From Lama guanicoe (Eukaryota): a stretch of DNA of 64,000 bases. Position 1 is the first letter of the stretch. Each line of letters begins with the position of its first letter. Both the position numbers and the translations under genes were made by a program. The stretch lies in contig MU054466.1 in NCBI GenBank assembly GCA_013239625.1, positions 248,001-312,000 on the forward strand, written 5' to 3'. Positions 1 through 64,000 of this stretch are shown one piece after another. Under the pieces are notes generated by a model, which was not told the DNA's origin, made no database searches, and worked only from the letters and a program-made list of their open reading frames with translations.

Positions 1-194
1 AACCCACCCACCCAGCCAGAGGGCACCAAACAAGAGGCTGCCTCCTGGGCCTGGGTGGGCTGTTTGGAGAGGTTCCAGGGCCAAAGGAGTGTGATGGCCC
101 TGGCACTGGGCCAAGGGGGGGCCCTTCATCCACAGGGCAGGGCTGGGGTTGCGGCCGGGTAGGCGTCTGCGGTCAGAGATGGTGCCACTCTCAC

Positions 195-3128
195 CTGCTT
201 GGATTTCTCTTCCCGCAGGTGCTGCACCTCCTTGCTGAGCACGTGGGTGCGGGCCTGGTTCTCCCGGAAGGCGGTCTGCCGGTCCTGGTTGTGGTCCATG
301 GCCTGCTCTGTTGGAAAAAGCCAAGTCATCTACCAGGGGTGCTGAGCCTTGGGAGTGGCTGACGGCCGGCCGAACCCCATGCCCAGAAGGCCCCGTGCAA
401 GGCAGTGTCTCACCCCACAAGTCAGACAGACCCCTCAGGGCACTAGCAGATGAGGGGCTCAGCAGAGGTGGGGGTGACGGTGAGGCCAGGAGCTTGGGAG
501 GCACATGGCAGGGGGATGCACAGGAAGCGGTGGAGGAGGCTGCTCCACTTCCACAAGAGGTGGGCACTTGGGCTCTGCCCCAAATATCAAAGACACACTG
601 CCTGACTTTCAAGAGGTTACTGCTGAGCTCAGGTTTCGGGTTCTAGAGAGATCCAGGACAGGAGCCAGCCAGAAGCAGCCATGGGACCAGAAGCAATGAC
701 AACAGCTGGAGGCAGGGCCAAGGACCAAGTGGGCGAGGCCACGTGTTGGGCAGACCCAGCAGCAGGGTGACCCCACACTAGATTCCAGCCCAAGCTTGGG
801 CCCTCAGGTGGCCGGCGCTGCTGGCAGGACAAGGAGCCATGGGAGTGAGTTGTCGGCGTCAGGACGGGAGCAGCGCCGGGCAGTCAGCGCTCGCTCTGGT
901 TTTAACGGGCTACAGTCCTGATGCGCTCACGCGCTCTGGCTGAGCCGCCCACCCTGGGTGGCTAGGCCTCTGTCAGAGGGGATCAGCTTCACGCTCATGA
1001 CCTGCTCCAAGTGCTGGAAGCTGCCAGCAGCCCGCACGCCCATACCCACAGCTCTGAGGACATCCCCGGGGATGCTGTTCCCAGCCAGCTCCAGCCTCCA
1101 CAGGGTTCTGTTGCTGGGGAGACAGTTCACCAGGGCGCGGCCACCAAGGAGGCCGATGTGATTCCAGCGCAGGTCTGAAAGGAAACCTGTTGTCACCGGA
1201 CAGAGAGCACCTGGCGGGGGTGGGAGGGCCAGGCCAGCTAAGCCGTTTCCTTTGTGGGGCCGGGGCTGCCTGTGATCAGCCACAGATCGAGGAGCAGGAG
1301 ATGCAACCCCCACCCCCACCCCAAGACCCAGACGGCCTGGCTGGGCCTGAGGACCTGGGAGGGCAGTGCCGGGTGGCCTCACCCAGCTGCTGAAGGCTGG
1401 CGTTGCTCTTCAGGGCCAGGGCCAGCTCCTCGGCGCCCTTGTGGCTGATCTGGTTGTTGCGGAGGTCCAGCTGCCGCAGGGCGCTGTTGGCCGCCAGGGC
1501 CCCACAGAAGGTGGCGAAGGCTTCTTCCCAGGTGCCCAGGCTGTTCCACTCCAGGGTGAGGCTGCGGGAAGCAGGGGTGTGAGGTCATGGCACTGGAGGG
1601 CATCCTGCTCCCACAGGCTCCGAGGGGGTGAGGAGGGGTGCTAGCTTGGGGGTCTCTGGCACTTTCAGGCTGGAGCCGCCTGCTCCCACCTACTCCCCAC
1701 CCATAAGTGGGAAAGACAAAAGACTGGAGTGAAGGAGAGAGCTCTCTCATGTTGCAGAACCACGTTCTCTGGAGCCAACCTAGAACCGTGGTTGAGGGCA
1801 GCGAGGGCAGGGACCCCCACGCTACCTCTGAATGGACCTGTTCTGTCGGAGGAGTTTTCCCAGTGCCTCGGTCCCTGTGGCTCGAAGGTTATTGCCCTAG
1901 GAAAGGAAGAGGCCAGCCAGTCACTCCCCACCACCCCGGGCTGGGCTCTGACGTCCATGGTCAGGCAGTGGGCAAGGCCACGAGAGCTCTAGACAGAAGA
2001 TGTGGCCCCTGTCAGGTTCTGCTTCCCCTGACCACAGGAGGGCTCCTGGTGTGGACGCTCTGGAACTCACATTCCCACCCTCCAGACACTGGCCCCCAAG
2101 CAAGAGACCATGAGAAAACGGTGCAGGGCCTGTGTGCCAAGTGCTTACAGAAGGGGTCTCTGCTGCCATCTGGACCCCTGGCTGCCAGGACACCTGCATC
2201 TCCTCTACCCTCTTCTCAGGTGGCACGCCCCTGAGCACAAATCCACCCACCTTTAGATCCAGAAACCGCACCACAGTGTTGACACACAGCCCCTGCAGCA
2301 GCAGTGCGGCCCCTGGAAGACAGCAGGGCAGTCACTCTCCCCCCCTTGGTAGCTCCATCTGGGGGCAGCTCCCCCAACGTCAGGGAAGGACGTCCCGGTG
2401 GCCCCCATTAGTCAGGGTTCATGCAAAAATGGGTCACCTTACTCACTGTGGCACATTGCGGAGGGGGTAGGTACAGCTCAGTGGCAGAATGTGTGCCTAG
2501 CATGCACGAGGTCCTGGGTTCAATCCCCAGTACCTCCATCAAAATAAGTAAAATGAAACTTCAGGAAAAAAAAATCTGCCAAGAGCAGAGTCAGCCTGCT
2601 GACCCGTGCTGGGACTCTAAGTGGAGGGACCCTACAGAGAAACAGCCCTCTGCTCACAGTTTTCACGGGCAGATGCTGCTGCTGCTTGCTGTAACTACAG
2701 TAAAGGGGAGAAACCTCGGGGAAGGGTTGGGGTGGGAGGACAGAGAATTCCTTGCTGGAGGCTGCCAAGCACTAAGGACCGGGCGTGTGCAGCAAGCAAG
2801 CAGCGAGGCAGAGCCAGAAAGGCTGCCCTGAAGCACGGGGCTCGACTCCAGCCTCAACTCTGAAGTTGGAAGGGCTGCCCTGGCCTCTGCCAGCCCTGCG
2901 GTGCCCACCTTCCTCGCTCAGCATGCAGTCACTCAGGATGAGCTCGGTCAGCAGTGACCCCTTCTGCAACAGCTTGCCCAGGGCCCTGCAGCTGTCCACT
3001 GTCAGGCTCTGTGTGGCCAGGTCCAGCCGGCCCCGGGACAGCTCCTGCAATTGCTGCAGGACACGCTCCTGCGGCTCGGCCCCGCTCTCCTTACACAGCC
3101 GGCTGTAGGCGCGCCGGAGCTCCTCCAT
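195..3128 (-). CDS. LRRC45: Leucine-rich repeat-containing protein 45 (centrosome linker), 5' part only; coding exons 3128-2909, 2312-2251, 1896-1826, 1561-1383, 1174-1046, 307-195; gene continues past the left edge
   Basis: Spliced frame [21 protein letters not shown]...[22 protein letters not shown].../[15 protein letters not shown]...[16 protein letters not shown].../[15 protein letters not shown].../[11 protein letters not shown]...EEKSKQ. All junctions GT-AG, exon lengths 220+62+71+179+129+113=774 nt in frame, LRR motifs LxLxxN present, synteny with CENPX. Confidence 0.97.
2461..2574 (+). mobile_element. tRNA-Ala-derived SINE (camelid vic-1 type) in LRRC45 intron 1
   Basis: CAGCTCAGTGGCAGAATGTGTGCCTAGCATGCACGAGGTCCTGGGTTCAATCCCCAGTACCTCCA resembles tRNA-Ala(AGC) with A and B boxes, followed by an A-rich tail; three further copies in the window. 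Confidence 0.88.
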
Positions 3129-3129
3129 G

Positions 3130-3801
3130 TCCCTGGAGTGCCAGCAGGGCCTCCCCCGAACGCTCACCAGCTAGGGCCGGAAGCCGGGGGAGCAGACTGC
3201 TGGCCCTTGCTCGGGGCTCCTGCCCCTGTCGGCGGTAGGGCAGGGCCTCTCCCCCGGGGGCCTCCAGAGAGCCTCCGGCAGCGCAGTGCGGAGCACAGGG
3301 ACCCTAAGTCCTCAGCAGCCGAGGAACGAGGAGCAAACTGAGTTGGTTCTACAGGCGGAGGCCCCAAGAGGACGGGGGCGGGTGATTCCCAGTCGGGGGA
3401 CCGCTGGAGCCGGGGACCGGGGAGGAGGGCGTCTTCGGGGTCAAAGCCTCCAGCCCCGGGGCTGGTCCGGGCGTCGCACGCGCCCCTGGGCTCCAGGCCC
3501 TCAGCCTCAGCCCTCGCGCCGTGGACCCCCGCCCGCTCGCCACGGGCCTTCGCGGCCGCGGCGCGCCTCGGTATCCAGGAAGAGCAGGGAAAGCCGGGAA
3601 GGCCTGGCGGAAGCTACGACTCCCAGGAGGCCCTGCGGGGGAGTGGGGCTCACCGAGGCCCAATTAGGGCAAACGAGCGGGCGCGCGCGGCGAGCCCACT
3701 GGCTGGAGGCGCGAGGGCGGGGCTCCGGGAGGCGCGCTCAGGGCTCATTGGCTGAAGGCGCAGGGGCGGGGCTTCGGAAGGCGCGCGTCTTGGCCGCAGT
3801 C
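3130..3801. promoter_or_regulatory. Bidirectional CpG-island promoter shared by LRRC45 and CENPX
   Basis: Head-to-head start codons about 670 bp apart in CpG-dense DNA; ZNF143-like motif GCTACGACTCCCAGGAGGCCCTGCG 3613-3637, CCAAT 3660-3664, ATTGG 3747-3751, GC box GGGGCGGGGC 3763-3772, ETS CGGAAG 3775-3780. Confidence 0.85.
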
Positions 3802-6800
3802 ATGGAGGAAACCGGCGCGGGCTTCCGGAAAGTGAGAGAGGGCCCGCGGGGCCGGGGGGAGCGGGCGAGGGGAGCGGGCTGGGGGCGCCGGGCAGGGCGG
3901 GGGACCGGCGCTGGCGCGGGTCTGGCGAGGACTCCGCAGCCCCGCCGGCTGGGTGACCCACGTGCGGGTTCCGAGCCAGCCCCCGCGCTGCCGGCCGGTG
4001 CCTTCTAGGGTGGGCCCTTCCCCAGGATCCGGCCACGACCCCCACCGCGCGCGCCCTTCATCCTCCGTGGATGGGGTCTCGCGGCCGGGTAGCAGAACGT
4101 TGGTAGGCAGCCTGGTCTGCGGCAAGAGGGTGAGGGTCTGCAAGTGCCGGCGGAAATGCCGGGGACTCCCTAGGTGCTCTAGCAGAGAGCGGCCCAGCTC
4201 GCTGGTAGTCACATCCCTGCGTCCTCTAAAGCTTACTTTTGGCCTCTTCCCTGTCACGCCCGCTCTGTGCTTTGCGCTTCACCCGAGTCCGGCCGGCTGT
4301 GTCGTCTGGGGTGTCTGGCTCCACCAGTGCTTTTCTTAGCTCCACACCTCGCACAGGCAGGCACTGTTCCACGCACTTAACATAGGTTAGCCCACTTAAC
4401 TGCTCAGCCACTACTTCCACTTACCAGTGGGACCATCCGCCTCCAGAGTCTGCCCCTTTGCTCTGCACCTGGCGGGTGCGTCTCTGGGTAGGCGGGTAGC
4501 GAGGTCCGCTGGCTCCCATACCCTGCAGGCTGTGAGTGGGCTCTGAGTCTCACTTTGTTGCCCTGCTCTAAGGTCAGTAGGCCCTGAGCCCTTGCCATCA
4601 GGCCTTTGTGGACCTGGGGCGGGAGGGAGGGTCACAGCCCCTGTGAGCACTTCCTTGTGCAGCCAGCCCCCAGTGAGGGTTTTTCCTCTTATCACCCAGG
4701 ATCACTACTCTGCCCTGGTCTGAAAGGGGTTAGTGATGTCAAAGGGAAAATCACTGCGACTGGGTGACTGGCGGGGTTGTAGGAGCCCCCCACCATGACG
4801 GCTGCAGAGGGGAGCACTTGCCTGGGCCTCCTTCCCACGGTCCTGGGCAGCCCTGGAGTCCACCCCAAGGGCTTTGGCCCGAGCTGGGGTTGTGGTCATC
4901 ACCCAGGTTCAGGGCTGTCCTGGACCAGGGTGACAGGGAGGGAGGGGTCGTGGTACCTCCATGCAGTGGGGCAAAGGCTGACTGCACCCCACATCCCATC
5001 CTGCTCTCTGCAAGCTTATGGAATCTCCTCTCCCAGCTGGTGCTGCTTCCTTTAATTGTCACGACAAGCTCATGCAACTGCCCCCAGTGCAGCAGCCTGG
5101 CTGAGTTAGCTCTTCCTCAGGGTCTGGGAGCAGGTGGGGCAGTAGAGCCCCCTGGGCCTTTTCTGGTACCTTTCAGGGACACAGCAAGGACCAGCAGGTG
5201 GCGCCAAGCTCACAGGTCACTGCTGGGAGGGTGAGGCCACTGCAGCCACTGCCCCAAGTGACCTGTGGCAAGCTCTTACCGTCCCGAGCCCAAGCCCTGC
5301 TCCCTCGCACACTCCACTCTGCTCTCAGCTCTACTGAGCTGCACTGGGCCAGGGATGCCACTGCCTGTGACCAAGGCTAGAGGCCTGATGGGTCCCCAGC
5401 TCACCATCCCTGCATGACACCCTGTTGCTGGGCTGCTGGGTGCCCACAGCTGGTGTCCTCCTGCCACCCTGGAGTTCTGCTCTGCCGGCTCATTTGCAAC
5501 CTCTTCTAGCCGCTTCCTGTCCTGGGCAGCCTCCCTCGCCCACCCACGTGTGGCCACCTCCCAGATCCTCACCCCCCAACTTCGACCTTCTCTCAGTCAC
5601 AGCCACTCACTGGCCACTCTGCTTGGGCGCCTCATGCAACATGTCCCCAGCTGAGCGCCTGCATTGCTGGGACCCAGAATCCACTTCTGCTTAGTGGCAG
5701 CATTCTTTAGGGCTCAAGCCTCCGCCTTGAGGAGTCTTGGCCCTGACCTCCCCTTGTCCCATCCCCCTTGTCCCGCATCTTGACTGCTCATTGATGGAGG
5801 AGCCCGGCCCCTACCCAGCTCTGTGGCTCCCACAATGCCCTTCTCTGTTACGGGAAGATTCCCTTACTCCCCACGCAGCAGGCTCCAGGGAGGGACCTGG
5901 GATGGAGCTGACCCAGTGCCTGGAGCAGGGTCTGGCAAAGCTAGGCAGTGCTGGTGGCATGGACTGGCCTGTAAAGAGGCCACTGTGGGGAGAGCACCTG
6001 GTTCCTGGGGGCAGGAGCACCAGACTGGTCTGGATCCCAGGAGGGCTGGAGCCCCGGAAAACAGCGGGCAGGCACCTGTCTGCCACACGCGTCTAATTTC
6101 TGGTTCTGGAGATTTCCCCCCACCCCAGGAGAGGCCCCACTGTCAGAGCGTTTCCAGCTGGAAATCACAACCCCATCCCATCCAGAACTAAATGCCTAAG
6201 GGGTCTGCAGCAGCCGGGGGTGAGGCAGGGTGGGGGGCAGTGGCACACTGATGCCCACTGCGTTCCCGCAGGAACTCGTGAGCAAGCTGCTGCACCTGCA
6301 TTTCAAAGAGGACAAGACCAAAGGTGTGTAGGGCCAGGGCCTCAGGGAGTGCTGGGGAGGGGGCTGAAGGGCACCAGCAGGGCCGAGCCAGGTCAGAAGT
6401 GGGGCAGGGAGGGGGTGCATGTCCCCTAACACCCCCTTCACCTTGCAGTCAGTGGGGACGCACTGCAGCTCACGGCGGAGCTCCTGAAGATCTTTGTCGT
6501 AGGTGAGCAGAGGGGCCCTGGCAGCGTCCCCTGGTGTCCCACCCGCTCCTGTGCAGACCATTCATGATCCCTCTGGTTTCTGTGGAGAAACCAAAACATT
6601 TTTCCCATTTTTCCCACGAGCACCTAAGCTGTGTCCCTGGAAAGCCCCGTGTTTCAGTGGCCTCAGGCTGTCTTCTGAGCTGTCAGCTGGCACAGGGGTG
6701 GAGGAGCCACCAGGACTGAGGCCTGGGGGGTTTGGGGTTCCAGCCCCCCAGCCTTACTTCCCTCCTGTGTTGCGGTAGAAGCAGCCATCCGCAGCGTGCG

Positions 6801-6976
6801 GCAGGCCCAGGCGGAGGAGCTGGGCTGCGTGGACGTGGACCAGCTGGAGAAAGTGCTGCCTCAGCTGGTAGGTGGGCCTCCGGCAACAAGGCCTGGCGGA
6901 GGGGGTGTGGGGGATGAGCTGGCACGCACCCACGAGGCCCTGAGTGCCCCTCCCTCCACAGCTTCTGGACTTCTAG
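3802..6976 (+). CDS. CENPX: Centromere protein X (STRA13/MHF2/FAAP10), 79 aa; exons 3802-3831, 6272-6323, 6449-6502, 6779-6867, 6962-6976
   Basis: Spliced product [79 protein letters not shown] is a recognisable CENP-X histone fold; all GT-AG junctions in frame. Confidence 0.97.
4350..4425 (-). mobile_element. MIR SINE fragment (degraded)
   Basis: GCAGGCACTGTTCCACGCACTTAACATAGGTTAGCCCACTTAA resembles the reverse complement of the MIR 3' end. Confidence 0.45.
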
Positions 6977-7460
6977 GGGTGTCCACCCTCACTGGCAGCC
7001 TGTCCGAGTCACCAGCAAGTCCCATGTCCACGTGTTCTCCATGGCTTCTGGCTTCAGACGGGGCGGGAGCTGCTGATCCTCCAGGTTCTCCAGCTCCGAA
7101 GACTGGCCAGGTCCCAGCAAGCGCACCGCCCTTCCCCATTGTCCTCTCTCCCTGCTGCTGACAGCCTGGACACAGCAGATGGGGGGTCACTGACAGGATG
7201 GGGGCCTGAGTGGGGAACCTGGGCAGGTGCCCTCCCCTTGCGCCTCCTGGGGCAGCTGAGAAGCACTTGGTCTTTGGGGAGCAGGTGCCAGGAAGAGCGG
7301 GACCGTTGCCCAAGCAGTTAGCCCGTATGTACCCCGCAGACAAACGGAAGTGCGTGGTTCTGCACTGACATCAAAGTTCGTAAGTCACCTTCAAGCCATT
7401 TGATGTTCCTCCCAGAAGATGCTGCCCTGAACTCTAAGTTTGTTCCCACAAAGCAACGTC

Positions 7461-7466
7461 AATAAA
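7461..7466 (+). terminator. Polyadenylation signal of CENPX
   Basis: First AATAAA downstream of the CENPX stop codon (about 485 nt). Confidence 0.75.
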
Positions 7467-8616
7467 TCAAAGCCACCTCCCCAGGCACAGCCTCCTGTTG
7501 CCATTAATCACCCCAAGTCGAGTTGCTTCACGTGTGAGCATCCTGCCGTGCACGGGCCTGGCGCTCGCGCAGAGCCCCACACGTGTGGCTGCTCGCCCGG
7601 GATGGTGCCTGTGCCACAGGGCGGCTGTGGGCGTGGGGTGTTACTGCTGGCCGGCAGGCAGGCCCAGGAACATGTGGGCAGGGCTGCTGGGGGTCACACC
7701 CCTGGGAAGGACCGCTGGCCCGGGGCAACTCCAGGGCCAGGCAGGTTGACCCGGCCACGCTTACCTGGGACCTGCCTGGGACCTGCGAGAAGCTGGGTCT
7801 GCAAAGCCTGGCTGCCCTCTGGGACCTCCTCCTGCTTGGCCAGGCCACCTGCAGGCCACAGCATCCACCTCCCGTGAATTCTGAAAGTCTTGGATTCCTT
7901 GGAGCCCAGGAGGACCCAGAGGGCCCTGGGCCCAGCGACCCCGGAGTCAGAGGACCTGGTTTACTGGGGAGGGACAATGGCTTCCCTGCAGCCACGGGCA
8001 CCTGAGGAGCCATGTCCCCACCCAAAGATGGCATGGTTGGCGGGGCAAGCCCTCCCTCCCTAATTTAGTCCTGCTGGCTTCCCCTGCACCCCTTCCCCGC
8101 CTCTGCCCCCCACCTTCCTCTCCCCGCTCCCGGCAGGGAGTCTTGGGGCTTCAAAGCTCTGGGTGCATGTGGAAGTAATTAGACCTGAGGGGAGAGGCTG
8201 GCGACCAGTGCCAGAGCCCGTGCCCCACGGACACTTTGAAGTGCACTCAGATGTGGGGCGGGCGGGGCACCGGGAAACCCCAGGCCAGCCCCGCCCTGCT
8301 GGGTGGGGGCTGCAGCCTCCCGGCTCCTGCCGCCTGCGGCACAGCCAAGGCAGGCCGTGCCTGGAGGTCCTTCTCCTGAGTTCTCAGTGCGTAATTAATG
8401 ACGTCAGGTAAAAACTAAGGTTCAGGGAGAACACCTGTGCCCATTAAGAGACCAAGGCCCCAGCGAGGAGGCCCAGGGCCCAGCCCGGCCAGGATGTGGC
8501 CCATCCAGCCCCAGGGTTGGCTGGAGGCCCGTGGCTGGGAGGTGGGAGCAGGGCGGAGGACGAAAGAGCCCTCTCCAGGGAAGGACGACAGGAGGGTCTC
8601 GAGAGAAGCTCGCGAC

Positions 8617-8622
8617 TTTATT
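8617..8622 (-). terminator. Polyadenylation signal of ASPSCR1
   Basis: TTTATT on + (AATAAA on -), about 60 nt past the ASPSCR1 TGA. Confidence 0.8.
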
Positions 8623-8684
8623 CCCGCTCAGGGTGGGCAGGGGTCCTGTGGCCGGCAGACTGGGCACCTCTGGGCCGGCGGCGC

Positions 8685-11600
8685 TCACCTCTTGCCGGCT
8701 GCAGTGCAAACGCACAGGGTGACCTCGGGCTCCAGGCTCCTGCCCAGCAGCCTCTCCCCGCCCAGCTGCCCCCACGGGACCTGGCAGCTTTAGCCACTTG
8801 GGCACCTTGCCCAGACCCCTCCTTGCAGACTGGGCCATCCGGGGGCCGGGCTCGGGGGGCTCCACGGCCCCTTCCTCAGCAGTCGGCTCTGACTCCGAGG
8901 GCACAGGGTCGGAGGCTGGCGGCGGTGGCGGCGGTGGTGGGGTCCCGGCTGTCCTGGACATGCACCTGAGGGCAAAGATGCTGGCATAGGATGGCGGGGA
9001 CTGCGGCAGTGGGTTCTCCCCACTCCTCTGGGCACTCACCTGGCCACCAGCGCGTCAGCTGCAGACGGGGAGATGGTGTGTTCCAGCAGCCTGGGTTCCA
9101 GGTAGGTGCCTGCAGAAGGCTCAGGCCACTGAGGAGCTGGCCCTACTCACCTCCCTGCGGCTCGGCTCCAGGAGGGGGCATGGCCAGGACAGGTGACTGT
9201 CCCACCCTGAAGCCCCCAGGGAGTAGGGTACGGGGGTATCCGGGGCCAGAGGTCTCCCTCCCAGACCTAAAGGCCGCTGCTCTGGGGCATCTGACGAGCT
9301 GCAACGTGCAACCCAGGGCTGGCCGGCGGCGGTGGGCAGAGCAAGGGGCCCCCACCCACCTGTCGGCTCCTCGGGTCCGAAGTGCACGAGGGCAGCAGGA
9401 AAGAGGTTAGCCTGCGGGGGGCGCAGAGGGGCTCAGGGACCAGGCGGGCACAGCGGGCGGGTGGTGGAGAGGGCTGCACCCGCTCCACGGGTGGCCTCGT
9501 GGGCGCTGCACCCGCCAGGCCCTTCCCACCGAACAGCCCGCGGCCCAGCTTCGCCTGTTCCTTCTCGGGCACCAACCACTGTGCGATCGAGGCGGTGGCA
9601 CTGGACCGCAGGGACCTGCTGGGGCCAGCCCCTACTGAACAGGAAGCACTCGTGGTCTGTGTGCTCTGGCATTTTAACTCCCGCTCCTCCTTCCTGCCCG
9701 CTTTCCGGGGTGAAGTTAATACTCTGAACGCGGGAACTAGGCCTGGAAGCCCCCAGCCTCAGCAGGAAGCAAGAGGTCAGAGATCAGAGACAATGCAGAC
9801 ACTCACAGAACTCCTCCGCTGCCCCCCACCTCACCTGCGTGGCCCAAAGAACAGAGAGGGTGGCAGGCAGAGGGGGGCCTCCACAGGGACAGGAGCGCCC
9901 TGGGGGGACCCTCAACTGGCCCTGGCATGGGGCAGTGGGGGCTCTTGGAGTCCCAGGCCAAGAGATGCCAGCCTGATCCACCCCCTAGACTCAAGAGCCC
10001 ACATGTGGGTTCCCTGACTCGGCACCAGGTCTTGCCTGGTGAGGAAGAGCCAGTGTCAGCCAGCTGAAGCTCCTCCCTGCGCTGGGTCCCCACACCCTTT
10101 CTGGGGGCCTGGGAACAGCGCCCCTCCTGAGATCCCACCCGTGGGAGTGGTGGCACCTGTACAGGTGTGGGACAAGGACACATCACATGACCCCTGACTC
10201 CCTGGAGGCCTCCCAGGCCAGGGGCAGGACTGTGGTGCAGACTCAGGACTGCAGGGAGGACCCCAGAGCCCCCAGGGTCGTAACCTGCCTCTGATCCTGC
10301 CCCTGCACCCGAGGAAGGCCGTGGCTGCGAGCCCCAGTCCTCTGCAGAAGGGCTGCCACTGTCAGCCGACTACGTCCTCTGTGCCCTCAGCTCCCAGCGC
10401 TTGGAGTCAGGCCGGGGCATCAACAAGAGGAAGCTTCCAAGACCAGTGAATATTCTGAAGGCCCCACTGTGATGCTCAGGATCCAAGTCTGGGGCAGGGG
10501 CTGCCCTCAAGCCCTGGAGGCACTGCAGCAGGGCAGTGGCTGGGGAGCAGGAAGGGGCACAGGGAGGACAAAGGCCCAGATTTCCCCGGGTGGCCAGCGA
10601 GGCCAGACCCTGGCTCAGCCAACCCACCAGGCAATGGGGCCACCCTCATGGTGCCACATCCCCATTTCACAGGACCTCACCCAGACCCAGCCAGCAGGGC
10701 TGTCTCAGGGCCACAGAGCCTGAAGCCTTGAAGGGCTCCTCTGGGCAGCTCCTCTTGAACCCAGACTCCCTGTTCCCCCTCAGCACCTGCCGGAAGCCCC
10801 CTGCCCACCAGCTTGCGTCTCGGGATTCCCAACAGAAAACAAAGGGGGTAAACAGCACAGAAGACCACCATGATTACCAGGAAGGAAGGTCTACCCCTCT
10901 GCTCAGGCTGACGAGGCCGCCACAGGTTGCGGTGGACCGCTAAGGGTGATGCTGGGGCCCTGGGCCAGGCAGTGGGTGAAGTGAGGCCCTTAATGCTTGC
11001 GGCAGCACCAGCACCAAGGGGGCTCAGGCTTGGGAAGGAGGCTGGACATGGGCACTGGGGACCTCTGCATCCACAGATGGCGGCCTCCTGTCCTCGGCCT
11101 CACCCTCCGCCTCGCCCAGCAAATGGTTACTCTTCCAATCAAGCGGCCAAAAAGGGCAGCTGGGCTGCTGTCCCCCACACCCACCATGAGCTGTCACTTT
11201 CTGGAGTGCAGGACTGGACCCGGGGCAGCCAGCAGCCAGAGAGCAGCCCTGCCAGGGACATGAAAGCAGGCGGCTTCCGCGCCGCGCCTGCTCACCCGCG
11301 GGAGGGAGGAAGGCTTCCTTCCCTGGGCCCTGCCAGCTCTCTGATCACAGGCAGGCAGGGACACCACCCTGCGCAGAGGGCCCCCGGCTCCAGAGCGAGC
11401 TGACGGATGAAAGGAGACGGCTGCTGGTAGCAGGGGGCAGAGTGTCACCAGGAATCAGGCCGAGTGGGCGGGACAGGCAGCACCCCAGGGTTCCTAATCG
11501 GAGCGGGGCCTGAACACTGGTCCCCTCCATCCCAAAGCATCTTCCAAATTCAATGTTTATCAACAGGCTGGCCAGCGAGGGAGAGCGAGGCAGGCGGGTG

Positions 11601-14600
11601 GGGACAGAGGAAAGAGGCCCAGTGCCTCTGGGGCTCCTGGGCACTGCAGAAGGGGGCTGGGAGGGGGAACAGGGGTGGGGGGGGCACCTTGCCCCCGCCG
11701 ACCTAGACTCCTTTCCTTGGTGGGCTTCCAGCCTCTCTGCTGGTCTGGCCCCACCCCCCATTATGGTGGCTGCCCTGGGGAAGCAGACCCCCTCGCCCCA
11801 ACTCAACCTCTGCAGGGCCACCGGTCACTTAACAAAGACCAGCCTCTGTTACTAATTAAAATATCTGAAGAGACTCTGAAGAGGAAACCATTAGGCCAGA
11901 GGGCTGGGGAGGCCCCGGCTGCTCTCCCGGGGTGAAGGGACAGCACATTCCTTCAGCTCTGGACAGCAGCCCAGCAGGGCACCGGATCAACGCTCCGCAC
12001 CCCGGAGCACTCGGGGCCTCCAGCCAGTGGGGAGGGCCGGCTTGGCATTCCCCACAGAGGCTGCGGGTCCGGGAGGAAAGGCGGGGCAGGGCAGCAGGCC
12101 TGGCAGCGTCCCCTCCAGCCTGGAGCCAAACCTGCCCAGCAGCTGGCATACCAGGGCCCTCCTGGGCAGCCGGCAACCTGCAGTGAGGCCTCTGACCCTT
12201 GACCCTTCAGGAGCTCCCCTGGCCGCCCCATGTGCCAGTCCCTTCTCACCCAGACCCCAGAGGCAGTCCTGGCTGCGGGTGCCGGCAGCCAGCCAGGCAG
12301 GCCCATCCTTGCCGGGACAGGAATAGCAGAGAAGGCTGGAAAGCCCCCAAACCACCCCAAAACCGACTTGAGAGGTGCCCTGCTCCCTGCAGTGCCCCCT
12401 CTAAAGAGCCTTCTCCCACTCCTGGGCGGCTGCCCCTCAAGCATCAGCCCCAGCAGCGCCCCCAGCCCAGCAGGCGGCCAGTACCTGAAACAAGGTCAGC
12501 ATGTGGTCGTCCAGGATGGTTTTCGGAGGAGCAATGACTACGGACAGACAGGTGGACAGTTGTCTGTGTCAGGAAGCCCCCCGCCCCCGCCCCCAAGGAA
12601 GACAGATCTGAGAGTGAGGAGGCCTGGGAGCCATGGCCTCAGGGGAGGGGTTTCTGAAGAGCCCCATCAGCCCACAGCACCCTGTCCAACTGTCTGCGGC
12701 AGCAAAAACCCAGCGACAGGCTAGGGAGAGGGCCTGGGGCAGACCCACCTGCGGGGGACCCCTGCTCGCACTGTCCCCGTGCAGTCCTGTGGCGTGACCC
12801 CTCACCACCCAGACACCCACCGCGGGAGAGTGGGAGAGAGGGTCTGGGCAGGACGCAGGGGGCAGAGAGGCCAACCTCCCTCCCCGACCCTGGGTCCCCA
12901 GCATGGGACCCGTGTGCCCGGTGACGCCGCTTCTTGGGAAAGGCTGCTTCGAGCCTGGGCTGGGAGGGGCGGGGGCTGCTGAGCAGGAGGGCCCAGAGAC
13001 ACGCTCACACAGGTGGAACGGCAGCTCGGGGTCACCCAGGTGGCTCCTCACGAAGTCCCGCAAGTCCCCCACTGAAGGAGGAAGCACGGAGTGAGTGGGG
13101 ACCCCAAATTCAGGCCAGCTCCAGGGCCAGGCCCCTCTGTGCAGACCCCCACCCCCTACAGGCCCAGCAGTCTGACCCTGGAGGTATAGAACCTAATGCC
13201 CCCTCAGGCTGAATCCAAGCATGTTCCCGCCCGGCGCCCCCAGCAGCCAGGCCAGCGGGACATCCCTCCCTTTGCCTCTCGCCCTGCCCACCACCAGAGC
13301 CTGAGCTCTGCCCCAGGAAGGCCCCCCCAGGGACCTCGAGGGCCTGCCTGCCGCCCCTGCAGCCTTGGGTCCAGGTCACCAGGTACCCCGCTCAGAACGG
13401 TGGCATCGCTGCCGCGCCAGGCCAAGAAACCACTGCTGGGTGTGGGGAGCCGTGGGCCCACCCTCTCTGGGCCCCCTCCCACCCACGCCCCAGGCAGGCG
13501 GGTTCACGGAGGCACAGGCCCACGGTCGCCGCCCAGCCGGCCTGTGCCTGCTGGCTGCCCCACAGAGACAACAGGGACCTGAAAGCAGCCAGCCCCAGAG
13601 CCCGACGGCCGAGCAGCCACAGTCCCACAGCCCAGAAGGAAGGAGCCGGGAGGGGCTCACAGGGTCCCCACCCTCCCGGGCGCTCACCGGTCTCACTGGG
13701 GCGGAAGCAGCCCTGCAGAACGTGGCGGTCAGGAAACAGGACCCTCAGGACCACCTGGGCCGGGACAGGTGGCTTGTCAGCAGGCCAGCCAGAGCCCGGC
13801 TGCACAGGTGGGCCCACCACGAGGGGCCTCCCAACGCACACTGGGCCAGCCGCCCCCTCAGCTCGGCTGCCCCGACGCCCCGGCCACGAGCTGCACATGA
13901 AGACAAGCCAAGAACCCATGTTTTTCAACTTAAGGTGGGGCTGACTGTTCTTCAGGAACCGTGAGCGTGCAGTCCTCGGCTGAGGCAGGGGACCGCGGCC
14001 AGAAGCGCTCGGGCAGCGGGAGCAGAGCCACATGCAGACCCGCCCCCCGCGTACCTTGGGGTAGCGCTGCAGCTTCTCCTTCATCTGAGCCTCCCGGAAG
14101 GCCCTGGTCACCAAGGGGGCTTCTTCCAGGCGCTTCCTGAGGGGAGGGGCGGGGTGAAGGCCCAGGCCTGTGCGGGCACAGCGGAGGCCCCACACCAGCT
14201 GGACTTCGAGAGCTGTTCCAGCACGCAAGGCCGGGTGGGAGCCCCTGCCCGGGCTCCGCCCCTCCACAGAGCTGCCAGGGCATGGGTGTTGGGGACCCAG
14301 ACTTGGGCAGCAGGGAGCCTCCAGAGGGGGCCAAGGCGCACCCACCGCTCGCTCTTGAGCTGGGCCAAGCGTCTCCTGACGTCGTCCACGGTCACCTCGA
14401 AGAACTCGTCAGGCAGCTCTGAGGGCCAGGCCTGGAGCAGCACTTCCAGGTCGGGGTGGCACACCACGGGGTCTCGGTCCACTGGCTGGGCAGGCGGAGG
14501 GCTCGGCTGACACAGGTGCCCAGGACGGGCCCAGGCCCTTACTCCACGGGACTGGGGTGCTGATGCAGACCCAGGCTGAGCCCAGGCCACGGCTGGCCCC

Positions 14601-17600
14601 ATCTATGGGCCCAGGGCCAGGGCCAGGTCTCCAGGGTGGGATGTGGGATCACCGAGCCTGCCCGCTCAGCCACACCAATGCTGAGATCCTCACCCACCAG
14701 CAAGGCATGTGGTCCTGGGGTCTCGGCTAGACTGGGCCAGCAGGTACCTCGTGACACCCTCATGGCTGGGGTATTGGGCAGTGGGTGGGCGGCAGCTCAG
14801 CAGGGCCAGCCTCCCTTGGCAGCACCTCTGCTCACTTCCTGTCTCTGAGGGAGGCCCCCATGAGCCCCCGGGGGCTGCCCGCTATCAGGGTCCCCCAAAG
14901 CAGGGGACAAACTTGGGGAGCAGCACCCTGGTCAAGGCCACGTCAGGGGCTCCATGGGAGGGGCGGGGAAGCAACAGCCCCCAAATTAGAGGTTTGGCAG
15001 AACCCTGCTAGCCGCTGGCCCCATGGCGAGGCTGACCCACCCCCTCCCTGGGGGAGCAGGCTGGCCCCACCCTCTGACCACCCTGGGGACACAGGAAGGG
15101 ACGGCGTCCCTCCTAATTGGCAGCAATGGGGATGGAAATTACAAGGCAGGCTTGCCAGGCCTGCAGGGCCTCTGGGGGGCTAATTGCAGCGAGTGTCTCC
15201 CGCGCGACCACGGGGAGACCAGGCCTGATCAAGGCGTCCAGCAGGGCTGGCAGTCCTCCCTCCACAAAATGTCCATGAGCCTTCTGGGGTGAGGCCATGG
15301 TGCCTTCTGCTCACTGCCCCGTCCCGGCCTCGGCAAGAAAATCCCGCCTCCCGCCTCTCGACACCCAGGGACGGCTCAGCAGGCTTCTCTGACCATCCTT
15401 TCCTCAGCCTGGCCGCAGCCCCACCTGTTCTAAAGGGCTCCCATGCTGGTCGAGGGCAAAAGCTGCCCGGCAGTCAGGAGCTCACTCCCCCAGTGCACCT
15501 GCCAGGTGTCCCCGGGGCCACTCCCCCAGCCACACCATCCAGGCCACCAGCTGCGCCACACCTCACGATGGAGGGAGGCGGGCGCTCGCCAGGACACCCC
15601 TCTGATCTCAGGGCACTGGGGCAGGGTGGCCAGGAAGGGGTGGCTGAGGCCCGCGCAGCGGGGCCCGAAGGTGGCTGACAGAGGCCCTTGGGGGCTGCCC
15701 CCTCAGAGCCACAATCCTCCTGCAGCCCGCAGGCAGTCCACACCAGAGCTTTTTATAACAAGATGCCAGGCGCCAGGCTGCCCCCCACAGCCACGGCGCC
15801 TGCATTCCAGAGGGGCTGAGTGCTCGCTTGGGCTCCTCGGGGAGGACGAGGGCGGACGCGGGTGTGCCGAGCAGGGCACTGCCATGCCCACGAGTGCCAG
15901 GCCCCGGGCCCTGGGGCACAAAGCCCACAGGCCAAGGCGCGGGCTCTGGGGCTGCCCTGTCCCCATCCCACCCTGGCAGTCCCGGACACACAAGCCCCCT
16001 GGAGAACCCAGCACTCAGGTGACATGCGCTCCAGGGCACGGAGCTGAGGCTGACCATCCAGACATGGCCAGTGAAGCCTGTCCCTGAGAGGAGAAGGCCA
16101 CTCCGGCCTCCGCGCCATCCCGGTGCTGCCAGTGCACAGCCCGTGGTGACCGTGGGGACTGCAGGCCGCTAGCACTGCCCACAACCCCCAGCCCACGGCC
16201 CGCTCCCCGAGGCCCCTTCCAGCACAGGGATGCAGGTGACAACAGCCATTAGCTTCAAGCTGCTCAGGGACCACTGACTTCCCATCAGAAAATAAACTGA
16301 CAAAAATCTCTCTCTGTGTTGGCTCCAACCTCGATCCCACCCCTCCTCCAGGCCACTGCTCTGCTCCAGAGGAGCCCGGAGCTGAAGGGGCTGCCTTGAG
16401 AAGCAGTCTCACACACTCACCTGCACCGCTCTGCACCCCAGGGGCCTCCCCGCTTCTGGGCAGAGAAGCCGGGGTTCCGAGCAGCCTCTGCTGCCCACCA
16501 GGGCCCAGACCACCCAAGTCCTAGAGCTGCCACCATGTCCAGCCCTGGGCAGACCCTGTCCCACAAGAACAGATGGCCATCTGTGGCTGGGCAGGTAGGA
16601 CGGTCACCCAGCTGTCAAAGGGAGAAGCCACGGGGCTTTACACGCCTCCACGTGGCCCGCGTAACAGAGACATTTCCCTGCAGAGAGAAGAGGGGTGGGC
16701 CTGCAGCTCTGCGTGGGGCGAGTGGGGAGACGCTGTGCCGGGGGAGGCCGAGCCCAGGCCCCGCTCACTTCCGACGCCTGGCCAGCCACCTGGCCCCCAT
16801 TCGCTATTGCCTCACCCGCTTCCCCCGGTCGCGGGCAGTTATCACGCATGGCTCCCATCCTAGGTGGGTTTACAGAGATGCTTGTCAACGGAGAACAGAC
16901 GTCTAGGATGACACGTCACTAAGAAAGAAACACCCATGTGGCGGCAACAGTCATTCACGTCTGTTCTCTCACCACCACCACCCTCACCACGGGGCGCGGG
17001 CTCCTGTGCGCTGGCCGCGGCCAGTCCCGGGGCCCAGGACGGGGCTCCAAGAGGAATGTCCCAGCTGGTGCCCAGGGACGCTTGCGGAGCGGCTGGTCTT
17101 CATAGCCCGCATCTCCAGGTCTGCTCTTCCAGAGGTGTCCAGGGAGCCCCGTGGAGGACGCGCCCCCACCAAGAACTCGACATCACCAGGCCTGGGACAT
17201 TCCAGCAAACGCATGGGCTTCCCTCCTCACTGGCTCAAGGCTGGGCTCCTGAGCGCTGTCTATTCCAGAGACACAGCTCCAGCTGCGTCTTCCCGCCCAA
17301 TCCTTTACCCCAGCAAAGTCAGAGGAGTCGTCCCTCCCTCAGTGGCCCAGATGCTGCTATCCGCGAGAGAAGGGGCAGAATAGTGAGGATGCAGCCGGAG
17401 CCAGGGTCTCAGCCCACGGAGTGGCATCTAAGTGACCGTGTCCAACGAGGGGGAACAGGCCTGGACGCCATCCTGCAGGGAGGAGGGGCTGGTCTGCAGG
17501 CTCCGAGGGGGGGCCACAAGGGACCGGACCCCTCTGGCGAAAAGCCTGGCAGGGGCTCTCTTTCCCGCAAGCACACAACCCTGGCAAAGATTCCCAGGTG

Positions 17601-20600
17601 CCAGCTTCCCGCGAGGGTCTTACGGAGAAGAGGATACCCAGAAAACCAGACAGAGTGGGATGGGTCAGACTGCTGGGCTGACACCCACGAGGGGCCCAGA
17701 GGGCGCTTGGGAGGGACAGGGGCACCCTCTGCGGGGGGTGTCCAGAGGCCCAGGGCCGCTGAGATGTGGGGACCTGGTGACTGATGCCTCAGAGGAGCCC
17801 CGCCGCACCAGGAAGACCCTTCAAGGGAGACCCCGGGGAGGGAGGTGTGACGCACTGCCTGCCCTCTGCCCTACGGAGGTCAGTGTGGCCCCAGGCATGG
17901 GCAGGGCCAGGCCCGGAGGGGACAGCCAGAGGACGTGCTCCAGCGGCGACCCGCTTGGGCACACGGGGTCCCCTCATGTCAGAAGCGGCCTCCCTGCTGC
18001 TGCGGTTTCATCTTCTTGACGGTAATTTTCCAGGACATGATGACACACGGAGAAAAAATGTGAAAAATATGTGGAGGTGACCTCAACCCCAGATCTTCCA
18101 GCTTCCTCGTGAGGGCGCTTGTCTTCCTCCCGCCGGCCCACAGGCCTCCCTCTCAGCCCAGACTCTCCTCTGACAATGGTTTTTGGTAACAGGGAACATG
18201 AAGCCTTTTCCCTTGAGGCTTGGAGCTTAAATGAATCACTACTCCAGGGACGCGGGCCAAACCTCTGTCACTCCCAGAGCCAGCCGCCCTCTGGAAGGAG
18301 CGCCGAGCCAGCACGAGGCTGACTGACCGGACAGCCCTGCACCCTGAACCCGAGCGCCTGGCCCGCCCGCCCTGGGCTGGCGTCCACCCCCGGGCCCGCC
18401 CCTCCTCGAGCAGAAGAAACGAGGGGAGAGCTTTCCGGAGCTGGAAAGGCTGGGCCAGGGTGGCACGCGGGTACCGTCTGAAGCGGGGCTGCTCCCAGGC
18501 GCCTGGTGTGGCCGGGTGCACGTGTCCGGGCACAAGGTCCACAAACCCCCAAAGGACTGAAGGAGCAGACACGGGGCACGATGGGGGAGGCTCTCCTCAC
18601 CTGCACACCTGGCAGCTGCCCCCAGGGAGCCCAGGGAAACTGGGCACTCAGGTCCGTGAGCCGCAGGGGGTGGACGCACACCGTGGACCAAAGGGCCAGG
18701 AGCAATCCCAACAGGGAGCTCTGTGCGCTGATCTGGACCGGGTAATGCAAACCAGGGGGGCCCGGGTGCCCACGCACCCACCGTCCACTGTGGCTCGCAG
18801 GCTCGACACCCATCTCTCCCCGAGTCATCGTGACTGAGACCCGGCAGGACAGAGACAGCTGGAGGGGAACCTGCCTGTCACCGGGCTTTAAAAACTGCCT
18901 CAAGACTTGGCCGGGACCTTCAAAGCCAAGGACCCGTCTGCCAGCAAACCTCGGCGGGCATTCCAATTGAAGCCAACACTGTTCTTCTCAGGACAGTTGG
19001 GCCCCTGGGCCGCCACCGGCACCCAGGGGGCATCCACCCACAGGGCAGGGCCAGGCCCGCACTGTGACCTGGGGCCACACATGGGGGGAAGCGGGGGTGC
19101 CCTTGAGGGGCACGTCACAGACAGGCACCCCAGGCTCTGGCCAGGCTCCTCCCAGCCCCGTGTTCTAAACCTGCCTGTAAGTAAAGCAGGGAGCAGGAGG
19201 CAAGGCTGACACCTGCCTGAGGCAGGGTGCAAAGTGCCGGGCGAGACCCTGGGGCCGCGTCTCCAGCAGACGAGACCACCCCCTGGAAGGTGAAGGGGGG
19301 GGACCGCTGTCAGCGCCCGCCTTGCCCAGGGGGTCGGGGCCTTTGATCACAGACCCCTGTGCCAGCTGCGTGGGGGGACGCCTGCTGGGATCACACCGGC
19401 AGCACAAAGGGCTGCGGGGCGGCCTCCGGGGCCAGCGGGAGGACTTCAAAGGACAGGCCAGGGGCCGCTGGGCAGCCCAGCCTCTCCCCGCACCCGGCTC
19501 TGACGGCCAGTAAAACTACCTTCTAATAATTAACGTTCTGAGATCAAAGGCGGTAGCCGCCCGGGTCTGTAAACCATCCCGGGCCTCAGCCGAGGACCTG
19601 CCTGCATTTTATCCTGTCTCTTCTGACTCTCTATTCAAATCCAAAACCACACACAGGCAAAACATTAATGGGGAACTTGGAAACTCTTTTTGATTACTAA
19701 AGTGTACCTTTGAAGTTCCCCCAAAAGTTCTGTTTTGTTCCCTTCTCCCCTCCCCCAGGACTTAAGGGGACACAAAGCAGACACCATGTGGCTGGCCGGG
19801 CCCCCGGGTGTGCGGCTGTCAGTGACAGGAGGCGTGAGGCAGGCGGGCGGGGGACGCTCCACAATCAACCAGCTGCTGGGGCTCCCAGATCAAAGACACG
19901 CACTGCTGGCAGCCAGGCGGACTGTCCCCGGGACCCCTCCTTCTTGGAGCCCCTGGGGTCAGTGCTCGGGGAGGCACTGGGACACTGCCCCTGGACAGCA
20001 ACCACATCCCGGGCCAGCACCAGCCCCCCAGACACCAGCAGGTTCCCAAGAGACACAGAGACCTGCAGCCTTCAGGGTGGGAGAAAGTGACAGCTAGCCC
20101 TGGCACCAGATTTCTGGCCCCCAAACCCTGGGGCCTCCAGAGAGAGCAGGTCCAGTGGGAGTCAGGCCCCAACCACAAGTGTTCGCTTCTGATGGCTGAT
20201 CTCAGGGTCCAGGCTGTGAGACAGGGGACTTCATGCTGTTTCTAATGGGGTCCATACACCAGCGTAGAAGCTACTGGGTCCCCAGAGGGCCAGAGCACTA
20301 CCATTGCCACCTCCCCAGGATGCACACCTGTCAGGGGGACTGCCTGGGTCCCCCACCCCTCCCCTGTCCATTCAGCAAGAACACACAAAGGGGGGCTCAG
20401 GGAACAGGAGTGGTCCCGGCGCCTGCCCCTTGGCAGGGATCCAGGCTCTGTCCCACGGCCAAGCCCCCCCCCAACTAGGCCCTGCAGGCACAGGTGCCCA
20501 ACCCTCCCCCATCCCCAGGGGTGTGACCTGGAGGCAAGAGTGAGGAGGAGGCCCCAGAGGAGACAGGATGCAGGCGGCGAGCTCCAGAACTAAAACGTTA

Positions 20601-23600
20601 GTTAACCACAACCAGCAGTGTTGCTAACACCATCACTGAAACGGGACGGATACCTGGAAGGCAAGGACGGCTTTATGGGGGAAACCGACCCAGGACCTCA
20701 CCACACAAACAAACTGAAGGAGGAAGAAGACATGGGGTCATCTCGACGTGGGAAAAACAGCTCATAAAGCTTTATAGCCCGCTTACAATAAAGAAAAATT
20801 CTCAGGACGGTGGGAATAGGAACTCCTGACTTGATAAAGGCTTTTCCACAGCACACATCATCCTTCAGGTAAACTACTGCCTCCAACGTCATGGTCAAGG
20901 TCAAGCAGGGACGCCCACTGAACTGGCTGCCAGTCAACAGACACCAGAGGCCCAGCCACTGCGACATGACAAGAAAACACTTGAGAGAAGGAAGAGCATC
21001 AAGACAAAAAACAAAACTGACATGACTTGCAGAGACTCCAAGTGAAGCCAAGCACTGCTGGAACCAGTGAAGCAACAAGCCCACAGCCTTCCAGCCCCCG
21101 GAGCCTCCTCAGGGGCCAAGCCCAGGAGGTGGGCAGCCCAGTGCTGGGGAATCCACATGCCTCTACTGGCAGCAGGGTCTGTGAGCACTGTGCAGTGAGC
21201 AGTCACATGGAGGGACCCCAGAAGGCAGTGGAAGCTCAGTCGTATGACTTGTGACAGCCCTACTGAAGAAGGTCCTGCACCAGCATCCAGCTGGAAAACA
21301 CCCCACAGGGGCTCAGGCCTGTCCCCTAGCTTAGATGCTCCGACAGGGCTGCAACGGGCCAGGGCAGCCTGACCCACCAGACCGGCACCATCAGATGGAG
21401 GGGTGGAAGACACTGGTGCGATGCCAAGAGCCACCTGCAGAAGTGTCGCCCACCTGGGGGGGGGCCCTTGCTCGAGGGGCCACTCCCTGACCCGTCACTG
21501 CCTGTTCAATGTGACCCAAATTGCAGGACGCCTTCCATCGCTCATGTCTGTTGCGGTCAGAGCAGTGGACAGGGGTGGGCATCACTATGGGGGAGGGGGT
21601 GGGACAGGGACGACTGGAGCCCGAGGCACTCAAGGACAGACTCAGCATCGAAGACAACGTGCTGCTGGCAAAACCTGCCCAACACTGCAAAACTGGTGGT
21701 GGTGTCTACACAGTAAGTTATACCTCAACAGAGCTAACCACACAGAGAAGACGTCAAAGTGGCAGCCCAGGGCCCAGGCCAGTTCATCCCAGCTCAGGGA
21801 GAGCTGCAGCCCTCCTCCCAGCTGCGGCTCAGGGTGGCCAGGCGCTTCCACGCCCCAGTCCCTGCCGGAGACGCCCAAGGCCCCACCCACAACGCCTGTG
21901 AAGGGGGAGCAAACTCGCCCTCTCCCGCCTGTTCAGGGAGCGCCCCACACGCCCACGGGCTGGTGGCGCAGACAGCGGGGGAGCTGGGGGGATGCCCGGC
22001 TCAGGGGTAAGCGTGGTGTGGGACAGTCAAAGCCAAACCTCCTTCACGTCAAAAGCCAGCCAAAGCCAGCAGCCCAGGCAGAAAGTGGCAGTGCCAGGAG
22101 GCAGGTTCTCCGGCTGTGACGTGGCTATGGGGACACACAGGTTTGCCAAAACCTACCCACCTGCATTTCTAAAATGATGACTCAACGAAGCTGATCTCAG
22201 ACCGAACAAAACCCCAAGAGCGCTCCCCAGAGACGATGACAACGCGCCCAGCAACCCTGCTGTACCCCAGGCTGACCGGCCGGAGGTCAGGCCACAGACA
22301 AAGGACCCCGGCGCCCAGCACGCCCTTACCGGCTCCGGCTCCGGCTCCGGCTCCGGCTGGGGCTCCTGGCCAGGCCTTGACTTCTTCGGCTTGGAGGGGC
22401 CCGCAGGGCTGGAGAAGGACTTTGGCAATTTGGCTGAAGATGACATGAGAGGCCTTGCGGACCCGGAGGGGCCCCCCAGCCGCTGTCCTCCACCCGAGAA
22501 AGGAACAAAAGGGGCAGGTGAGGGCTCCTTCAGGATCTGCTCTGTCTGAGCGTCTGTGAGGCCGGCCCCCAGGCTGGCTGTCTCGTCCTGATGGCTCACA
22601 TCGCCCTGGCTGAGCCCGGCTGAATTCAAAGGAAGCCGAGGGCCGCTGGCGGCCTGCTCGGCCTCTGTGGATGGCATCAGGCTTCCCGGGCTTTTGCTCC
22701 AGGAGGGCCCAGGCTCCTGCTTGCCAGCAGAGTCACATCGCTTCATGGCAAACCTGCAGGGGGAGGCCCAGAGAGCAAGAGAAACTCCACACTCAGCCCC
22801 TGCCCCCGGACTCCAGCGTTGTGCCCTCTGGTGATGGCCACACCAAATCCAGTCCCGTGGATGCTCGACTCCCCACGGCCCCATCCCGTCCACCGCTCCT
22901 GGGGACAGGAGCACATACGGGCCCCCATGCAGCCCTGTCCACCCTGCAGCCAGCAGACCCCTGACCGGACACACCACGCCCCACGGCGCCCAGCCTCCCA
23001 GGCTGCTGGCGGGAGAAGCCACTGGGCAGGGCAGCTGGGCGTTCCCATGTTTGCTATTCCCTGTCCTCAGAGACCCCAGCTCTCTTTACCAAACCAGACT
23101 CAGATGCCCCCACCTGATGATGGCACTGCCCCCGGTGAGGCCCAGCGACTGCAGTGTTGTGCTCTGCAGGGCAGCCCTGCCAGTCACCTGTTGGGAGGGA
23201 AGGACATCCTGCTGACCCCTCCCTAAGCGCCCTCCGCCTGCCAAGCCCACCACGCGCCACCTGCCTCCGGCCGGGCACTGTGTCATGGGTACCGCAGGGT
23301 CCCCTGAAGGCGTGGGTCCAGCCCCTGCACCCTAATCTACACCCACGTGTTTGTCAGCTGGCCCGCATCGGTCCCCCCACCCCACCCCATGTGAGGGCTT
23401 GGCAGGCAGAGCTCGGGCCAGGTGAGCCAAATCTGGCCCGCGGACCAGCCCTCTGAGCGCTGGGACTGACCACGATGGCCCCAATCCAGGCCCAGATGCC
23501 CGAGGCCCAGTGGTCTGTCTCCTCCAGCGGAGGGAGGGCTCGTGCCCCAGACGCCTCCCACTCACAGCCCTAAAATACCTGCCCTTCTCAGCCCTGGGTC

Positions 23601-26600
23601 AGGAATCTCCAACTGGGATAAAGAGGTGGGCGTGTCTCGTCCACATCGCGGGGCCCTCGGGGATGGCGGCCACCCCCGGCCAGGAGAGGGCGCTTGGCCA
23701 GGGTGAAAACAAAAAGCCCCTGTGAGCCAGGGGACCAAGTGCCAGGAGGGTCCCCGTCACGGGCGGGCAGGCGGGGACAGCAGGGCCTCAGTGCCAGGCC
23801 AAGCCTGCACCACGCCGCACTCGTTTTGAAAAAGATCAAAACACAGAGCAAAGCAAATATTTATTAAAATGAAACCACTTTTGTGACTCCTGGGCTTTGG
23901 GAGAAGCTGAGAAAACAAACAGGGCTCTGAGGGAGGTTTGGGAGCAGCCCGGGCGGCCCGCGGTCGGTTCCAGTGGAGCCGGCGTCGTGCCTTTTTTCCA
24001 TGAAACACATCACGCTTTCAGAGCCCAAGTCTCCCTGTCGCTGGTTTGAAGGCAGGTCTGAGGGAGTGAATTTTCCAATTGGAAAGTGGGGCTGGGCCTG
24101 CGTGAAGACAGGGAGTGGGCGGCGGGGCGCGGGCCAGGCGGGCGGGCCGGCAGCTCACCTACCTCACCCCTCATGTACACGCAGACTGGGCTGGCCTCAC
24201 ACGGCTGCTCCAGACACTCCCTGCAAGGACAGAAGAGAAAGCGCCACAGGTGGCTGCTGCCGGGGGGCACGGGGGCCCTCTGGACGGTACCCAGCCAGTC
24301 ACCGTGGAAAACTGCCCGCCCTGACTGCCCCCATGGCTGGCCGTCAGCAAGTGGCCTGGGGGTGTCTCCCACCTGCCTCCAGGCCCAGAGCACAAGAAGG
24401 ACACAGAGCAGGGGCACAAGCCTCGGGTCACTGTCAACTGTGCTTGGGGTTGGCAGTGAAAACCTCCCAGGGACCCTGAGAAGCAGCAGTAGCACTTGGC
24501 ACGAACCCACTATGTGGACTCTGAGGGGGGCTTGGGGGTGACACCAAGACAAATGGGGCAGCGGAGGGGTGGACACCGCCACCAACGTCCTCCCCTGTAA
24601 ACCAGAGCTTAAGATGGGAGGGAAGGGCACCGGGAAGGACAGGTGGACAGGCTTGAGGATGCGGGTGAGCGGGCACACAATGTCACCCACACCCACGGGA
24701 CAGCCATCCCCACCGCGCACCGACCTGCGCTGGCCCTCGAGGTTATGGGGCACCGCGTGGCCGAGCCCTGACTCAGGATGGTTAAATGGCTGGCAGCAGG
24801 CCTGTGACAACCAAGTAAAGTTGAGTCCTACATCTCCTGACACAGAACTACAGAACTGGCGCCCAGATTGACGCCCCAGGCCCCAGGGCTCACACGGACA
24901 CACCCCGCCAGGACGGGGGAGAGTGGCTGGCTGTGACTGCACACGGACGCTCCAAACACTGGTGACCGCACACTCCGTGTGGGCTCAGCTCCTTTCGCCA
25001 CCTGTCTCTCTCATTCACTTTCAGTTTTTGCTTCTGTGTGTTTCCCTGGGCGAGGACACACAGCCCAGAGCCTGCTGCAGGGGCCCCGGGAGGAGATCGG
25101 CCCACGCTCTCCCCAAGCCTGTGCTTTACCAAGAAGCTGCTCCCCAGGGAAGGCTTCCGGCCCTCAACCAGGACAACGAGCAACGCAGGGCAGCCATGGT
25201 AGGTGTGGCCCTGCACACGCGGCAGGGCCAGGTCATGACCCAAACGGCGGGGGAACTGGCCCACCAAGCCCCAGCAACCCCCGGCCTCAAGAAAACCCGA
25301 GACTCCGAAGCACCAGGGAGACGACCCCAGCTGGGCCTGCGCGCTCTTTGTCCTGAGGCCAATACAGAGAAGGAGCGAGGGAGGTGCGCTCCAGCAAACA
25401 GGGTCGCAGGACCAGGAGGGGGAAGGAGGTGGGGAGACGTGGGGGTCCCCTTTCTCCCAAGGGCGACAGAGACAAACACCTGGGCTCAGAAAGCGGGCTG
25501 ACCGCCCATCACGGGACAAGCGGGGTCCCCTCTGCTCTCAGGGTCTCCGGCCAGGAGTCCTCACCAGAGATCCCTGCCCAGGGCACCCGATGGTGACACG
25601 GGGGACCACAAATCATAAACAGGGATAACGCACGGCAGCGCCCGGGAAGGCCTGCTTGCCTGCCGCCCTCAGAGGCCTTGGACATCAAACAGCCGCGGCT
25701 TTGATGTCGGCTCCTCCAGGGGGATCAGGTTCCCGAGTGTGGGATCTGAGGAGAGGCCTGTAAACACGCCGAGGGGAGGAGTGGCCGCGATCGCTTCCAG
25801 ACCTTCTCGGCCGATTAGCAGCCTCTCCCATCCACGCGCAAGATCAGGGACCTGGGCGTTCCAGGGCGTGAGGGAGGAGAGCCGCCCCTCCCCCAGTAGG
25901 TCTTGCTGAAGGTCTGCGGGTCTCCAAGGGAGCTCAGCAGGGCTCCCGGGACCCCTGGACCCTGGACCTGCTCCCACACCCCTGCCCGGGCAGAGCCACG
26001 GGGCGCCACTTGGCCTGGAAGACGGTGCCGGGGGTGATTGGTGGGGTCTTGTTCCCTCTAAGGCCAGCAAACCTGTGCCTGTGGCCGGGCCAGGGGCCGG
26101 GTGGGGCGGGGGCTGCGGCTGCTGTGTTCTTCACCCCCGCAGAGAGGCCACCTCCTGGGCTTGGGCCGTGACACCAGGAGCCTTCCCTGCAGAGATGCCC
26201 AAGAAGCAGAGGTGAGACTGGCCAGCCCACTCGAGGCCAGTGTTATCTACGGCGGGTACCGGCCCACGTGGGCACGAAGCATGCCCAGAGCCGGCACGGG
26301 GGAGGCCGGCTCCAAGTGTGAGAGCTCCTACCAACAACAACATGGAACACCTCCTCCCCCACTGGCCGCGTGCACAGAGAGCGGCACCTGGGACACGCCG
26401 GGCTGAGTTAACTGTGTTCCTGAGATTAACTGCGCCTGCTTTCACTTTCCTTTGCTGTGGCTGCCAGAACACTCTGAATCACCTCTGTGTCCGCACATGT
26501 GGCCCACGTGGCCCAAACACTGGACAATTAGTTGCTCCAGATGCTGGGGTCAGAGCTGGTCACCATCCACCCTGATCCCCAGGCAAAGGAGCCGCCGCCT

Positions 26601-29600
26601 GACCAAGAGTGGACCTGTGCTCACCCACTACGGCTCCCGGCCACGCCCGGCACACCAGCAGCTCTCAGACACTTACCTCCTCCTGGAAGCTTCCTGTGAG
26701 AAAAACCAGCTTCCCGCCCATCCCACTGTGGGGACCCCAAGACTTGGGCTTCCCAGAGCTGCCAGTCCCCAGGTGTCAGGGGGCCGCCCCACGTTGGCAG
26801 GGCCCCGCAGTGGTGGGCGGCTGACTGCACTCCTGCTCGGCCGCAGCGCAGCCTCACCAGCTCATCTGGTATCTGGCCACGACGTGGGGGCCGAAGACGC
26901 CACCCACCCTTGCTCATCTGAACCCTACTTCAAACACCAGCTTCCAAGAAAAGGCCTGGATCCGTGCTCCTGGAGATGACGCCCAGGCAAGTCCTGGTCT
27001 GCAGGTCCAGCAATGCCGCCTCTAGAGTGACAGCAGAGAAATGACCAGCTGCCTGACATCAGTGGGCAGGCAGCACACATAACAGGAAACAAGGCCGCAG
27101 GAGTGTCCAGGAAGACAAGATGGAGTCACAGCAGAAGAGAGGGTGGAGGACACCCCCCCACATGATCACCCCCAGGGCCTGCCTCCTCCTGTTGTCACCC
27201 TGCTCTTCTGCCATTGCCCCGCCACCCCCAACCCGTCCTATTCCTTACATCTTAAGCCCAGCTTACCAAGTCAGCCAGTCCTGAGAGGCTCGTGTGAACC
27301 AGCGTTCCCAGAACCTTGGTGCCCTCCCCAGAGGCAGGCCCCGGCCGCCTGGCCAGTGGCCTGAGAGCCAGGGGAACTTCGGCCATCGTGACCGCACGGT
27401 GACCCAGGCTCCCCTGTGCGGGCAGCTGAGGAGCCACCGGCCTTGCTGCCCCGGGCCACTCCTCATTTTGGTGGGAACAGCCTGAGCAGAGGGCCCCAGA
27501 GGCACCTGCGTCCAACGTCTGCTGCCCCAAGGGGCCCCCTCCGCTCCCCGTGCCCCACGTCTGCTCCTCCCAGGTGGATCCGCCCAGCTGCCCTGCGACG
27601 GAGCAGACCTAGCAGCTAACTTGGAGGGTACATACGGTACACACACGACCTTCCGAGTCCAAAGATGGCTTTGTTCCACCCTCACCCCTCAGTAATCTGG
27701 CAAAACAGAGAATTCTAGAACAGGTCAATTTCCTGCGGCATGCTGAAGGCACCGCTCGGCCACCTTGCTGGTGGGGCCACAGGGAGCCCGAGGCCTGTGG
27801 AATCAGCCCTCGAGCCGAGCTCCAGAGGCGTCCCACCGGTCCAGGCACAGGAGGCCGTCACCCTGGAAACACACACCTTCAGTTCCAGGACTGTTTACCG
27901 TCTCCCGTTTCCTCTTGTGCCCCTCTGTTCTCTTTCCAGAGACGCAGCAGCAGGAGCCACATCCTGGCCTTCCGGCTCCCCCTCCTCCGGCCTCCCTCTG
28001 AGTGGTGGGCCGCTTGGCTCTGCAGCTGCTCCCCAGGAGGCACCTCAGCCAAGACGGCAGGGACCCTGCGCCCCAGGTCCAAGCGTCTCGTGGCCCCACA
28101 TGCCCTCAGGCGTCTGCCACCACTGCAGATCAGCCAGGCCGGCTGACCCTTGGGCACACGAGCAGCTCCGCAGCACCTCGTCACGGGTGGCTGGCGCTGA
28201 CCACTGCACCTCCCACTGCGGCTCTCCTTTACGTCCCAAGCACCCTTTCTTGTCACTGAGCATTCCCTTTCCACGGCACCCAGCCCCAGTTCCAACAGCT
28301 TCTCCCTCCTGGGAGAACAGGACCAAACGCCACCACCCATCCCAACAGTGGCCATCTCTTCCTGGCTGTCCGTGCTGGCCTCTCACAGTAGTCGTCTTGC
28401 TCAGACAACTGGGCACACTTGGCTGTGGCTCTCGTTTACACCTGGGGCCCTGGCCGCAGTGCAGCTGCCTGTCATTTTCTGGGTGGGGACCTGGGGAGCC
28501 ACCCAGGCCCACCATCGGGAGCTGCCGGTGCTCCGGGAGCCACATGGGGGGGCTCAGGCTCACCTGACCCCTGTTCTCGGGACAGGGCTCACAGCCCCAG
28601 CCGTGCAGGCAACCCCAGTCCAGAGAGCCTACCCTGCCCAGGGATCCACCTCTGGCACCAGCAGCGTGGAGTGGGAGGGGATCCAGGACCCCATCTCATC
28701 GAGCACCTGCCCTGGCCCCCCCCCACGTCCTGTGCCATCACTGCCTCAGCTCCGTGCTCACTCTGTCCGTCTTCCAGGCTGTGTCTCTGCACGGTCCCCT
28801 GAGGTCATTTTAGAAGCTTTCTGGGATGGAGAAGAATCACACGCTGGCTTCCAAGCGTTCCTCCCACTCCTCCTTGCTGCCCCCAGGCCTTTGCACTTGC
28901 TGCCCCTGGACCCAGATGGCTCCTTCCCTGCGCCTGGTGCATCTGGCTCCTCCAAGACCTCCCCCCCCCACGGCGTTTTGCCTTCCCTGTGAAATCTGAC
29001 TGCTCTGTACACCTGCCTGTCACTTCTGGGAGACGAGCACCCAGCTCCCTGCTGTAGACCCAGCCCGGCCCGCGCTGAGTAAGCGAAAGAATGCAGGAGA
29101 AACGGAGGCAGAGACCCCACCGCCTCGGCAGCACAACAGCTAAGAAGGCCAGTGCTGGCACCCGGGCCCCGGTCTCCGAGGAGCCCGCGCTCCTCCGGGT
29201 CTCCATCCCCTCGGCTGAAACAAGGGCACCAGCAGCCCGACCGCCCAGCTGGCGGCAGGCGCCAAGGACAGCACAGGCAAGTGGCGGCCTGTGTGCTCAT
29301 CTCGGCGGCAGCGGGTGGGGTCACCCTAGTGGGGGCGGGGAGCTCTCTCAGGAGAGTGGCCGGGAGGGCAGAGGCTGGCCGAGGGTCGGAGGAGCAAGGA
29401 GGGACCCCTGGGTCTCATCACAGGAGGAGCTGGGCAAGAGGGGCCACCAGCACACGAGGTGGGCAGAGGAGCCCATCCGGGCGGCGTGGGCCAGCGAGCA
29501 GGAATCTGGCTGTGGGCGCCACGGTCAGATCAACCAGGCCGGAGCAGGCTTTCCTACAGTGAGGCCCCATCACCGGGGGCCCTGCCCAGAGCCCCCCCTT

Positions 29601-32600
29601 CCACAGAGACAAACCATGCGCCAGGCCCTGACACCAGCACTTGAGACACATTAGCTCATCTCATCTTCACATCACCCCTCGGAGGCCCAGAGAGGGCAAG
29701 CAACTTGCCCACGGCCACACAGCAACCAGTACACTCTCCCACGGTCCCTTCCACGCTGTTGGCAAAGATCTTTAAAAGCAGACACACTTTCGTCCCACAG
29801 TGAAAAACCAAAGCTTGAAAGACTACCGTTTCGACACACTGAGGAGCAAAGTTTAAGCCATTAATCACCAGATAGAAGCTGGCAAGCTCGTCCAGGAGAA
29901 CTATGACCAGCTGTCACACAGGAAACCCAGCAAGAAAGACAGGCCACTGGCAACCAGCACCTGCTGCTACAGCTGATGAACAACGGCCCGTCTCCCCACA
30001 CCAGTTCTCTTACCAGGGCCACAAAGCCCAGCGGCACAGCCTCCGGCACAGGCACAGCTCGGGCTTGTGGTCGAGACCAGTCCCGCTGATCGTGGCTGCA
30101 TCCCTGCCACAGAGGGTGGCAGAGCCTGGAACCTACCCTCTGACACTTACCTGATCTGTGCAAAATGGCTGAGAAGCTCCCAGAGCGTCTGGCCTGAACA
30201 GAAAGTATCTTGCAACCTGGAGCCATCATCCAGCTGCAGAGCTATACGCACCTGCGGGGGAGACGTGGAACCCAGTTAGGGAGAGCAGCGGGTCCCACTG
30301 GGCTGGGTCTGATCCTCATGGGGCCGGCGGAGGGCATGCCCCATCTCCGGGGCTCCGGGGGCCTCACGGGCACGTGGGAGCCAACACCAGGGTACGTGCC
30401 GCTCCTCCGCACACGCTCTGCCAAACCTGCAAACGTCTGTTTGCTGTTGTGTCTCAAGGGGCCAAGTTTTGGAGTAATTCGTTACATGACAGACAACTAA
30501 CATGCTGTGTTCGCTGAATTCTTCTCACAAATGACGACGCTGCTTTCTAGTCCATCTTTAACAACTGTCTCCCTAAATTAAGACACGAGTCTATAACCCA
30601 AAAGGGGGGAAGTGCTCTCCTGTCTCTCTGCCTAGTGAGACACACGCAGAGCAGCACGGGCAAGCAAACTGGAGCACGGGGCTGGGCCTCGGCCGGCTCG
30701 GCGGGCCCGCCCGCCCCGCCGGCCCCACCCCGCCGGCCACGGCCCCACCCAGCCCACGGCCCACTCGCCCATGACCGCGCCCACAGGCCCCTGCCCAGCC
30801 GCTCTGACCCCGGGTCGAACGCTTGCCTTTCTAGGTTGTCGCTACTCCTGCCTTTCTGGCCCAGGGACTCTTCTTCAGGGGCACAACTATTTACGTGAAA
30901 TCCCAGTAACAAACAAAGGAGGACCTGCTCGTGGGAAAGTGCGAGGGGGTTTCCTAATCACACCCCAAGGAATCCCCAAGGGAAGTCAGGGTTCCTTCTA
31001 CATGAAAGGCTGAGAACCACAGCTGCCATGGAAAAAGAGGGGTACTAGGCTCAGCCCCCGCCGCTGACTCCCAGCGCGCTCTGGAGAGCGGACATTGCCC
31101 CCGGGCCCCAGACTCCTCGTCTCTAGACAGGGAGGAAAACCACTTCCCTGCTGTGCTGGGAGAACACATGGCTTTGCGTGTAAAGGACTCATGTAGGCAC
31201 AAGAGGGCAGCTAACGTGATTACAGTCTCCATCCACAGTGACCCAACCGTCACTCACTGAATCTCTGGGACCTAAAAGTTACTGATTTGGTCGAAGGCAG
31301 TGGGCTGCAGTTGGAAGACTTGGGCTGCGGTCTAGCCAAAACCTGTCCACAGAGGCCTGTGCCAGCTGTTTCCCCGTCCCACAACTGAGGCTGTGCTGGA
31401 CACCTCACAGAGCCCTGCGGGATCTAAGATTCTTGATGGTTTTATGACCAGAGACACCAGGTCACATGGTGAATGCTGCCAGCGCGGTGAGACAGACACA
31501 GCACAATTAATCACCCCACCACTCCAAAAACATTCAGCATAAGGAATGAAAAATCTCATCTCCAATCATCAGTTTTCAAAGCAGAAAAGTGGCCCCGGCT
31601 TGACCGATAGAAGGCAACCTCCCCCTGAGGATGGGTGCCTGGCTTGCAGGGTGCTCTTCCAGCAGCAGGCATGCCCTGCCCCTCTGCCGGGCCTGCCGAG
31701 CACCCTGCAGTCCAGCCTGAACGAGGGAGCCGGGAGAAGCAGTATGGCCGGCCCCTGCCTGAGCGCCACCTACCATGGTCTCGGGCCCCTCGCGGCTCCG
31801 GGAGATGGGCACCATCTCCAGCTTGGCGTTATTAGGCAGGTTGGCAAATCTCCACTGGAGAGAGAGGTCAAGCACATTTCTCTGAAACCTGAAAAACAGA
31901 CCAGAGCCTTGGGCTGCCTGCAGACCCAAACACGCCCCTGTCCAGTCCCCATGCAGCCCAGCCAGGAGCAGGAAACAGGCAGTGAGGGCCGGCGCACAGA
32001 AACAGCAGGTCCCCAACCCCAGCACAGGGTCTCTGGAAGGAAAGAGAGTGAGCGCTGACAGCTCAAGCAAGAATGGAAGGAACACGGGCAAGTCACCCCT
32101 GGGCAAGCCAAGGGCCTGCTCCTCCACCCTGGGGAGCAGTGACCAGCCCGAAGACAGACCCAGAAAATTCCTAATAGAACAATGCCCTGTGGTTGAAGCA
32201 GTCCAGCCACGGTGATCACTCTCCCTGTAACTGGTCCCCAAAGACCAGTGACAGATGGCAAAGGTGCCAGAGAACCACACATGAAATGAGCCAGTCTGAA
32301 GTCCCTACGAAGAGCCAGGCCCTCATGGCAGCCAAGAGTCGCAAAGCCAGGGCCTCCCAGCCTGGAGCAGCCCATCAGTCTCTGTGTCCCTGTCCCGCAG
32401 GTATCAGCTGCCGCGTGGGGACCTGGCAGCTTTAAGCTTCCAATGGATGAGGAAGAGGCCCACACCGGCCTGCAGCCTCTTCTGATCCTCACGCACAGAG
32501 CTCCTGGGTCCACGGCGGGACAGTATCCTGGGAGGAAGTGGGGGGAGCAAAGTGAACTGGTGAGTCAGGAAGGGGAATAACCCAGGCCAGGAGAAGAGGG

Positions 32601-35477
32601 CGGGTGGAGAATCCAGGGACCTCAAGACCCCTGCTGTCTCTACTGGCAGCTTGCCCTCCTGGGAAGTGAGGCCAGGATCATGGTCAGCACGTGTCACGAA
32701 CAGGAAACTTAGATGAGAAGTGCCGACAGGTGGCCCTGGCCAACCAAAGGCAGCGCTGGGACCATGTGCAGCTCCTAATGTCCAGCTCAGATCACATCTC
32801 GTCTGTGGACAGACAAGGAGTCTGACACCTCTTTGGGAAAGAGGAAAGAGAGGAGAGCATGGGGGCCTCGGAGACCCGGACCCAGACCCACGCCCGTGGG
32901 CAGGGAGGGTGGCGGCCAGGCAGCTAGAGCCTGCCTGACCCTGGGCCCTCTCCTCACGACCCCCTTAGCTCCCAGGAACCCTACAGGAATGAGAACCACC
33001 ACTGTTAACCCTCACATCACTTGAGTCTGAGAAAAGCTCCCGCCCCCAGCAGAAGACACTACTGCCGTGTGGCCTCCACTTTGGATGAGACAGACAGTGG
33101 CCAGAATGAATCACCAGGAGAGTGAATAAAAGAACTTATTCACACCTCTCAAAAGTCAGGCTCTGAGCTCTATTTTTACTGAAGTTGAGGGAAAAAACTA
33201 CAGTATTGGCGAGAGAATGTGAGATCTGAACACACACAAAGTGGTCACTGGACTGCATGAATGCCAAGGTGCCTGTGCAAACACCGGTTTTCTGAGCAGA
33301 ACAGTTCATGAAGCCTGGGGCGTCTGGAAGACCTGGGAAACGAACAACTTTGATACCCATCTTCAACAACTTCAACGCTGAGTGCAAGACAGAACAGCAG
33401 ACCTAAGGAGACCCTGACGGCAGTGGGCTGGGAAGCTCTAGAGGCGACAGGAAGGGGTCTCGTGCACAAGCGCACATACACATGTGCGAGGAACTGCCTT
33501 CCTCAGCAGTGGCCGTGGCTTTTTAAACAAATTACACGGTCAGCGGATAAAAGGGAGATAGTAGAAAAACTGATACGTGTGTGAAAGAGACTCAACATTC
33601 CGACTAACTCCCATCAGACACCATGCAGAGGCCTCAGGTAGATTCAGGGAAAGCAGAGAGGGTGTGCGGCTCTGTGACAGGGCCCCAGGGGGACGGCCCA
33701 ACATGGCCCTGGGATTCTCAGTGGCTAGCCATAAGGCAGGGATCCTGGATGACGTGAGGGCACGTTCACTCAGGACCCCACTCTGGAGAGCCCCACAGAA
33801 GAGGCAGCACGGGCGGGCCTAACAGAGTAGGCCCTCCTGCCTTGGGAGGACAGCCACACCTTGAAGGACATACTGCTAAACTACAACTCCAGGGGCTGTA
33901 AGGCCATCAGAACCACCTACAGTTTGCAAGTTTCTTCCCATTTCTGTGACCACAGCCTCATGCCCTCAGAGCCCCACCAGGAACTTACACAACCTAATGC
34001 TCGAAAACCCACTGGCAGTGGGTGGAATGGTGGCCCCCAAAAACATACATCCACATCCTAGACCCCAGGACTCACGAACGTGACTTCATTTGGAAACAAG
34101 GCCTTTGAAAATGTGATAAAGGATCTCGAGGTGAGGTCACCCTGGATTATCTGGTAGGCCTTAAATCCAAAGACAAATGTCCTTACAAGAGACGGAAGAG
34201 GAGAAAGACAATACACAGGGAGCAGGGAGGCAGAGACAGGAAGGAGGTGACCATAAGCCCATGGAGGCCTGGGCCCCCAGAAGTTGGAAGGGACAAGACA
34301 TGGTCCTGCCCCTGAACTCTGGAGGGAGTGTGGCCCTGCCAACACCTTCGTAGGGGGCTTCTGGGCTCCAGATGGTGAGAGAATAAACTTGTGTTGGTTT
34401 AAGCCCCAGCGGGACCCTGGGGGAGGAGGGGATGGACTTGGACCCTGTAGCCACCCAGAGCACACTCACTTCAGGTCATATTCGTTGGGGTTGAAGTCCT
34501 GCCGCCGGCACGTGTCCTCCAGGACCTGGGGGTGAGATGAGGGCATGAGCCACTGGTCTAGCCTGGTCACCTCCCCCCACCAGTGCGGCGGGGCAGTCAA
34601 GTGGCACTGAAGCAGCTGAAGGCACAGAGTCCGCCTCCTGGAAAGCTGGTTGGCTCTGCCGGACAAAGCCTAGTACAAGCCACGAGACTGACTACCCACG
34701 CAAAAGCTTCACACGCCTCCCCTGCAAATCCTGCTCACGCTGGTCCTCCTCATGGACCTGTCTTGTCATCCCAGCTCGGCGGGACCCTCCACACCTTCCC
34801 AAGGCCACAAACTATCTTCCCACACACCCCAGGAGGTCCCCTCCCCACTTTCAGAAAGCCAGCCCCACTGAGCCCTGGGGAGCCCTCCAAGGCAGGACCT
34901 CCCCCCTTCCGGGCCCTGCACGCACTGAGCTATTCTACATCGGCTCAGCACCCCCGCCCCACCTAGTGTGCGCACCGTCCCCTACACAGCTGGGCCCAAT
35001 GAGCATTTTCAATGACGTAGGCCAGCTGCCGGGTGCAGTGCAGCGAGTGACTCAGCACACCCGGCCACAGCGCCCCGGGCGGGAGGGCGCCCCTGGAGGC
35101 TGGGCCGCGGAATCGGGTGGCGGTGGCAGGGAGCGCGATCCCCGCCAGCCTCTTGGGGCGGCACGCCTGCCCCCTCCCCGCAGGGACCCGGAGCCCCGCG
35201 CCCGGCGCGGAAGTGGGCGGGCCCGCCGCGCCAGGAGGCCGCTCATTGGCCGCCGCAGGACCCGCCCCGCAGGTCCGCCCGGCCCGGCCCCGCAGGCCCC
35301 CGGAGCAACCGCAGGAGCGGCCCGCGCCGCGTCCCCGCCGCCCCGTCCGCACCCGCCGCCCGCCTGCGGCCGCACCTGCAGCAGCACGGTGCTCGGCGTC
35401 ACCTTCACGGTGTGCCGCCGCCCGTTCGGAGCCAGCACCGACACCGCGGAGCCCCCGCCGCCTGCCGGGGCCGCCAT
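8685..35477 (-). CDS. ASPSCR1: ASPSCR1/TUG/UBXD9, tether containing UBX domain for GLUT4, 551 aa; exons 35477-35376, 34525-34470, 31888-31774, 30251-30151, 24220-24163, 23187-23114, 22753-22330, 14485-14346, 14136-14055, 13754-13688, 13071-13009, 12537-12485, 9411-9360, 9109-9040, 8965-8781, 8698-8685
   Basis: MAAPAGGGGSAVSVLAPNGRRHTVKVTPSTVLLQ...; 16 exons total 1656 nt in frame; UBL domains, LGLTGG/S cleavage motif at G164-S165, SHP-like FVPFSGGGQRLGG, ELPDEFF, UBX (VLRVLFPDR...FRPSETVGDLRDFV...IAPPK...LFPAALVHF), C-terminus KVPKWLKLPAGKR*. Confidence 0.97.
8919..8942 (-). repeat. CCG/CCA trinucleotide tract encoding a poly-proline run in ASPSCR1 exon 15
   Basis: GGCGGCGGTGGCGGCGGTGGTGG on + encodes the prolines of [12 protein letters not shown]. 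Confidence 0.8.
18919..19895. promoter_or_regulatory. Candidate Wnt/TCF-LEF enhancer (six CTTTGAW sites) in ASPSCR1 intron 7
   Basis: Sites at 18919-18925, 19341-19347, 19445-19451, 19543-19549 (AGATCAAAGG), 19708-19714, 19889-19895. Function is inferred from motifs only. Confidence 0.6.
20570..21735 (+). mobile_element. Ancient L1 (L1M-type) remnant: ORF2 RT-region fossil about 20570-21060 and 3' end about 21640-21735
   Basis: CACCACACAAACAAACTGAAGG...GTCATCTC...TTGATAAAGG...ACATCATCCTTCAGGTAAA...CAAGCAGGGACGCCCACT tracks L1 ORF2; GTAAGTTATACCTCAACAGAGCT resembles an L1ME terminus. Highly diverged. Confidence 0.6.
22330..22366 (-). repeat. (GAGCCG)n hexamer repeat encoding EPQPEPEPEPEP at the end of ASPSCR1 exon 7
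   Basis: GGCTCC x4 followed by GGCTGGGGCTCC on +, directly abutting the donor site. Confidence 0.85.
25681..25708. promoter_or_regulatory. Palindromic paired TCF/LEF site in ASPSCR1 intron 4
   Basis: GACATCAAAC-A-GCCGCGGC-TTTGATGTC: two inverted ACATCAAA motifs around a GC palindrome. Confidence 0.55.
30440..30502 (+). mobile_element. MaLR (MLT1-like) LTR 3' fragment
   Basis: GCCAAGTTTTGGAGTAATTCGTTACATGACAGACAACTAACA resembles the MLT1 LTR terminus. Confidence 0.5.
34017..34410 (+). mobile_element. MaLR LTR (MLT1 family) in ASPSCR1 intron 2
   Basis: GGGTGGAATGGTGGCCCCCAAAA...GTGACTTCATTTGGAAACAAGGCCTTTG...CTGGATTATCTGGTAGGCCTTAAATCCAA...GGAGTGTGGCCCTGCCAACACC...GAGAATAAACTTGTGTTGGTTTAAGCC are typical MLT1 blocks. 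Confidence 0.85.
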
Positions 35478-35950
35478 CTTCCGTTCACGTGACCCACCGG
35501 CCCGGCGTCAAACAACTTTATCTGCAACAGCCGGACGCACAGCCACGCGGCCGCGGGGCGGGGACTGGGCGGGGCCAGCGCACGCTTCCGGGCCCTCCCT
35601 GCCCGGCCACGCCCCCTCCCGGCCACGCCCCCGGTGCTTTCGCAGGGCGGGGAAGCTGGAGTCCGACACCCGCCGGGCGGGGTCTCCCCAGCCGGGCATG
35701 TGGCCCTGGGTGCCGACCGGCCGTGCGGGCCATGAGCGCGCCGAGTCCTCGGCTCCCTGTCCCTGCCGGCCCGTCCTGGCCCCGCTGTCCCCCTTCCTAC
35801 CCGCTGTGGTCCAGAGGGGTGGAGTGAGGCCCCGCACCTCTGCGGAGTGGTTGGCTGCCAGCCCTGTGGGGTGGTGTGAAGGCCAGGAGGCGGCTGCGGG
35901 GAAAGGCGGGCCGGAAACTCCAGACCCGAGAGCAGACTCAGTAAAAGTCT
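34950..35950. promoter_or_regulatory. ASPSCR1 CpG-island promoter
   Basis: CpG-dense; YY1 motif GCCGCCATCTT 35470-35480 overlapping the ATG, ETS-like CTTCCG, E-box TCACGTGAC 35485-35493, GC boxes about 35555-35575. Confidence 0.85.
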
Positions 35951-37579
35951 GCGATGAGCATTCTGTTTGTGCCCTCACTACCGGCAGCCAAACCCTGCAG
36001 TAGAACTTGGCCCCTGATTCCAGTCGCCCAAATCAGTGGGAGGACGGAGGAGGGGCCTGTGGGATCCCAACACCCCTCTGATGTGGGTGTTGCCAGGCCT
36101 TCGTGTAGCTGACACATCCGTCTCCCGAGCATCCTCATACTGACAGATGCCTGCAGGCATGTTGGGAAAAATGGGAAAACCTTAGGGTAGCTACAGCTTC
36201 AGGGCCACCCCTCAGGATCTGCCTCACAGTCCAATGGGCCCATCCAGCACTCTGCAACCTCAGTGCCTCACCAAGCCACACACATGGCACCACCACCAAT
36301 GGCCAGTCCCCTCCCCTGAGATGTTGTCTGGCTCAGAGAGGACCCCAGCTAACCTGCCCCGCCCCCTCCTACCTGCTCACGTGGGTCTTACTGTCCAGGT
36401 GTAGCTGAGCACACTGGCCTTGGAACAGACACCTTTGGGGCTTTTCTGACCACTGCCTGATCAAGCTCTCCCACCCACCCTGCAGCCCATCAGAGCCCTA
36501 TGAGCAGTTCTGTGATAGCCACCCCACCCCCGCATCTCAAGTTGCCTCCAACCTGGCCTCTTCAGCACTTCAGGGTTTCCTCAGAGCCTCATCAGCACTG
36601 GGACGGGCCTTTTGTGCCTGCTCACTTGTTTAAGGGCTGTCTCCACGCAGGGCAGCCCTGTCTGCCTGCACTGTGCATGCACTCTGAGCAGACCCCACAC
36701 GGGGCATATGCTCTGCCAACATCTGTGGGAGGAATGACTACTGATGGGGGCAGATGAACACGCGGCCCCCCAGTGTGTGCCTTCCCCTCTGGCTGCTGAT
36801 TCTTGCCTGGAGGGGGCGGGGTGCCTCAGGCTTAGTGGGGTCTGTGTCTGGGCACTGGCAGTGGGAGGTGGGGAGGCAGAGCAGAGCCACCTCCCTTAGT
36901 GGCCTGGCTAGACTGGACCTAGGGAAGACCAAGCAGGACAGACCAGACCCCATGAGGCGCCCGTGAAGACAAGCCCCAGAGATGCTCCCTGGATGCTGCT
37001 CGGAGCCCTGGGGTGCTTGACCAGCCTCCAGAGGCTCCCTTGGGACAGGGGATTATTTCAGACCGGAGCCAAAAATTCCGGTGGCTTGACAAACCAGCCA
37101 CACACCACAGCAGAAAGGACTCTCACCTTCCCCATGGCATAGACTTGAGCCGCCCAGGGTCTAGGATGTGATCACAGCGGAGACCACGGAGCTGACTGTG
37201 GGGTCAGAGGTCATGTTTGGGAGGTGTGCGAGGCCCAGAAGAGGAGACTTTCCTTAATGCTCTTGTAGTTCATTCAGCCTCTTTTTGCAGCTCATAATTT
37301 TCTTTCCAAATTTGCTATCTTAAAAAATGACAGATCTTCGGGACCAGGGTCCCATGGAGAGCCCTTCCTCGTGGAACATGAGGCGTGGGCAGAAAGATGG
37401 CCACCCCCTCGGCCATGATGCACTGCTCATTCGTGGGGAACCTGGTGTTAAATCATTGGTAGACGACCTGCTTCTGGGTCAGGGTTTCCCATGCAGCAGA
37501 GCAGCTCCCTCACTGCAGTGTACTGAAAGTCAGCCCTTGACAAAGGATTTTAGGGGAAAAAAAAAAAAAGACAGATCTG

Positions 37580-38110
37580 CATGTTAGCATTCACAGCAGC
37601 TTCATCTAATAGTCAAAGGCTGGAATGAAGCCAGATGTCCTTCATCGGGTGAGCAGTTAAAGGATGTGGCGCATCCACACATGGAACACCACTCGGCAAT
37701 CAAAGGAACAAACTGCTGACACTGCAGCCTGGGTGAGTCTCCCGGGAAACTGGGTGAGTGAAAATAGCCGGTCCCTAAAGGCTACATGCTGTGCGACTCC
37801 CTTTATATAACATGGAAATGACAGCATTTTAGAAATCGAGGACACAGTAAGAGTTGCCAGACGTTAGGGGAGGCGGGGTTATGGGAGAGCAGCGCCAGGG
37901 ACCTACACTGGATAAGACTGGATACAGCATGATATGCATGTGAAGGAACATGGGTGCAATGTATTCAGGGCACTGTCCCGGTTGGGATTTTGTGCTAGTT
38001 TTGCGAAATGTTACCATTGCAAGAAAGTACATAAATACAGGAGGGCTTGCTCTGTGCTATTTCTTACAACTGCATGTACCTCTATAGTCATCTCTATAAA
38101 ACTCTCAAAA
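37580..38110 (+). mobile_element. Old L1 3' end (L1MC-like)
   Basis: TTCACAGCAGCTTCATC...GATGTCCTTCATCGGGTGA...ATGGAACACCACTCGGCAATCAAAGGAAC...TATTTCTTACAACTGCATGT matches L1M 3' UTR blocks. Confidence 0.75.
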
Positions 38111-38229
38111 AACGTCAAAGCTCCAAAAAGCTAAAAATTTAATACGATAAATCACTGCTTTAACTCTTTTCTACACCTTCACCTAGGTGCACCAACTGTT
38201 CACAATTTGTCCCAGTAGCCTTTTCTCTC

Positions 38230-40300
38230 TGCATTTGTGCAAGCATGTGTATTTATATTTGAAAGTAAGTTGATGAGATCCAGGCACTTTCCCTCCAAAT
38301 AGTTCAGCAGCTCCTCCAAAAATCCCAGGACCTGCTCCTACTCAGTTGTAACCAGTCACCACGCCCGACAACCAAGCAGTCATGGACACAATAATATTAT
38401 CTAACACACAGTCCAGTTTAGAATTTCCCCTGTTGTCCCCAAATGGTCCTTTACAGCCGGTTGTCACATTGCGTTGAATCTGTTTTCACTCCCTTAACTT
38501 ACCGCGGCCCCACCATCTTTTGTTTTGTTTTGAATTTTCATGACATTTGCATTATTTAGAGGCCACAGGCTGGAGCTGCCTGATAGTTTCCTGGAGTTAA
38601 ACATCTGAGGCAGTGAGGTGGGGTAGATGAAGCCCCTCAGGAAGTCCAGGAGATCAGGTTGTGCCCCTAGTGTGGACGCACAGACTGAACACTTGGTCAA
38701 GATGAGGTCTGCAGGTTCCTCCACGGTCTAGGTCCCTCATAGACTAAATAAGCTGTGTGTGGGGTAATTCTTTGAGAGCATAAATGTGATGTGTTGCCAA
38801 TAACCATTTGCCCGGTGGTTTTAGCGTCAGTTGATGGTCCTTGCCTACATCCATCGTTATAATTATGTTTGCAAAATCACAACTTTCCAACCTTGTCACT
38901 TCCTCTACATTTAATAGGCATGTTTTGGTCAAGATTTTTTAAATTCTGAAGTATTAATACAAATGAATGGATTTTTGAAATTCAGTGATTCTTTCTGATG
39001 CTCAGATTGACCCAGATTTGGCCAGTGAGACCCCCTTCAAGCTGACTTTTGTGCTCCTTTTTTCTAGGGGGGGGAGTGACTTTTTACTTTTATATCATTT
39101 CAAACTCAGAAGTTGCAAGAGCAGTATAAGGAACTCCTGCGTATCTTTGTTTTTTCTTCTCTTTTCTTTTTTAGGGGGGAGGTAATAAGGTTTATTTACT
39201 TTCAGTGGAGGCAATGGGGATTGAACCCAGGACCGCGTGCGTGCTAAGCACGTGCCCTGCCACTGAGCTACACCCTCCCCCGCTTCCGTGTGTCTCCTAG
39301 ACAGACGCGCCAGTTGTTTACGTGTTGCCCGTTTGCTTTACCATCTCTCTCTTTCTTTCTCCACGTACATATAACAATTTTTCTGTACCACCTGAGAGTA
39401 ATGGAGAGGGCACCTTCGTGGCTAAATACTTTCTTTCCTAAGAAGAAGGTGTTTTCTAAGAAGAAGGCATTTCCTTACGTCACCACCGAGCCGTGATTTG
39501 CCATTGGGAGAGCTACCCATGACGCCGTACACTGAGCTACTCTACAACCACCTGTAACACTGACATCTTTCCTGCATCTTTTTGAGGTGTTTCTGTTATT
39601 CTCCCAGCACTTCCTCATTTCTGCCACAAGACGGCGTCCTAGGCTCTCCCAGCCCTTGAATGCACCATTTCTCAAGGAAGCCCTGGACCCTTTTGGAGGG
39701 GAATGGGATTTAGAAACCAAGATCTGGAGCTGAATGTGCTCATTGCTACTGGGGTGCCTCTGCTTTGTAGGCCCCTCTTGGGGGACAGAGCTAGCATCCT
39801 GAATTCGCCCAAATCTCTCTCACTCCAAACCACACCTCAGTCTTCTTTCTCCTCTCCCCTCCTTCCATATTTACATTTGGTGGAATTGTATGAAATTGCC
39901 AAGAGTCAACCATTTTCAGTCTACAAAATATGGGAAACCTACATGGTTCCACTGATACCCTTTCTCCACAGTGAGAACCCTTTTTTCCAGCAGTATTACT
40001 ATATTTATTAACTTGTTCTGTTCCAAAATACCCTCCAAATAGCTTCAGAATTCCTTCTACCAACCAGACCTACTAAGGAAATGTCAAGGCCTCCTTGTAG
40101 GTATTTTTGTCCTCAGAAAATTACTTAAATTCTTTATTTCTGTGTGATTATGTTAATCTGACACCTAAGTTAATCTATTACTAAATTTTAAGGTCTTTTT
40201 TTCTTTTTTTTAAAATGTAATGTTCTATTTTTGATTATGAAAAATATTTCTTATTTTATTTAAATATTATTGGATTGAAAAGTTAAAAGTATAAGAAGAG
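38230..40300 (-). mobile_element. Degraded L1 (L1MC4/5-like) fragments in an AT-richer intergenic block
   Basis: Drop in GC; motifs such as GAAAGTAAGTTG...AATTTCCCCTGTTGTCCCCAAAT and TGATGCTCAGATTGACCCAGATTTGGCCAGTGAGACCCCCTTCAAGCTG. Boundaries approximate. Confidence 0.55.
39148..39282 (-). mobile_element. tRNA-Ala-derived SINE (vic-1 type)
   Basis: GGGGATTGAACCCAGGACCGCGTGCGTGCTAAGCACGTGCCCTGCCACTGAGCTACACCCTCCCC is the reverse complement of the SINE head, preceded by the T-rich tail. Confidence 0.88.
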
Positions 40301-43300
40301 ACATAGCCAGAAAAGGATCACCCCTCCTCATCCATTCTCACTCACCCCCGGAGGAACTCATCTGCTTCAGGTTCTAGGGTAGCCTTTCTGCCTTTCTTCC
40401 CGCAGAGATGAGCATGCTAAGTGGACAGAGGTGCAGACTCTTTCTCTCCTTCCTTCTTCCACAATAGGTAACACAGAACATACCTTCTTTGTTCTTTTCT
40501 CTACAGCCTACGTGTCCCATTCTGGGACTAGGTCTAACTCCGTTCCCCTCTACACACAGTACATCCAGAGTACAAAGTCTGTGATATGGGCGGTCACAGC
40601 ACCCAGGCGGCCCTGGGAGTGGATAGCAGTGAGGTCTAGGCTCCCCTGCCCACAGTGAGTGGAGCTTTGACACCTCCTAGCTGCCTGGGCCTGTGTTCTT
40701 TGTCGGTAAAACTAGACCCAGGGAGGTGGAGGCTCAGGCAAGGGAGCCAGACAGAGCATCCCAGGCAGCAGTTCCCCCAGGTGGCCGTAGGAAGCCCTGA
40801 ACCCAGTCAGAAGGTGAGGCTGGGGTCGTCACCCAGGCTGCACAGAGTCCCTTCAAGCCTGGCCCAGGCCCCGGCGGAGTGCTGGGGTGGGGGTGGGGGG
40901 GTAAGGTTTTTTCCAGGTATCCCTAGTGGGACCAAGCCTGTGTTCTCCAAAAAACAATATTTCCAATTGTCATTCCATTAGGACTTCAGGTCACAGGTTA
41001 GGGGTAAAAATCCCCTGGCTGGGCTGGCCTGGGAACCGATCTCCCACGTGAACCCTTGGGAAAGGCATGGCTCCCTCTCAGAGCAAGTGGCCTCTCGGCC
41101 CCTCTGAGCTGGACCCTGGGAGGCAGGGCCCTGCCCCATGCCCTGCTTACAGTCCAGCCAAATGCATTGGAAATATACATATGCAAATATATACATAAGT
41201 GTGGTAAAATTGCATTTTAAATTTAATCAGCTTAAAATTTGCTTTCCAAGACAGGTCTTTCAGGAGATTTTCTGTGTTATCAATACGGCAGTGGCTTTCC
41301 ACAGCCAAGGAGTAAAACGTAAGGTCCTGGCGGCCGCCTGCTCTCCACCCTCACCGCCCTCCACTGCACCGCACGGCCTCGCCAGTCCTTGCTCTCTGTC
41401 ACTGAGTGCCGGCATGCTCAGCCCGCTCCCCAGGACTTTCCTCAGCTCCCTCACGGCGCTAGGGCTATGCCCACGTGTCACCCACAGGGGGCCTCCCTGA
41501 CCCCATCCCACCTGCTGCCCTCTGCCAGGTGTCTACATTTTCTCTCCCCTCCTGACACCACATCATCCCCCCACCCCACCCACATCAGGTAAGCCTGGGA
41601 CAGGACCCCAGTGAGCAAGTGTGTGATTGTCAGTGCGTCAGCGCATGGGGCTGCCCCACGCCGGTGTCACTTGGTGGCCTCCAGGCAGGGCAGACACCTG
41701 GGCAGGTGAGAACCTCGGCTCATCCTCACACGAGCAGGAGAGATCACACTGCTGATTTCCCCAAATGAGCTGCATGTCTAAGTTGCCCCCCGACCGGCTG
41801 GCAGAAAAAATCAGCACGCTGGCTTCAGGGGCTTGCTGGGCCCTTGGTGTCCTGCTCTAGGAAATGGATCCTGGCCCCCAGGTGGACGGCGAAGGTGTCC
41901 CTGCAAGGGGTGTAAGCGAGCGCTCAGTGCGGCCCCCACCGCCCTCTAACCAGCCCTGGGACGCCAGCACAGTGGGGTCTGGACAGGGCAAGGGAGGCCA
42001 CCTTCCCACCCCTCCCCACCAGAGTGCTCCCTCCCAGGCAGTGGCGGCTTGACAGCTGTTCCCAGGATCTGCTTTAAATTAAAAAGTGGCGTGGCCCTTT
42101 AAGAGAAGCATCCGCCGCCCCCGCCGCCCTGCTGCCCCCTTTGAAGTTGCTGGCGCTGAAAGGTTCCCAGTGGCAGATCTGAGGGTTTGCTTCTGCCTCC
42201 CCAGAGGCCACGTGCGGATCACAGGGAGGGAGTGGGGCGGGCCGAAGGTCACATGGCCAGCCAGGCCTCCCTGGACCAGTGGGCTGCAGGGATGGGGACC
42301 AGCCGGAGCTCATTAGGGCTCGGCAGAGCCAGCAGCTAGGAGAGCTAAGGAGGAGGTGTCCCGCCCTCCCCGCGGGGCCTGGGGCAGCCTGACCTCCCCA
42401 AAGCCCTCTGATCTGCACAGTGAGGAACACACCTGGCACTTTGGGGATGCTCCATGACACCCCAAGAAGCTCCATCTCCACAGAGGTGTGGACAGCCCCT
42501 CCTATCCCCATCCCCTTCCTCCCCCCAGCTTTGGAATGTGGCCATTCCCAGCAGACCCAGGTGGACCCACACTCCACAGATTGCTCAGGTCAGCTGAGGG
42601 TCCCTCTGCTGAGACTGCCCACCAGCCAGGCGGGGCTGTGTGGGGAGGGTGAGATGGGGCAGAGGTACTGAGAGGTGGACAGATCCTTACAAATGACCAG
42701 TAGGGTCCAGGGTCCCCAGGAGTTGAGCCTGGGGCCAGGGAACCCCATGCGTCCTCTGTTCACTGGCATGAGGGGCTGCAGAGTGAGCCCCAGGGGCCCT
42801 CACCACTCAATGACGACAGCCCTGACTCCCACATGCTCTCAGTCCTGGGTGAGGGGTGTGTGGGTCCCTTCTGCAAGTGACCCCAAGGCTGCTGACAGCC
42901 ATCTGATTCTCGGGAGAGGGTGTCTTCTGGTATCAGGCCTGAGAGCTGTCCATGAAGGCCTGGGACCAACCAGGTGTTCCCGGCTTTGCCCTCCCCTGCT
43001 TCTGCACCAGACCCCTCCAGGCTAGGGCTTTTCTCATCAGGGCCCTGGGATGTGAGGTGAGAGGGGCTCCTGCAGACAGATAGGGGGCTTGGGGAGACCC
43101 AAAGGGCTCAAGCTCTGTGGCCACACAGCCTGGGCTTGACGCCCCTGCCCGCTCAGGGCTGGTGACGGACCCTCAGCTGGTAGGCGAGCAGGGCTTCCTC
43201 TCAGAGCCAGCCACTGTGGGGAGCGAAGTGGTCTGCCTCACTTCCTTGCCTTCTTGGGCCTCAGAGGCCAGCAGCTGAGACACAGAGCCGCCCAGGTGGT

Positions 43301-44164
43301 GTGTGAGGCGGGGCGTCTGAGGCCAGCAGGCAGCAGGGGGCTCCAGACAGGACGCAGGCAGCAGCTGTGGCCCAGGGTAGCCCTGGGCTCAGGGCCCTCG
43401 GGGATCCCCGGGAGGGGGCGGACCACGTGGCTCAGGGCAGTCCCAAGTCCAGGCAGGGACACTGGGGCTGGGGCTGCTGGACGTCCTGAGGCCCCGAAGG
43501 CCCAGTCCCAGGTGGGAGCCCCGGCATCACTGACTGCCCCCACTGCCCTCTCCTCCCCAGTGCCCGCTGGCCAGCCTGGACTCCAGGCCTGCCCCAACTG
43601 AAATGTTCCGTCTCTGAAACCCCTTTCCCAGGAATTGGGCACGTGTCCACAAGTGGACCCCAACTCCCGTCGGCTAACTCTGCTCCTGTCTCTGTATCTT
43701 CCCCCACAGAGGTTCGGCCCCTGCACCTCCATCCTCTGCCTGGGACACCCCTCTGAAAGAGGCAGAGGCTCCCTCTGAGCTCTCACTTTCCTGGGCCTCT
43801 TTGCATCCGGGCACACATGCGATCTAAGCTTGGCTGGAAGCACCTGCGCCCACCTGAATGGAAGCCAGGAAGCTGAGAGGCGGGAACCACGCAGAACCCA
43901 CCCTGCACAGGGCAATGGTGGGGGGGCAGGCAGAGAAGGGCGGGTGCCACGTCCAGCATCTGTGATGTCCACGGGAGCATGGCAACGAGGCAGTGTGGGT
44001 TATTGTTCCTGCCTGTCCTCCCCAAGCTCTGGGGTCTGCTCTCCAGACATTCCACGAGCCTGCCATGCCCAGGACCTCAGTCTCCCTTAGTCCCCAAGGG
44101 ACGGCCAGCACCCAGGAGTAATGACTGTCACTGATCCATGGTTGCTGGCCTCAGTTCATGCTCC

Positions 44165-44230
44165 CAAGAACCCTGGGAGGCAGGCACTGTTCTGGTCCCC
44201 ACCTTACAAATGACAGACCTGGAGTTCAAG
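44165..44230 (-). mobile_element. MIR fragment
   Basis: AACCCTGGGAGGCAGGCACTGTTCTGGTCCCCACCTTACAAATGACAGACCTGGAG, MIR core in reverse. Confidence 0.5.
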
Positions 44231-44509
44231 AGACCCAGCGGGGGCAGAGCCAGGCCCTACGTGCAGAGGTCGGTGTCCCGGTCCCCCGATGCGCCCTGCA
44301 GTGTGGGAGCCCCACAGACATCCATCTACGGAGTGAACGGGGGAGGCACATACATCCCATGCCCCAGCGGGGGCTCTCCGGGGCGGGGCGAGCCCACTAC
44401 GTTCCAAGCCCCACGCTCCGCTCACCTGATCCCACCTCTCCAGTCACCTGGTGCTTCAGACCCGGCCTGCTGTGCATCACTGGTCAGACTCATTGGTGTT
44501 TGGGGGTTT

Positions 44510-45185
44510 TTTACGTAAAATTCATAATATAAAACCACTTTAACTTGTACAGTTCTATAACAGTACATTCACAATGTTGCCCAACCATCATCACCATCAA
44601 TCTTAGAATGTTCATCACCTCCAAAAGAAACCCTGTACCCATTAGCCGTCATTCTCTGTTCCTCCCTGTCCCTTGGCAACCAGCAAGCTGCTTCCTCTCG
44701 CTGCAGACATGCCTGCTCTGGGTATTTCATGCACATGCAATCCTAGGGTATGTGGCCCTCTACGTCCGGCGCATTTCACTTAGCCGTGTGTTTTCAGGTT
44801 CCCCCATGTGTCGCATGTGTCAGCACTCTGTTCCCTTTTACGGTTGAACGGAGTTCTGCTGTATCAATGGACCACATTTTGTTTATCCATTTTATCTGCT
44901 GTGGACATTTGGGTTGTTTCCACCTTTCAGCTGAAGTGAGTACTGCTGCTGTGAACAGCCATGTGCAAGCTTTTGTTTGAACATCTGTTTTCATCTCTTT
45001 GGAGACCATACCCAGGAGTGGAATTGCTGGGTCATGTGCTAATTCTGCATGTAACATACTGTTTCCTACAGCGGCTGCACCGTTTTTCATTCCCACCAGC
45101 AGCGTGCCGGCCCAGGTCCTTCACGTCCTCACCAGCACTTGTTGCTGCCCATGTTTTTGATCTTCTGAGTGAGTGTGAGGTGGCC
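44510..45185 (-). mobile_element. L1MB-like 3' end
   Basis: CATTCACAATGTTGCCCAACCATCATCACCATC...CCAAAAGAAACCCTGTACCCATTAGC...GGAGTGGAATTGCTGGGTCAT...CATTCCCACCAGCAG; the ORF 44794-45096 (HDPAIPLLG...WKQPKCP...WINKMWSI) is the L1 ORF2 C-terminus. Confidence 0.9.
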
Positions 45186-45759
45186 TCTGACCTGCTGCTT
45201 TTCAACCCACTTCTCAGGGTCCTAGTGGCCTCTGGGCTGGGTGCAGGCAGCCTGAAAGCCGAGGCCCAGACCTGAGTGGCTCCAAGGATCTTCTGTCTCG
45301 GGAACGGCCCCCTCCAGAATTTGGGTGCTGAAAACTCTGAGTGGGGGAGTCTGAGGAGCACAAGGCAGAGCTGGCCCCTGGGGGAATGGAGCCCAAAGGC
45401 AGAGCCAGTCTGTGCTAGTCAAGAGGAGGGCAAAATGTGAGCAGCCCAGGGTCTTGTGGGCTGTCGCCACCAAGGGTAGGGGTCGAGGTCCAAGCTTCAT
45501 CAGAGGGGGAACGAGGAGGCAAGACACAGCAAGACAGGGATGTGCTGGAGAAGCCACTCCACTTCTGCCCGCAGCATGGAATCAACCAAGCGGGAACTCA
45601 TTTTGGTCCACGTGCAGGCTAGAACTCCTTCCAGCAATGCCAGCGAGCACAGCACTATGCTCCCCGCTTGCCCTGGAATTCCACTGGCCGGCATCACAGC
45701 CAACATCACAGGGCCGAGCGCTTTCACGCACGGGCTCCCGCGATCTCACGGCCGCCCTC

Positions 45760-45870
45760 TGACGGAGGCACGGTCATTGCCCCGCTTTAAAGAAGAGGAA
45801 ATGGAGGCACACAGAGAGGTCACGGGCCTTGCGCAGGATCTCCCTGCCAGGAAATGGCTGGGAGCCAGGT
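45760..45870 (-). mobile_element. MIR fragment
   Basis: CCCCGCTTTAAAGAAGAGGAAATGGAGGCACACAGAGAGGTCACGGGCCTTGCGCAGG, MIR core in reverse. Confidence 0.6.
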
Positions 45871-47384
45871 CAGCAGGAAGCACAACCCTAGGCAGGCGTG
45901 ACGTCCCACTGGCAGCAGAGCTTCCCTGCCCAGGACTTGGAATAACTGGCTCCCAGAGTAGAGGGCTCTTGGGACAGGTTCTCCCGATGCCTAGGTAGCC
46001 GTGGGCAAGGGGGACACTGCCGTTTGGGGGACCTTTGTTTGAAGTGCCTGCCTCTGGCCAGCCCCACACGTGGCCATTACGATGGCCTGACTACAGGGGG
46101 GTGGCAGGCGTGGGTTTCCAGATGAACAGAACTCCCCGTCCACTCTTCCGCTAGTGTTTCTGAGTCTCAGTTTCCCTCATCAGGAAGATGGGTGCACAGC
46201 TGCTCCCCAGTGCCAGTGGGGAGGACTTGTATTTTTCACAACCTGCCCTTTCCTTCACTGCGTGACTCCAGGCAAGGCCGACCTCCAGGGCACCTCAGCC
46301 TGATCTTCAGCTTTGAGGCTTAAGCTCCAGCTTAAACCTCACCCAACAGCTCTCAAGGGCCCTGTCTGGTCTCCTGGAGTGTCTTCCAAGAGCCTGGCCT
46401 GCTGTGTGGTGTGCAGGGTGGGTGTTGCAACGTTCTAACCTGCAGCTCGATACTGGCCCCAGGACTGGTGAGGACCGTGCTCGGGGCCGACAGGGCAGGA
46501 GGAAGGCAGGAGCGGGGTCCCCGTTGCTGCCGGAAACTCCCGCAACCTCTAATTTCCTGCCCCAGAGGGGCTGCAGGTGCCTCCCAGGGGACAGCTTCCC
46601 CACTGCCCTGGACTAGGAGGGGGCTCAGGGAGCCCGGCCCCGGTTCTAGATCCCAGTGCCATAAGACCTATTCCCTGTCTCTAAAATGGCATGATGACAT
46701 TCACGGAGCTGCGGCTGGGAGGGGAATGAGGTGTCCACCAAAGCTGCCGATGGCACTTGGTGTGTGTGGAGGCGGAATAAATGCTTTTCTTTCTTTCGTC
46801 CACCTAGCCGGCCAGGGCGGAAGCCTCCCAAGTGAACACCTGCACCCCACCCCATTTTGATTTCTGAGGAGGCATCTCCTCTGCCACCAGTGAGCGCGCT
46901 GGGAAGGTGAGATGATGGAGCAGAGGTGCTACGTTCGGCGGAGGTCACTGAACAGAGACCAAGCCTGCAGCTCTTCGACCCTTGCCCACGCCCCAGGGGC
47001 GGCTGCGGAGGGAGGGGTTCTTGGGGATCCTCCTGGAGGAGGGGGGCACGAAGCCAGGGTGCACGCGGGGAGGATCCAGGACCCCACCCCGAGGCCCACC
47101 GACCTCAGTAGGTGGCAGCGCCCCGTCTGCCCCCGCTGCCTCGGAGGGCCGCTCAGATTCTGTCCACCCAGGCGCGGGACAGGGCGACTCCCCCGTGGCG
47201 CCGTGCCGCGGCGCCCGGTTCCTCCCGCAGGTCGCCGAGGGCGCCGGGGCCTCGCGCCACACCTGTCCGCTCCTTCGGGAGGCCCCGGCGCCGCTGCTGC
47301 CGGCCCCTCGGCGCGGAGCCCTGTGTCCGCCGTCGCTTTGATCCCGGGGGCCCCGCTGGATAAAAGTCCCGGGCGGCTCCGCGC

Positions 47385-47486
47385 CAGCGCCAGAGGGGAG
47401 GCAGCCGAGCCGGGAGTACCAGCGGGCTGGCGCTGGGCGAGCGACGCCGAGGAGTCGGGGCCGCGGGGCGGCCCGCGCCGGCCGCG
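47385..47486 (+). other. NOTUM: Putative non-coding first exon of NOTUM (start approximate)
   Basis: Lies about 25 nt after GATAAAA; donor GCG|GTGAGC at 47486/47487; matching acceptor CTCTCCGCAG| at 48229, 27 nt before the ATG. Confidence 0.6.
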
Positions 47487-47727
47487 GTGAGCGCGGGGCT
47501 CCGGGACGGTTCGGGGTGGGGGCTGCGGCCCGGGGTCCCGGTCGCCTGCGGGCTGCTCTGGCCCTGGGCGGAGGGGGCGAGGGGGACCCCGGCGGCTCAG
47601 GTGAACGCGCCCCCTGAGTCCCCGGCTCGACGGGCTCGGCCGGCTGCGTGGCGGACGGAGCTCCCCCCGCGCGGGAAAGCCCCGCTCCTTCCCCGGCGGC
47701 CCCCGCCCGCCTCAAGCCGCCGGGGCC

Positions 47728-47957
47728 NNNNNNNNNNNNNNNNNNNNNNNNNNNNNNNNNNNNNNNNNNNNNNNNNNNNNNNNNNNNNNNNNNNNNNNNN
47801 NNNNNNNNNNNNNNNNNNNNNNNNNNNNNNNNNNNNNNNNNNNNNNNNNNNNNNNNNNNNNNNNNNNNNNNNNNNNNNNNNNNNNNNNNNNNNNNNNNNN
47901 NNNNNNNNNNNNNNNNNNNNNNNNNNNNNNNNNNNNNNNNNNNNNNNNNNNNNNNNN
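47728..47957. other. Assembly gap (230 N)
   Basis: Run of n in extremely GC-rich DNA upstream of the NOTUM ATG. Confidence 0.99.
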
Positions 47958-48256
47958 AGGCTCGGCCCCCGCCGCTCATTGGCGCGGGTCGGAGCCAGCG
48001 CACCCAGACCTTGCGCTGCCCTCGGCCGGCTGCGCGCGGAGCCCGAGCTGCCCAGGCCGACGGCGCCCGGCCCCGAGAGCCTCGACGCCAAGCCGCTCGC
48101 GCCTCCTCGGCCAGGCCCAGTGCGGGGAGCGGTGCGAGCGAGCAGGCGCGCCTGGCGCCCCGCGGCCCGGGCACCCCCGGCCCGGCGTCCCCGCCACCGC
48201 GCCGCCTCAAGGCCGCCCGCTCTCCGCAGGTGGCCGCGGGCCCGAGCGGCGCGGCC

Positions 48257-51200
48257 ATGGGCCGAGGGGTGCGCGTGCTGCTGCTGCTGGGCCTGCTGCA
48301 CTGGGCCGGGGGCGGCGAGGGCAGGAAGACCTGGCGGCGCCGTGGCCAGCAGCAGCCCCCGCCGCCGCCGCCTCCGCCCCGGGCCGAGGCGGCGCCGGCG
48401 GCCGGACAGCCGGTGGAGAGCTTCCCGCTGGACTTCACGGCCGTGGAGGGCAACATGGACAGCTTCATGGCGCAGGTCAAGAGCCTGGCGCAGTCCCTGT
48501 ACCCCTGCTCAGCGCAGCAGCTCAACGAGGACCTGCGTCTGCACCTCCTGCTCAACACGTCGGTGACCTGCAACGACGGCAGCCCCGCCGGGTAAGGTCC
48601 GCAGCCGCCCGCGCGACCGGCGCGCCCCTGCCGGTGGCCCCGGGGCCGCGGGCCGTCTTGTCGCCAGTGGGGTCGCACCACCGCCTCCCTGTTTCCGCCC
48701 AGACGCACGGAGTCTCTGCGCTGGACCCTCCTTGCTGGCCTCAGCGGTGCTCGCCCCGGGGAGAGGGCTCCCGTCGAGCCTCGGAGGCGCTGGCCCCGGA
48801 GAGGCCCGGCTCGGCGACCCGCCGCGCGGGGGGTGGGGCAGCGATTGAAGCCCTGGTACCAGGCCAGCCCGGGCACTGACCCCTCGGCCACCGGTGCCCA
48901 GCCCCCGTGCTCGCGTCCTTCGGTCCCTGGGCGGGGAGATGGCGGTCCGAGAGTGGCCCTGGCTCCAGCAGGAGGAGGCGACACAGCGGGGCGGGGAGAG
49001 TCCTCCCCCGTACTCCCACCCCCACCCCAGCTCGACTCGCCCCGTCTGCTGCCTGCGGCTGCCTGGACTGCCAGGGATCCCAGCCAGCCGGAGAGACAGG
49101 CAGGGGGCGCAGGTGGGACGGAAGAACCTGGGGTGCGGCATTCGCCCATCTCCAGCCCGAAGTAGATGGAAGGAAGGATGCGAGGCTGGGGGTTGGGGAG
49201 GAGTTGGGGGCACCCATGCCCTCAGCGACTCCACAACACGAGGAACGCAAAGTTAGATCGGGCCTCGGTAGGACGGCTGCGACCCGCCTCTGTGGCGCCC
49301 GCGCCCCTCCACGCCCGCCTGTCCGACCCCAGTGCCTCTGCCCCACGCACACTCTTCCAGCGAGGGCGCTTTTCACTCTCCAAGCGCCACTGCGAGCCTC
49401 AAGGAGAATCCCGAGCCCCAGTGAAGACCCCCCTCCTCCGCGCCGGGCCGCGGGCGCCGAGGTTACAGCGCGTCCCGCGCGGGGCGGGCCGTGGGGATTT
49501 TCCACGGATCACACAGCCCCTCGCCGCCCTTCCCCGCCCTGCGAGCGCCATCTCCCGGAACTGGCCGATGCTGGCCGGGCCGGGCGCGCTCTGCAGGGGC
49601 CTGGCCGCTGGCGCCCCCGTGCGGCGCGGGCGCTCGGCGACAGGTGGAATGACCCTTTCCTCCCCGGAGCTGGGCCCTGCAGCCCAAGCTGACCACCCGC
49701 TCTGCCCGACCTCCCTTGCAGCTACTACCTGAAGGAATCCAAGGGCAGCCGACGGTGGCTACTCTTTCTGGAAGGTGAGTCCCAGGGGCTGAGGAGGCGG
49801 GTTGGGCGAGGGTCCCCTGGGCACTGGACCCTGAGGTGGTGGCTATGCACGCAGGAGGCTGGTACTGCTTCAACCGGGAGAACTGCGACTCGCGGTATGA
49901 CACCATGAGGCGCCTCATGAGCTCCAAGGACTGGCCACGCACTCGCACAGGTCAGCAGGCCATGGAGTGCCCAGGAGTCCCCTGCTGGGGGAAGGGGGCT
50001 GACAATCTGAAGTTCTGGAAGAAGCCCCCCTCCTTCACTCCCTAGAGCCCCAGAGAGGCCCCACTCCATCCACCCCTCCCCTCCCCCAAGGGTAGGGAAC
50101 GCTCACACTCGCTCTTCGTGCTTATTCCACAGGTAACTTCCCAGGGCTCACCGTGCCTGTGCGGTACGTGGTCGGTCCCTAAATGAAAGCAGTTGGTGGA
50201 GTGGCCATGCCAGATATCACAGCCTGGCTGGGCATCCTGGCCCTGGTGACTCTGTGGAGTAACTAAACCCGTCCATTCCCCACTTCCCTGGCCACCCTGG
50301 TTCAGGCAGGTGTCACCACCCACCTCCTTGCTGGGACCAAGTAGGATACCCCCACGTCCCCAGCCTTCCTGCCGTCCTCATCCCTGTATGCCCCCTCCCC
50401 CCAGAAAGACCCACTGCCTCTGTCCTCCCGGCCACAGGCACGGGGATCCTGTCCTCCCAACCAGAGGAGAACCCCCACTGGTGGAACGCCAACATGGTGT
50501 AAGAAGGGGCAAAGGGTCCTTCCTGGGGGTCCTGTCCATGGGAGTCCTTCGTGGACAGTCCTTCCTAAGGGGGCTCTTAGGGGGAGTCCATCTGAGGGGT
50601 CTTGTCCTTGGGAGGATCTTGTCCTGGGAAAGATCCTTCCTGGGGCAGGGGTCCTAACCTCAGGAGTCCTTCCTGGGGAAGGTGGTCCTTCCTGGGGTCC
50701 TTGGGCAACAGAGGAGCATGGCTCACGTCGTCCCTGTGTCACAGCTTCATCCCCTACTGCTCCAGTGACGTCTGGAGTGGGGCTTCATCCAAGTCTGAGA
50801 AGAGTGAGTCCCCTGGCCTCCCCCTCCCTCCCCCTCCCAGAGCCAGGGCAGGGGAGATGGAGATTCTGGGGAAATACAGACTTTCAGCCTCGTCACTTCC
50901 TCTAACCCTTTGATATGTGTCCCAGGGTGCCCGTCTCCAGCACCCACTGGCTGGCTTGTACATGGCAGGCCTGACCCTTGGGGGGGGCGTCGCTTCTGGG
51001 TGTTCCCTGGGAAAGGGCCCCCAGAACAGCCTTGTATACCTGATCCACCTCCCTTCAGTCTACCCCAGCCCCTGGCCTCATCCCCTGGAAGACCCTCCAA
51101 GCCCCCAGCTCTATCCCTCCCCCTTCCAACCTGGGGGTAGGAGGCCTTGCTCTCTGCCCAGGCCCCTACTCGAAGCATCCTCCTTCCCCGTGCAGACGAG

Positions 51201-54200
51201 TACGCCTTCATGGGCGCCCTCATCATCCAGGAGGTGGTGCGCGAGCTTCTGGGCAAAGGGCTGAGCGGGGCCAAGGTGCTGCTGCTGGCAGGGAGCAGGT
51301 GGGCCGGGCTGGGGCTGGGGCGGCAGGGTGCCCATGGAAGGGAGAGGAGGGGGCTGAGCCTGGGCAGACCCGCGGCCGGGGAGAGCAGCATCCTGGGGTG
51401 TCCTGGAGGCTTGGTCCCCACGTGCTGTGTAGGAGAAGCTGTCCAGAGGACTCTTCTGGAACTGTGGTTGTTGGATGTGAGGGAAGCCTGGGACCGCAGT
51501 GACCTCGGTTGTTGGTTAGGGGTTATCTGTGAACCAATGTACCTCCAAGGCCAGGGGTTCCTGCAGGCAGGATCACACCTGTTGGCCACTGTATCACTGC
51601 GGGCATGTAGGGGACCCAGGGGGACATCCGAGAACTAGATGAAGGGGCCTGGGCCACACAGGTCATTCTCACTTTCCGATAAGGAAACAGAGAGGAAAGG
51701 AAGGAGGGGTGGGAGAAAGTGGTATGACCTGACCCTGGTTCAGTGCAGCTCCCCCGGCCCTTCTCTGTCTTCAGGACCCCGATGGGCCCACGAGTCTTGC
51801 CAGGAACCCAGACAATGTTGGCAGTTCAGAGTGCACGGGGATCCCTGTCCCCTTGGGATGGGCTTGGGGCTGGGTAGGTTCTGTGGGAGGTGAGCATCCT
51901 TCCACGTCCACCTGGCCTGACGTCCCACCTTCCCTGCAGCGCGGGGGCCACGGGGGTGCTGCTGAACGTGGACCGCGTGGCCGAGCAGCTGGAGGAGCTG
52001 GGCTATACGGCCATCCAGGTGCGGGGCCTGGCTGACTCCGGCTGGTTCCTGGACAACAAGCAGTACCGCCGCACGGACTGCATCGACACCATCACCTGCG
52101 CTCCCACGGAGGCCATCCGCCGGGGCATCAGGTGCCCCGCGAGGGAGGGCCTGTCCCACACTCTGGGGCCCTGCCTGGCCTCGTGGCCCCCCGTGCAGAG
52201 GGCCCAGGGTGGGTGCAGAGCGGGTGGCTGAGCTTGTGGAAGACGGGGGGCAGCTAACCTGCCGCGTGTGGCCCAGGTACTGGAATGGCGTGGTCCCAGA
52301 GCGCTGCCGGCGCCAGTTCAAGGAAGGCGAGGAGTGGAACTGCTTCTTCGGCTACAAAGTCTACCCAACCCTGCGCTGTGAGTGGGCACGCAGCGCGGGG
52401 GGCGGGGGGGGGACGGTGTCCAGACTTTCTCCCCCTGCTGACAACCCAGCTGGAGTCAAGCCCTAGGAGGCAGGGCCCAGAGGCCACTGCCCCACCTGGG
52501 AAGGGTGATAGAGTCATCTGAGTTTGGCCAGGACTTTCCCAGTCTTGACACAAAAAGTTCACTCGGTTCGAGGCAAACCAGGGTGGTAGGTCACCCGGCC
52601 ACACCCACAGTTGAGAATGTGCTTTAGCCTGGATTCCATGCCCCTGCGTGGGGCCTTGGCATCCCAGCTCTACACTTGGGGGGACGTTGTCACCACATTT
52701 TGGTCAAAGCAGAGTCCCTGGGAACCAGGCGAAGGTGGGGGTGGAACAAGACACCTCTTCAAGGAACGGTGCTGTGGTTGGGGGTCTGGCAGCTGGCACC
52801 CTGCGGGGAGAGCCTGGCTGCCACCTCGGGACCCCGGGCCTGGGGGGGTGGTGCTCAGCAGGAGCTGGGGCCCAGCTGAGCTGTCACCCTGGCCCCAGGC
52901 CCGGTGTTCGTGGTACAGTGGCTGTTTGACGAAGCTCAGCTGACTGTGGACAATGTGCACCTCACGGGGCAGCCGGTGCAGGAGGGCCAGTGGCTCTACA
53001 TCCAGAACCTGGGCCGTGAGCTTCGAAACACACTCAAGGACGTGCCGTGAGTGCTGGGGATCCCCCTCAGACCCCTGTGCGGTAAACCCCTCGACTGAAA
53101 AACAGAGGCCTCCAAGATGGCAGAATAGGAAGTGGCCAAGTGGTCCCTCAGTCGGTGATGAACTGTGGCTCCCTAGATGGGAGTGGGACCCAGAGTGAGA
53201 GAGAAGTGAGCCACTGAGACACCAAAAGACACGGAGGAGATCCACGTGCATGCTGCTAAGCGGAAGAGGCCAGTCTGGGGAGGCTGCTTGTGTGATTTTA
53301 GGTCTGTGATGTCCTGATAAAGGCAAAACCCTGGACACAGTAAGAAGATCAGTGGTTTCTGGGGGCTGGAGGACGGAGGCATGAAGACGGGGGGACACAG
53401 AGGGCTTTTAGGGCCTAGAAACAGCTGGGCTGGTACCACTCTGGTGGAGACCTGTCATCACACGCTTGTCCAGACTCATGGAAGGTGCAACACCCAGAGT
53501 GAACCCTGATGTGAACTGTGGACTCTGGGGGATGGAGATGAGTCATGAGTCAGCGTAGGTTCCTTGGTTGTAACAAAGATGCCATCTGATGGAGGCTGTT
53601 GCTCATGAGGGGCTGTGTGTGTCAGGGGGCAGAGGATAAAGGGGAGCTCTCTACATCTTCAGTCCACTTTGATGTGAACCTAAAACTTCTACGAAAACTG
53701 AAGTCGGGGGGAGGGCATAGCTCAGTGAGGAAGTGAGTGCCTAGCAGGCACAGGAGGTCCTGGGTTCAATCCCCAGCATTGCTTCTAAAAATAAACAAAT
53801 AAAACCTAATTGCTTCCCCCAAAAACTAACAAAAAAATCTAACATTAAAAAAATTAATATAAATAAACCTAATTACCTCCCCCAAATAAATAAATAAATA
53901 AATATTTTTTAAAAACCTTAAATCTTTTTAAAAAAGAAGAAAAACAAGGTACTCACCTGTCCAGGAGAGCCCCCACTCCGAGCAGGATGTGGAGGCCAGC
54001 AGGGACAGGGCTTACAAGGGAACATGAGGGCTGGCACCCTGGCAAGAGGGAGGGGGTAGCCAGGCCGAGGGCAGGGGGAACTGAGACCTGTGGGCTCTGG
54101 GGCATGGAAGGGGCTGAGGTGGGAGATGGTTGCTCACAGGCTGTCTTCTCCTCAACAGGGCCAGCTTTGCCCCTGCCTGCCTCTCCCACGAGATCATCAC

Positions 54201-54738
54201 CCGGAGGTCAGTGGCCCTTGCCCTGGGATAGCTCGCATCCCTGGCTCTGCTCCAAACATGAGGCACCCCCACCCCAGCATGCCTGCCCTCCGCCCTCCCA
54301 GGCTCTGGCTCCTTTCTGGGGCTTTCAAAGCCACTTACATACCAGCTGTGTAGCAAGGATTCTGCGGTAGCAAGGCCGTCCCCTGCTTGGCCCCTCCCTG
54401 AGTGACCCCCAACCTGGGTTTCTGTCTGTAGCCACTGGACAGACGTCCAGGTTAAAGGGACCTCGCTGCCCCGGGCGCTGCACTGCTGGGACAGAAGCCT
54501 CCATGACAACCACAAGGCCCGCAAAGCCCCCCTGCAGGGCTGCCCAGTCCACCTGGTGGACAGCTGCCCTTGGCCCCACTGCAACCCCTCCTGCCCCACC
54601 ATCCGGGACCAGTTCACGGGGCAGGAGATGAACGTGGCCCAGTTCCTCATGCACATGGGCTTCGATGTGCAGAAGGTGGCGCAGCAGCAGGGCCTGGAGC
54701 CCGGGAAGTTGCTCGGGATGCTGAGCAGCGAGAGCTAG
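48257..54738 (+). CDS. NOTUM: Palmitoleoyl-protein carboxylesterase NOTUM (Wnt deacylase), 500 aa; exons 48257-48591, 49722-49774, 49855-49950, 50438-50498, 50745-50803, 51196-51298, 51940-52131, 52277-52377, 52899-53046, 54159-54206, 54432-54738
   Basis: Signal peptide [14 protein letters not shown]; [29 protein letters not shown], nucleophile GSSAG, WLFDEAQ (Asp) and CLSHEII (His); 1503 nt in frame ending TAG; all junctions GT-AG. Confidence 0.98.
50513..50705 (+). repeat. Degenerate minisatellite (about 13-16 nt unit, GGTCCTTCCTGGG) in NOTUM intron 4
   Basis: Roughly a dozen imperfect copies of GTCCTTCCTGGGG / GTCTTGTCCTGGG fill most of the 246-nt intron. Confidence 0.8.
53195..53705 (+). 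mobile_element. L1MC-like 3' end in NOTUM intron 9
   Basis: AAAGGCAAAACCCTGGACACAGTAAGAAGATCAGTGGTT...CAACACCCAGAGTGAACCCTGATGTGAACTGTGGACT...TGTGAACCTAAAACTTCT. Confidence 0.85.
53706..53945 (+). mobile_element. tRNA-Ala-derived SINE (vic-1 type) with partly duplicated tail
   Basis: GGGGGAGGGCATAGCTCAGTG...GGTCCTGGGTTCAATCCCCAGC followed by two AAACCTAATT(G/A)C..CCCCC blocks and (TAAA)n. Confidence 0.88.
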
Positions 54739-55673
54739 TGGGCCTGTCCCCAGCCGCCCTGCCAGGCTCTCCTTCCCTCCTGGGACAGTGGCCAGGCTGA
54801 CCCCACCCTGGGTCTGGACACCCCCCACCTGCCGACAGCCTGCACTGCCTCCCCCTGCCTTCGGGGAAGGTGGACCTGCAGTCAGCCCCGCTCCAGCCCT
54901 GGGACACCTCCCCCGGCTCCCCCTCCCCGCCACCGCCTCCCCCCACCTTGGGGAACCAGAAGCACCAGATCCCTCAGCCCCTGGCCCAGGAGCCACCTCC
55001 CAGCCAGCCCCCACCCTCTCCCACCCTTTTGTATTATTTTATAAAGTGACTTTTTTTATTACTTTAATTTTTTTAAAAGAAAAATAAGAAATATATGGTG
55101 AATGATATTGTTTTGTAACATATTTTTTTTAAATAATGAAAAAAAGGATAACAAAAGAGACTCGCCCTGTAGATGTGTTTATTTGAGGGGACACTGCCCA
55201 CTTCTCACACCCCTCCCCCAACCCTGACTCCTCCCCCAACCCAAGGGCAGCAGGGAGGCTGGGGGTGACTTTGGAGCCTCCTGACCTCTGACCCATGCTC
55301 CTTCTGTTCATCCATTTCCACAGTCAGAGGTCACAGGCCTGCATCAGGCAGCCCCCGGGAGCAGTAAGCTCCCTGTCTTTATTTTGCTCTTGGGTGACAG
55401 TCACAACCATTTCCAAGTGCACGACTCAGCGTTTCCACGTCCACGACGTCATGTCTCCACCAGCAACCTCCAGTTTCAAAACTTTGCCACAAACGCTCCC
55501 TACCCAGCCAACACTTTCTTAGAAGTTTGAACTCTGTTACTCCCCTCGGTCACACGTGCACAGGGTCCAGAATCTGAAAGGTGCAAAGAGTGGAAGGGTG
55601 AACATTCTCCCTCCAGTCCGGCCCCTAGGGCTGCATCTGTGGCCAGTTCCAGAGGATCCCGGCCTCCCCGTGT

Positions 55674-55697
55674 ACACACACACACACACACACACAC
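55674..55697 (+). repeat. (AC)12 microsatellite
   Basis: Direct reading. Confidence 0.95.
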
Positions 55698-56011
55698 GTG
55701 CGACTGCATGCCTGGTTTCCGCCTCATCCTGCATCCTGGGGCCACAGAGAGCTGCAGGCAGGTGGCACCTTCCGGGTCAGCAACGGGCGTCATGCTTCAC
55801 CCTCTTTGGGATGCTGTGTGGCGGGCCCGAGTCGCCATCACTGCACATGGGCCGGCGTATCCATGGGGTGCAGGTCAAAGACACCCCTGCGGTTTGGACG
55901 ACACACTGACGGGCCCTCCCTGGAGGTGGCTTGGCCAATGGGCACGGTGCCCTGGGTGCTCTGCTCCCTGCGTTTGGGGCCCCACGTGCATTGGTGCACG
56001 ATTCCTCCCTG

Positions 56012-56090
56012 TCACCCTGCAAGTAGGTCTTATGATAAACTCAGATGATAGGTAAAGAAGCTGAGGCCCAGAGAGGTTCTGTGAAGTGTT
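56012..56090 (-). mobile_element. MIR fragment
   Basis: CACCCTGCAAGTAGG...AGGTAAAGAAGCTGAGGCCCAGAGAGGTT. Confidence 0.55.
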
Positions 56091-57104
56091 GAGAGGGACA
56101 GAGGAAGGAGTCAGCAGGTCAGCCTGGGCCCCGCTCCTAGCCTCTGAACCACCCCCACCCCCAGCTGCCGCCTCTGCAGCTCTGTCCCAGAGTGGGAAGA
56201 ATTGCCAGATACCCGGCCGTCCTCTCTCCCCCACCAGACCGAGGATGTGCCCTGCGGGTGCTCAGCTCCAACTCGGGCCCACTCAGCACCAGCATCGGCT
56301 TCTCCGGGGGAAACCAAGTGACCCATTCGTGGTCTCCTCCATGGACCACTCACTTCTCCACAGTCTCCTGGGGGAACCCACGGAGTCTCCAAGGCCAAGG
56401 GAGATGGTGAGGTCAGGGATGGAGTGGCCAAACGCTGGAGATGAAAGAAGAGTTCCCCAGTGTGGCTGCTGGTTTTCGAGAGCAGCCCCTCCTCGGCCTC
56501 CCAGGAGGACCATGAACAGGACTCTCCGTGCAACCCACCGGCCGTGGGTTCCCAGCGGGAGGAGAGGCTGGAGGACCTGAAAGGGGCCTGGCCATCACCA
56601 GCCTGGGGAGGCTTTGCTCGGAGGGAGCAGCCGCGCTGCGGTCGGAGCTGGGCTGGGGGCCCCAGAGGCGCTGGCTGGACACCAGTTGTTGTCTGTTGTC
56701 AGCAGGCGGGGACATCACACACTCAGAGGTCCTCGCTCCATCCGAGGCCAATGAAAAGGATCAGAGGGCGGCTTTGCGTGTCTCGGGCGTGCCAGGCACA
56801 CAGAACACGACACTTGTGGGTCAGGCCCGAGGGGATTCCACCCAGTGAATAAACCCTTCCTCCCACGTTCCTGACAAAGAAGGAAAGAGGCTCAGCCTAC
56901 TTCCGGCCTCTGTGCTTTCCCTGGGGGACCAGCGGCAAAAGGAACCCAGGGCCCACGAGTACAGTGGGGACCGGCCAACCTGCAGGGCTCGGCGTGGCCA
57001 TCGAGGGGACCGGCCGAGCTCTCCTCACCCACGACCCGGCTTTTCTGGCAATGCTGCTGCTGTACGTGTTCTGCATCATGTGATTCCTGTAGCGGCAACA
57101 ACAC

Positions 57105-57610
57105 TCTGGACAGGGGCAACCAAGATGTCTTTCAGTAGATGAGTGGGTAAATAAACTGCAGACAACAGTTACTCAGCGTTAGAAAGAAATGAGCTGCCAA
57201 TCCGTGAGAAGACGTGAGGAGCTTTAAATCTATGTGACTAAGGGAAGGAAGTCAATCTGAAAAGGCTACGCTTTGTGTGAGCCCCACTCTGTGACATCCT
57301 GAAAAAGGTGAACCTATGGACACAGTGACAAGAGGAGTGGTTGCCCGGAGTGGGAGTGGGGAGAGAGGCATGAAGACGGGGAGCACAGAGGGCTTCTAGG
57401 GCCGAGAAACAGCTCTGCGTGGTACCGCACTGGCGGGGACCTGTCGTCGCATGTTTGTCCAGACTCACGGAAGGTACAACCCTCAGAGTGAATCCTGATG
57501 TAAACTGCGGACTCTGGGGATGGAGATGAGTCAGTGTAGGTCCATTGATGGTAAAAAAATGCATCACTCTGGTAGGGCTGTTGATAAGGGGGAGGCCGTG
57601 CCTGGTTAAG
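57105..57610 (+). mobile_element. L1MC-like 3' end
   Basis: CAACCAAGATGTCTTTCAGTAGATGAGTGGGTAAATAAACTG...AATCTGAAAAGGCTAC...AGAGTGAATCCTGATGTAAACTGCGGACT; homologous to the copy at 53195-53705. Confidence 0.85.
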
Positions 57611-58238
57611 GGCAGGGAGCCAGGACGGCAAAGTGAAGAAAGGTGACTGCTGGGGATTTGTTCTCAGATTCTGAAGGCGCCTTTCAGAGAAGGAGCTGAG
57701 AGTAACTGGGAAAAGGGGAACGGGTGGGACCCAGGCCCGGGGTCCTCCCCTCACCCTCTCCTGCATCTTCCGGCTGCATTTCAGGGGAAGACATGGCCTG
57801 CCCACCCAGTGGAGCTGGAAGAGCTTTCCCCAGGGGTTCGTGGCACTTGGGTCAGGAAATCTGGTCCCAGGAGAGGCTCTGAAGACCCTGGTCTGGGTGC
57901 GGCTCCCTGGAGAGTTCCAGACATGCCCCTTCTGGGGATGGGTGGCTGCCCGCCGAGACCAGGCAGCTCAGGTCAAGCAGCCTGTTTCCTTGTGTGAAGA
58001 GGACAGGAAGGAGCCCCGAGGGCACGCACCTCCCTTCCCGGGGAGCTCCAGCAGCTGGTGCCGAGTCTGGCATGGCTGACACCCAGGATTCCTCCCACAC
58101 CACATCTCCCCGCGTGGTCTTCCTGCAGAGGGTGTTTAGCCAGGACCCAACCATGAGGAAACAAAGTACACATCGAAAGAACCTGCAAGGCTGCTGGCTG
58201 GGCTCTTCAAAGCAACAGTGTTGTGAAATAGAGAAGTG

Positions 58239-58375
58239 GAGGGGGAGGGCGCAGCTCAGGGGCAGAGCATGTGCTCAGCAGGCAGGAGGTCCTCGGTTCC
58301 ATCCCCCGCACCTCCGTTAAAATAAACAAATAAACCTGATTACCTGCCCCCCAAATAAAAACAAACCAAAAAATG
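58239..58375 (+). mobile_element. tRNA-Ala-derived SINE (vic-1 type)
   Basis: GGGGGAGGGCGCAGCTCAGGGGCAGAGCATGTGCTCAGCAGGCAGGAGGTCCTCGGTTCCATCCCC followed by AAATAAACCTGATTACC tail. Confidence 0.85.
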
Positions 58376-58400
58376 TGCAAAGACAGAAAGAAAGAAAAGG

Positions 58401-58564
58401 TTCTTCTGTACAGCACAGGGAGCTATATTCAATATCTTGTAATAACCTTTAATGAAAAAGAATATGAAAATGAATAAATGCATGTACATGCACGACTGGG
58501 ACACTGTGCTGTACACCAGAAATTGACACATTATAACCGACAACATTTCAATTAAAAAAAAAAA
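58401..58564 (+). mobile_element. Young, 5'-truncated cetartiodactyl/camelid L1 3' end with poly(A)
   Basis: CTGTACAGCACAGGGAGCTATATTCAATATCTTGTAATAACCTTTAATGAAAAAGAATATG...TGTGCTGTACACCAGAAATTGACACATT...TTCAATTAAAAAAAAAAA. Confidence 0.85.
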
Positions 58565-58689
58565 GACTGCATGCAATCATGGAGCACAGGAGGGACTTTC
58601 TCAAAAGAAAATAAAGGTATTTTTAGCAAAAAAAAAAAAAGAAGGAAAGAAAAGAAAAGAAATAGTGGAGACCATTCCAGAACAAAGGG

Positions 58690-59095
58690 AACAGACACAC
58701 ACAACAGCCAGATGCATGATTCCAATCAGATCCCGGAGCAAAAATTCAAAGAGTTATAAAGTGTATTTTGGGGACAGGTCGGCATACCTGAAGACAGACT
58801 GTGTTCTAGGTGATCATGCTTCAGTTCCCCAAATGCGGTCTCTGTGTTCAGGTTCTGTAGGGGAACTGCCTTGTTCTCAGGAGGTGTCTGTGGAAGTACC
58901 TGGGGAGAATTATTGTATCTCCAGAATTAATTAATATTATTTGTTATGAATTATCATTGGAGAGAGGGAGAGTCAGACCACAAACAGGGAAAAATATTAA
59001 TAATTCTCGAATCTGGGAGAAAGAGGTATGAATTTTCATTGCACTGTTCTGCAACTCTTCTGTAAATCTGACATTTTTCTAAATGAAAAGTTGGG
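58690..59095 (+). mobile_element. Old L1 (L1MC4/5-like) 3' end
   Basis: TTCATTGCACTGTTCTGCAACTCTTCTGTAAATCTGACATTTTTCTAAATGAAAAGTT is a typical old L1 terminus. Confidence 0.6.
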
Positions 59096-59119
59096 GAAAC
59101 ATTCATAAGGATGTGCATA

Positions 59120-59811
59120 CAGTCGTCCCTTGGTGTCAGAGGGGGACTGGTTCCCAGACCCCCCAGGATAACAAAATCCACCAACGCTCAAGCCCCTTGT
59201 ACAAAATGGCGTAGTATTTGCATATAACTTATACACATTCTCCTTAGACTTTATTTTTCAATTTTATCTTTTATTTTTTTTAATTTTTATCTTTCATTTT
59301 TTTAATCTTTTATCTTTATTGCCTCATAGCTTTCCCTACTCTTCGATTTTTTTTGAAGATTTTGAGAAAGATAGAATGTTTGGTAGAATTCACATATGAA
59401 GCCGTCTGGTCCTGGACTTCTATTTTGGGGGAGGTTTTTAATTAATGTTTCAATCTCTATTAGTGATCAGTCTGTTAAGGTTTTCTAGTTTCTCCATGGT
59501 GCAGTCTTGGAAGACAGCATGACTCTAAGAACTTACCCATTTCTTCCGGGCTGCCCAGTTGATTGGCGGGTAGCTCATCATAGCAGTCTCTCTGTTTCCC
59601 TGTGGTTTTCACGCTCCCAGAGACTTTAAGTCATTCCTGGATGACTTGTGATGCCTGATGCAAAGTCACTGCTATGTGAATGGTTGCTGGCTCAGGGCAA
59701 ATTCAAGGTTTGCTTTTCGGGACTTTCTGGAGTTTTTCTCCCACGAATGTTTTCAATCTGCGGTTGACTGAACCCGCAGATAGAGAACCTGTGCATGTGG
59801 AGGGCCAACGG
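59120..59811 (+). mobile_element. MER2 (Tigger/TcMar) DNA transposon split by a retro-insertion
   Basis: TA|CAGTCGTCCCTTGGTGTC...AAAATGGCGTAGTATTTGCATATAAC (left arm to 59253); right arm from 59621 ...TTTTCAATCTGCGGTTGACTGAACCCGCAGAT...GGAGGGCCAACGG. Confidence 0.85.
59254..59620 (-). mobile_element. L1 ORF2-derived insert with A-rich tail, flanked by an AGACTTTA target-site duplication
   Basis: TTTGGTAGAATTCACATATGAAGCCGTCTGGTCCTGGACTT is the L1 ORF2 SPGPDGF..EFYQTF region in reverse; T-rich tail 59254-59320; AGACTTTA at 59246-59253 and 59621-59628. Confidence 0.8.
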
Positions 59812-60552
59812 CATACACGAGATGTTCATCCCGGTTGAGCCAAGAGACAGAATTACAGGCAGATTAATTACAGGTCATTTTCCTCTACCTGTTCCTGTCC
59901 TGACTGGGCCTGAGCAGGTTCTACTCTTATAGTCAAAAACACGTAGTCTTCAAAGATATTTCCTATATTTTAAATATTTTTGCCTAAAAAATGGGAGGGT
60001 TGAGTTTTTTCCTAAGTGTTTACATGTTTAGGAGGGACGAGCAAAGAGCTCCATTGTGCCCCCTCAAATGGTAACTAGAACTCCACCTCCCAGGTCAGGC
60101 TGGGGCTGTGCAGAATGAGGGCGAGCACCCTTGGGAGTGGGGCATGGGATCTCCACTCCCCTTCCCCACCACCTCCCAGGAATCACAGCTGACAAGACGG
60201 TGGGGTCGTGAAACCACCCCAGCTCCTAACCAAGCCCCCCTCGAGGAAGGACACCAGGGGAATACCAGCCCAGCCCTCCCAGAGCAACCCCCAACCACCA
60301 CTGCGCCCCTCCCCCACTCCAACACAGGCTGGCCCTGGAGGCGGCCCCTTTCTGCCCTTCTCCCTTCACCTCTCCCACTGGCAGTGGAGCGACTAACCGA
60401 CAGACGCAGGTGCTTTGGAGGTGGGGGCGGTGCCAGCAGCCAAGGGGTTAATGGTTTGGGCAGGGGCTGGGCGTGGGACGCAAGGGTCAGATGTTCCTCT
60501 GGGATGGGGACCGGCGCGCAGGCTGCTATTCCAGAGCTCTGATCACAGTCAC

Positions 60553-60562
60553 CTATTTATAG
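60553..60562. promoter_or_regulatory. MEF2 consensus site upstream of the MYADML2 ATG
   Basis: CTATTTATAG fits YTA(A/T)4TAR exactly, as an isolated AT patch in GC-rich DNA; E-boxes CAGCTG, CAGGTG and CAGATG lie within 400 bp upstream. Confidence 0.65.
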
Positions 60563-60729
60563 CGCTGGGGGGCCCTCCCCACACGGGCGGCAGAGAGGCG
60601 GCTCTGCTGCAATGTCACCCCGCGTCACCGCCACTGCGGGCTGCCGGCACCTGCCGCTGCCGCAGGAGATACAGAGAAGAGACCCCGGGGCCGCCAGGCA
60701 CTGTGTGGGGTGGGGAAGCGGCCGGCCAC

Positions 60730-61653
60730 ATGGGCAGCACCATGGAGCCCCCCGGGGGCGGCTACCTGCACCTGGGAGCTGTGACGTCCCCGGTGGGCAC
60801 TGCCCGCGCGCTGCAGCTGGCCTTCGGCTGCACCACCTTCAGCCTGGTGGCCCACCGGGGCGGCTTTGCGGGCGTCCAGGGCACCTTCTGTATGGCCGCC
60901 TGGGGCTTCTGCTTCGCACTCTCGGTCCTGGTGGTGGCCTGTGAGCTCACCCGGCTGCACGGCTGCCTGCGCCTGTCCTGGGGAAACTTCACGGCAGCCT
61001 TCGCCATGCTGGCCACGCTGCTGTCCGCCACGGCCGCCGTCATCTACCCGCTCTACTTCACGCGGCTGGAGTGCCCGCCCGAGCCCGAGGGCTGTGCCAC
61101 CAGGGACTTCCGCCTGGCAGCCAGCGTCTTCGCGGGGCTCCTCTTCTTGGCTTATGCCGCAGAGGTGGCCCTGACCCGAGCCCGGCCAGGCCAGGTGGCC
61201 AGCTACATGGCCACTGTGTCGGGGCTCCTCAAGATCGTCCAGGCCTTCGTAGCCTGCATCATATTCGGCGCACTGGTCCACGACAGCCGCTACGGGCGCT
61301 ACATGGCCACCCAGTGGTGTGTGGCCGTCTACAGCCTGTGCTTCCTGGCCACGGTGGCCGTGGTGGCCCTCAGCGTGATGGGACACACGGGGAACCTGGG
61401 CTGCCCCTTCGACCGCGTGGTGGTGATGTACACCTTCCTGGCCGTGCTCCTCTATCTCAGTGCTGCGGTCATCTGGCCCGTCTTCTGTTTCGACCCCAAG
61501 TACGGGGAGCCCAGGAGGCCCCCCGACTGCCTGACGGGCAGCTGTCCCTGGGACAGCCAGCTGGTGGTGGCCACCTTCACCTATGTCAACCTGCTCCTCT
61601 ACGTCGCCGACCTGGCCTACTCCCAGAGGATCCGCTTTGTGCCCACCTTGTAG
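60730..61653 (+). CDS. MYADML2: Myeloid-associated differentiation marker-like 2, 307 aa, two MARVEL domains, single coding exon
   Basis: MGSTMEPPGGGYLHLGAVTSPVGTARALQLAFGCTTFSLV...SYMATVSGLLKIVQAFVACIIF...YSQRIRFVPTL*; about 8 hydrophobic segments; position next to NOTUM fits synteny. Confidence 0.96.
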   Translation: MGSTMEPPGGGYLHLGAVTSPVGTARALQLAFGCTTFSLVAHRGGFAGVQGTFCMAAWGFCFALSVLVVACELTRLHGCLRLSWGNFTAAFAMLATLLSATAAVIYPLYFTRLECPPEPEGCATRDFRLAASVFAGLLFLAYAAEVALTRARPGQVASYMATVSGLLKIVQAFVACIIFGALVHDSRYGRYMATQWCVAVYSLCFLATVAVVALSVMGHTGNLGCPFDRVVVMYTFLAVLLYLSAAVIWPVFCFDPKYGEPRRPPDCLTGSCPWDSQLVVATFTYVNLLLYVADLAYSQRIRFVPTL

Positions 61654-61929
61654 CTGGACAGGCAGCGATCCACCCACCTCTGCTTTCAGAGGTCACGAAG
61701 GGACCCAGGTGAACCCAGACCCCCAAGGATGAGCAGAGGGAGGTAGCCAGGAGAGCTGGGCCTGGACTTCTGGCGGCCCCAGCAGCTGCGCTTGGGGTGG
61801 GGCGGAGGGGGCCAGAGCCGCAGGTGAGGCTTCTGCCAGGCGGCTCCCACCCCTCTCCCCGCTCCCTGTCTGTCTCTGTCTCCGTCGCTCTCCCTTTGCT
61901 GGCACTCCCTGTCTTAGTGCTGGGCAGTG

Positions 61930-62060
61930 TAACACATGAAAATCCTTTGAAGCAGCTGCTGTTATGACCCGCTTTGCAGATGGGGACCCCGAGGCTGGGA
62001 TTAAGGAGTCCGCCCTAACTGTCCACCAGGGTCTGGAGCCCACGTTTGGGCTGAGTGACC
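61930..62060 (-). mobile_element. MIR fragment in the MYADML2 3' UTR
   Basis: TGTTATGACCCGCTTTGCAGATGGGGACCCCGAGGCT, MIR core in reverse. Confidence 0.5.
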
Positions 62061-62664
62061 TAAGTAGAGTTGAAAAGGGGACAGTTCCCAGAGGTGTGGG
62101 AAGGAGTTGGAAGGGAGCCCAGGAGGGGGCCAGAGCTGGGCCAGCGCAGGGGTGTGGAGCAGTGCCCAGAACCCTGGAAGGACAGCTGCCCAAAGAGGGC
62201 CCTACTGGGGCATCCGGGCCGGCCCCAGGAGAAGGAGCTGGGAATCAGGACTCATGGCTCGCCGGCCTCCTCCTCATCACAGTCTCTTGAAGCCAAGCAA
62301 GGATGCTGGAGCTGACGCCCGGGGCCTCCCATCGTCTACCCACCCCTCATGCAGCAGCTTCTGCAGTGCCCACCGTGAGTCCCGAGGGGCTGGCCTGGGG
62401 CAGCCCTGACCCAGAGGAGGGCCAACCTGGGGCAGCCACTGGGACATGGCGTCTGGGCACCAGACACCTCACTGGTGCTCACAGGCCCACGACCTCCACT
62501 CAAATGTTCATTTGCCTGACCACTGACAGCCAGGGCCCGCTGGGGCCCTTGTCCCCCACACTGCAGCCAGCTTCTCCCACTCAAAAGCCCAGACTGGGCC
62601 AGCCCACCGGCCAACCGAGCACAGCAGTCACTTGACCCCGTCTGGTCCACGGCCTTGAGCAGGA

Positions 62665-62670
62665 AATAAA
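62665..62670 (+). terminator. Probable MYADML2 polyadenylation signal
   Basis: First AATAAA after the stop codon (about 1 kb 3' UTR). Confidence 0.65.
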
Positions 62671-63476
62671 CACCAACGCTGATTTGCGCTGAGCAGTTTC
62701 TGCTGAGGAGGCGGTGGCCAGAGGGCGCGGGGGCCACCTGCAGCTCCTGGGTGCTGCCAGAGAAGGGCCTAGACTGGGCCTGGCTGAGGAAGGAGGCAGC
62801 TGTCAGGGGCCAGGGTCCTCTGGCGATGAGGGGCAGCCTCCCAAGGAAGGGGTTCAGCAGTGTCCTCTGGGTGGGGAGCAAGGGGAGGAGGAGGGGGAAG
62901 GAACCTGAGGCACTCACCAGCCCCACACGCCCTCCTCCGCCCCTTGGGCTTTCCTGCCTCCTGGCAGCAGAGCCCCAGCAGCTTACAGGCACAGGGTCCC
63001 AGGGCTCCCTGTGCTGGTGCTGTGCCCAGCGAGAGAGAAACTGCCCACCCGCCCACTGGGGAGGGCACACGCACAGGGTCCTTTAACCTGGAGAGGCTTG
63101 AGTTTAGCAGCAGATCCTGGAGGTGTGGAGCTGCTACTGTGTTTGGAGGTGTCCTGAGGACCCTGCCTGACGTCGGGGTGGGGTGCGTTATCAGGTGACC
63201 AAGCAATTTCTGGGTCACACCCAACCCTGACCATGGGGAGGCTGGGATGGTTTTCCTTCCTTGTCTAACCAAATTTCTGAAATGAGCTATCTGTCACCAA
63301 CTCCCCAATTTCCTCACTGTCCTGTGGACTTCTGCTCTCACAGCTCCATCCACCCTAAGCTTCTAAGAACCTGGTAGGGGGAGATGGAGGAGGGAAGTGG
63401 TTCCAGTCTCATGACAGGCACGGCAGATGTCCTCTGTCCTCTAAGAGGCTGGCCTGGGGATCGTCCTGATGATGCC

Positions 63477-63520
63477 CGCTCCCTGGACCAGGGACTCTCG
63501 CTCCCTGGACCAGGGACTCT
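63477..63520 (+). repeat. Exact 22-nt tandem duplication containing a palindrome
   Basis: CGCTCCCTGGACCAGGGACTCT x2; each unit holds TCCCTGG-A-CCAGGGA. Confidence 0.9.
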
Positions 63521-64000
63521 CACTTCCTGGGGGAGGGGCCTATCTGCTCTTGCCACTTGAGAAACAACTCTTTTTAAAGGAGGGGCTCTGTACTTTGACG
63601 GTAAACATCTGGGTGAGAAGTGGTGGGAACCCCGCCCAGGTTTGTGTCTCTGGGTCTGAGTCTGGGCCACTCCCCCGAGCAGTCCATCCCAGACAGGAAC
63701 TTAATACAGCTCTCCCCTGCACCTGCATACGAGGGTGAGGACTGAAGGCCAGGACAGACGAACATCTGCGGAGACCTGGAAATCAGCCATGTACACATGC
63801 TCACTACACAGTGGTCTGGTGCTCCTGGTTATTGTGTCAAGGAGAACTCACAGCCCTGCTTCTGGGGCACAAACGTCCAAGCAATGCTGAAATTACTTTA
63901 GAACAGCCTGTCATCACTTAAGATAGAGAACAGAGAGAATAAAGCTGCTCACTCTCTCCCTGATGGGGGATGGGTTGTCAATGATGATTGCTCTTAACCC

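What the first reader, a model, noticed from the sequence alone, without database searches (positions are those of the whole stretch)
18919..19895. Dense TCF/LEF cluster in ASPSCR1 intron 7: candidate long-range Wnt-feedback enhancer for NOTUM
Seen: six CTTTGA(A/T) sites in 977 bp, including the optimal AGATCAAAGG (19541-19550) flanked by GC-rich CGGTAGCCGCCCGG, CCTTTGATC at 19340 and AGATCAAAG at 19887, plus CAGTAAAA and TAATAATTAA homeobox-type motifs. Chance expectation is about one per 4 kb at uniform composition and lower here. Known: NOTUM is a beta-catenin/TCF-induced Wnt antagonist, and human ASPSCR1-TFE3 fusions join after ASPSCR1 exon 7, so breakpoints fall in this intron. Inference: ASPSCR1 hosts NOTUM's Wnt enhancers about 28 kb from its promoter, and fusion breakpoints could split or rewire them.
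Basis: partly seen in the sequence, partly recalled or inferred. Interest (0 to 1): 0.8.

Follow-up and report, generated by a model that had tools for sequence, protein, structure and literature searches.

The report
TCF-site cluster in ASPSCR1 intron 7
Six binding motifs for the Wnt-pathway factor TCF/LEF really are packed into 1 kb of an ASPSCR1 intron, 28.5 kb from the Wnt-feedback gene NOTUM, in what is probably a camelid genome, which makes a reasonable but untested candidate Wnt-responsive enhancer.

Summary
Six CTTTGA(A/T) sites lie at 18919-19895, every quoted motif is at its stated coordinate, and nothing is duplicated or tandem.

The cluster is well above chance:
- about 0.2 sites are expected from local composition;
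- P is about 2e-4 to 1e-3 window-wide against the window's own site density;
- it is the largest cluster among 120 composition-matched permutations of the motif (6 sites, next best 3).

The gene map also holds. ASPSCR1 (TUG) runs on the minus strand and the cluster sits mid-intron 7 (exon 7 ends at 22330, exon 8 starts near 14485). The NOTUM start codon is at 48257 on the plus strand, 28.4 kb away. The exons match Camelus TUG at 95-100%, so the species is probably a camelid.

Function is untested. 

One paper lists β-catenin ChIP-seq peaks in human SW480 cells upstream of NOTUM and inside ASPSCR1, and both genes fall on CTNNB1 knock-down. By position, the intragenic peak more likely matches an intron-4 element near 25.7 kb than this cluster.

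Verdict: a plausible new Wnt-responsive element, with its target (NOTUM, ASPSCR1 or both) open. The idea about fusion breakpoints is speculation.

The parts
18919..18925 (-). CTTTGAA site (TTCAAAG on the + strand). It is an outlier 422 bp from the other five and does not fit the longer A-S-W-TCAAAG consensus.
19341..19347 (+). CTTTGAT site within CCTTTGATC, which fits S-CTTTGAT-S.
19445..19451 (-). CTTTGAA site (ACTTCAAAGG on the + strand). It fits A-S-W-TCAAAG and is also loosely like a DR1 nuclear-receptor site (TTCA-A-AGGACA).
   Evidence: the DR1 resemblance is my own reading
19508..19533 (+). Homeodomain-type motifs CAGTAAAA (19508-19515) and TAATAATTAA (19524-19533), at the start of an AT-richer patch (37-54% GC against 63-77% around it).
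19541..19550 (+). AGATCAAAGG, the optimal TCF/LEF HMG site (CTTTGAT at 19543-19549 on the - strand).
19556..19561 (+). GCCGCC, a Helper-like (C-clamp) motif 5 bp 3' of the optimal site. It is followed by C, not R, and its presence is not beyond chance.
   Evidence: consensus from PMC4999783
19708..19714 (+). CTTTGAA site that fits A-S-W-TCAAAG. It lies inside places 19641-19726, which the reads tool would not lay.
19889..19895 (-). CTTTGAT site (AGATCAAAGA on the + strand) that fits A-S-W-TCAAAG.
22330..22752 (-). ASPSCR1 (TUG) exon 7, residues about 170-310 of Camelus dromedarius TUG. It is the upstream boundary of intron 7.
   Evidence: (95% identity over 143 aa)
14345..14485 (-). ASPSCR1 exon 8 (PVDRDPVVCHPDLE...KSER), the downstream boundary of intron 7.
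48257..48592 (+). NOTUM exon 1 coding part, from ATG ([11 protein letters not shown]...) to ...CNDGSPAG. A CpG island and an N run (47728-47957, left untouched) lie just upstream.

Best explanation
The cluster is a Wnt-responsive element: a billboard of five to six TCF/LEF HMG sites, five of them within 555 bp at 19341-19895, set around a short AT-richer patch that also carries homeodomain-type motifs. In Wnt-active cells, TCF7L2, TCF7 or LEF1 bound to these sites would recruit β-catenin and co-activators. The element would then contact a promoter in the same regulatory neighbourhood. The most likely promoter is NOTUM's, 28.5 kb away across the ASPSCR1 promoter, and the host gene ASPSCR1 may respond as well. 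More NOTUM means more Wnt deacylation, which gives negative feedback. Shown here: the motif cluster, its non-randomness and the gene geometry. Shown in the literature for human cells only: NOTUM and ASPSCR1 both depend on β-catenin, and β-catenin occupies sites in this gene pair. Inferred: occupancy of this particular element, looping, and the choice of target.
For: Six sites against about 0.2 expected from composition. Window-wide P is 2e-4 to 1e-3 against the empirical density. It is the largest cluster among 120 composition-matched permutations, 6 against at most 3. Four of six sites fit the extended TCF consensus. The sites are independent, not copies of one another. This is the densest TCF-motif cluster in the 64 kb that holds NOTUM. 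NOTUM is a direct β-catenin target with a ChIP-seq peak, and a second peak is listed inside ASPSCR1, in SW480 cells (PMC3961325 Table S1). Validated Wnt-responsive elements such as CREAX and c-Myc-335 carry about four TCF sites plus CDX-type sites (PMC8421206), a density and grammar similar to this one.
Against: There is no conservation, chromatin or occupancy evidence for this element. Three of the six sites are the weaker CTTTGAA form. The helper-like motif is no more than chance. With 3394 possible patterns, one cluster of this strength somewhere is roughly expected, so significance rests on the motif being specified in advance. By position, the human β-catenin peak listed for ASPSCR1 fits intron 4 better than intron 7. 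That estimate uses human exon coordinates recalled from memory. The ASPSCR1 promoter lies between the element and NOTUM.
Confidence: 0.4

Rival explanations
1. It is a chance cluster with no regulatory role. CTTTGAW is a common word in this window, and six copies happen to fall together in neutral intronic DNA.
For: The word is generally over-represented here: 21 sites outside the cluster against about 11 expected. A cluster of this strength is about what one expects for one of about 3400 candidate patterns. Half the sites are the weaker CTTTGAA form. There is no helper enrichment and no functional or conservation data.
Against: For the pre-specified motif, P is 2e-4 to 1e-3. No composition-matched permutation exceeds 3 sites. 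Extended flanks fit the TCF consensus in 4 of 6 sites. The cluster lies next to a canonical TCF target gene.
Confidence: 0.3
2. It is a Wnt-responsive element that serves its host gene ASPSCR1, or another neighbour, rather than NOTUM.
For: The element is about 16 kb from the ASPSCR1 start (ATG near 35477) against 28.5 kb from NOTUM. ASPSCR1 mRNA fell by log ratio -0.87/-0.90 on CTNNB1 siRNA in SW480 and is in the 162-gene direct-target list.
Against: NOTUM fell more (log ratio -1.35/-1.16 on the two siRNAs) and, unlike ASPSCR1, was re-checked with an independent shRNA. ASPSCR1 is broadly expressed and is not known as a Wnt feedback component (my own knowledge). Only one paper in the library lists it as a target.
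Confidence: 0.12
3. It is a tissue-specific enhancer driven mainly by other factors (homeodomain/CDX, forkhead, or DR1-type nuclear receptors such as HNF4A or PPAR). The TCAAAG words are then secondary or are parts of those sites.
For: The AT-richer patch at 19500-19800 carries CAGTAAAA, TAATAATTAA and a GTAAAC-type motif. Two of the CTTTGAA sites read TTCA-A-AGGNNN, loosely like a DR1 site (my own reading).
Against: The three best sites (19341, 19543, 19889) have poor second half-sites for a DR1. None of the other motifs was tested for enrichment. CDX-type plus TCF grammar is itself typical of Wnt-responsive elements, so this rival overlaps the main reading.
Confidence: 0.15

Closest known systems
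AXIN2 Wnt-responsive elements (promoter/intron 1 sites and the downstream CREAX enhancer)
   Same: They serve a negative-feedback Wnt target controlled by clusters of about 4-8 TCF sites within roughly 1 kb. CREAX combines four TCF sites with CDX-type sites in a flexible billboard (PMC8421206; PMC3961325).
   Different: Those elements are validated by ChIP, mutagenesis and reporters. They lie in or just beside their own gene, not inside a neighbour.
Drosophila Notum (wingful) Wnt-responsive enhancers with HMG plus Helper sites
   Same: They control the orthologous feedback gene through TCF, and the pairing of an HMG site with a GC-rich Helper (GCCGCCR) is the defining grammar (PMC4999783).
   Different: Here only one of six sites has a nearby GCCGCC, it ends in C rather than R, and that is no more than chance. 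The mammalian Helper is only RCCG and needs C-clamp isoforms. There is no sequence homology.
c-MYC-335 enhancer (long-range TCF7L2-bound element)
   Same: It is a distal element with four TCF sites plus CDX sites that acts on a promoter far away.
   Different: It lies in a gene desert 335 kb from its target and is proven by genetics. This element is 28.5 kb away, inside another gene, and unproven.
Enhancers lodged in introns of bystander genes (ZRS in LMBR1 for SHH; FTO intron for IRX3)
   Same: The proposed arrangement is the same: an element inside one gene's intron serves the neighbouring gene (my own knowledge).
   Different: Those cases rest on deep conservation and genetic proof. Here neither is available, and the host gene may itself respond.

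Membership tests
Wnt-responsive element (TCF/β-catenin-dependent enhancer) | Several consensus TCF/LEF HMG sites clustered within about 1 kb, beyond chance | tested here: met
   Six CTTTGAW sites in 977 bp and four fitting A-S-W-TCAAAG; expectation 0.2; P 2e-4 to 1e-3; matched permutations reach at most 3.
Wnt-responsive element (TCF/β-catenin-dependent enhancer) | Occupancy by TCF/LEF and β-catenin in Wnt-active cells | not testable with these tools
The human SW480 peak listed for ASPSCR1 probably maps to intron 4, not to this element.
Wnt-responsive element (TCF/β-catenin-dependent enhancer) | β-catenin-dependent reporter or endogenous activity that is lost when the TCF sites are mutated | not testable with these tools
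   This needs an experiment.
Wnt-responsive element (TCF/β-catenin-dependent enhancer) | Evolutionary conservation of the sites | not tested
The metagenome pattern scan returned 26 AT-rich chance matches with no homology beyond the pattern.
Wnt-responsive element (TCF/β-catenin-dependent enhancer) | A linked gene that responds to Wnt/β-catenin | tested here: inconclusive
   NOTUM (ATG 48257) and ASPSCR1 are both present. Their β-catenin dependence is shown only in human SW480 cells, not in this species.
Bipartite HMG-Helper (C-clamp) site architecture | A GC-rich Helper (GCCGCCR; RCCG in mammals) close to functional HMG sites, more often than chance | tested here: not met
   Only 1 of 6 sites has GCCGCC within 25 bp. 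6.2% of the window lies that close to one, so P(at least 1 of 6) is about 0.32. The motif reads GCCGCCC, not GCCGCCR.
ASPSCR1 intron 7 (the intron broken in ASPSCR1-TFE3 fusions) | Location between the exon encoding residues about 170-310 and the exon beginning PVDR...VCHPDLE | tested here: met
   Seven exon blocks lie upstream (35444 to 22330) and exon 8 lies at 14485-14345. That human fusions join after exon 7 is from my own knowledge and was not verified in the library.

The most novel reading that the evidence does not exclude
ASPSCR1 intron 7 carries a conserved long-range Wnt-feedback enhancer of NOTUM. NOTUM's Wnt responsiveness would then depend on DNA inside a neighbouring gene. In humans, t(X;17) breakpoints in that intron would either remove the element from the NOTUM allele or place it beside TFE3.
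Probability: 0.2. Interest if true: 0.55.

Novelty: new member of a known kind. Interest (0 to 1): 0.33.

Why it matters
NOTUM is a drug target and a key Wnt feedback inhibitor in liver zonation, the ageing gut, Apc-mutant clone competition and bone. The paper searches run here found no described distal Wnt-responsive enhancer for it. A defined element would give a handle for studying how NOTUM feedback is set, and for interpreting non-coding variants at the NOTUM/ASPSCR1 locus, where two bone-density signals lie upstream of NOTUM (PMC6766646). If the host intron is also the ASPSCR1-TFE3 breakpoint intron, rearrangements could alter NOTUM control on one allele. That would be a side effect of unknown importance. 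Even if true, the finding is an incremental addition to a well-understood class of elements.

Tried and rejected
1. Orthologous loci for a conservation test.

It returned 26 loci, all 25-53% GC, with no similarity beyond the pattern. These are chance matches. None was mammalian and none was taken for human.

3. Sequencing runs. DNA runs of four closely related organisms and some RNA runs hold the stretch. I draw no inference from that. They were masked with N in local BLAST, and the Rfam scans were run on either side of them.

4. Repeat or duplication origin: rejected. There is no second copy in the window and no tandem array. A transposon origin cannot be excluded without a repeat library.

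5. Known RNA family: none at Rfam gathering thresholds in 14600-19640 or 19727-22300.

6. Helper-site (C-clamp) grammar: not enriched.

7. Literature on a NOTUM enhancer in ASPSCR1: none found. Attempts to verify the human exon-7 coordinates in papers failed.

8. A first dinucleotide-shuffle script gave no answer and was replaced by Markov simulation and analytic estimates.

Exons were searched by ORF reference with a region restriction, or mapped by local tblastn of a database protein.

Full report
**Observation**

The pattern CTTTGA(A/T) occurs at 18919(-), 19341(+), 19445(-), 19543(-), 19708(+) and 19889(-). That is six of the 27 matches in the 64-kb window.
- AGATCAAAGG at 19541-19550, followed by CGGTAGCCGCCCGG
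- CCTTTGATC at 19340-19348
- AGATCAAAG at 19887-19895
- CAGTAAAA at 19508-19515
- TAATAATTAA at 19524-19533

Five of the sites fall within 555 bp (19341-19895), spaced about 100-180 bp apart. The site at 18919 is an outlier.

**Is it more than chance?**

- A first-order Markov model fitted locally predicts 0.19-0.21 sites in the interval for block sizes from 125 to 977 bp. The AT-richer patch at 19500-19800 therefore does not explain the cluster.
- In 600 simulated windows the largest 1-kb cluster was 5.
- The word is more common in this window than composition predicts: 21 sites outside the cluster against about 11 expected. The fairer null is random placement at the observed density. That gives P(max cluster >= 6) = 1.1e-3 with 27 sites and 2.4e-4 with 21.
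- Among the 120 permutations of the same six bases plus W, CTTTGAW has both the highest total (27, mean 5.3) and the largest cluster (6, next best 3).
- Among all 3394 hexamer+W patterns it ranks 47th. Most of the 40 top rows printed sit in AT-rich islands or simple repeats at 40, 53.8, 55.7 and 58-59 kb.
- With that many possible patterns, one cluster of this strength is about what chance gives. The statistics are convincing only because the motif is the one you would choose in advance for a window holding NOTUM.
- Four of the six sites also fit the longer consensus A-S-W-TCAAAG, against 5 of 21 elsewhere (Fisher P = 0.07).
- The sites are not copies of one another. Local BLAST of the region against the window finds nothing but itself, and no tandem array covers it.

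**Gene context**

Minus-strand ORFs carry recognisable ASPSCR1/TUG exons. A word search with the ORF that reads through exons 9 and 10 returned 'tether containing UBX domain for GLUT4' from many mammals, with 100% identity over the exon to Camelus proteins.

Local tblastn of the Camelus dromedarius protein P0025 lays out the exons:

| Exon | Window coordinates (minus strand) |
|---|---|
| 1 | near 35444 |
| 2 | 34528-34469 |
| 3 | 31893-31771 (tblastn block) |
| 4 | 30251-30150 |
| 5 | about 24219-24160 |
| 6 | about 23187-23113 |
| 7 | 22752-22330 |
| 8 | 14485-14345 |

The remaining exons run down to about 8.6 kb.

- Intron 7 is therefore 22329-14486 and the cluster sits in its middle.
- Exon 7 is 95% identical to the dromedary protein, and DNA runs of four closely related organisms hold 96-98% of the stretch. 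The window is probably from a camelid other than the dromedary. This is an inference.
- NOTUM lies on the plus strand, with its ATG at 48257 ([11 protein letters not shown]...) and further exons to about 54.7 kb.
- A CpG island and an N run (47728-47957) lie just upstream of the ATG. I left the N run untouched.
- The cluster is 28.4-29.3 kb from the NOTUM ATG and about 16 kb from the ASPSCR1 ATG. The two genes are transcribed divergently.

**What else bears on function**

- The GC-rich flank of the best site contains GCCGCC 5 bp away, which resembles the C-clamp Helper (GCCGCCR in flies, RCCG in mammals; PMC4999783). Only one of six sites has such a motif within 25 bp. Since 6.2% of the window lies that close to one, this is expected about a third of the time. 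I do not count it as evidence.
- The AT-richer patch carries homeodomain-type and forkhead-like words. This is reminiscent of the TCF plus CDX grammar shown for CREAX and c-Myc-335, each with four TCF sites (PMC8421206). I did not test these motifs for enrichment.
- Two of the weaker CTTTGAA sites also look loosely like DR1 nuclear-receptor sites. This is my own reading.

**Literature**

- No paper in the library describes a NOTUM enhancer inside ASPSCR1.
- Watanabe et al. 2014 (PMC3961325) combined β-catenin ChIP-seq with CTNNB1 knock-down in SW480 cells and named NOTUM a bona fide direct target.
- Their Table S1 (hg18, peaks within 20 kb of a TSS) lists a peak for NOTUM at chr17:77,518,010-77,518,353 and a peak for ASPSCR1 at chr17:77,543,410-77,543,988. 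Both genes were down-regulated: NOTUM by log ratio -1.35/-1.16 and ASPSCR1 by -0.87/-0.90.
It also raises ASPSCR1 itself as a possible target.
- By my recollection of human coordinates, the intragenic peak lies about 15 kb into a 40-kb gene and about 4 kb before the end of exon 7. These coordinates are unverified, apart from the anchor that hg19 79,921,522 and 79,934,194 are 'upstream of NOTUM' in PMC6766646.
- Scaled to this shorter gene, that position corresponds to about 25.2-25.5 kb in intron 4.
- The human counterpart of the intron-7 cluster would be more than 20 kb from either TSS, so that table could not have listed it. The paper therefore neither supports nor contradicts this particular element.

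**What could not be done**

- The one metagenome scan gave only chance matches.
I draw nothing from it.
- No contig that I take for human was fetched. The human proteins listed were not used.

**Verdict**

The observation and the gene geometry are confirmed. The cluster is a good sequence-level candidate for a Wnt-responsive element and is the densest TCF-motif cluster in the NOTUM neighbourhood. Its occupancy, conservation and target are all open.

| Reading | Probability |
|---|---|
| TCF-bound Wnt-responsive element acting on NOTUM, with or without ASPSCR1 | about 0.4 |
| Chance cluster | about 0.3 |
| Element for the host gene, or driven by other factors | the rest |

The link to ASPSCR1-TFE3 breakpoints is geometric speculation about another species. 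If confirmed, this would be a new member of a well-known kind of element.

Noticed in passing
window 25681-25708 (context 25560-25860): There is a 28-bp palindrome, GACATCAAAC-AGCCGCGGC-TTTGATGTC, in ASPSCR1 intron 4. One arm is a consensus CTTTGAT and the other a near-consensus GTTTGAT. A forkhead-like TGTAAACA lies at 25761. By position it is the likelier counterpart of the human SW480 β-catenin peak listed for ASPSCR1 (PMC3961325 Table S1).
   Followed up: partly
window 7368-8240: Four WTCAAAG sites lie in 871 bp just 3' of ASPSCR1's last exon, with SOX-like ACAAAG/TTTGTT words at 7440-7455 and an AATAAA overlapping one site. This is the second-densest TCF-motif group in the window but is not significant alone (P about 0.09-0.15).
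   Followed up: partly
window 42138-42147: A single ACTTCAAAGG site lies 6.1 kb upstream of the NOTUM ATG. It is the same 10-mer as two sites in the cluster and has a GCCGCC within 25 bp. Its position is roughly where the human SW480 'NOTUM' β-catenin peak lies, about 5 kb upstream by coordinates I recall.
   Followed up: no
window 14000-23500: RNA runs X15-X18 hold about 0.32 of the sampled words of this stretch, although exons 6-8 make up only about 7% of it. So some intronic RNA is present in those libraries.
   Followed up: no
window 47728-47957: A 230-base N run lies inside the NOTUM promoter CpG island, about 300 bp upstream of the ATG. It hides part of the promoter where proximal TCF sites might lie; CTTTGAT at 47336 is just outside it.
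   Followed up: no
proteins P0001, P0002, P0004: These are short 'proteins' from Logan/NCBI contigs of 3-16 kb. They align at 30-42% identity over the whole exon 9-intron 9-exon 10 read-through of the query. They are probably ORFs called on genomic contigs of other mammals and could supply orthologous intron DNA once contig look-up is open again.
   Followed up: no
whole window: CTTTGAW is over-represented across the window even outside the cluster. There are 21 sites against about 11 expected from dinucleotide content, and it is the commonest of 120 composition-matched permutations. This may be a general k-mer bias or a real excess of TCF-type sites around NOTUM and ASPSCR1.
   Followed up: partly

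Follow-up and report, generated by a model that had tools for sequence, protein, structure and literature searches.

Introduction

NOTUM, which the Wnt pathway controls as a feedback target, inactivates Wnt ligands. Its gene is among the direct CTNNB1 targets reported in one study (PMC3961325). Wnt response elements (WREs) carry HMG sites, with the consensus SCTTTGWWSWW or CTTTGWWS (PMC4154663, PMC4267635, PMC4999783). For the accompanying helper sites, the same papers give GCCGCCR, RCCGCC or GCCGCY, and minimally RCCG. The first-pass annotation of the DNA described here had used (C/G)TTTGATS as the TCF consensus; the published forms (PMC4154663, PMC4267635) read otherwise.

Bipartite HMG-helper sites for C-clamp proteins are described as AK, RW, FF and KK pairs (PMC4154663) or as HMG sites with RCCG or RCCGCC (PMC4267635). 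For fly TCF, a helper in any orientation, zero spacing included, was bound better than the HMG site alone (PMC4154663). Zero-spacing upstream pairs were moderate (IC50 38.7-66.6 nM) or weakest (189 nM) in those data, and the best pairs reached 5.1 and 9.4 nM. Separately, it has been argued that RCCG confers no isoform-selective occupancy (PMC3479169). Axin2 CREAX and c-Myc-335 represent a further type, the clustered-TCF enhancer (PMC8421206).

In liver tumour organoids, common Wnt peaks are places bound by beta-catenin with LEF1 or TCF7L2 (PMC13273282). Three of these peaks surround NOTUM in the published datasets. Peak 590 is 6.9 kb upstream of the gene. Peaks 591 (hg38 chr17:81,991,750-81,992,900; Datasets S1 and S4) and 592 are annotated to ASPSCR1, 'intron 3 of 14' and 'intron 6 of 14' of NR_045351, respectively.

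Here we describe a camelid element in the corresponding intron of ASPSCR1. With a probability of about 0.6, it is one of three distal WREs of NOTUM and acts via one canonical TCF/LEF site. Its position and sites are observed; binding is proposed by analogy with the human region, where beta-catenin with LEF1 or TCF7L2 occupies three places in the same order as the camelid sites (PMC13273282). The human region is already on record as table rows, and the camelid element is newly described here. Our literature search, of open-access work with subscription papers and bioRxiv supplements mostly outside it, returned no paper characterising the element. The result is a useful annotation, not a new mechanism.

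An inverted repeat in intron 4 of ASPSCR1

The window, meaning the whole stretch of 64,000 nucleotides that was analysed, is from a South American camelid. Its best-matching ASPSCR1 proteins are camelid, with a 99% match to an alpaca entry in exon 7. The genes of most concern are as follows.

35477 to 8621, minus strand: coding span of ASPSCR1 (TUG), from Pfam and tblastn
24220 to 30149, minus strand: ASPSCR1 intron 4, the host intron, about 5.9 kb (exon 4 at 30251 to 30150; exon 5 from about 24219)
48257 to 54738, plus strand: coding span of NOTUM (start codon at 48257; frame of the last exon ends at 54738)

Downstream of NOTUM, one long frame that encodes a MARVEL domain (60397-61653) belongs to what we take to be MYADML2, given the human order ASPSCR1-NOTUM-MYADML2. 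Within intron 4 of ASPSCR1, the element is 1.5 kb away from exon 5; relative to NOTUM, it is 22.5 kb upstream of the start codon. Judged from the neighbourhood alone, NOTUM is the likely target gene, with ASPSCR1 as the other candidate. A coding role was ruled out, with zero ASPSCR1 exons overlapping the element. An exon-like stretch 360 bases away (26072-26206) matches an extra exon of one predicted alpaca ASPSCR1 isoform (P0028; 89% over 47 residues) and is missing from the other five camelid isoforms mapped.

The element has these parts.

25681 to 25708, no strand: two inverted arms of 9 bp, separated by a 10-nt spacer; single genome copy
25698 to 25708, plus strand: canonical TCF/LEF HMG site GCTTTGATGTC, exact CTTTGWWS and 10/11 to SCTTTGWWSWW
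25681 to 25691, minus strand: degenerate inverted TCF site TGTTTGATGTC, with G in place of the core C and the S position also off
25692 to 25699, no strand: helper-like core GCCGCGGC, RCCG on both strands, 6/7 to GCCGCCR
25663 to 25669, plus strand: GCCGCCC, a better helper-like word, 11-12 bases past the far end of the left site

The first-pass annotation had called this a near-perfect 28-bp palindrome of two inverted TCF sites. The quoted string is found exactly at 25681-25708, with perfect 9-bp arms and a central GCCGCGGC. The spacer is CA followed by GCCGCGGC, and the whole is therefore a 26-bp palindrome that bulges by 2 nt on its left side. One of the two TCF sites survives scrutiny. The right arm contains the exact 8-mer CTTTGATG (25699-25706), and its sequence marks GCTTTGATGTC as the likely working TCF site. 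The left arm is mismatched, has no core C, and is predicted to be of low affinity. Only one exact CTTTGWWS site is present within 250 bases. The element resembles CREAX and c-Myc-335 as a distal element of a Wnt target with TCF words in flexible arrangement, but differs from these clustered enhancers in its single exact site (PMC8421206). A cluster in ASPSCR1 intron 7, described below, is closer to type.

Symmetry and chance

As a palindrome, the element is ordinary. When the window underwent block-wise dinucleotide shuffling, a bulged palindrome of at least 13 pairs turned up in 105 of 1226 rounds. Among the 28 inverted repeats listed in the window with arms of at least 8 and a spacer of at most 12, five have arms of at least 9. 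Two further statistics, both picked after seeing the element, concern its TCF words. Two STTTGATS words no more than 30 bp apart occurred in 32/1226 shuffles, and the Markov expectation for an inverted 9-base copy within 20 bp of any of the window's 23 CTTTGWWS sites was 0.002 per window (0.028 for a 7-base copy). An inverted repeat of a TCF word is uncommon in one window and not rare across a 2-Gb genome.

Template switching is a source of short inverted repeats. The right arm could be a lineage-specific TCF word beside a working enhancer, its inverted copy being the product of chance or of a local template switch, with no function of its own. We regard this reading as possible but doubtful. 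The shuffle frequency of bulged palindromes favours it, as does the genome-wide count of paired sites given below. The low expectation for an inverted 9-base copy goes against it, and so does the enrichment of TCF words around NOTUM. Briefly, CTTTGAWS words number 16 in the window against a shuffle mean of 6.9 (reached in 2/1226 shuffles), and the best 1-kb cluster holds 6 TCF sites against a mean of 1.6 (1/1226 shuffles). The symmetry itself is probably incidental, with no special mechanism indicated.

It is scarcely credible that the repeat is a cruciform, a pre-mRNA hairpin or the remnant of a MITE. Thirteen pairs can form and the arms do pair in predicted folds. However, folding was no better than in shuffles (z -0.89 as DNA, -0.37 as ASPSCR1 pre-mRNA) and Rfam gave no match at the element. 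Both the 28-base string and its surrounding 301 bases have a single match in the genome of 2.05 Gb, and no flanking duplication is evident. The lone multi-copy piece in 22400-31950, by a search that skips very common words, is 44 bases long (29682-29725) with at least 32 similar copies elsewhere. With folding at shuffle level, Rfam blank and the sequence in single copy, we rejected the hairpin, cruciform, ncRNA and MITE readings. A MITE origin, which the first-pass annotation had named as one outcome that would undo its own proposal, thus finds no support. Elsewhere in the window, at 2467-2538 and 39206-39277, Rfam gave weak tRNA matches of about 40 bits, which are probably the heads of tRNA-derived SINEs.

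Helper geometry

The original proposal for the element had been a symmetric HMG-helper-HMG WRE. Two TCFs would bind back to back and the C-clamps of E-tail isoforms (TCF7, TCF7L2-E) would grip the shared GCCGCGGC, giving isoform-selective or cooperative action; the 2-base bulge would shift the left site clear of the helper. We consider this unlikely. In its favour, the arms share TTTGATGTC, the core offers RCCG on both strands, and both core CpGs are retained. The benefit of helpers in any orientation for fly TCF also speaks for it.

The details of the sites do not fit this proposal. The left site reads GTTTGATG, which fails CTTTGWWS; hence the element lacks the second consensus site of a symmetric two-TCF element. 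A short helper, RCCG, is found within about 11 bases of the HMG site; 13% of 14-base stretches drawn at random from this GC-rich window contain RCCG as well. So the core is helper-like to the extent of RCCG on both strands. Reading GCCGCGG, it matches none of the extended forms RCCGCC, GCCGCY and GCCGCCR. It also overlaps the good site by 1-2 bases (spacing -1, -2) and is 0-1 bases from the weak one (spacing 0, 1). None of the preferred non-overlapping spacings (upstream 2-9 or downstream 0-11) is found. Zero-spacing upstream pairs are the moderate or weakest ones for fly TCF, and the argument that RCCG gives no isoform-selective occupancy (PMC3479169) also counts against the proposal.

Compared with described bipartite sites, the element is alike in having RCCG directly upstream of its HMG site or sites. 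It is unlike them in that its 6/7 helper abuts or overlaps the sites, where 2-9 bases upstream or 0 downstream is preferred. Two sites sharing one core is a layout not described in the available parts of those papers (PMC4154663, PMC4267635).

The layout does not form a family. All genome-wide counts here are lower bounds. The search for the same arrangement that the first-pass annotation had suggested returned a single occurrence of the full HMG-helper-HMG layout. Two sites at the element's spacing occur at least 4 times, against at least 1 for a control pattern, and CG is absent from the spacers of the remaining three. For perfect TCF sites in divergent pairs, with spacers of 6-10 bases, the count is at least 25 against at least 18 for the control, and RCCG is between the sites in 0/25. 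Genome-wide, nothing indicates that an HMG-helper-HMG grammar recurs. Convergent perfect pairs with the same spacers show a larger excess (at least 26 against at least 8 for the control), which may reflect a general excess of inverted repeats.

A stronger version of the proposal is that of a conserved back-to-back two-TCF element, its C-clamps sharing a palindromic CpG helper, that serves as a cooperative, E-tail-selective and possibly methylation-gated feedback switch for NOTUM. This is distinctly improbable. If true, a two-TCF element with a shared helper would be a new grammar for vertebrate WREs. If the symmetry and core were conserved and needed, they would bear on an open question, the C-clamp's function at vertebrate enhancers.

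Correspondence with human Wnt peaks

Three other places in the window carry TCF sites of interest.

18918 to 19895, no strand: sister element in ASPSCR1 intron 7, a 1-kb cluster of six TCF sites that is collinear with human Wnt peak 592
42113 to 42148, plus strand: sister element with a TCF site at 42139 and 3-4 RCCGCC helpers within 250 bases
47328 to 47345, plus strand: TCF site 47336 in the NOTUM promoter CpG island, with an abutting GCCG word

Peak 592 was compared with the intron-7 cluster using the entries listed for the peak. Its three WREs have the strand pattern of the camelid sites 19549, 19451 and 19348. The first spacing is identical (98) and the second is 121 in human against 103 in the camelid. 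By eye, 15 of the 22 short-motif entries listed have the same word and offset. Of the rest, 3 share the offset alone, 3 are shifted by 5 bases, and 1 is missing. Since peak 592 is collinear with camelid intron 7, the intron numbering is fixed and peak 591 can be interpolated.

The lone exact WRE listed for peak 591 interpolates to 25290-25352 of the window. The camelid site, at 25706, is within about 400 bp of this place. Both the human WRE and the camelid right arm read CATCAAAG on the sense strand of ASPSCR1. The chance of this 8-mer is 0.007 per kb, and camelid intron 4 has just 2 CTTTGWWS sites. The two also share the intron, a similar GC content and their order among the three peaks around NOTUM (PMC13273282). 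The coincidence of word, strand, intron and approximate place argues against a lineage-specific word without function.

The flanks are less alike. With the human WRE aligned on the right arm, 0/46 of the short-motif entries listed for peak 591 match in word and offset (by eye), entries that end 88 bases short of the WRE and so leave the human spacer and left arm outside the comparison. Next to the 15/22 of intron 7, this favours the reading of a lineage-specific word. If the alignment is moved by about 85 bases, a value selected post hoc, 7/46 entries agree within 3 bases (by eye). The camelid arm would then lie opposite a non-canonical human stretch, and the human exact site would be another one. 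The flank mismatch is not decisive, because peak 590 also agrees poorly in its far flank (2/22 in the 500-base list). Compared with what is listed for peak 591, the camelid copy adds a second, degenerate site in inverted orientation and a GC spacer that is palindromic, at an offset before which the human entries end. Peak 591 itself is known from a table row, not as a characterised enhancer (PMC13273282).

Other human datasets cover the region. In SW480 cells, beta-catenin ChIP-seq gave a peak assigned to ASPSCR1 (hg18 chr17:77543410-77543988), and CTNNB1 knockdown lowered both ASPSCR1 (-0.87, -0.90) and NOTUM (-1.35, -1.16) (PMC3961325). TCF elements in ASPSCR1 introns may explain the listing of ASPSCR1 among beta-catenin targets. 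Given the offset between builds, the SW480 peak presumably falls inside peak 591. In DLD-1 cells, ChIP-seq of wild-type dnTCF1E placed a peak with 1 WRE and 4 RCCGCC 7.0 kb upstream of NOTUM (PMC4267635), which is the place expected for the camelid site at 42113-42148. With a build offset derived from two NOTUM rows, the wild-type dnTCF1E sheets hold zero peaks at the places of 591 or 592. Peak 591 is also missing from the LEF1/TCF7L2 differential file of PMC13273282, and its long-helper cell is empty. These results tend to run against E-tail C-clamps acting on a shared core. The missing dnTCF1E peak also counts against the WRE reading of the element, although the same list lacks the intron-7 cluster too. 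The supplements of PMC10112916 and PMC5386305 contain zero ASPSCR1 or NOTUM rows.

Frames crossing the element were used as protein queries. The minus frame found one match and its cluster mate (99/102 and 39/40 residues identical). The element is intact in two frames of these near-identical proteins, which are from close relatives alone and too near to gauge conservation. The plus frame found 0 matches, and a whole-library search with the element-crossing frames added just one unrelated repeat protein. In a metagenome motif scan, the flanks of 6/6 loci were unlike the window, and these loci were read as microbial.

Probable distal control of NOTUM

Two features of a WRE are found at the element, namely an exact CTTTGWWS site and a Wnt-induced gene within reach. 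The element is probably a TCF/LEF WRE, because it is 22.5 kb upstream of NOTUM and a beta-catenin/TCF peak is in the matching human intron. The CpG observed/expected ratio also favours this reading: it reaches 0.70 over the 300 surrounding bases and 0.44 over the host intron. Hence, of the original proposal, the assignment as a WRE probably holds and the symmetric helper design falls away. In the simplest scheme, a single TCF of any isoform would bind the right arm through its HMG box and bend the DNA. When Wnt is on, this TCF would recruit beta-catenin. The weak left site and GCCG core might add a modest boost at most. The element would then loop to the NOTUM promoter, perhaps raising ASPSCR1 too. 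It would act on NOTUM jointly with the promoter site and the two sister elements, the cluster in intron 7 and the site at 42.1 kb.

Distal control of NOTUM would thereby be pinned to three TCF-bearing places, two of them in ASPSCR1 introns, which are short testable targets. An inverted GCCGCC helper is 5 bases upstream of the 19549 TCF site in the intron-7 cluster and, from the listed human motifs, appears conserved. On its sequence, the conserved cluster at 18918-19895, whose helper is correctly spaced, would be the best candidate for a C-clamp-type NOTUM enhancer and a better lead than 25681-25708. At the promoter site, 47336, the GCCG word has the same overlapping geometry as at the right arm of the element.
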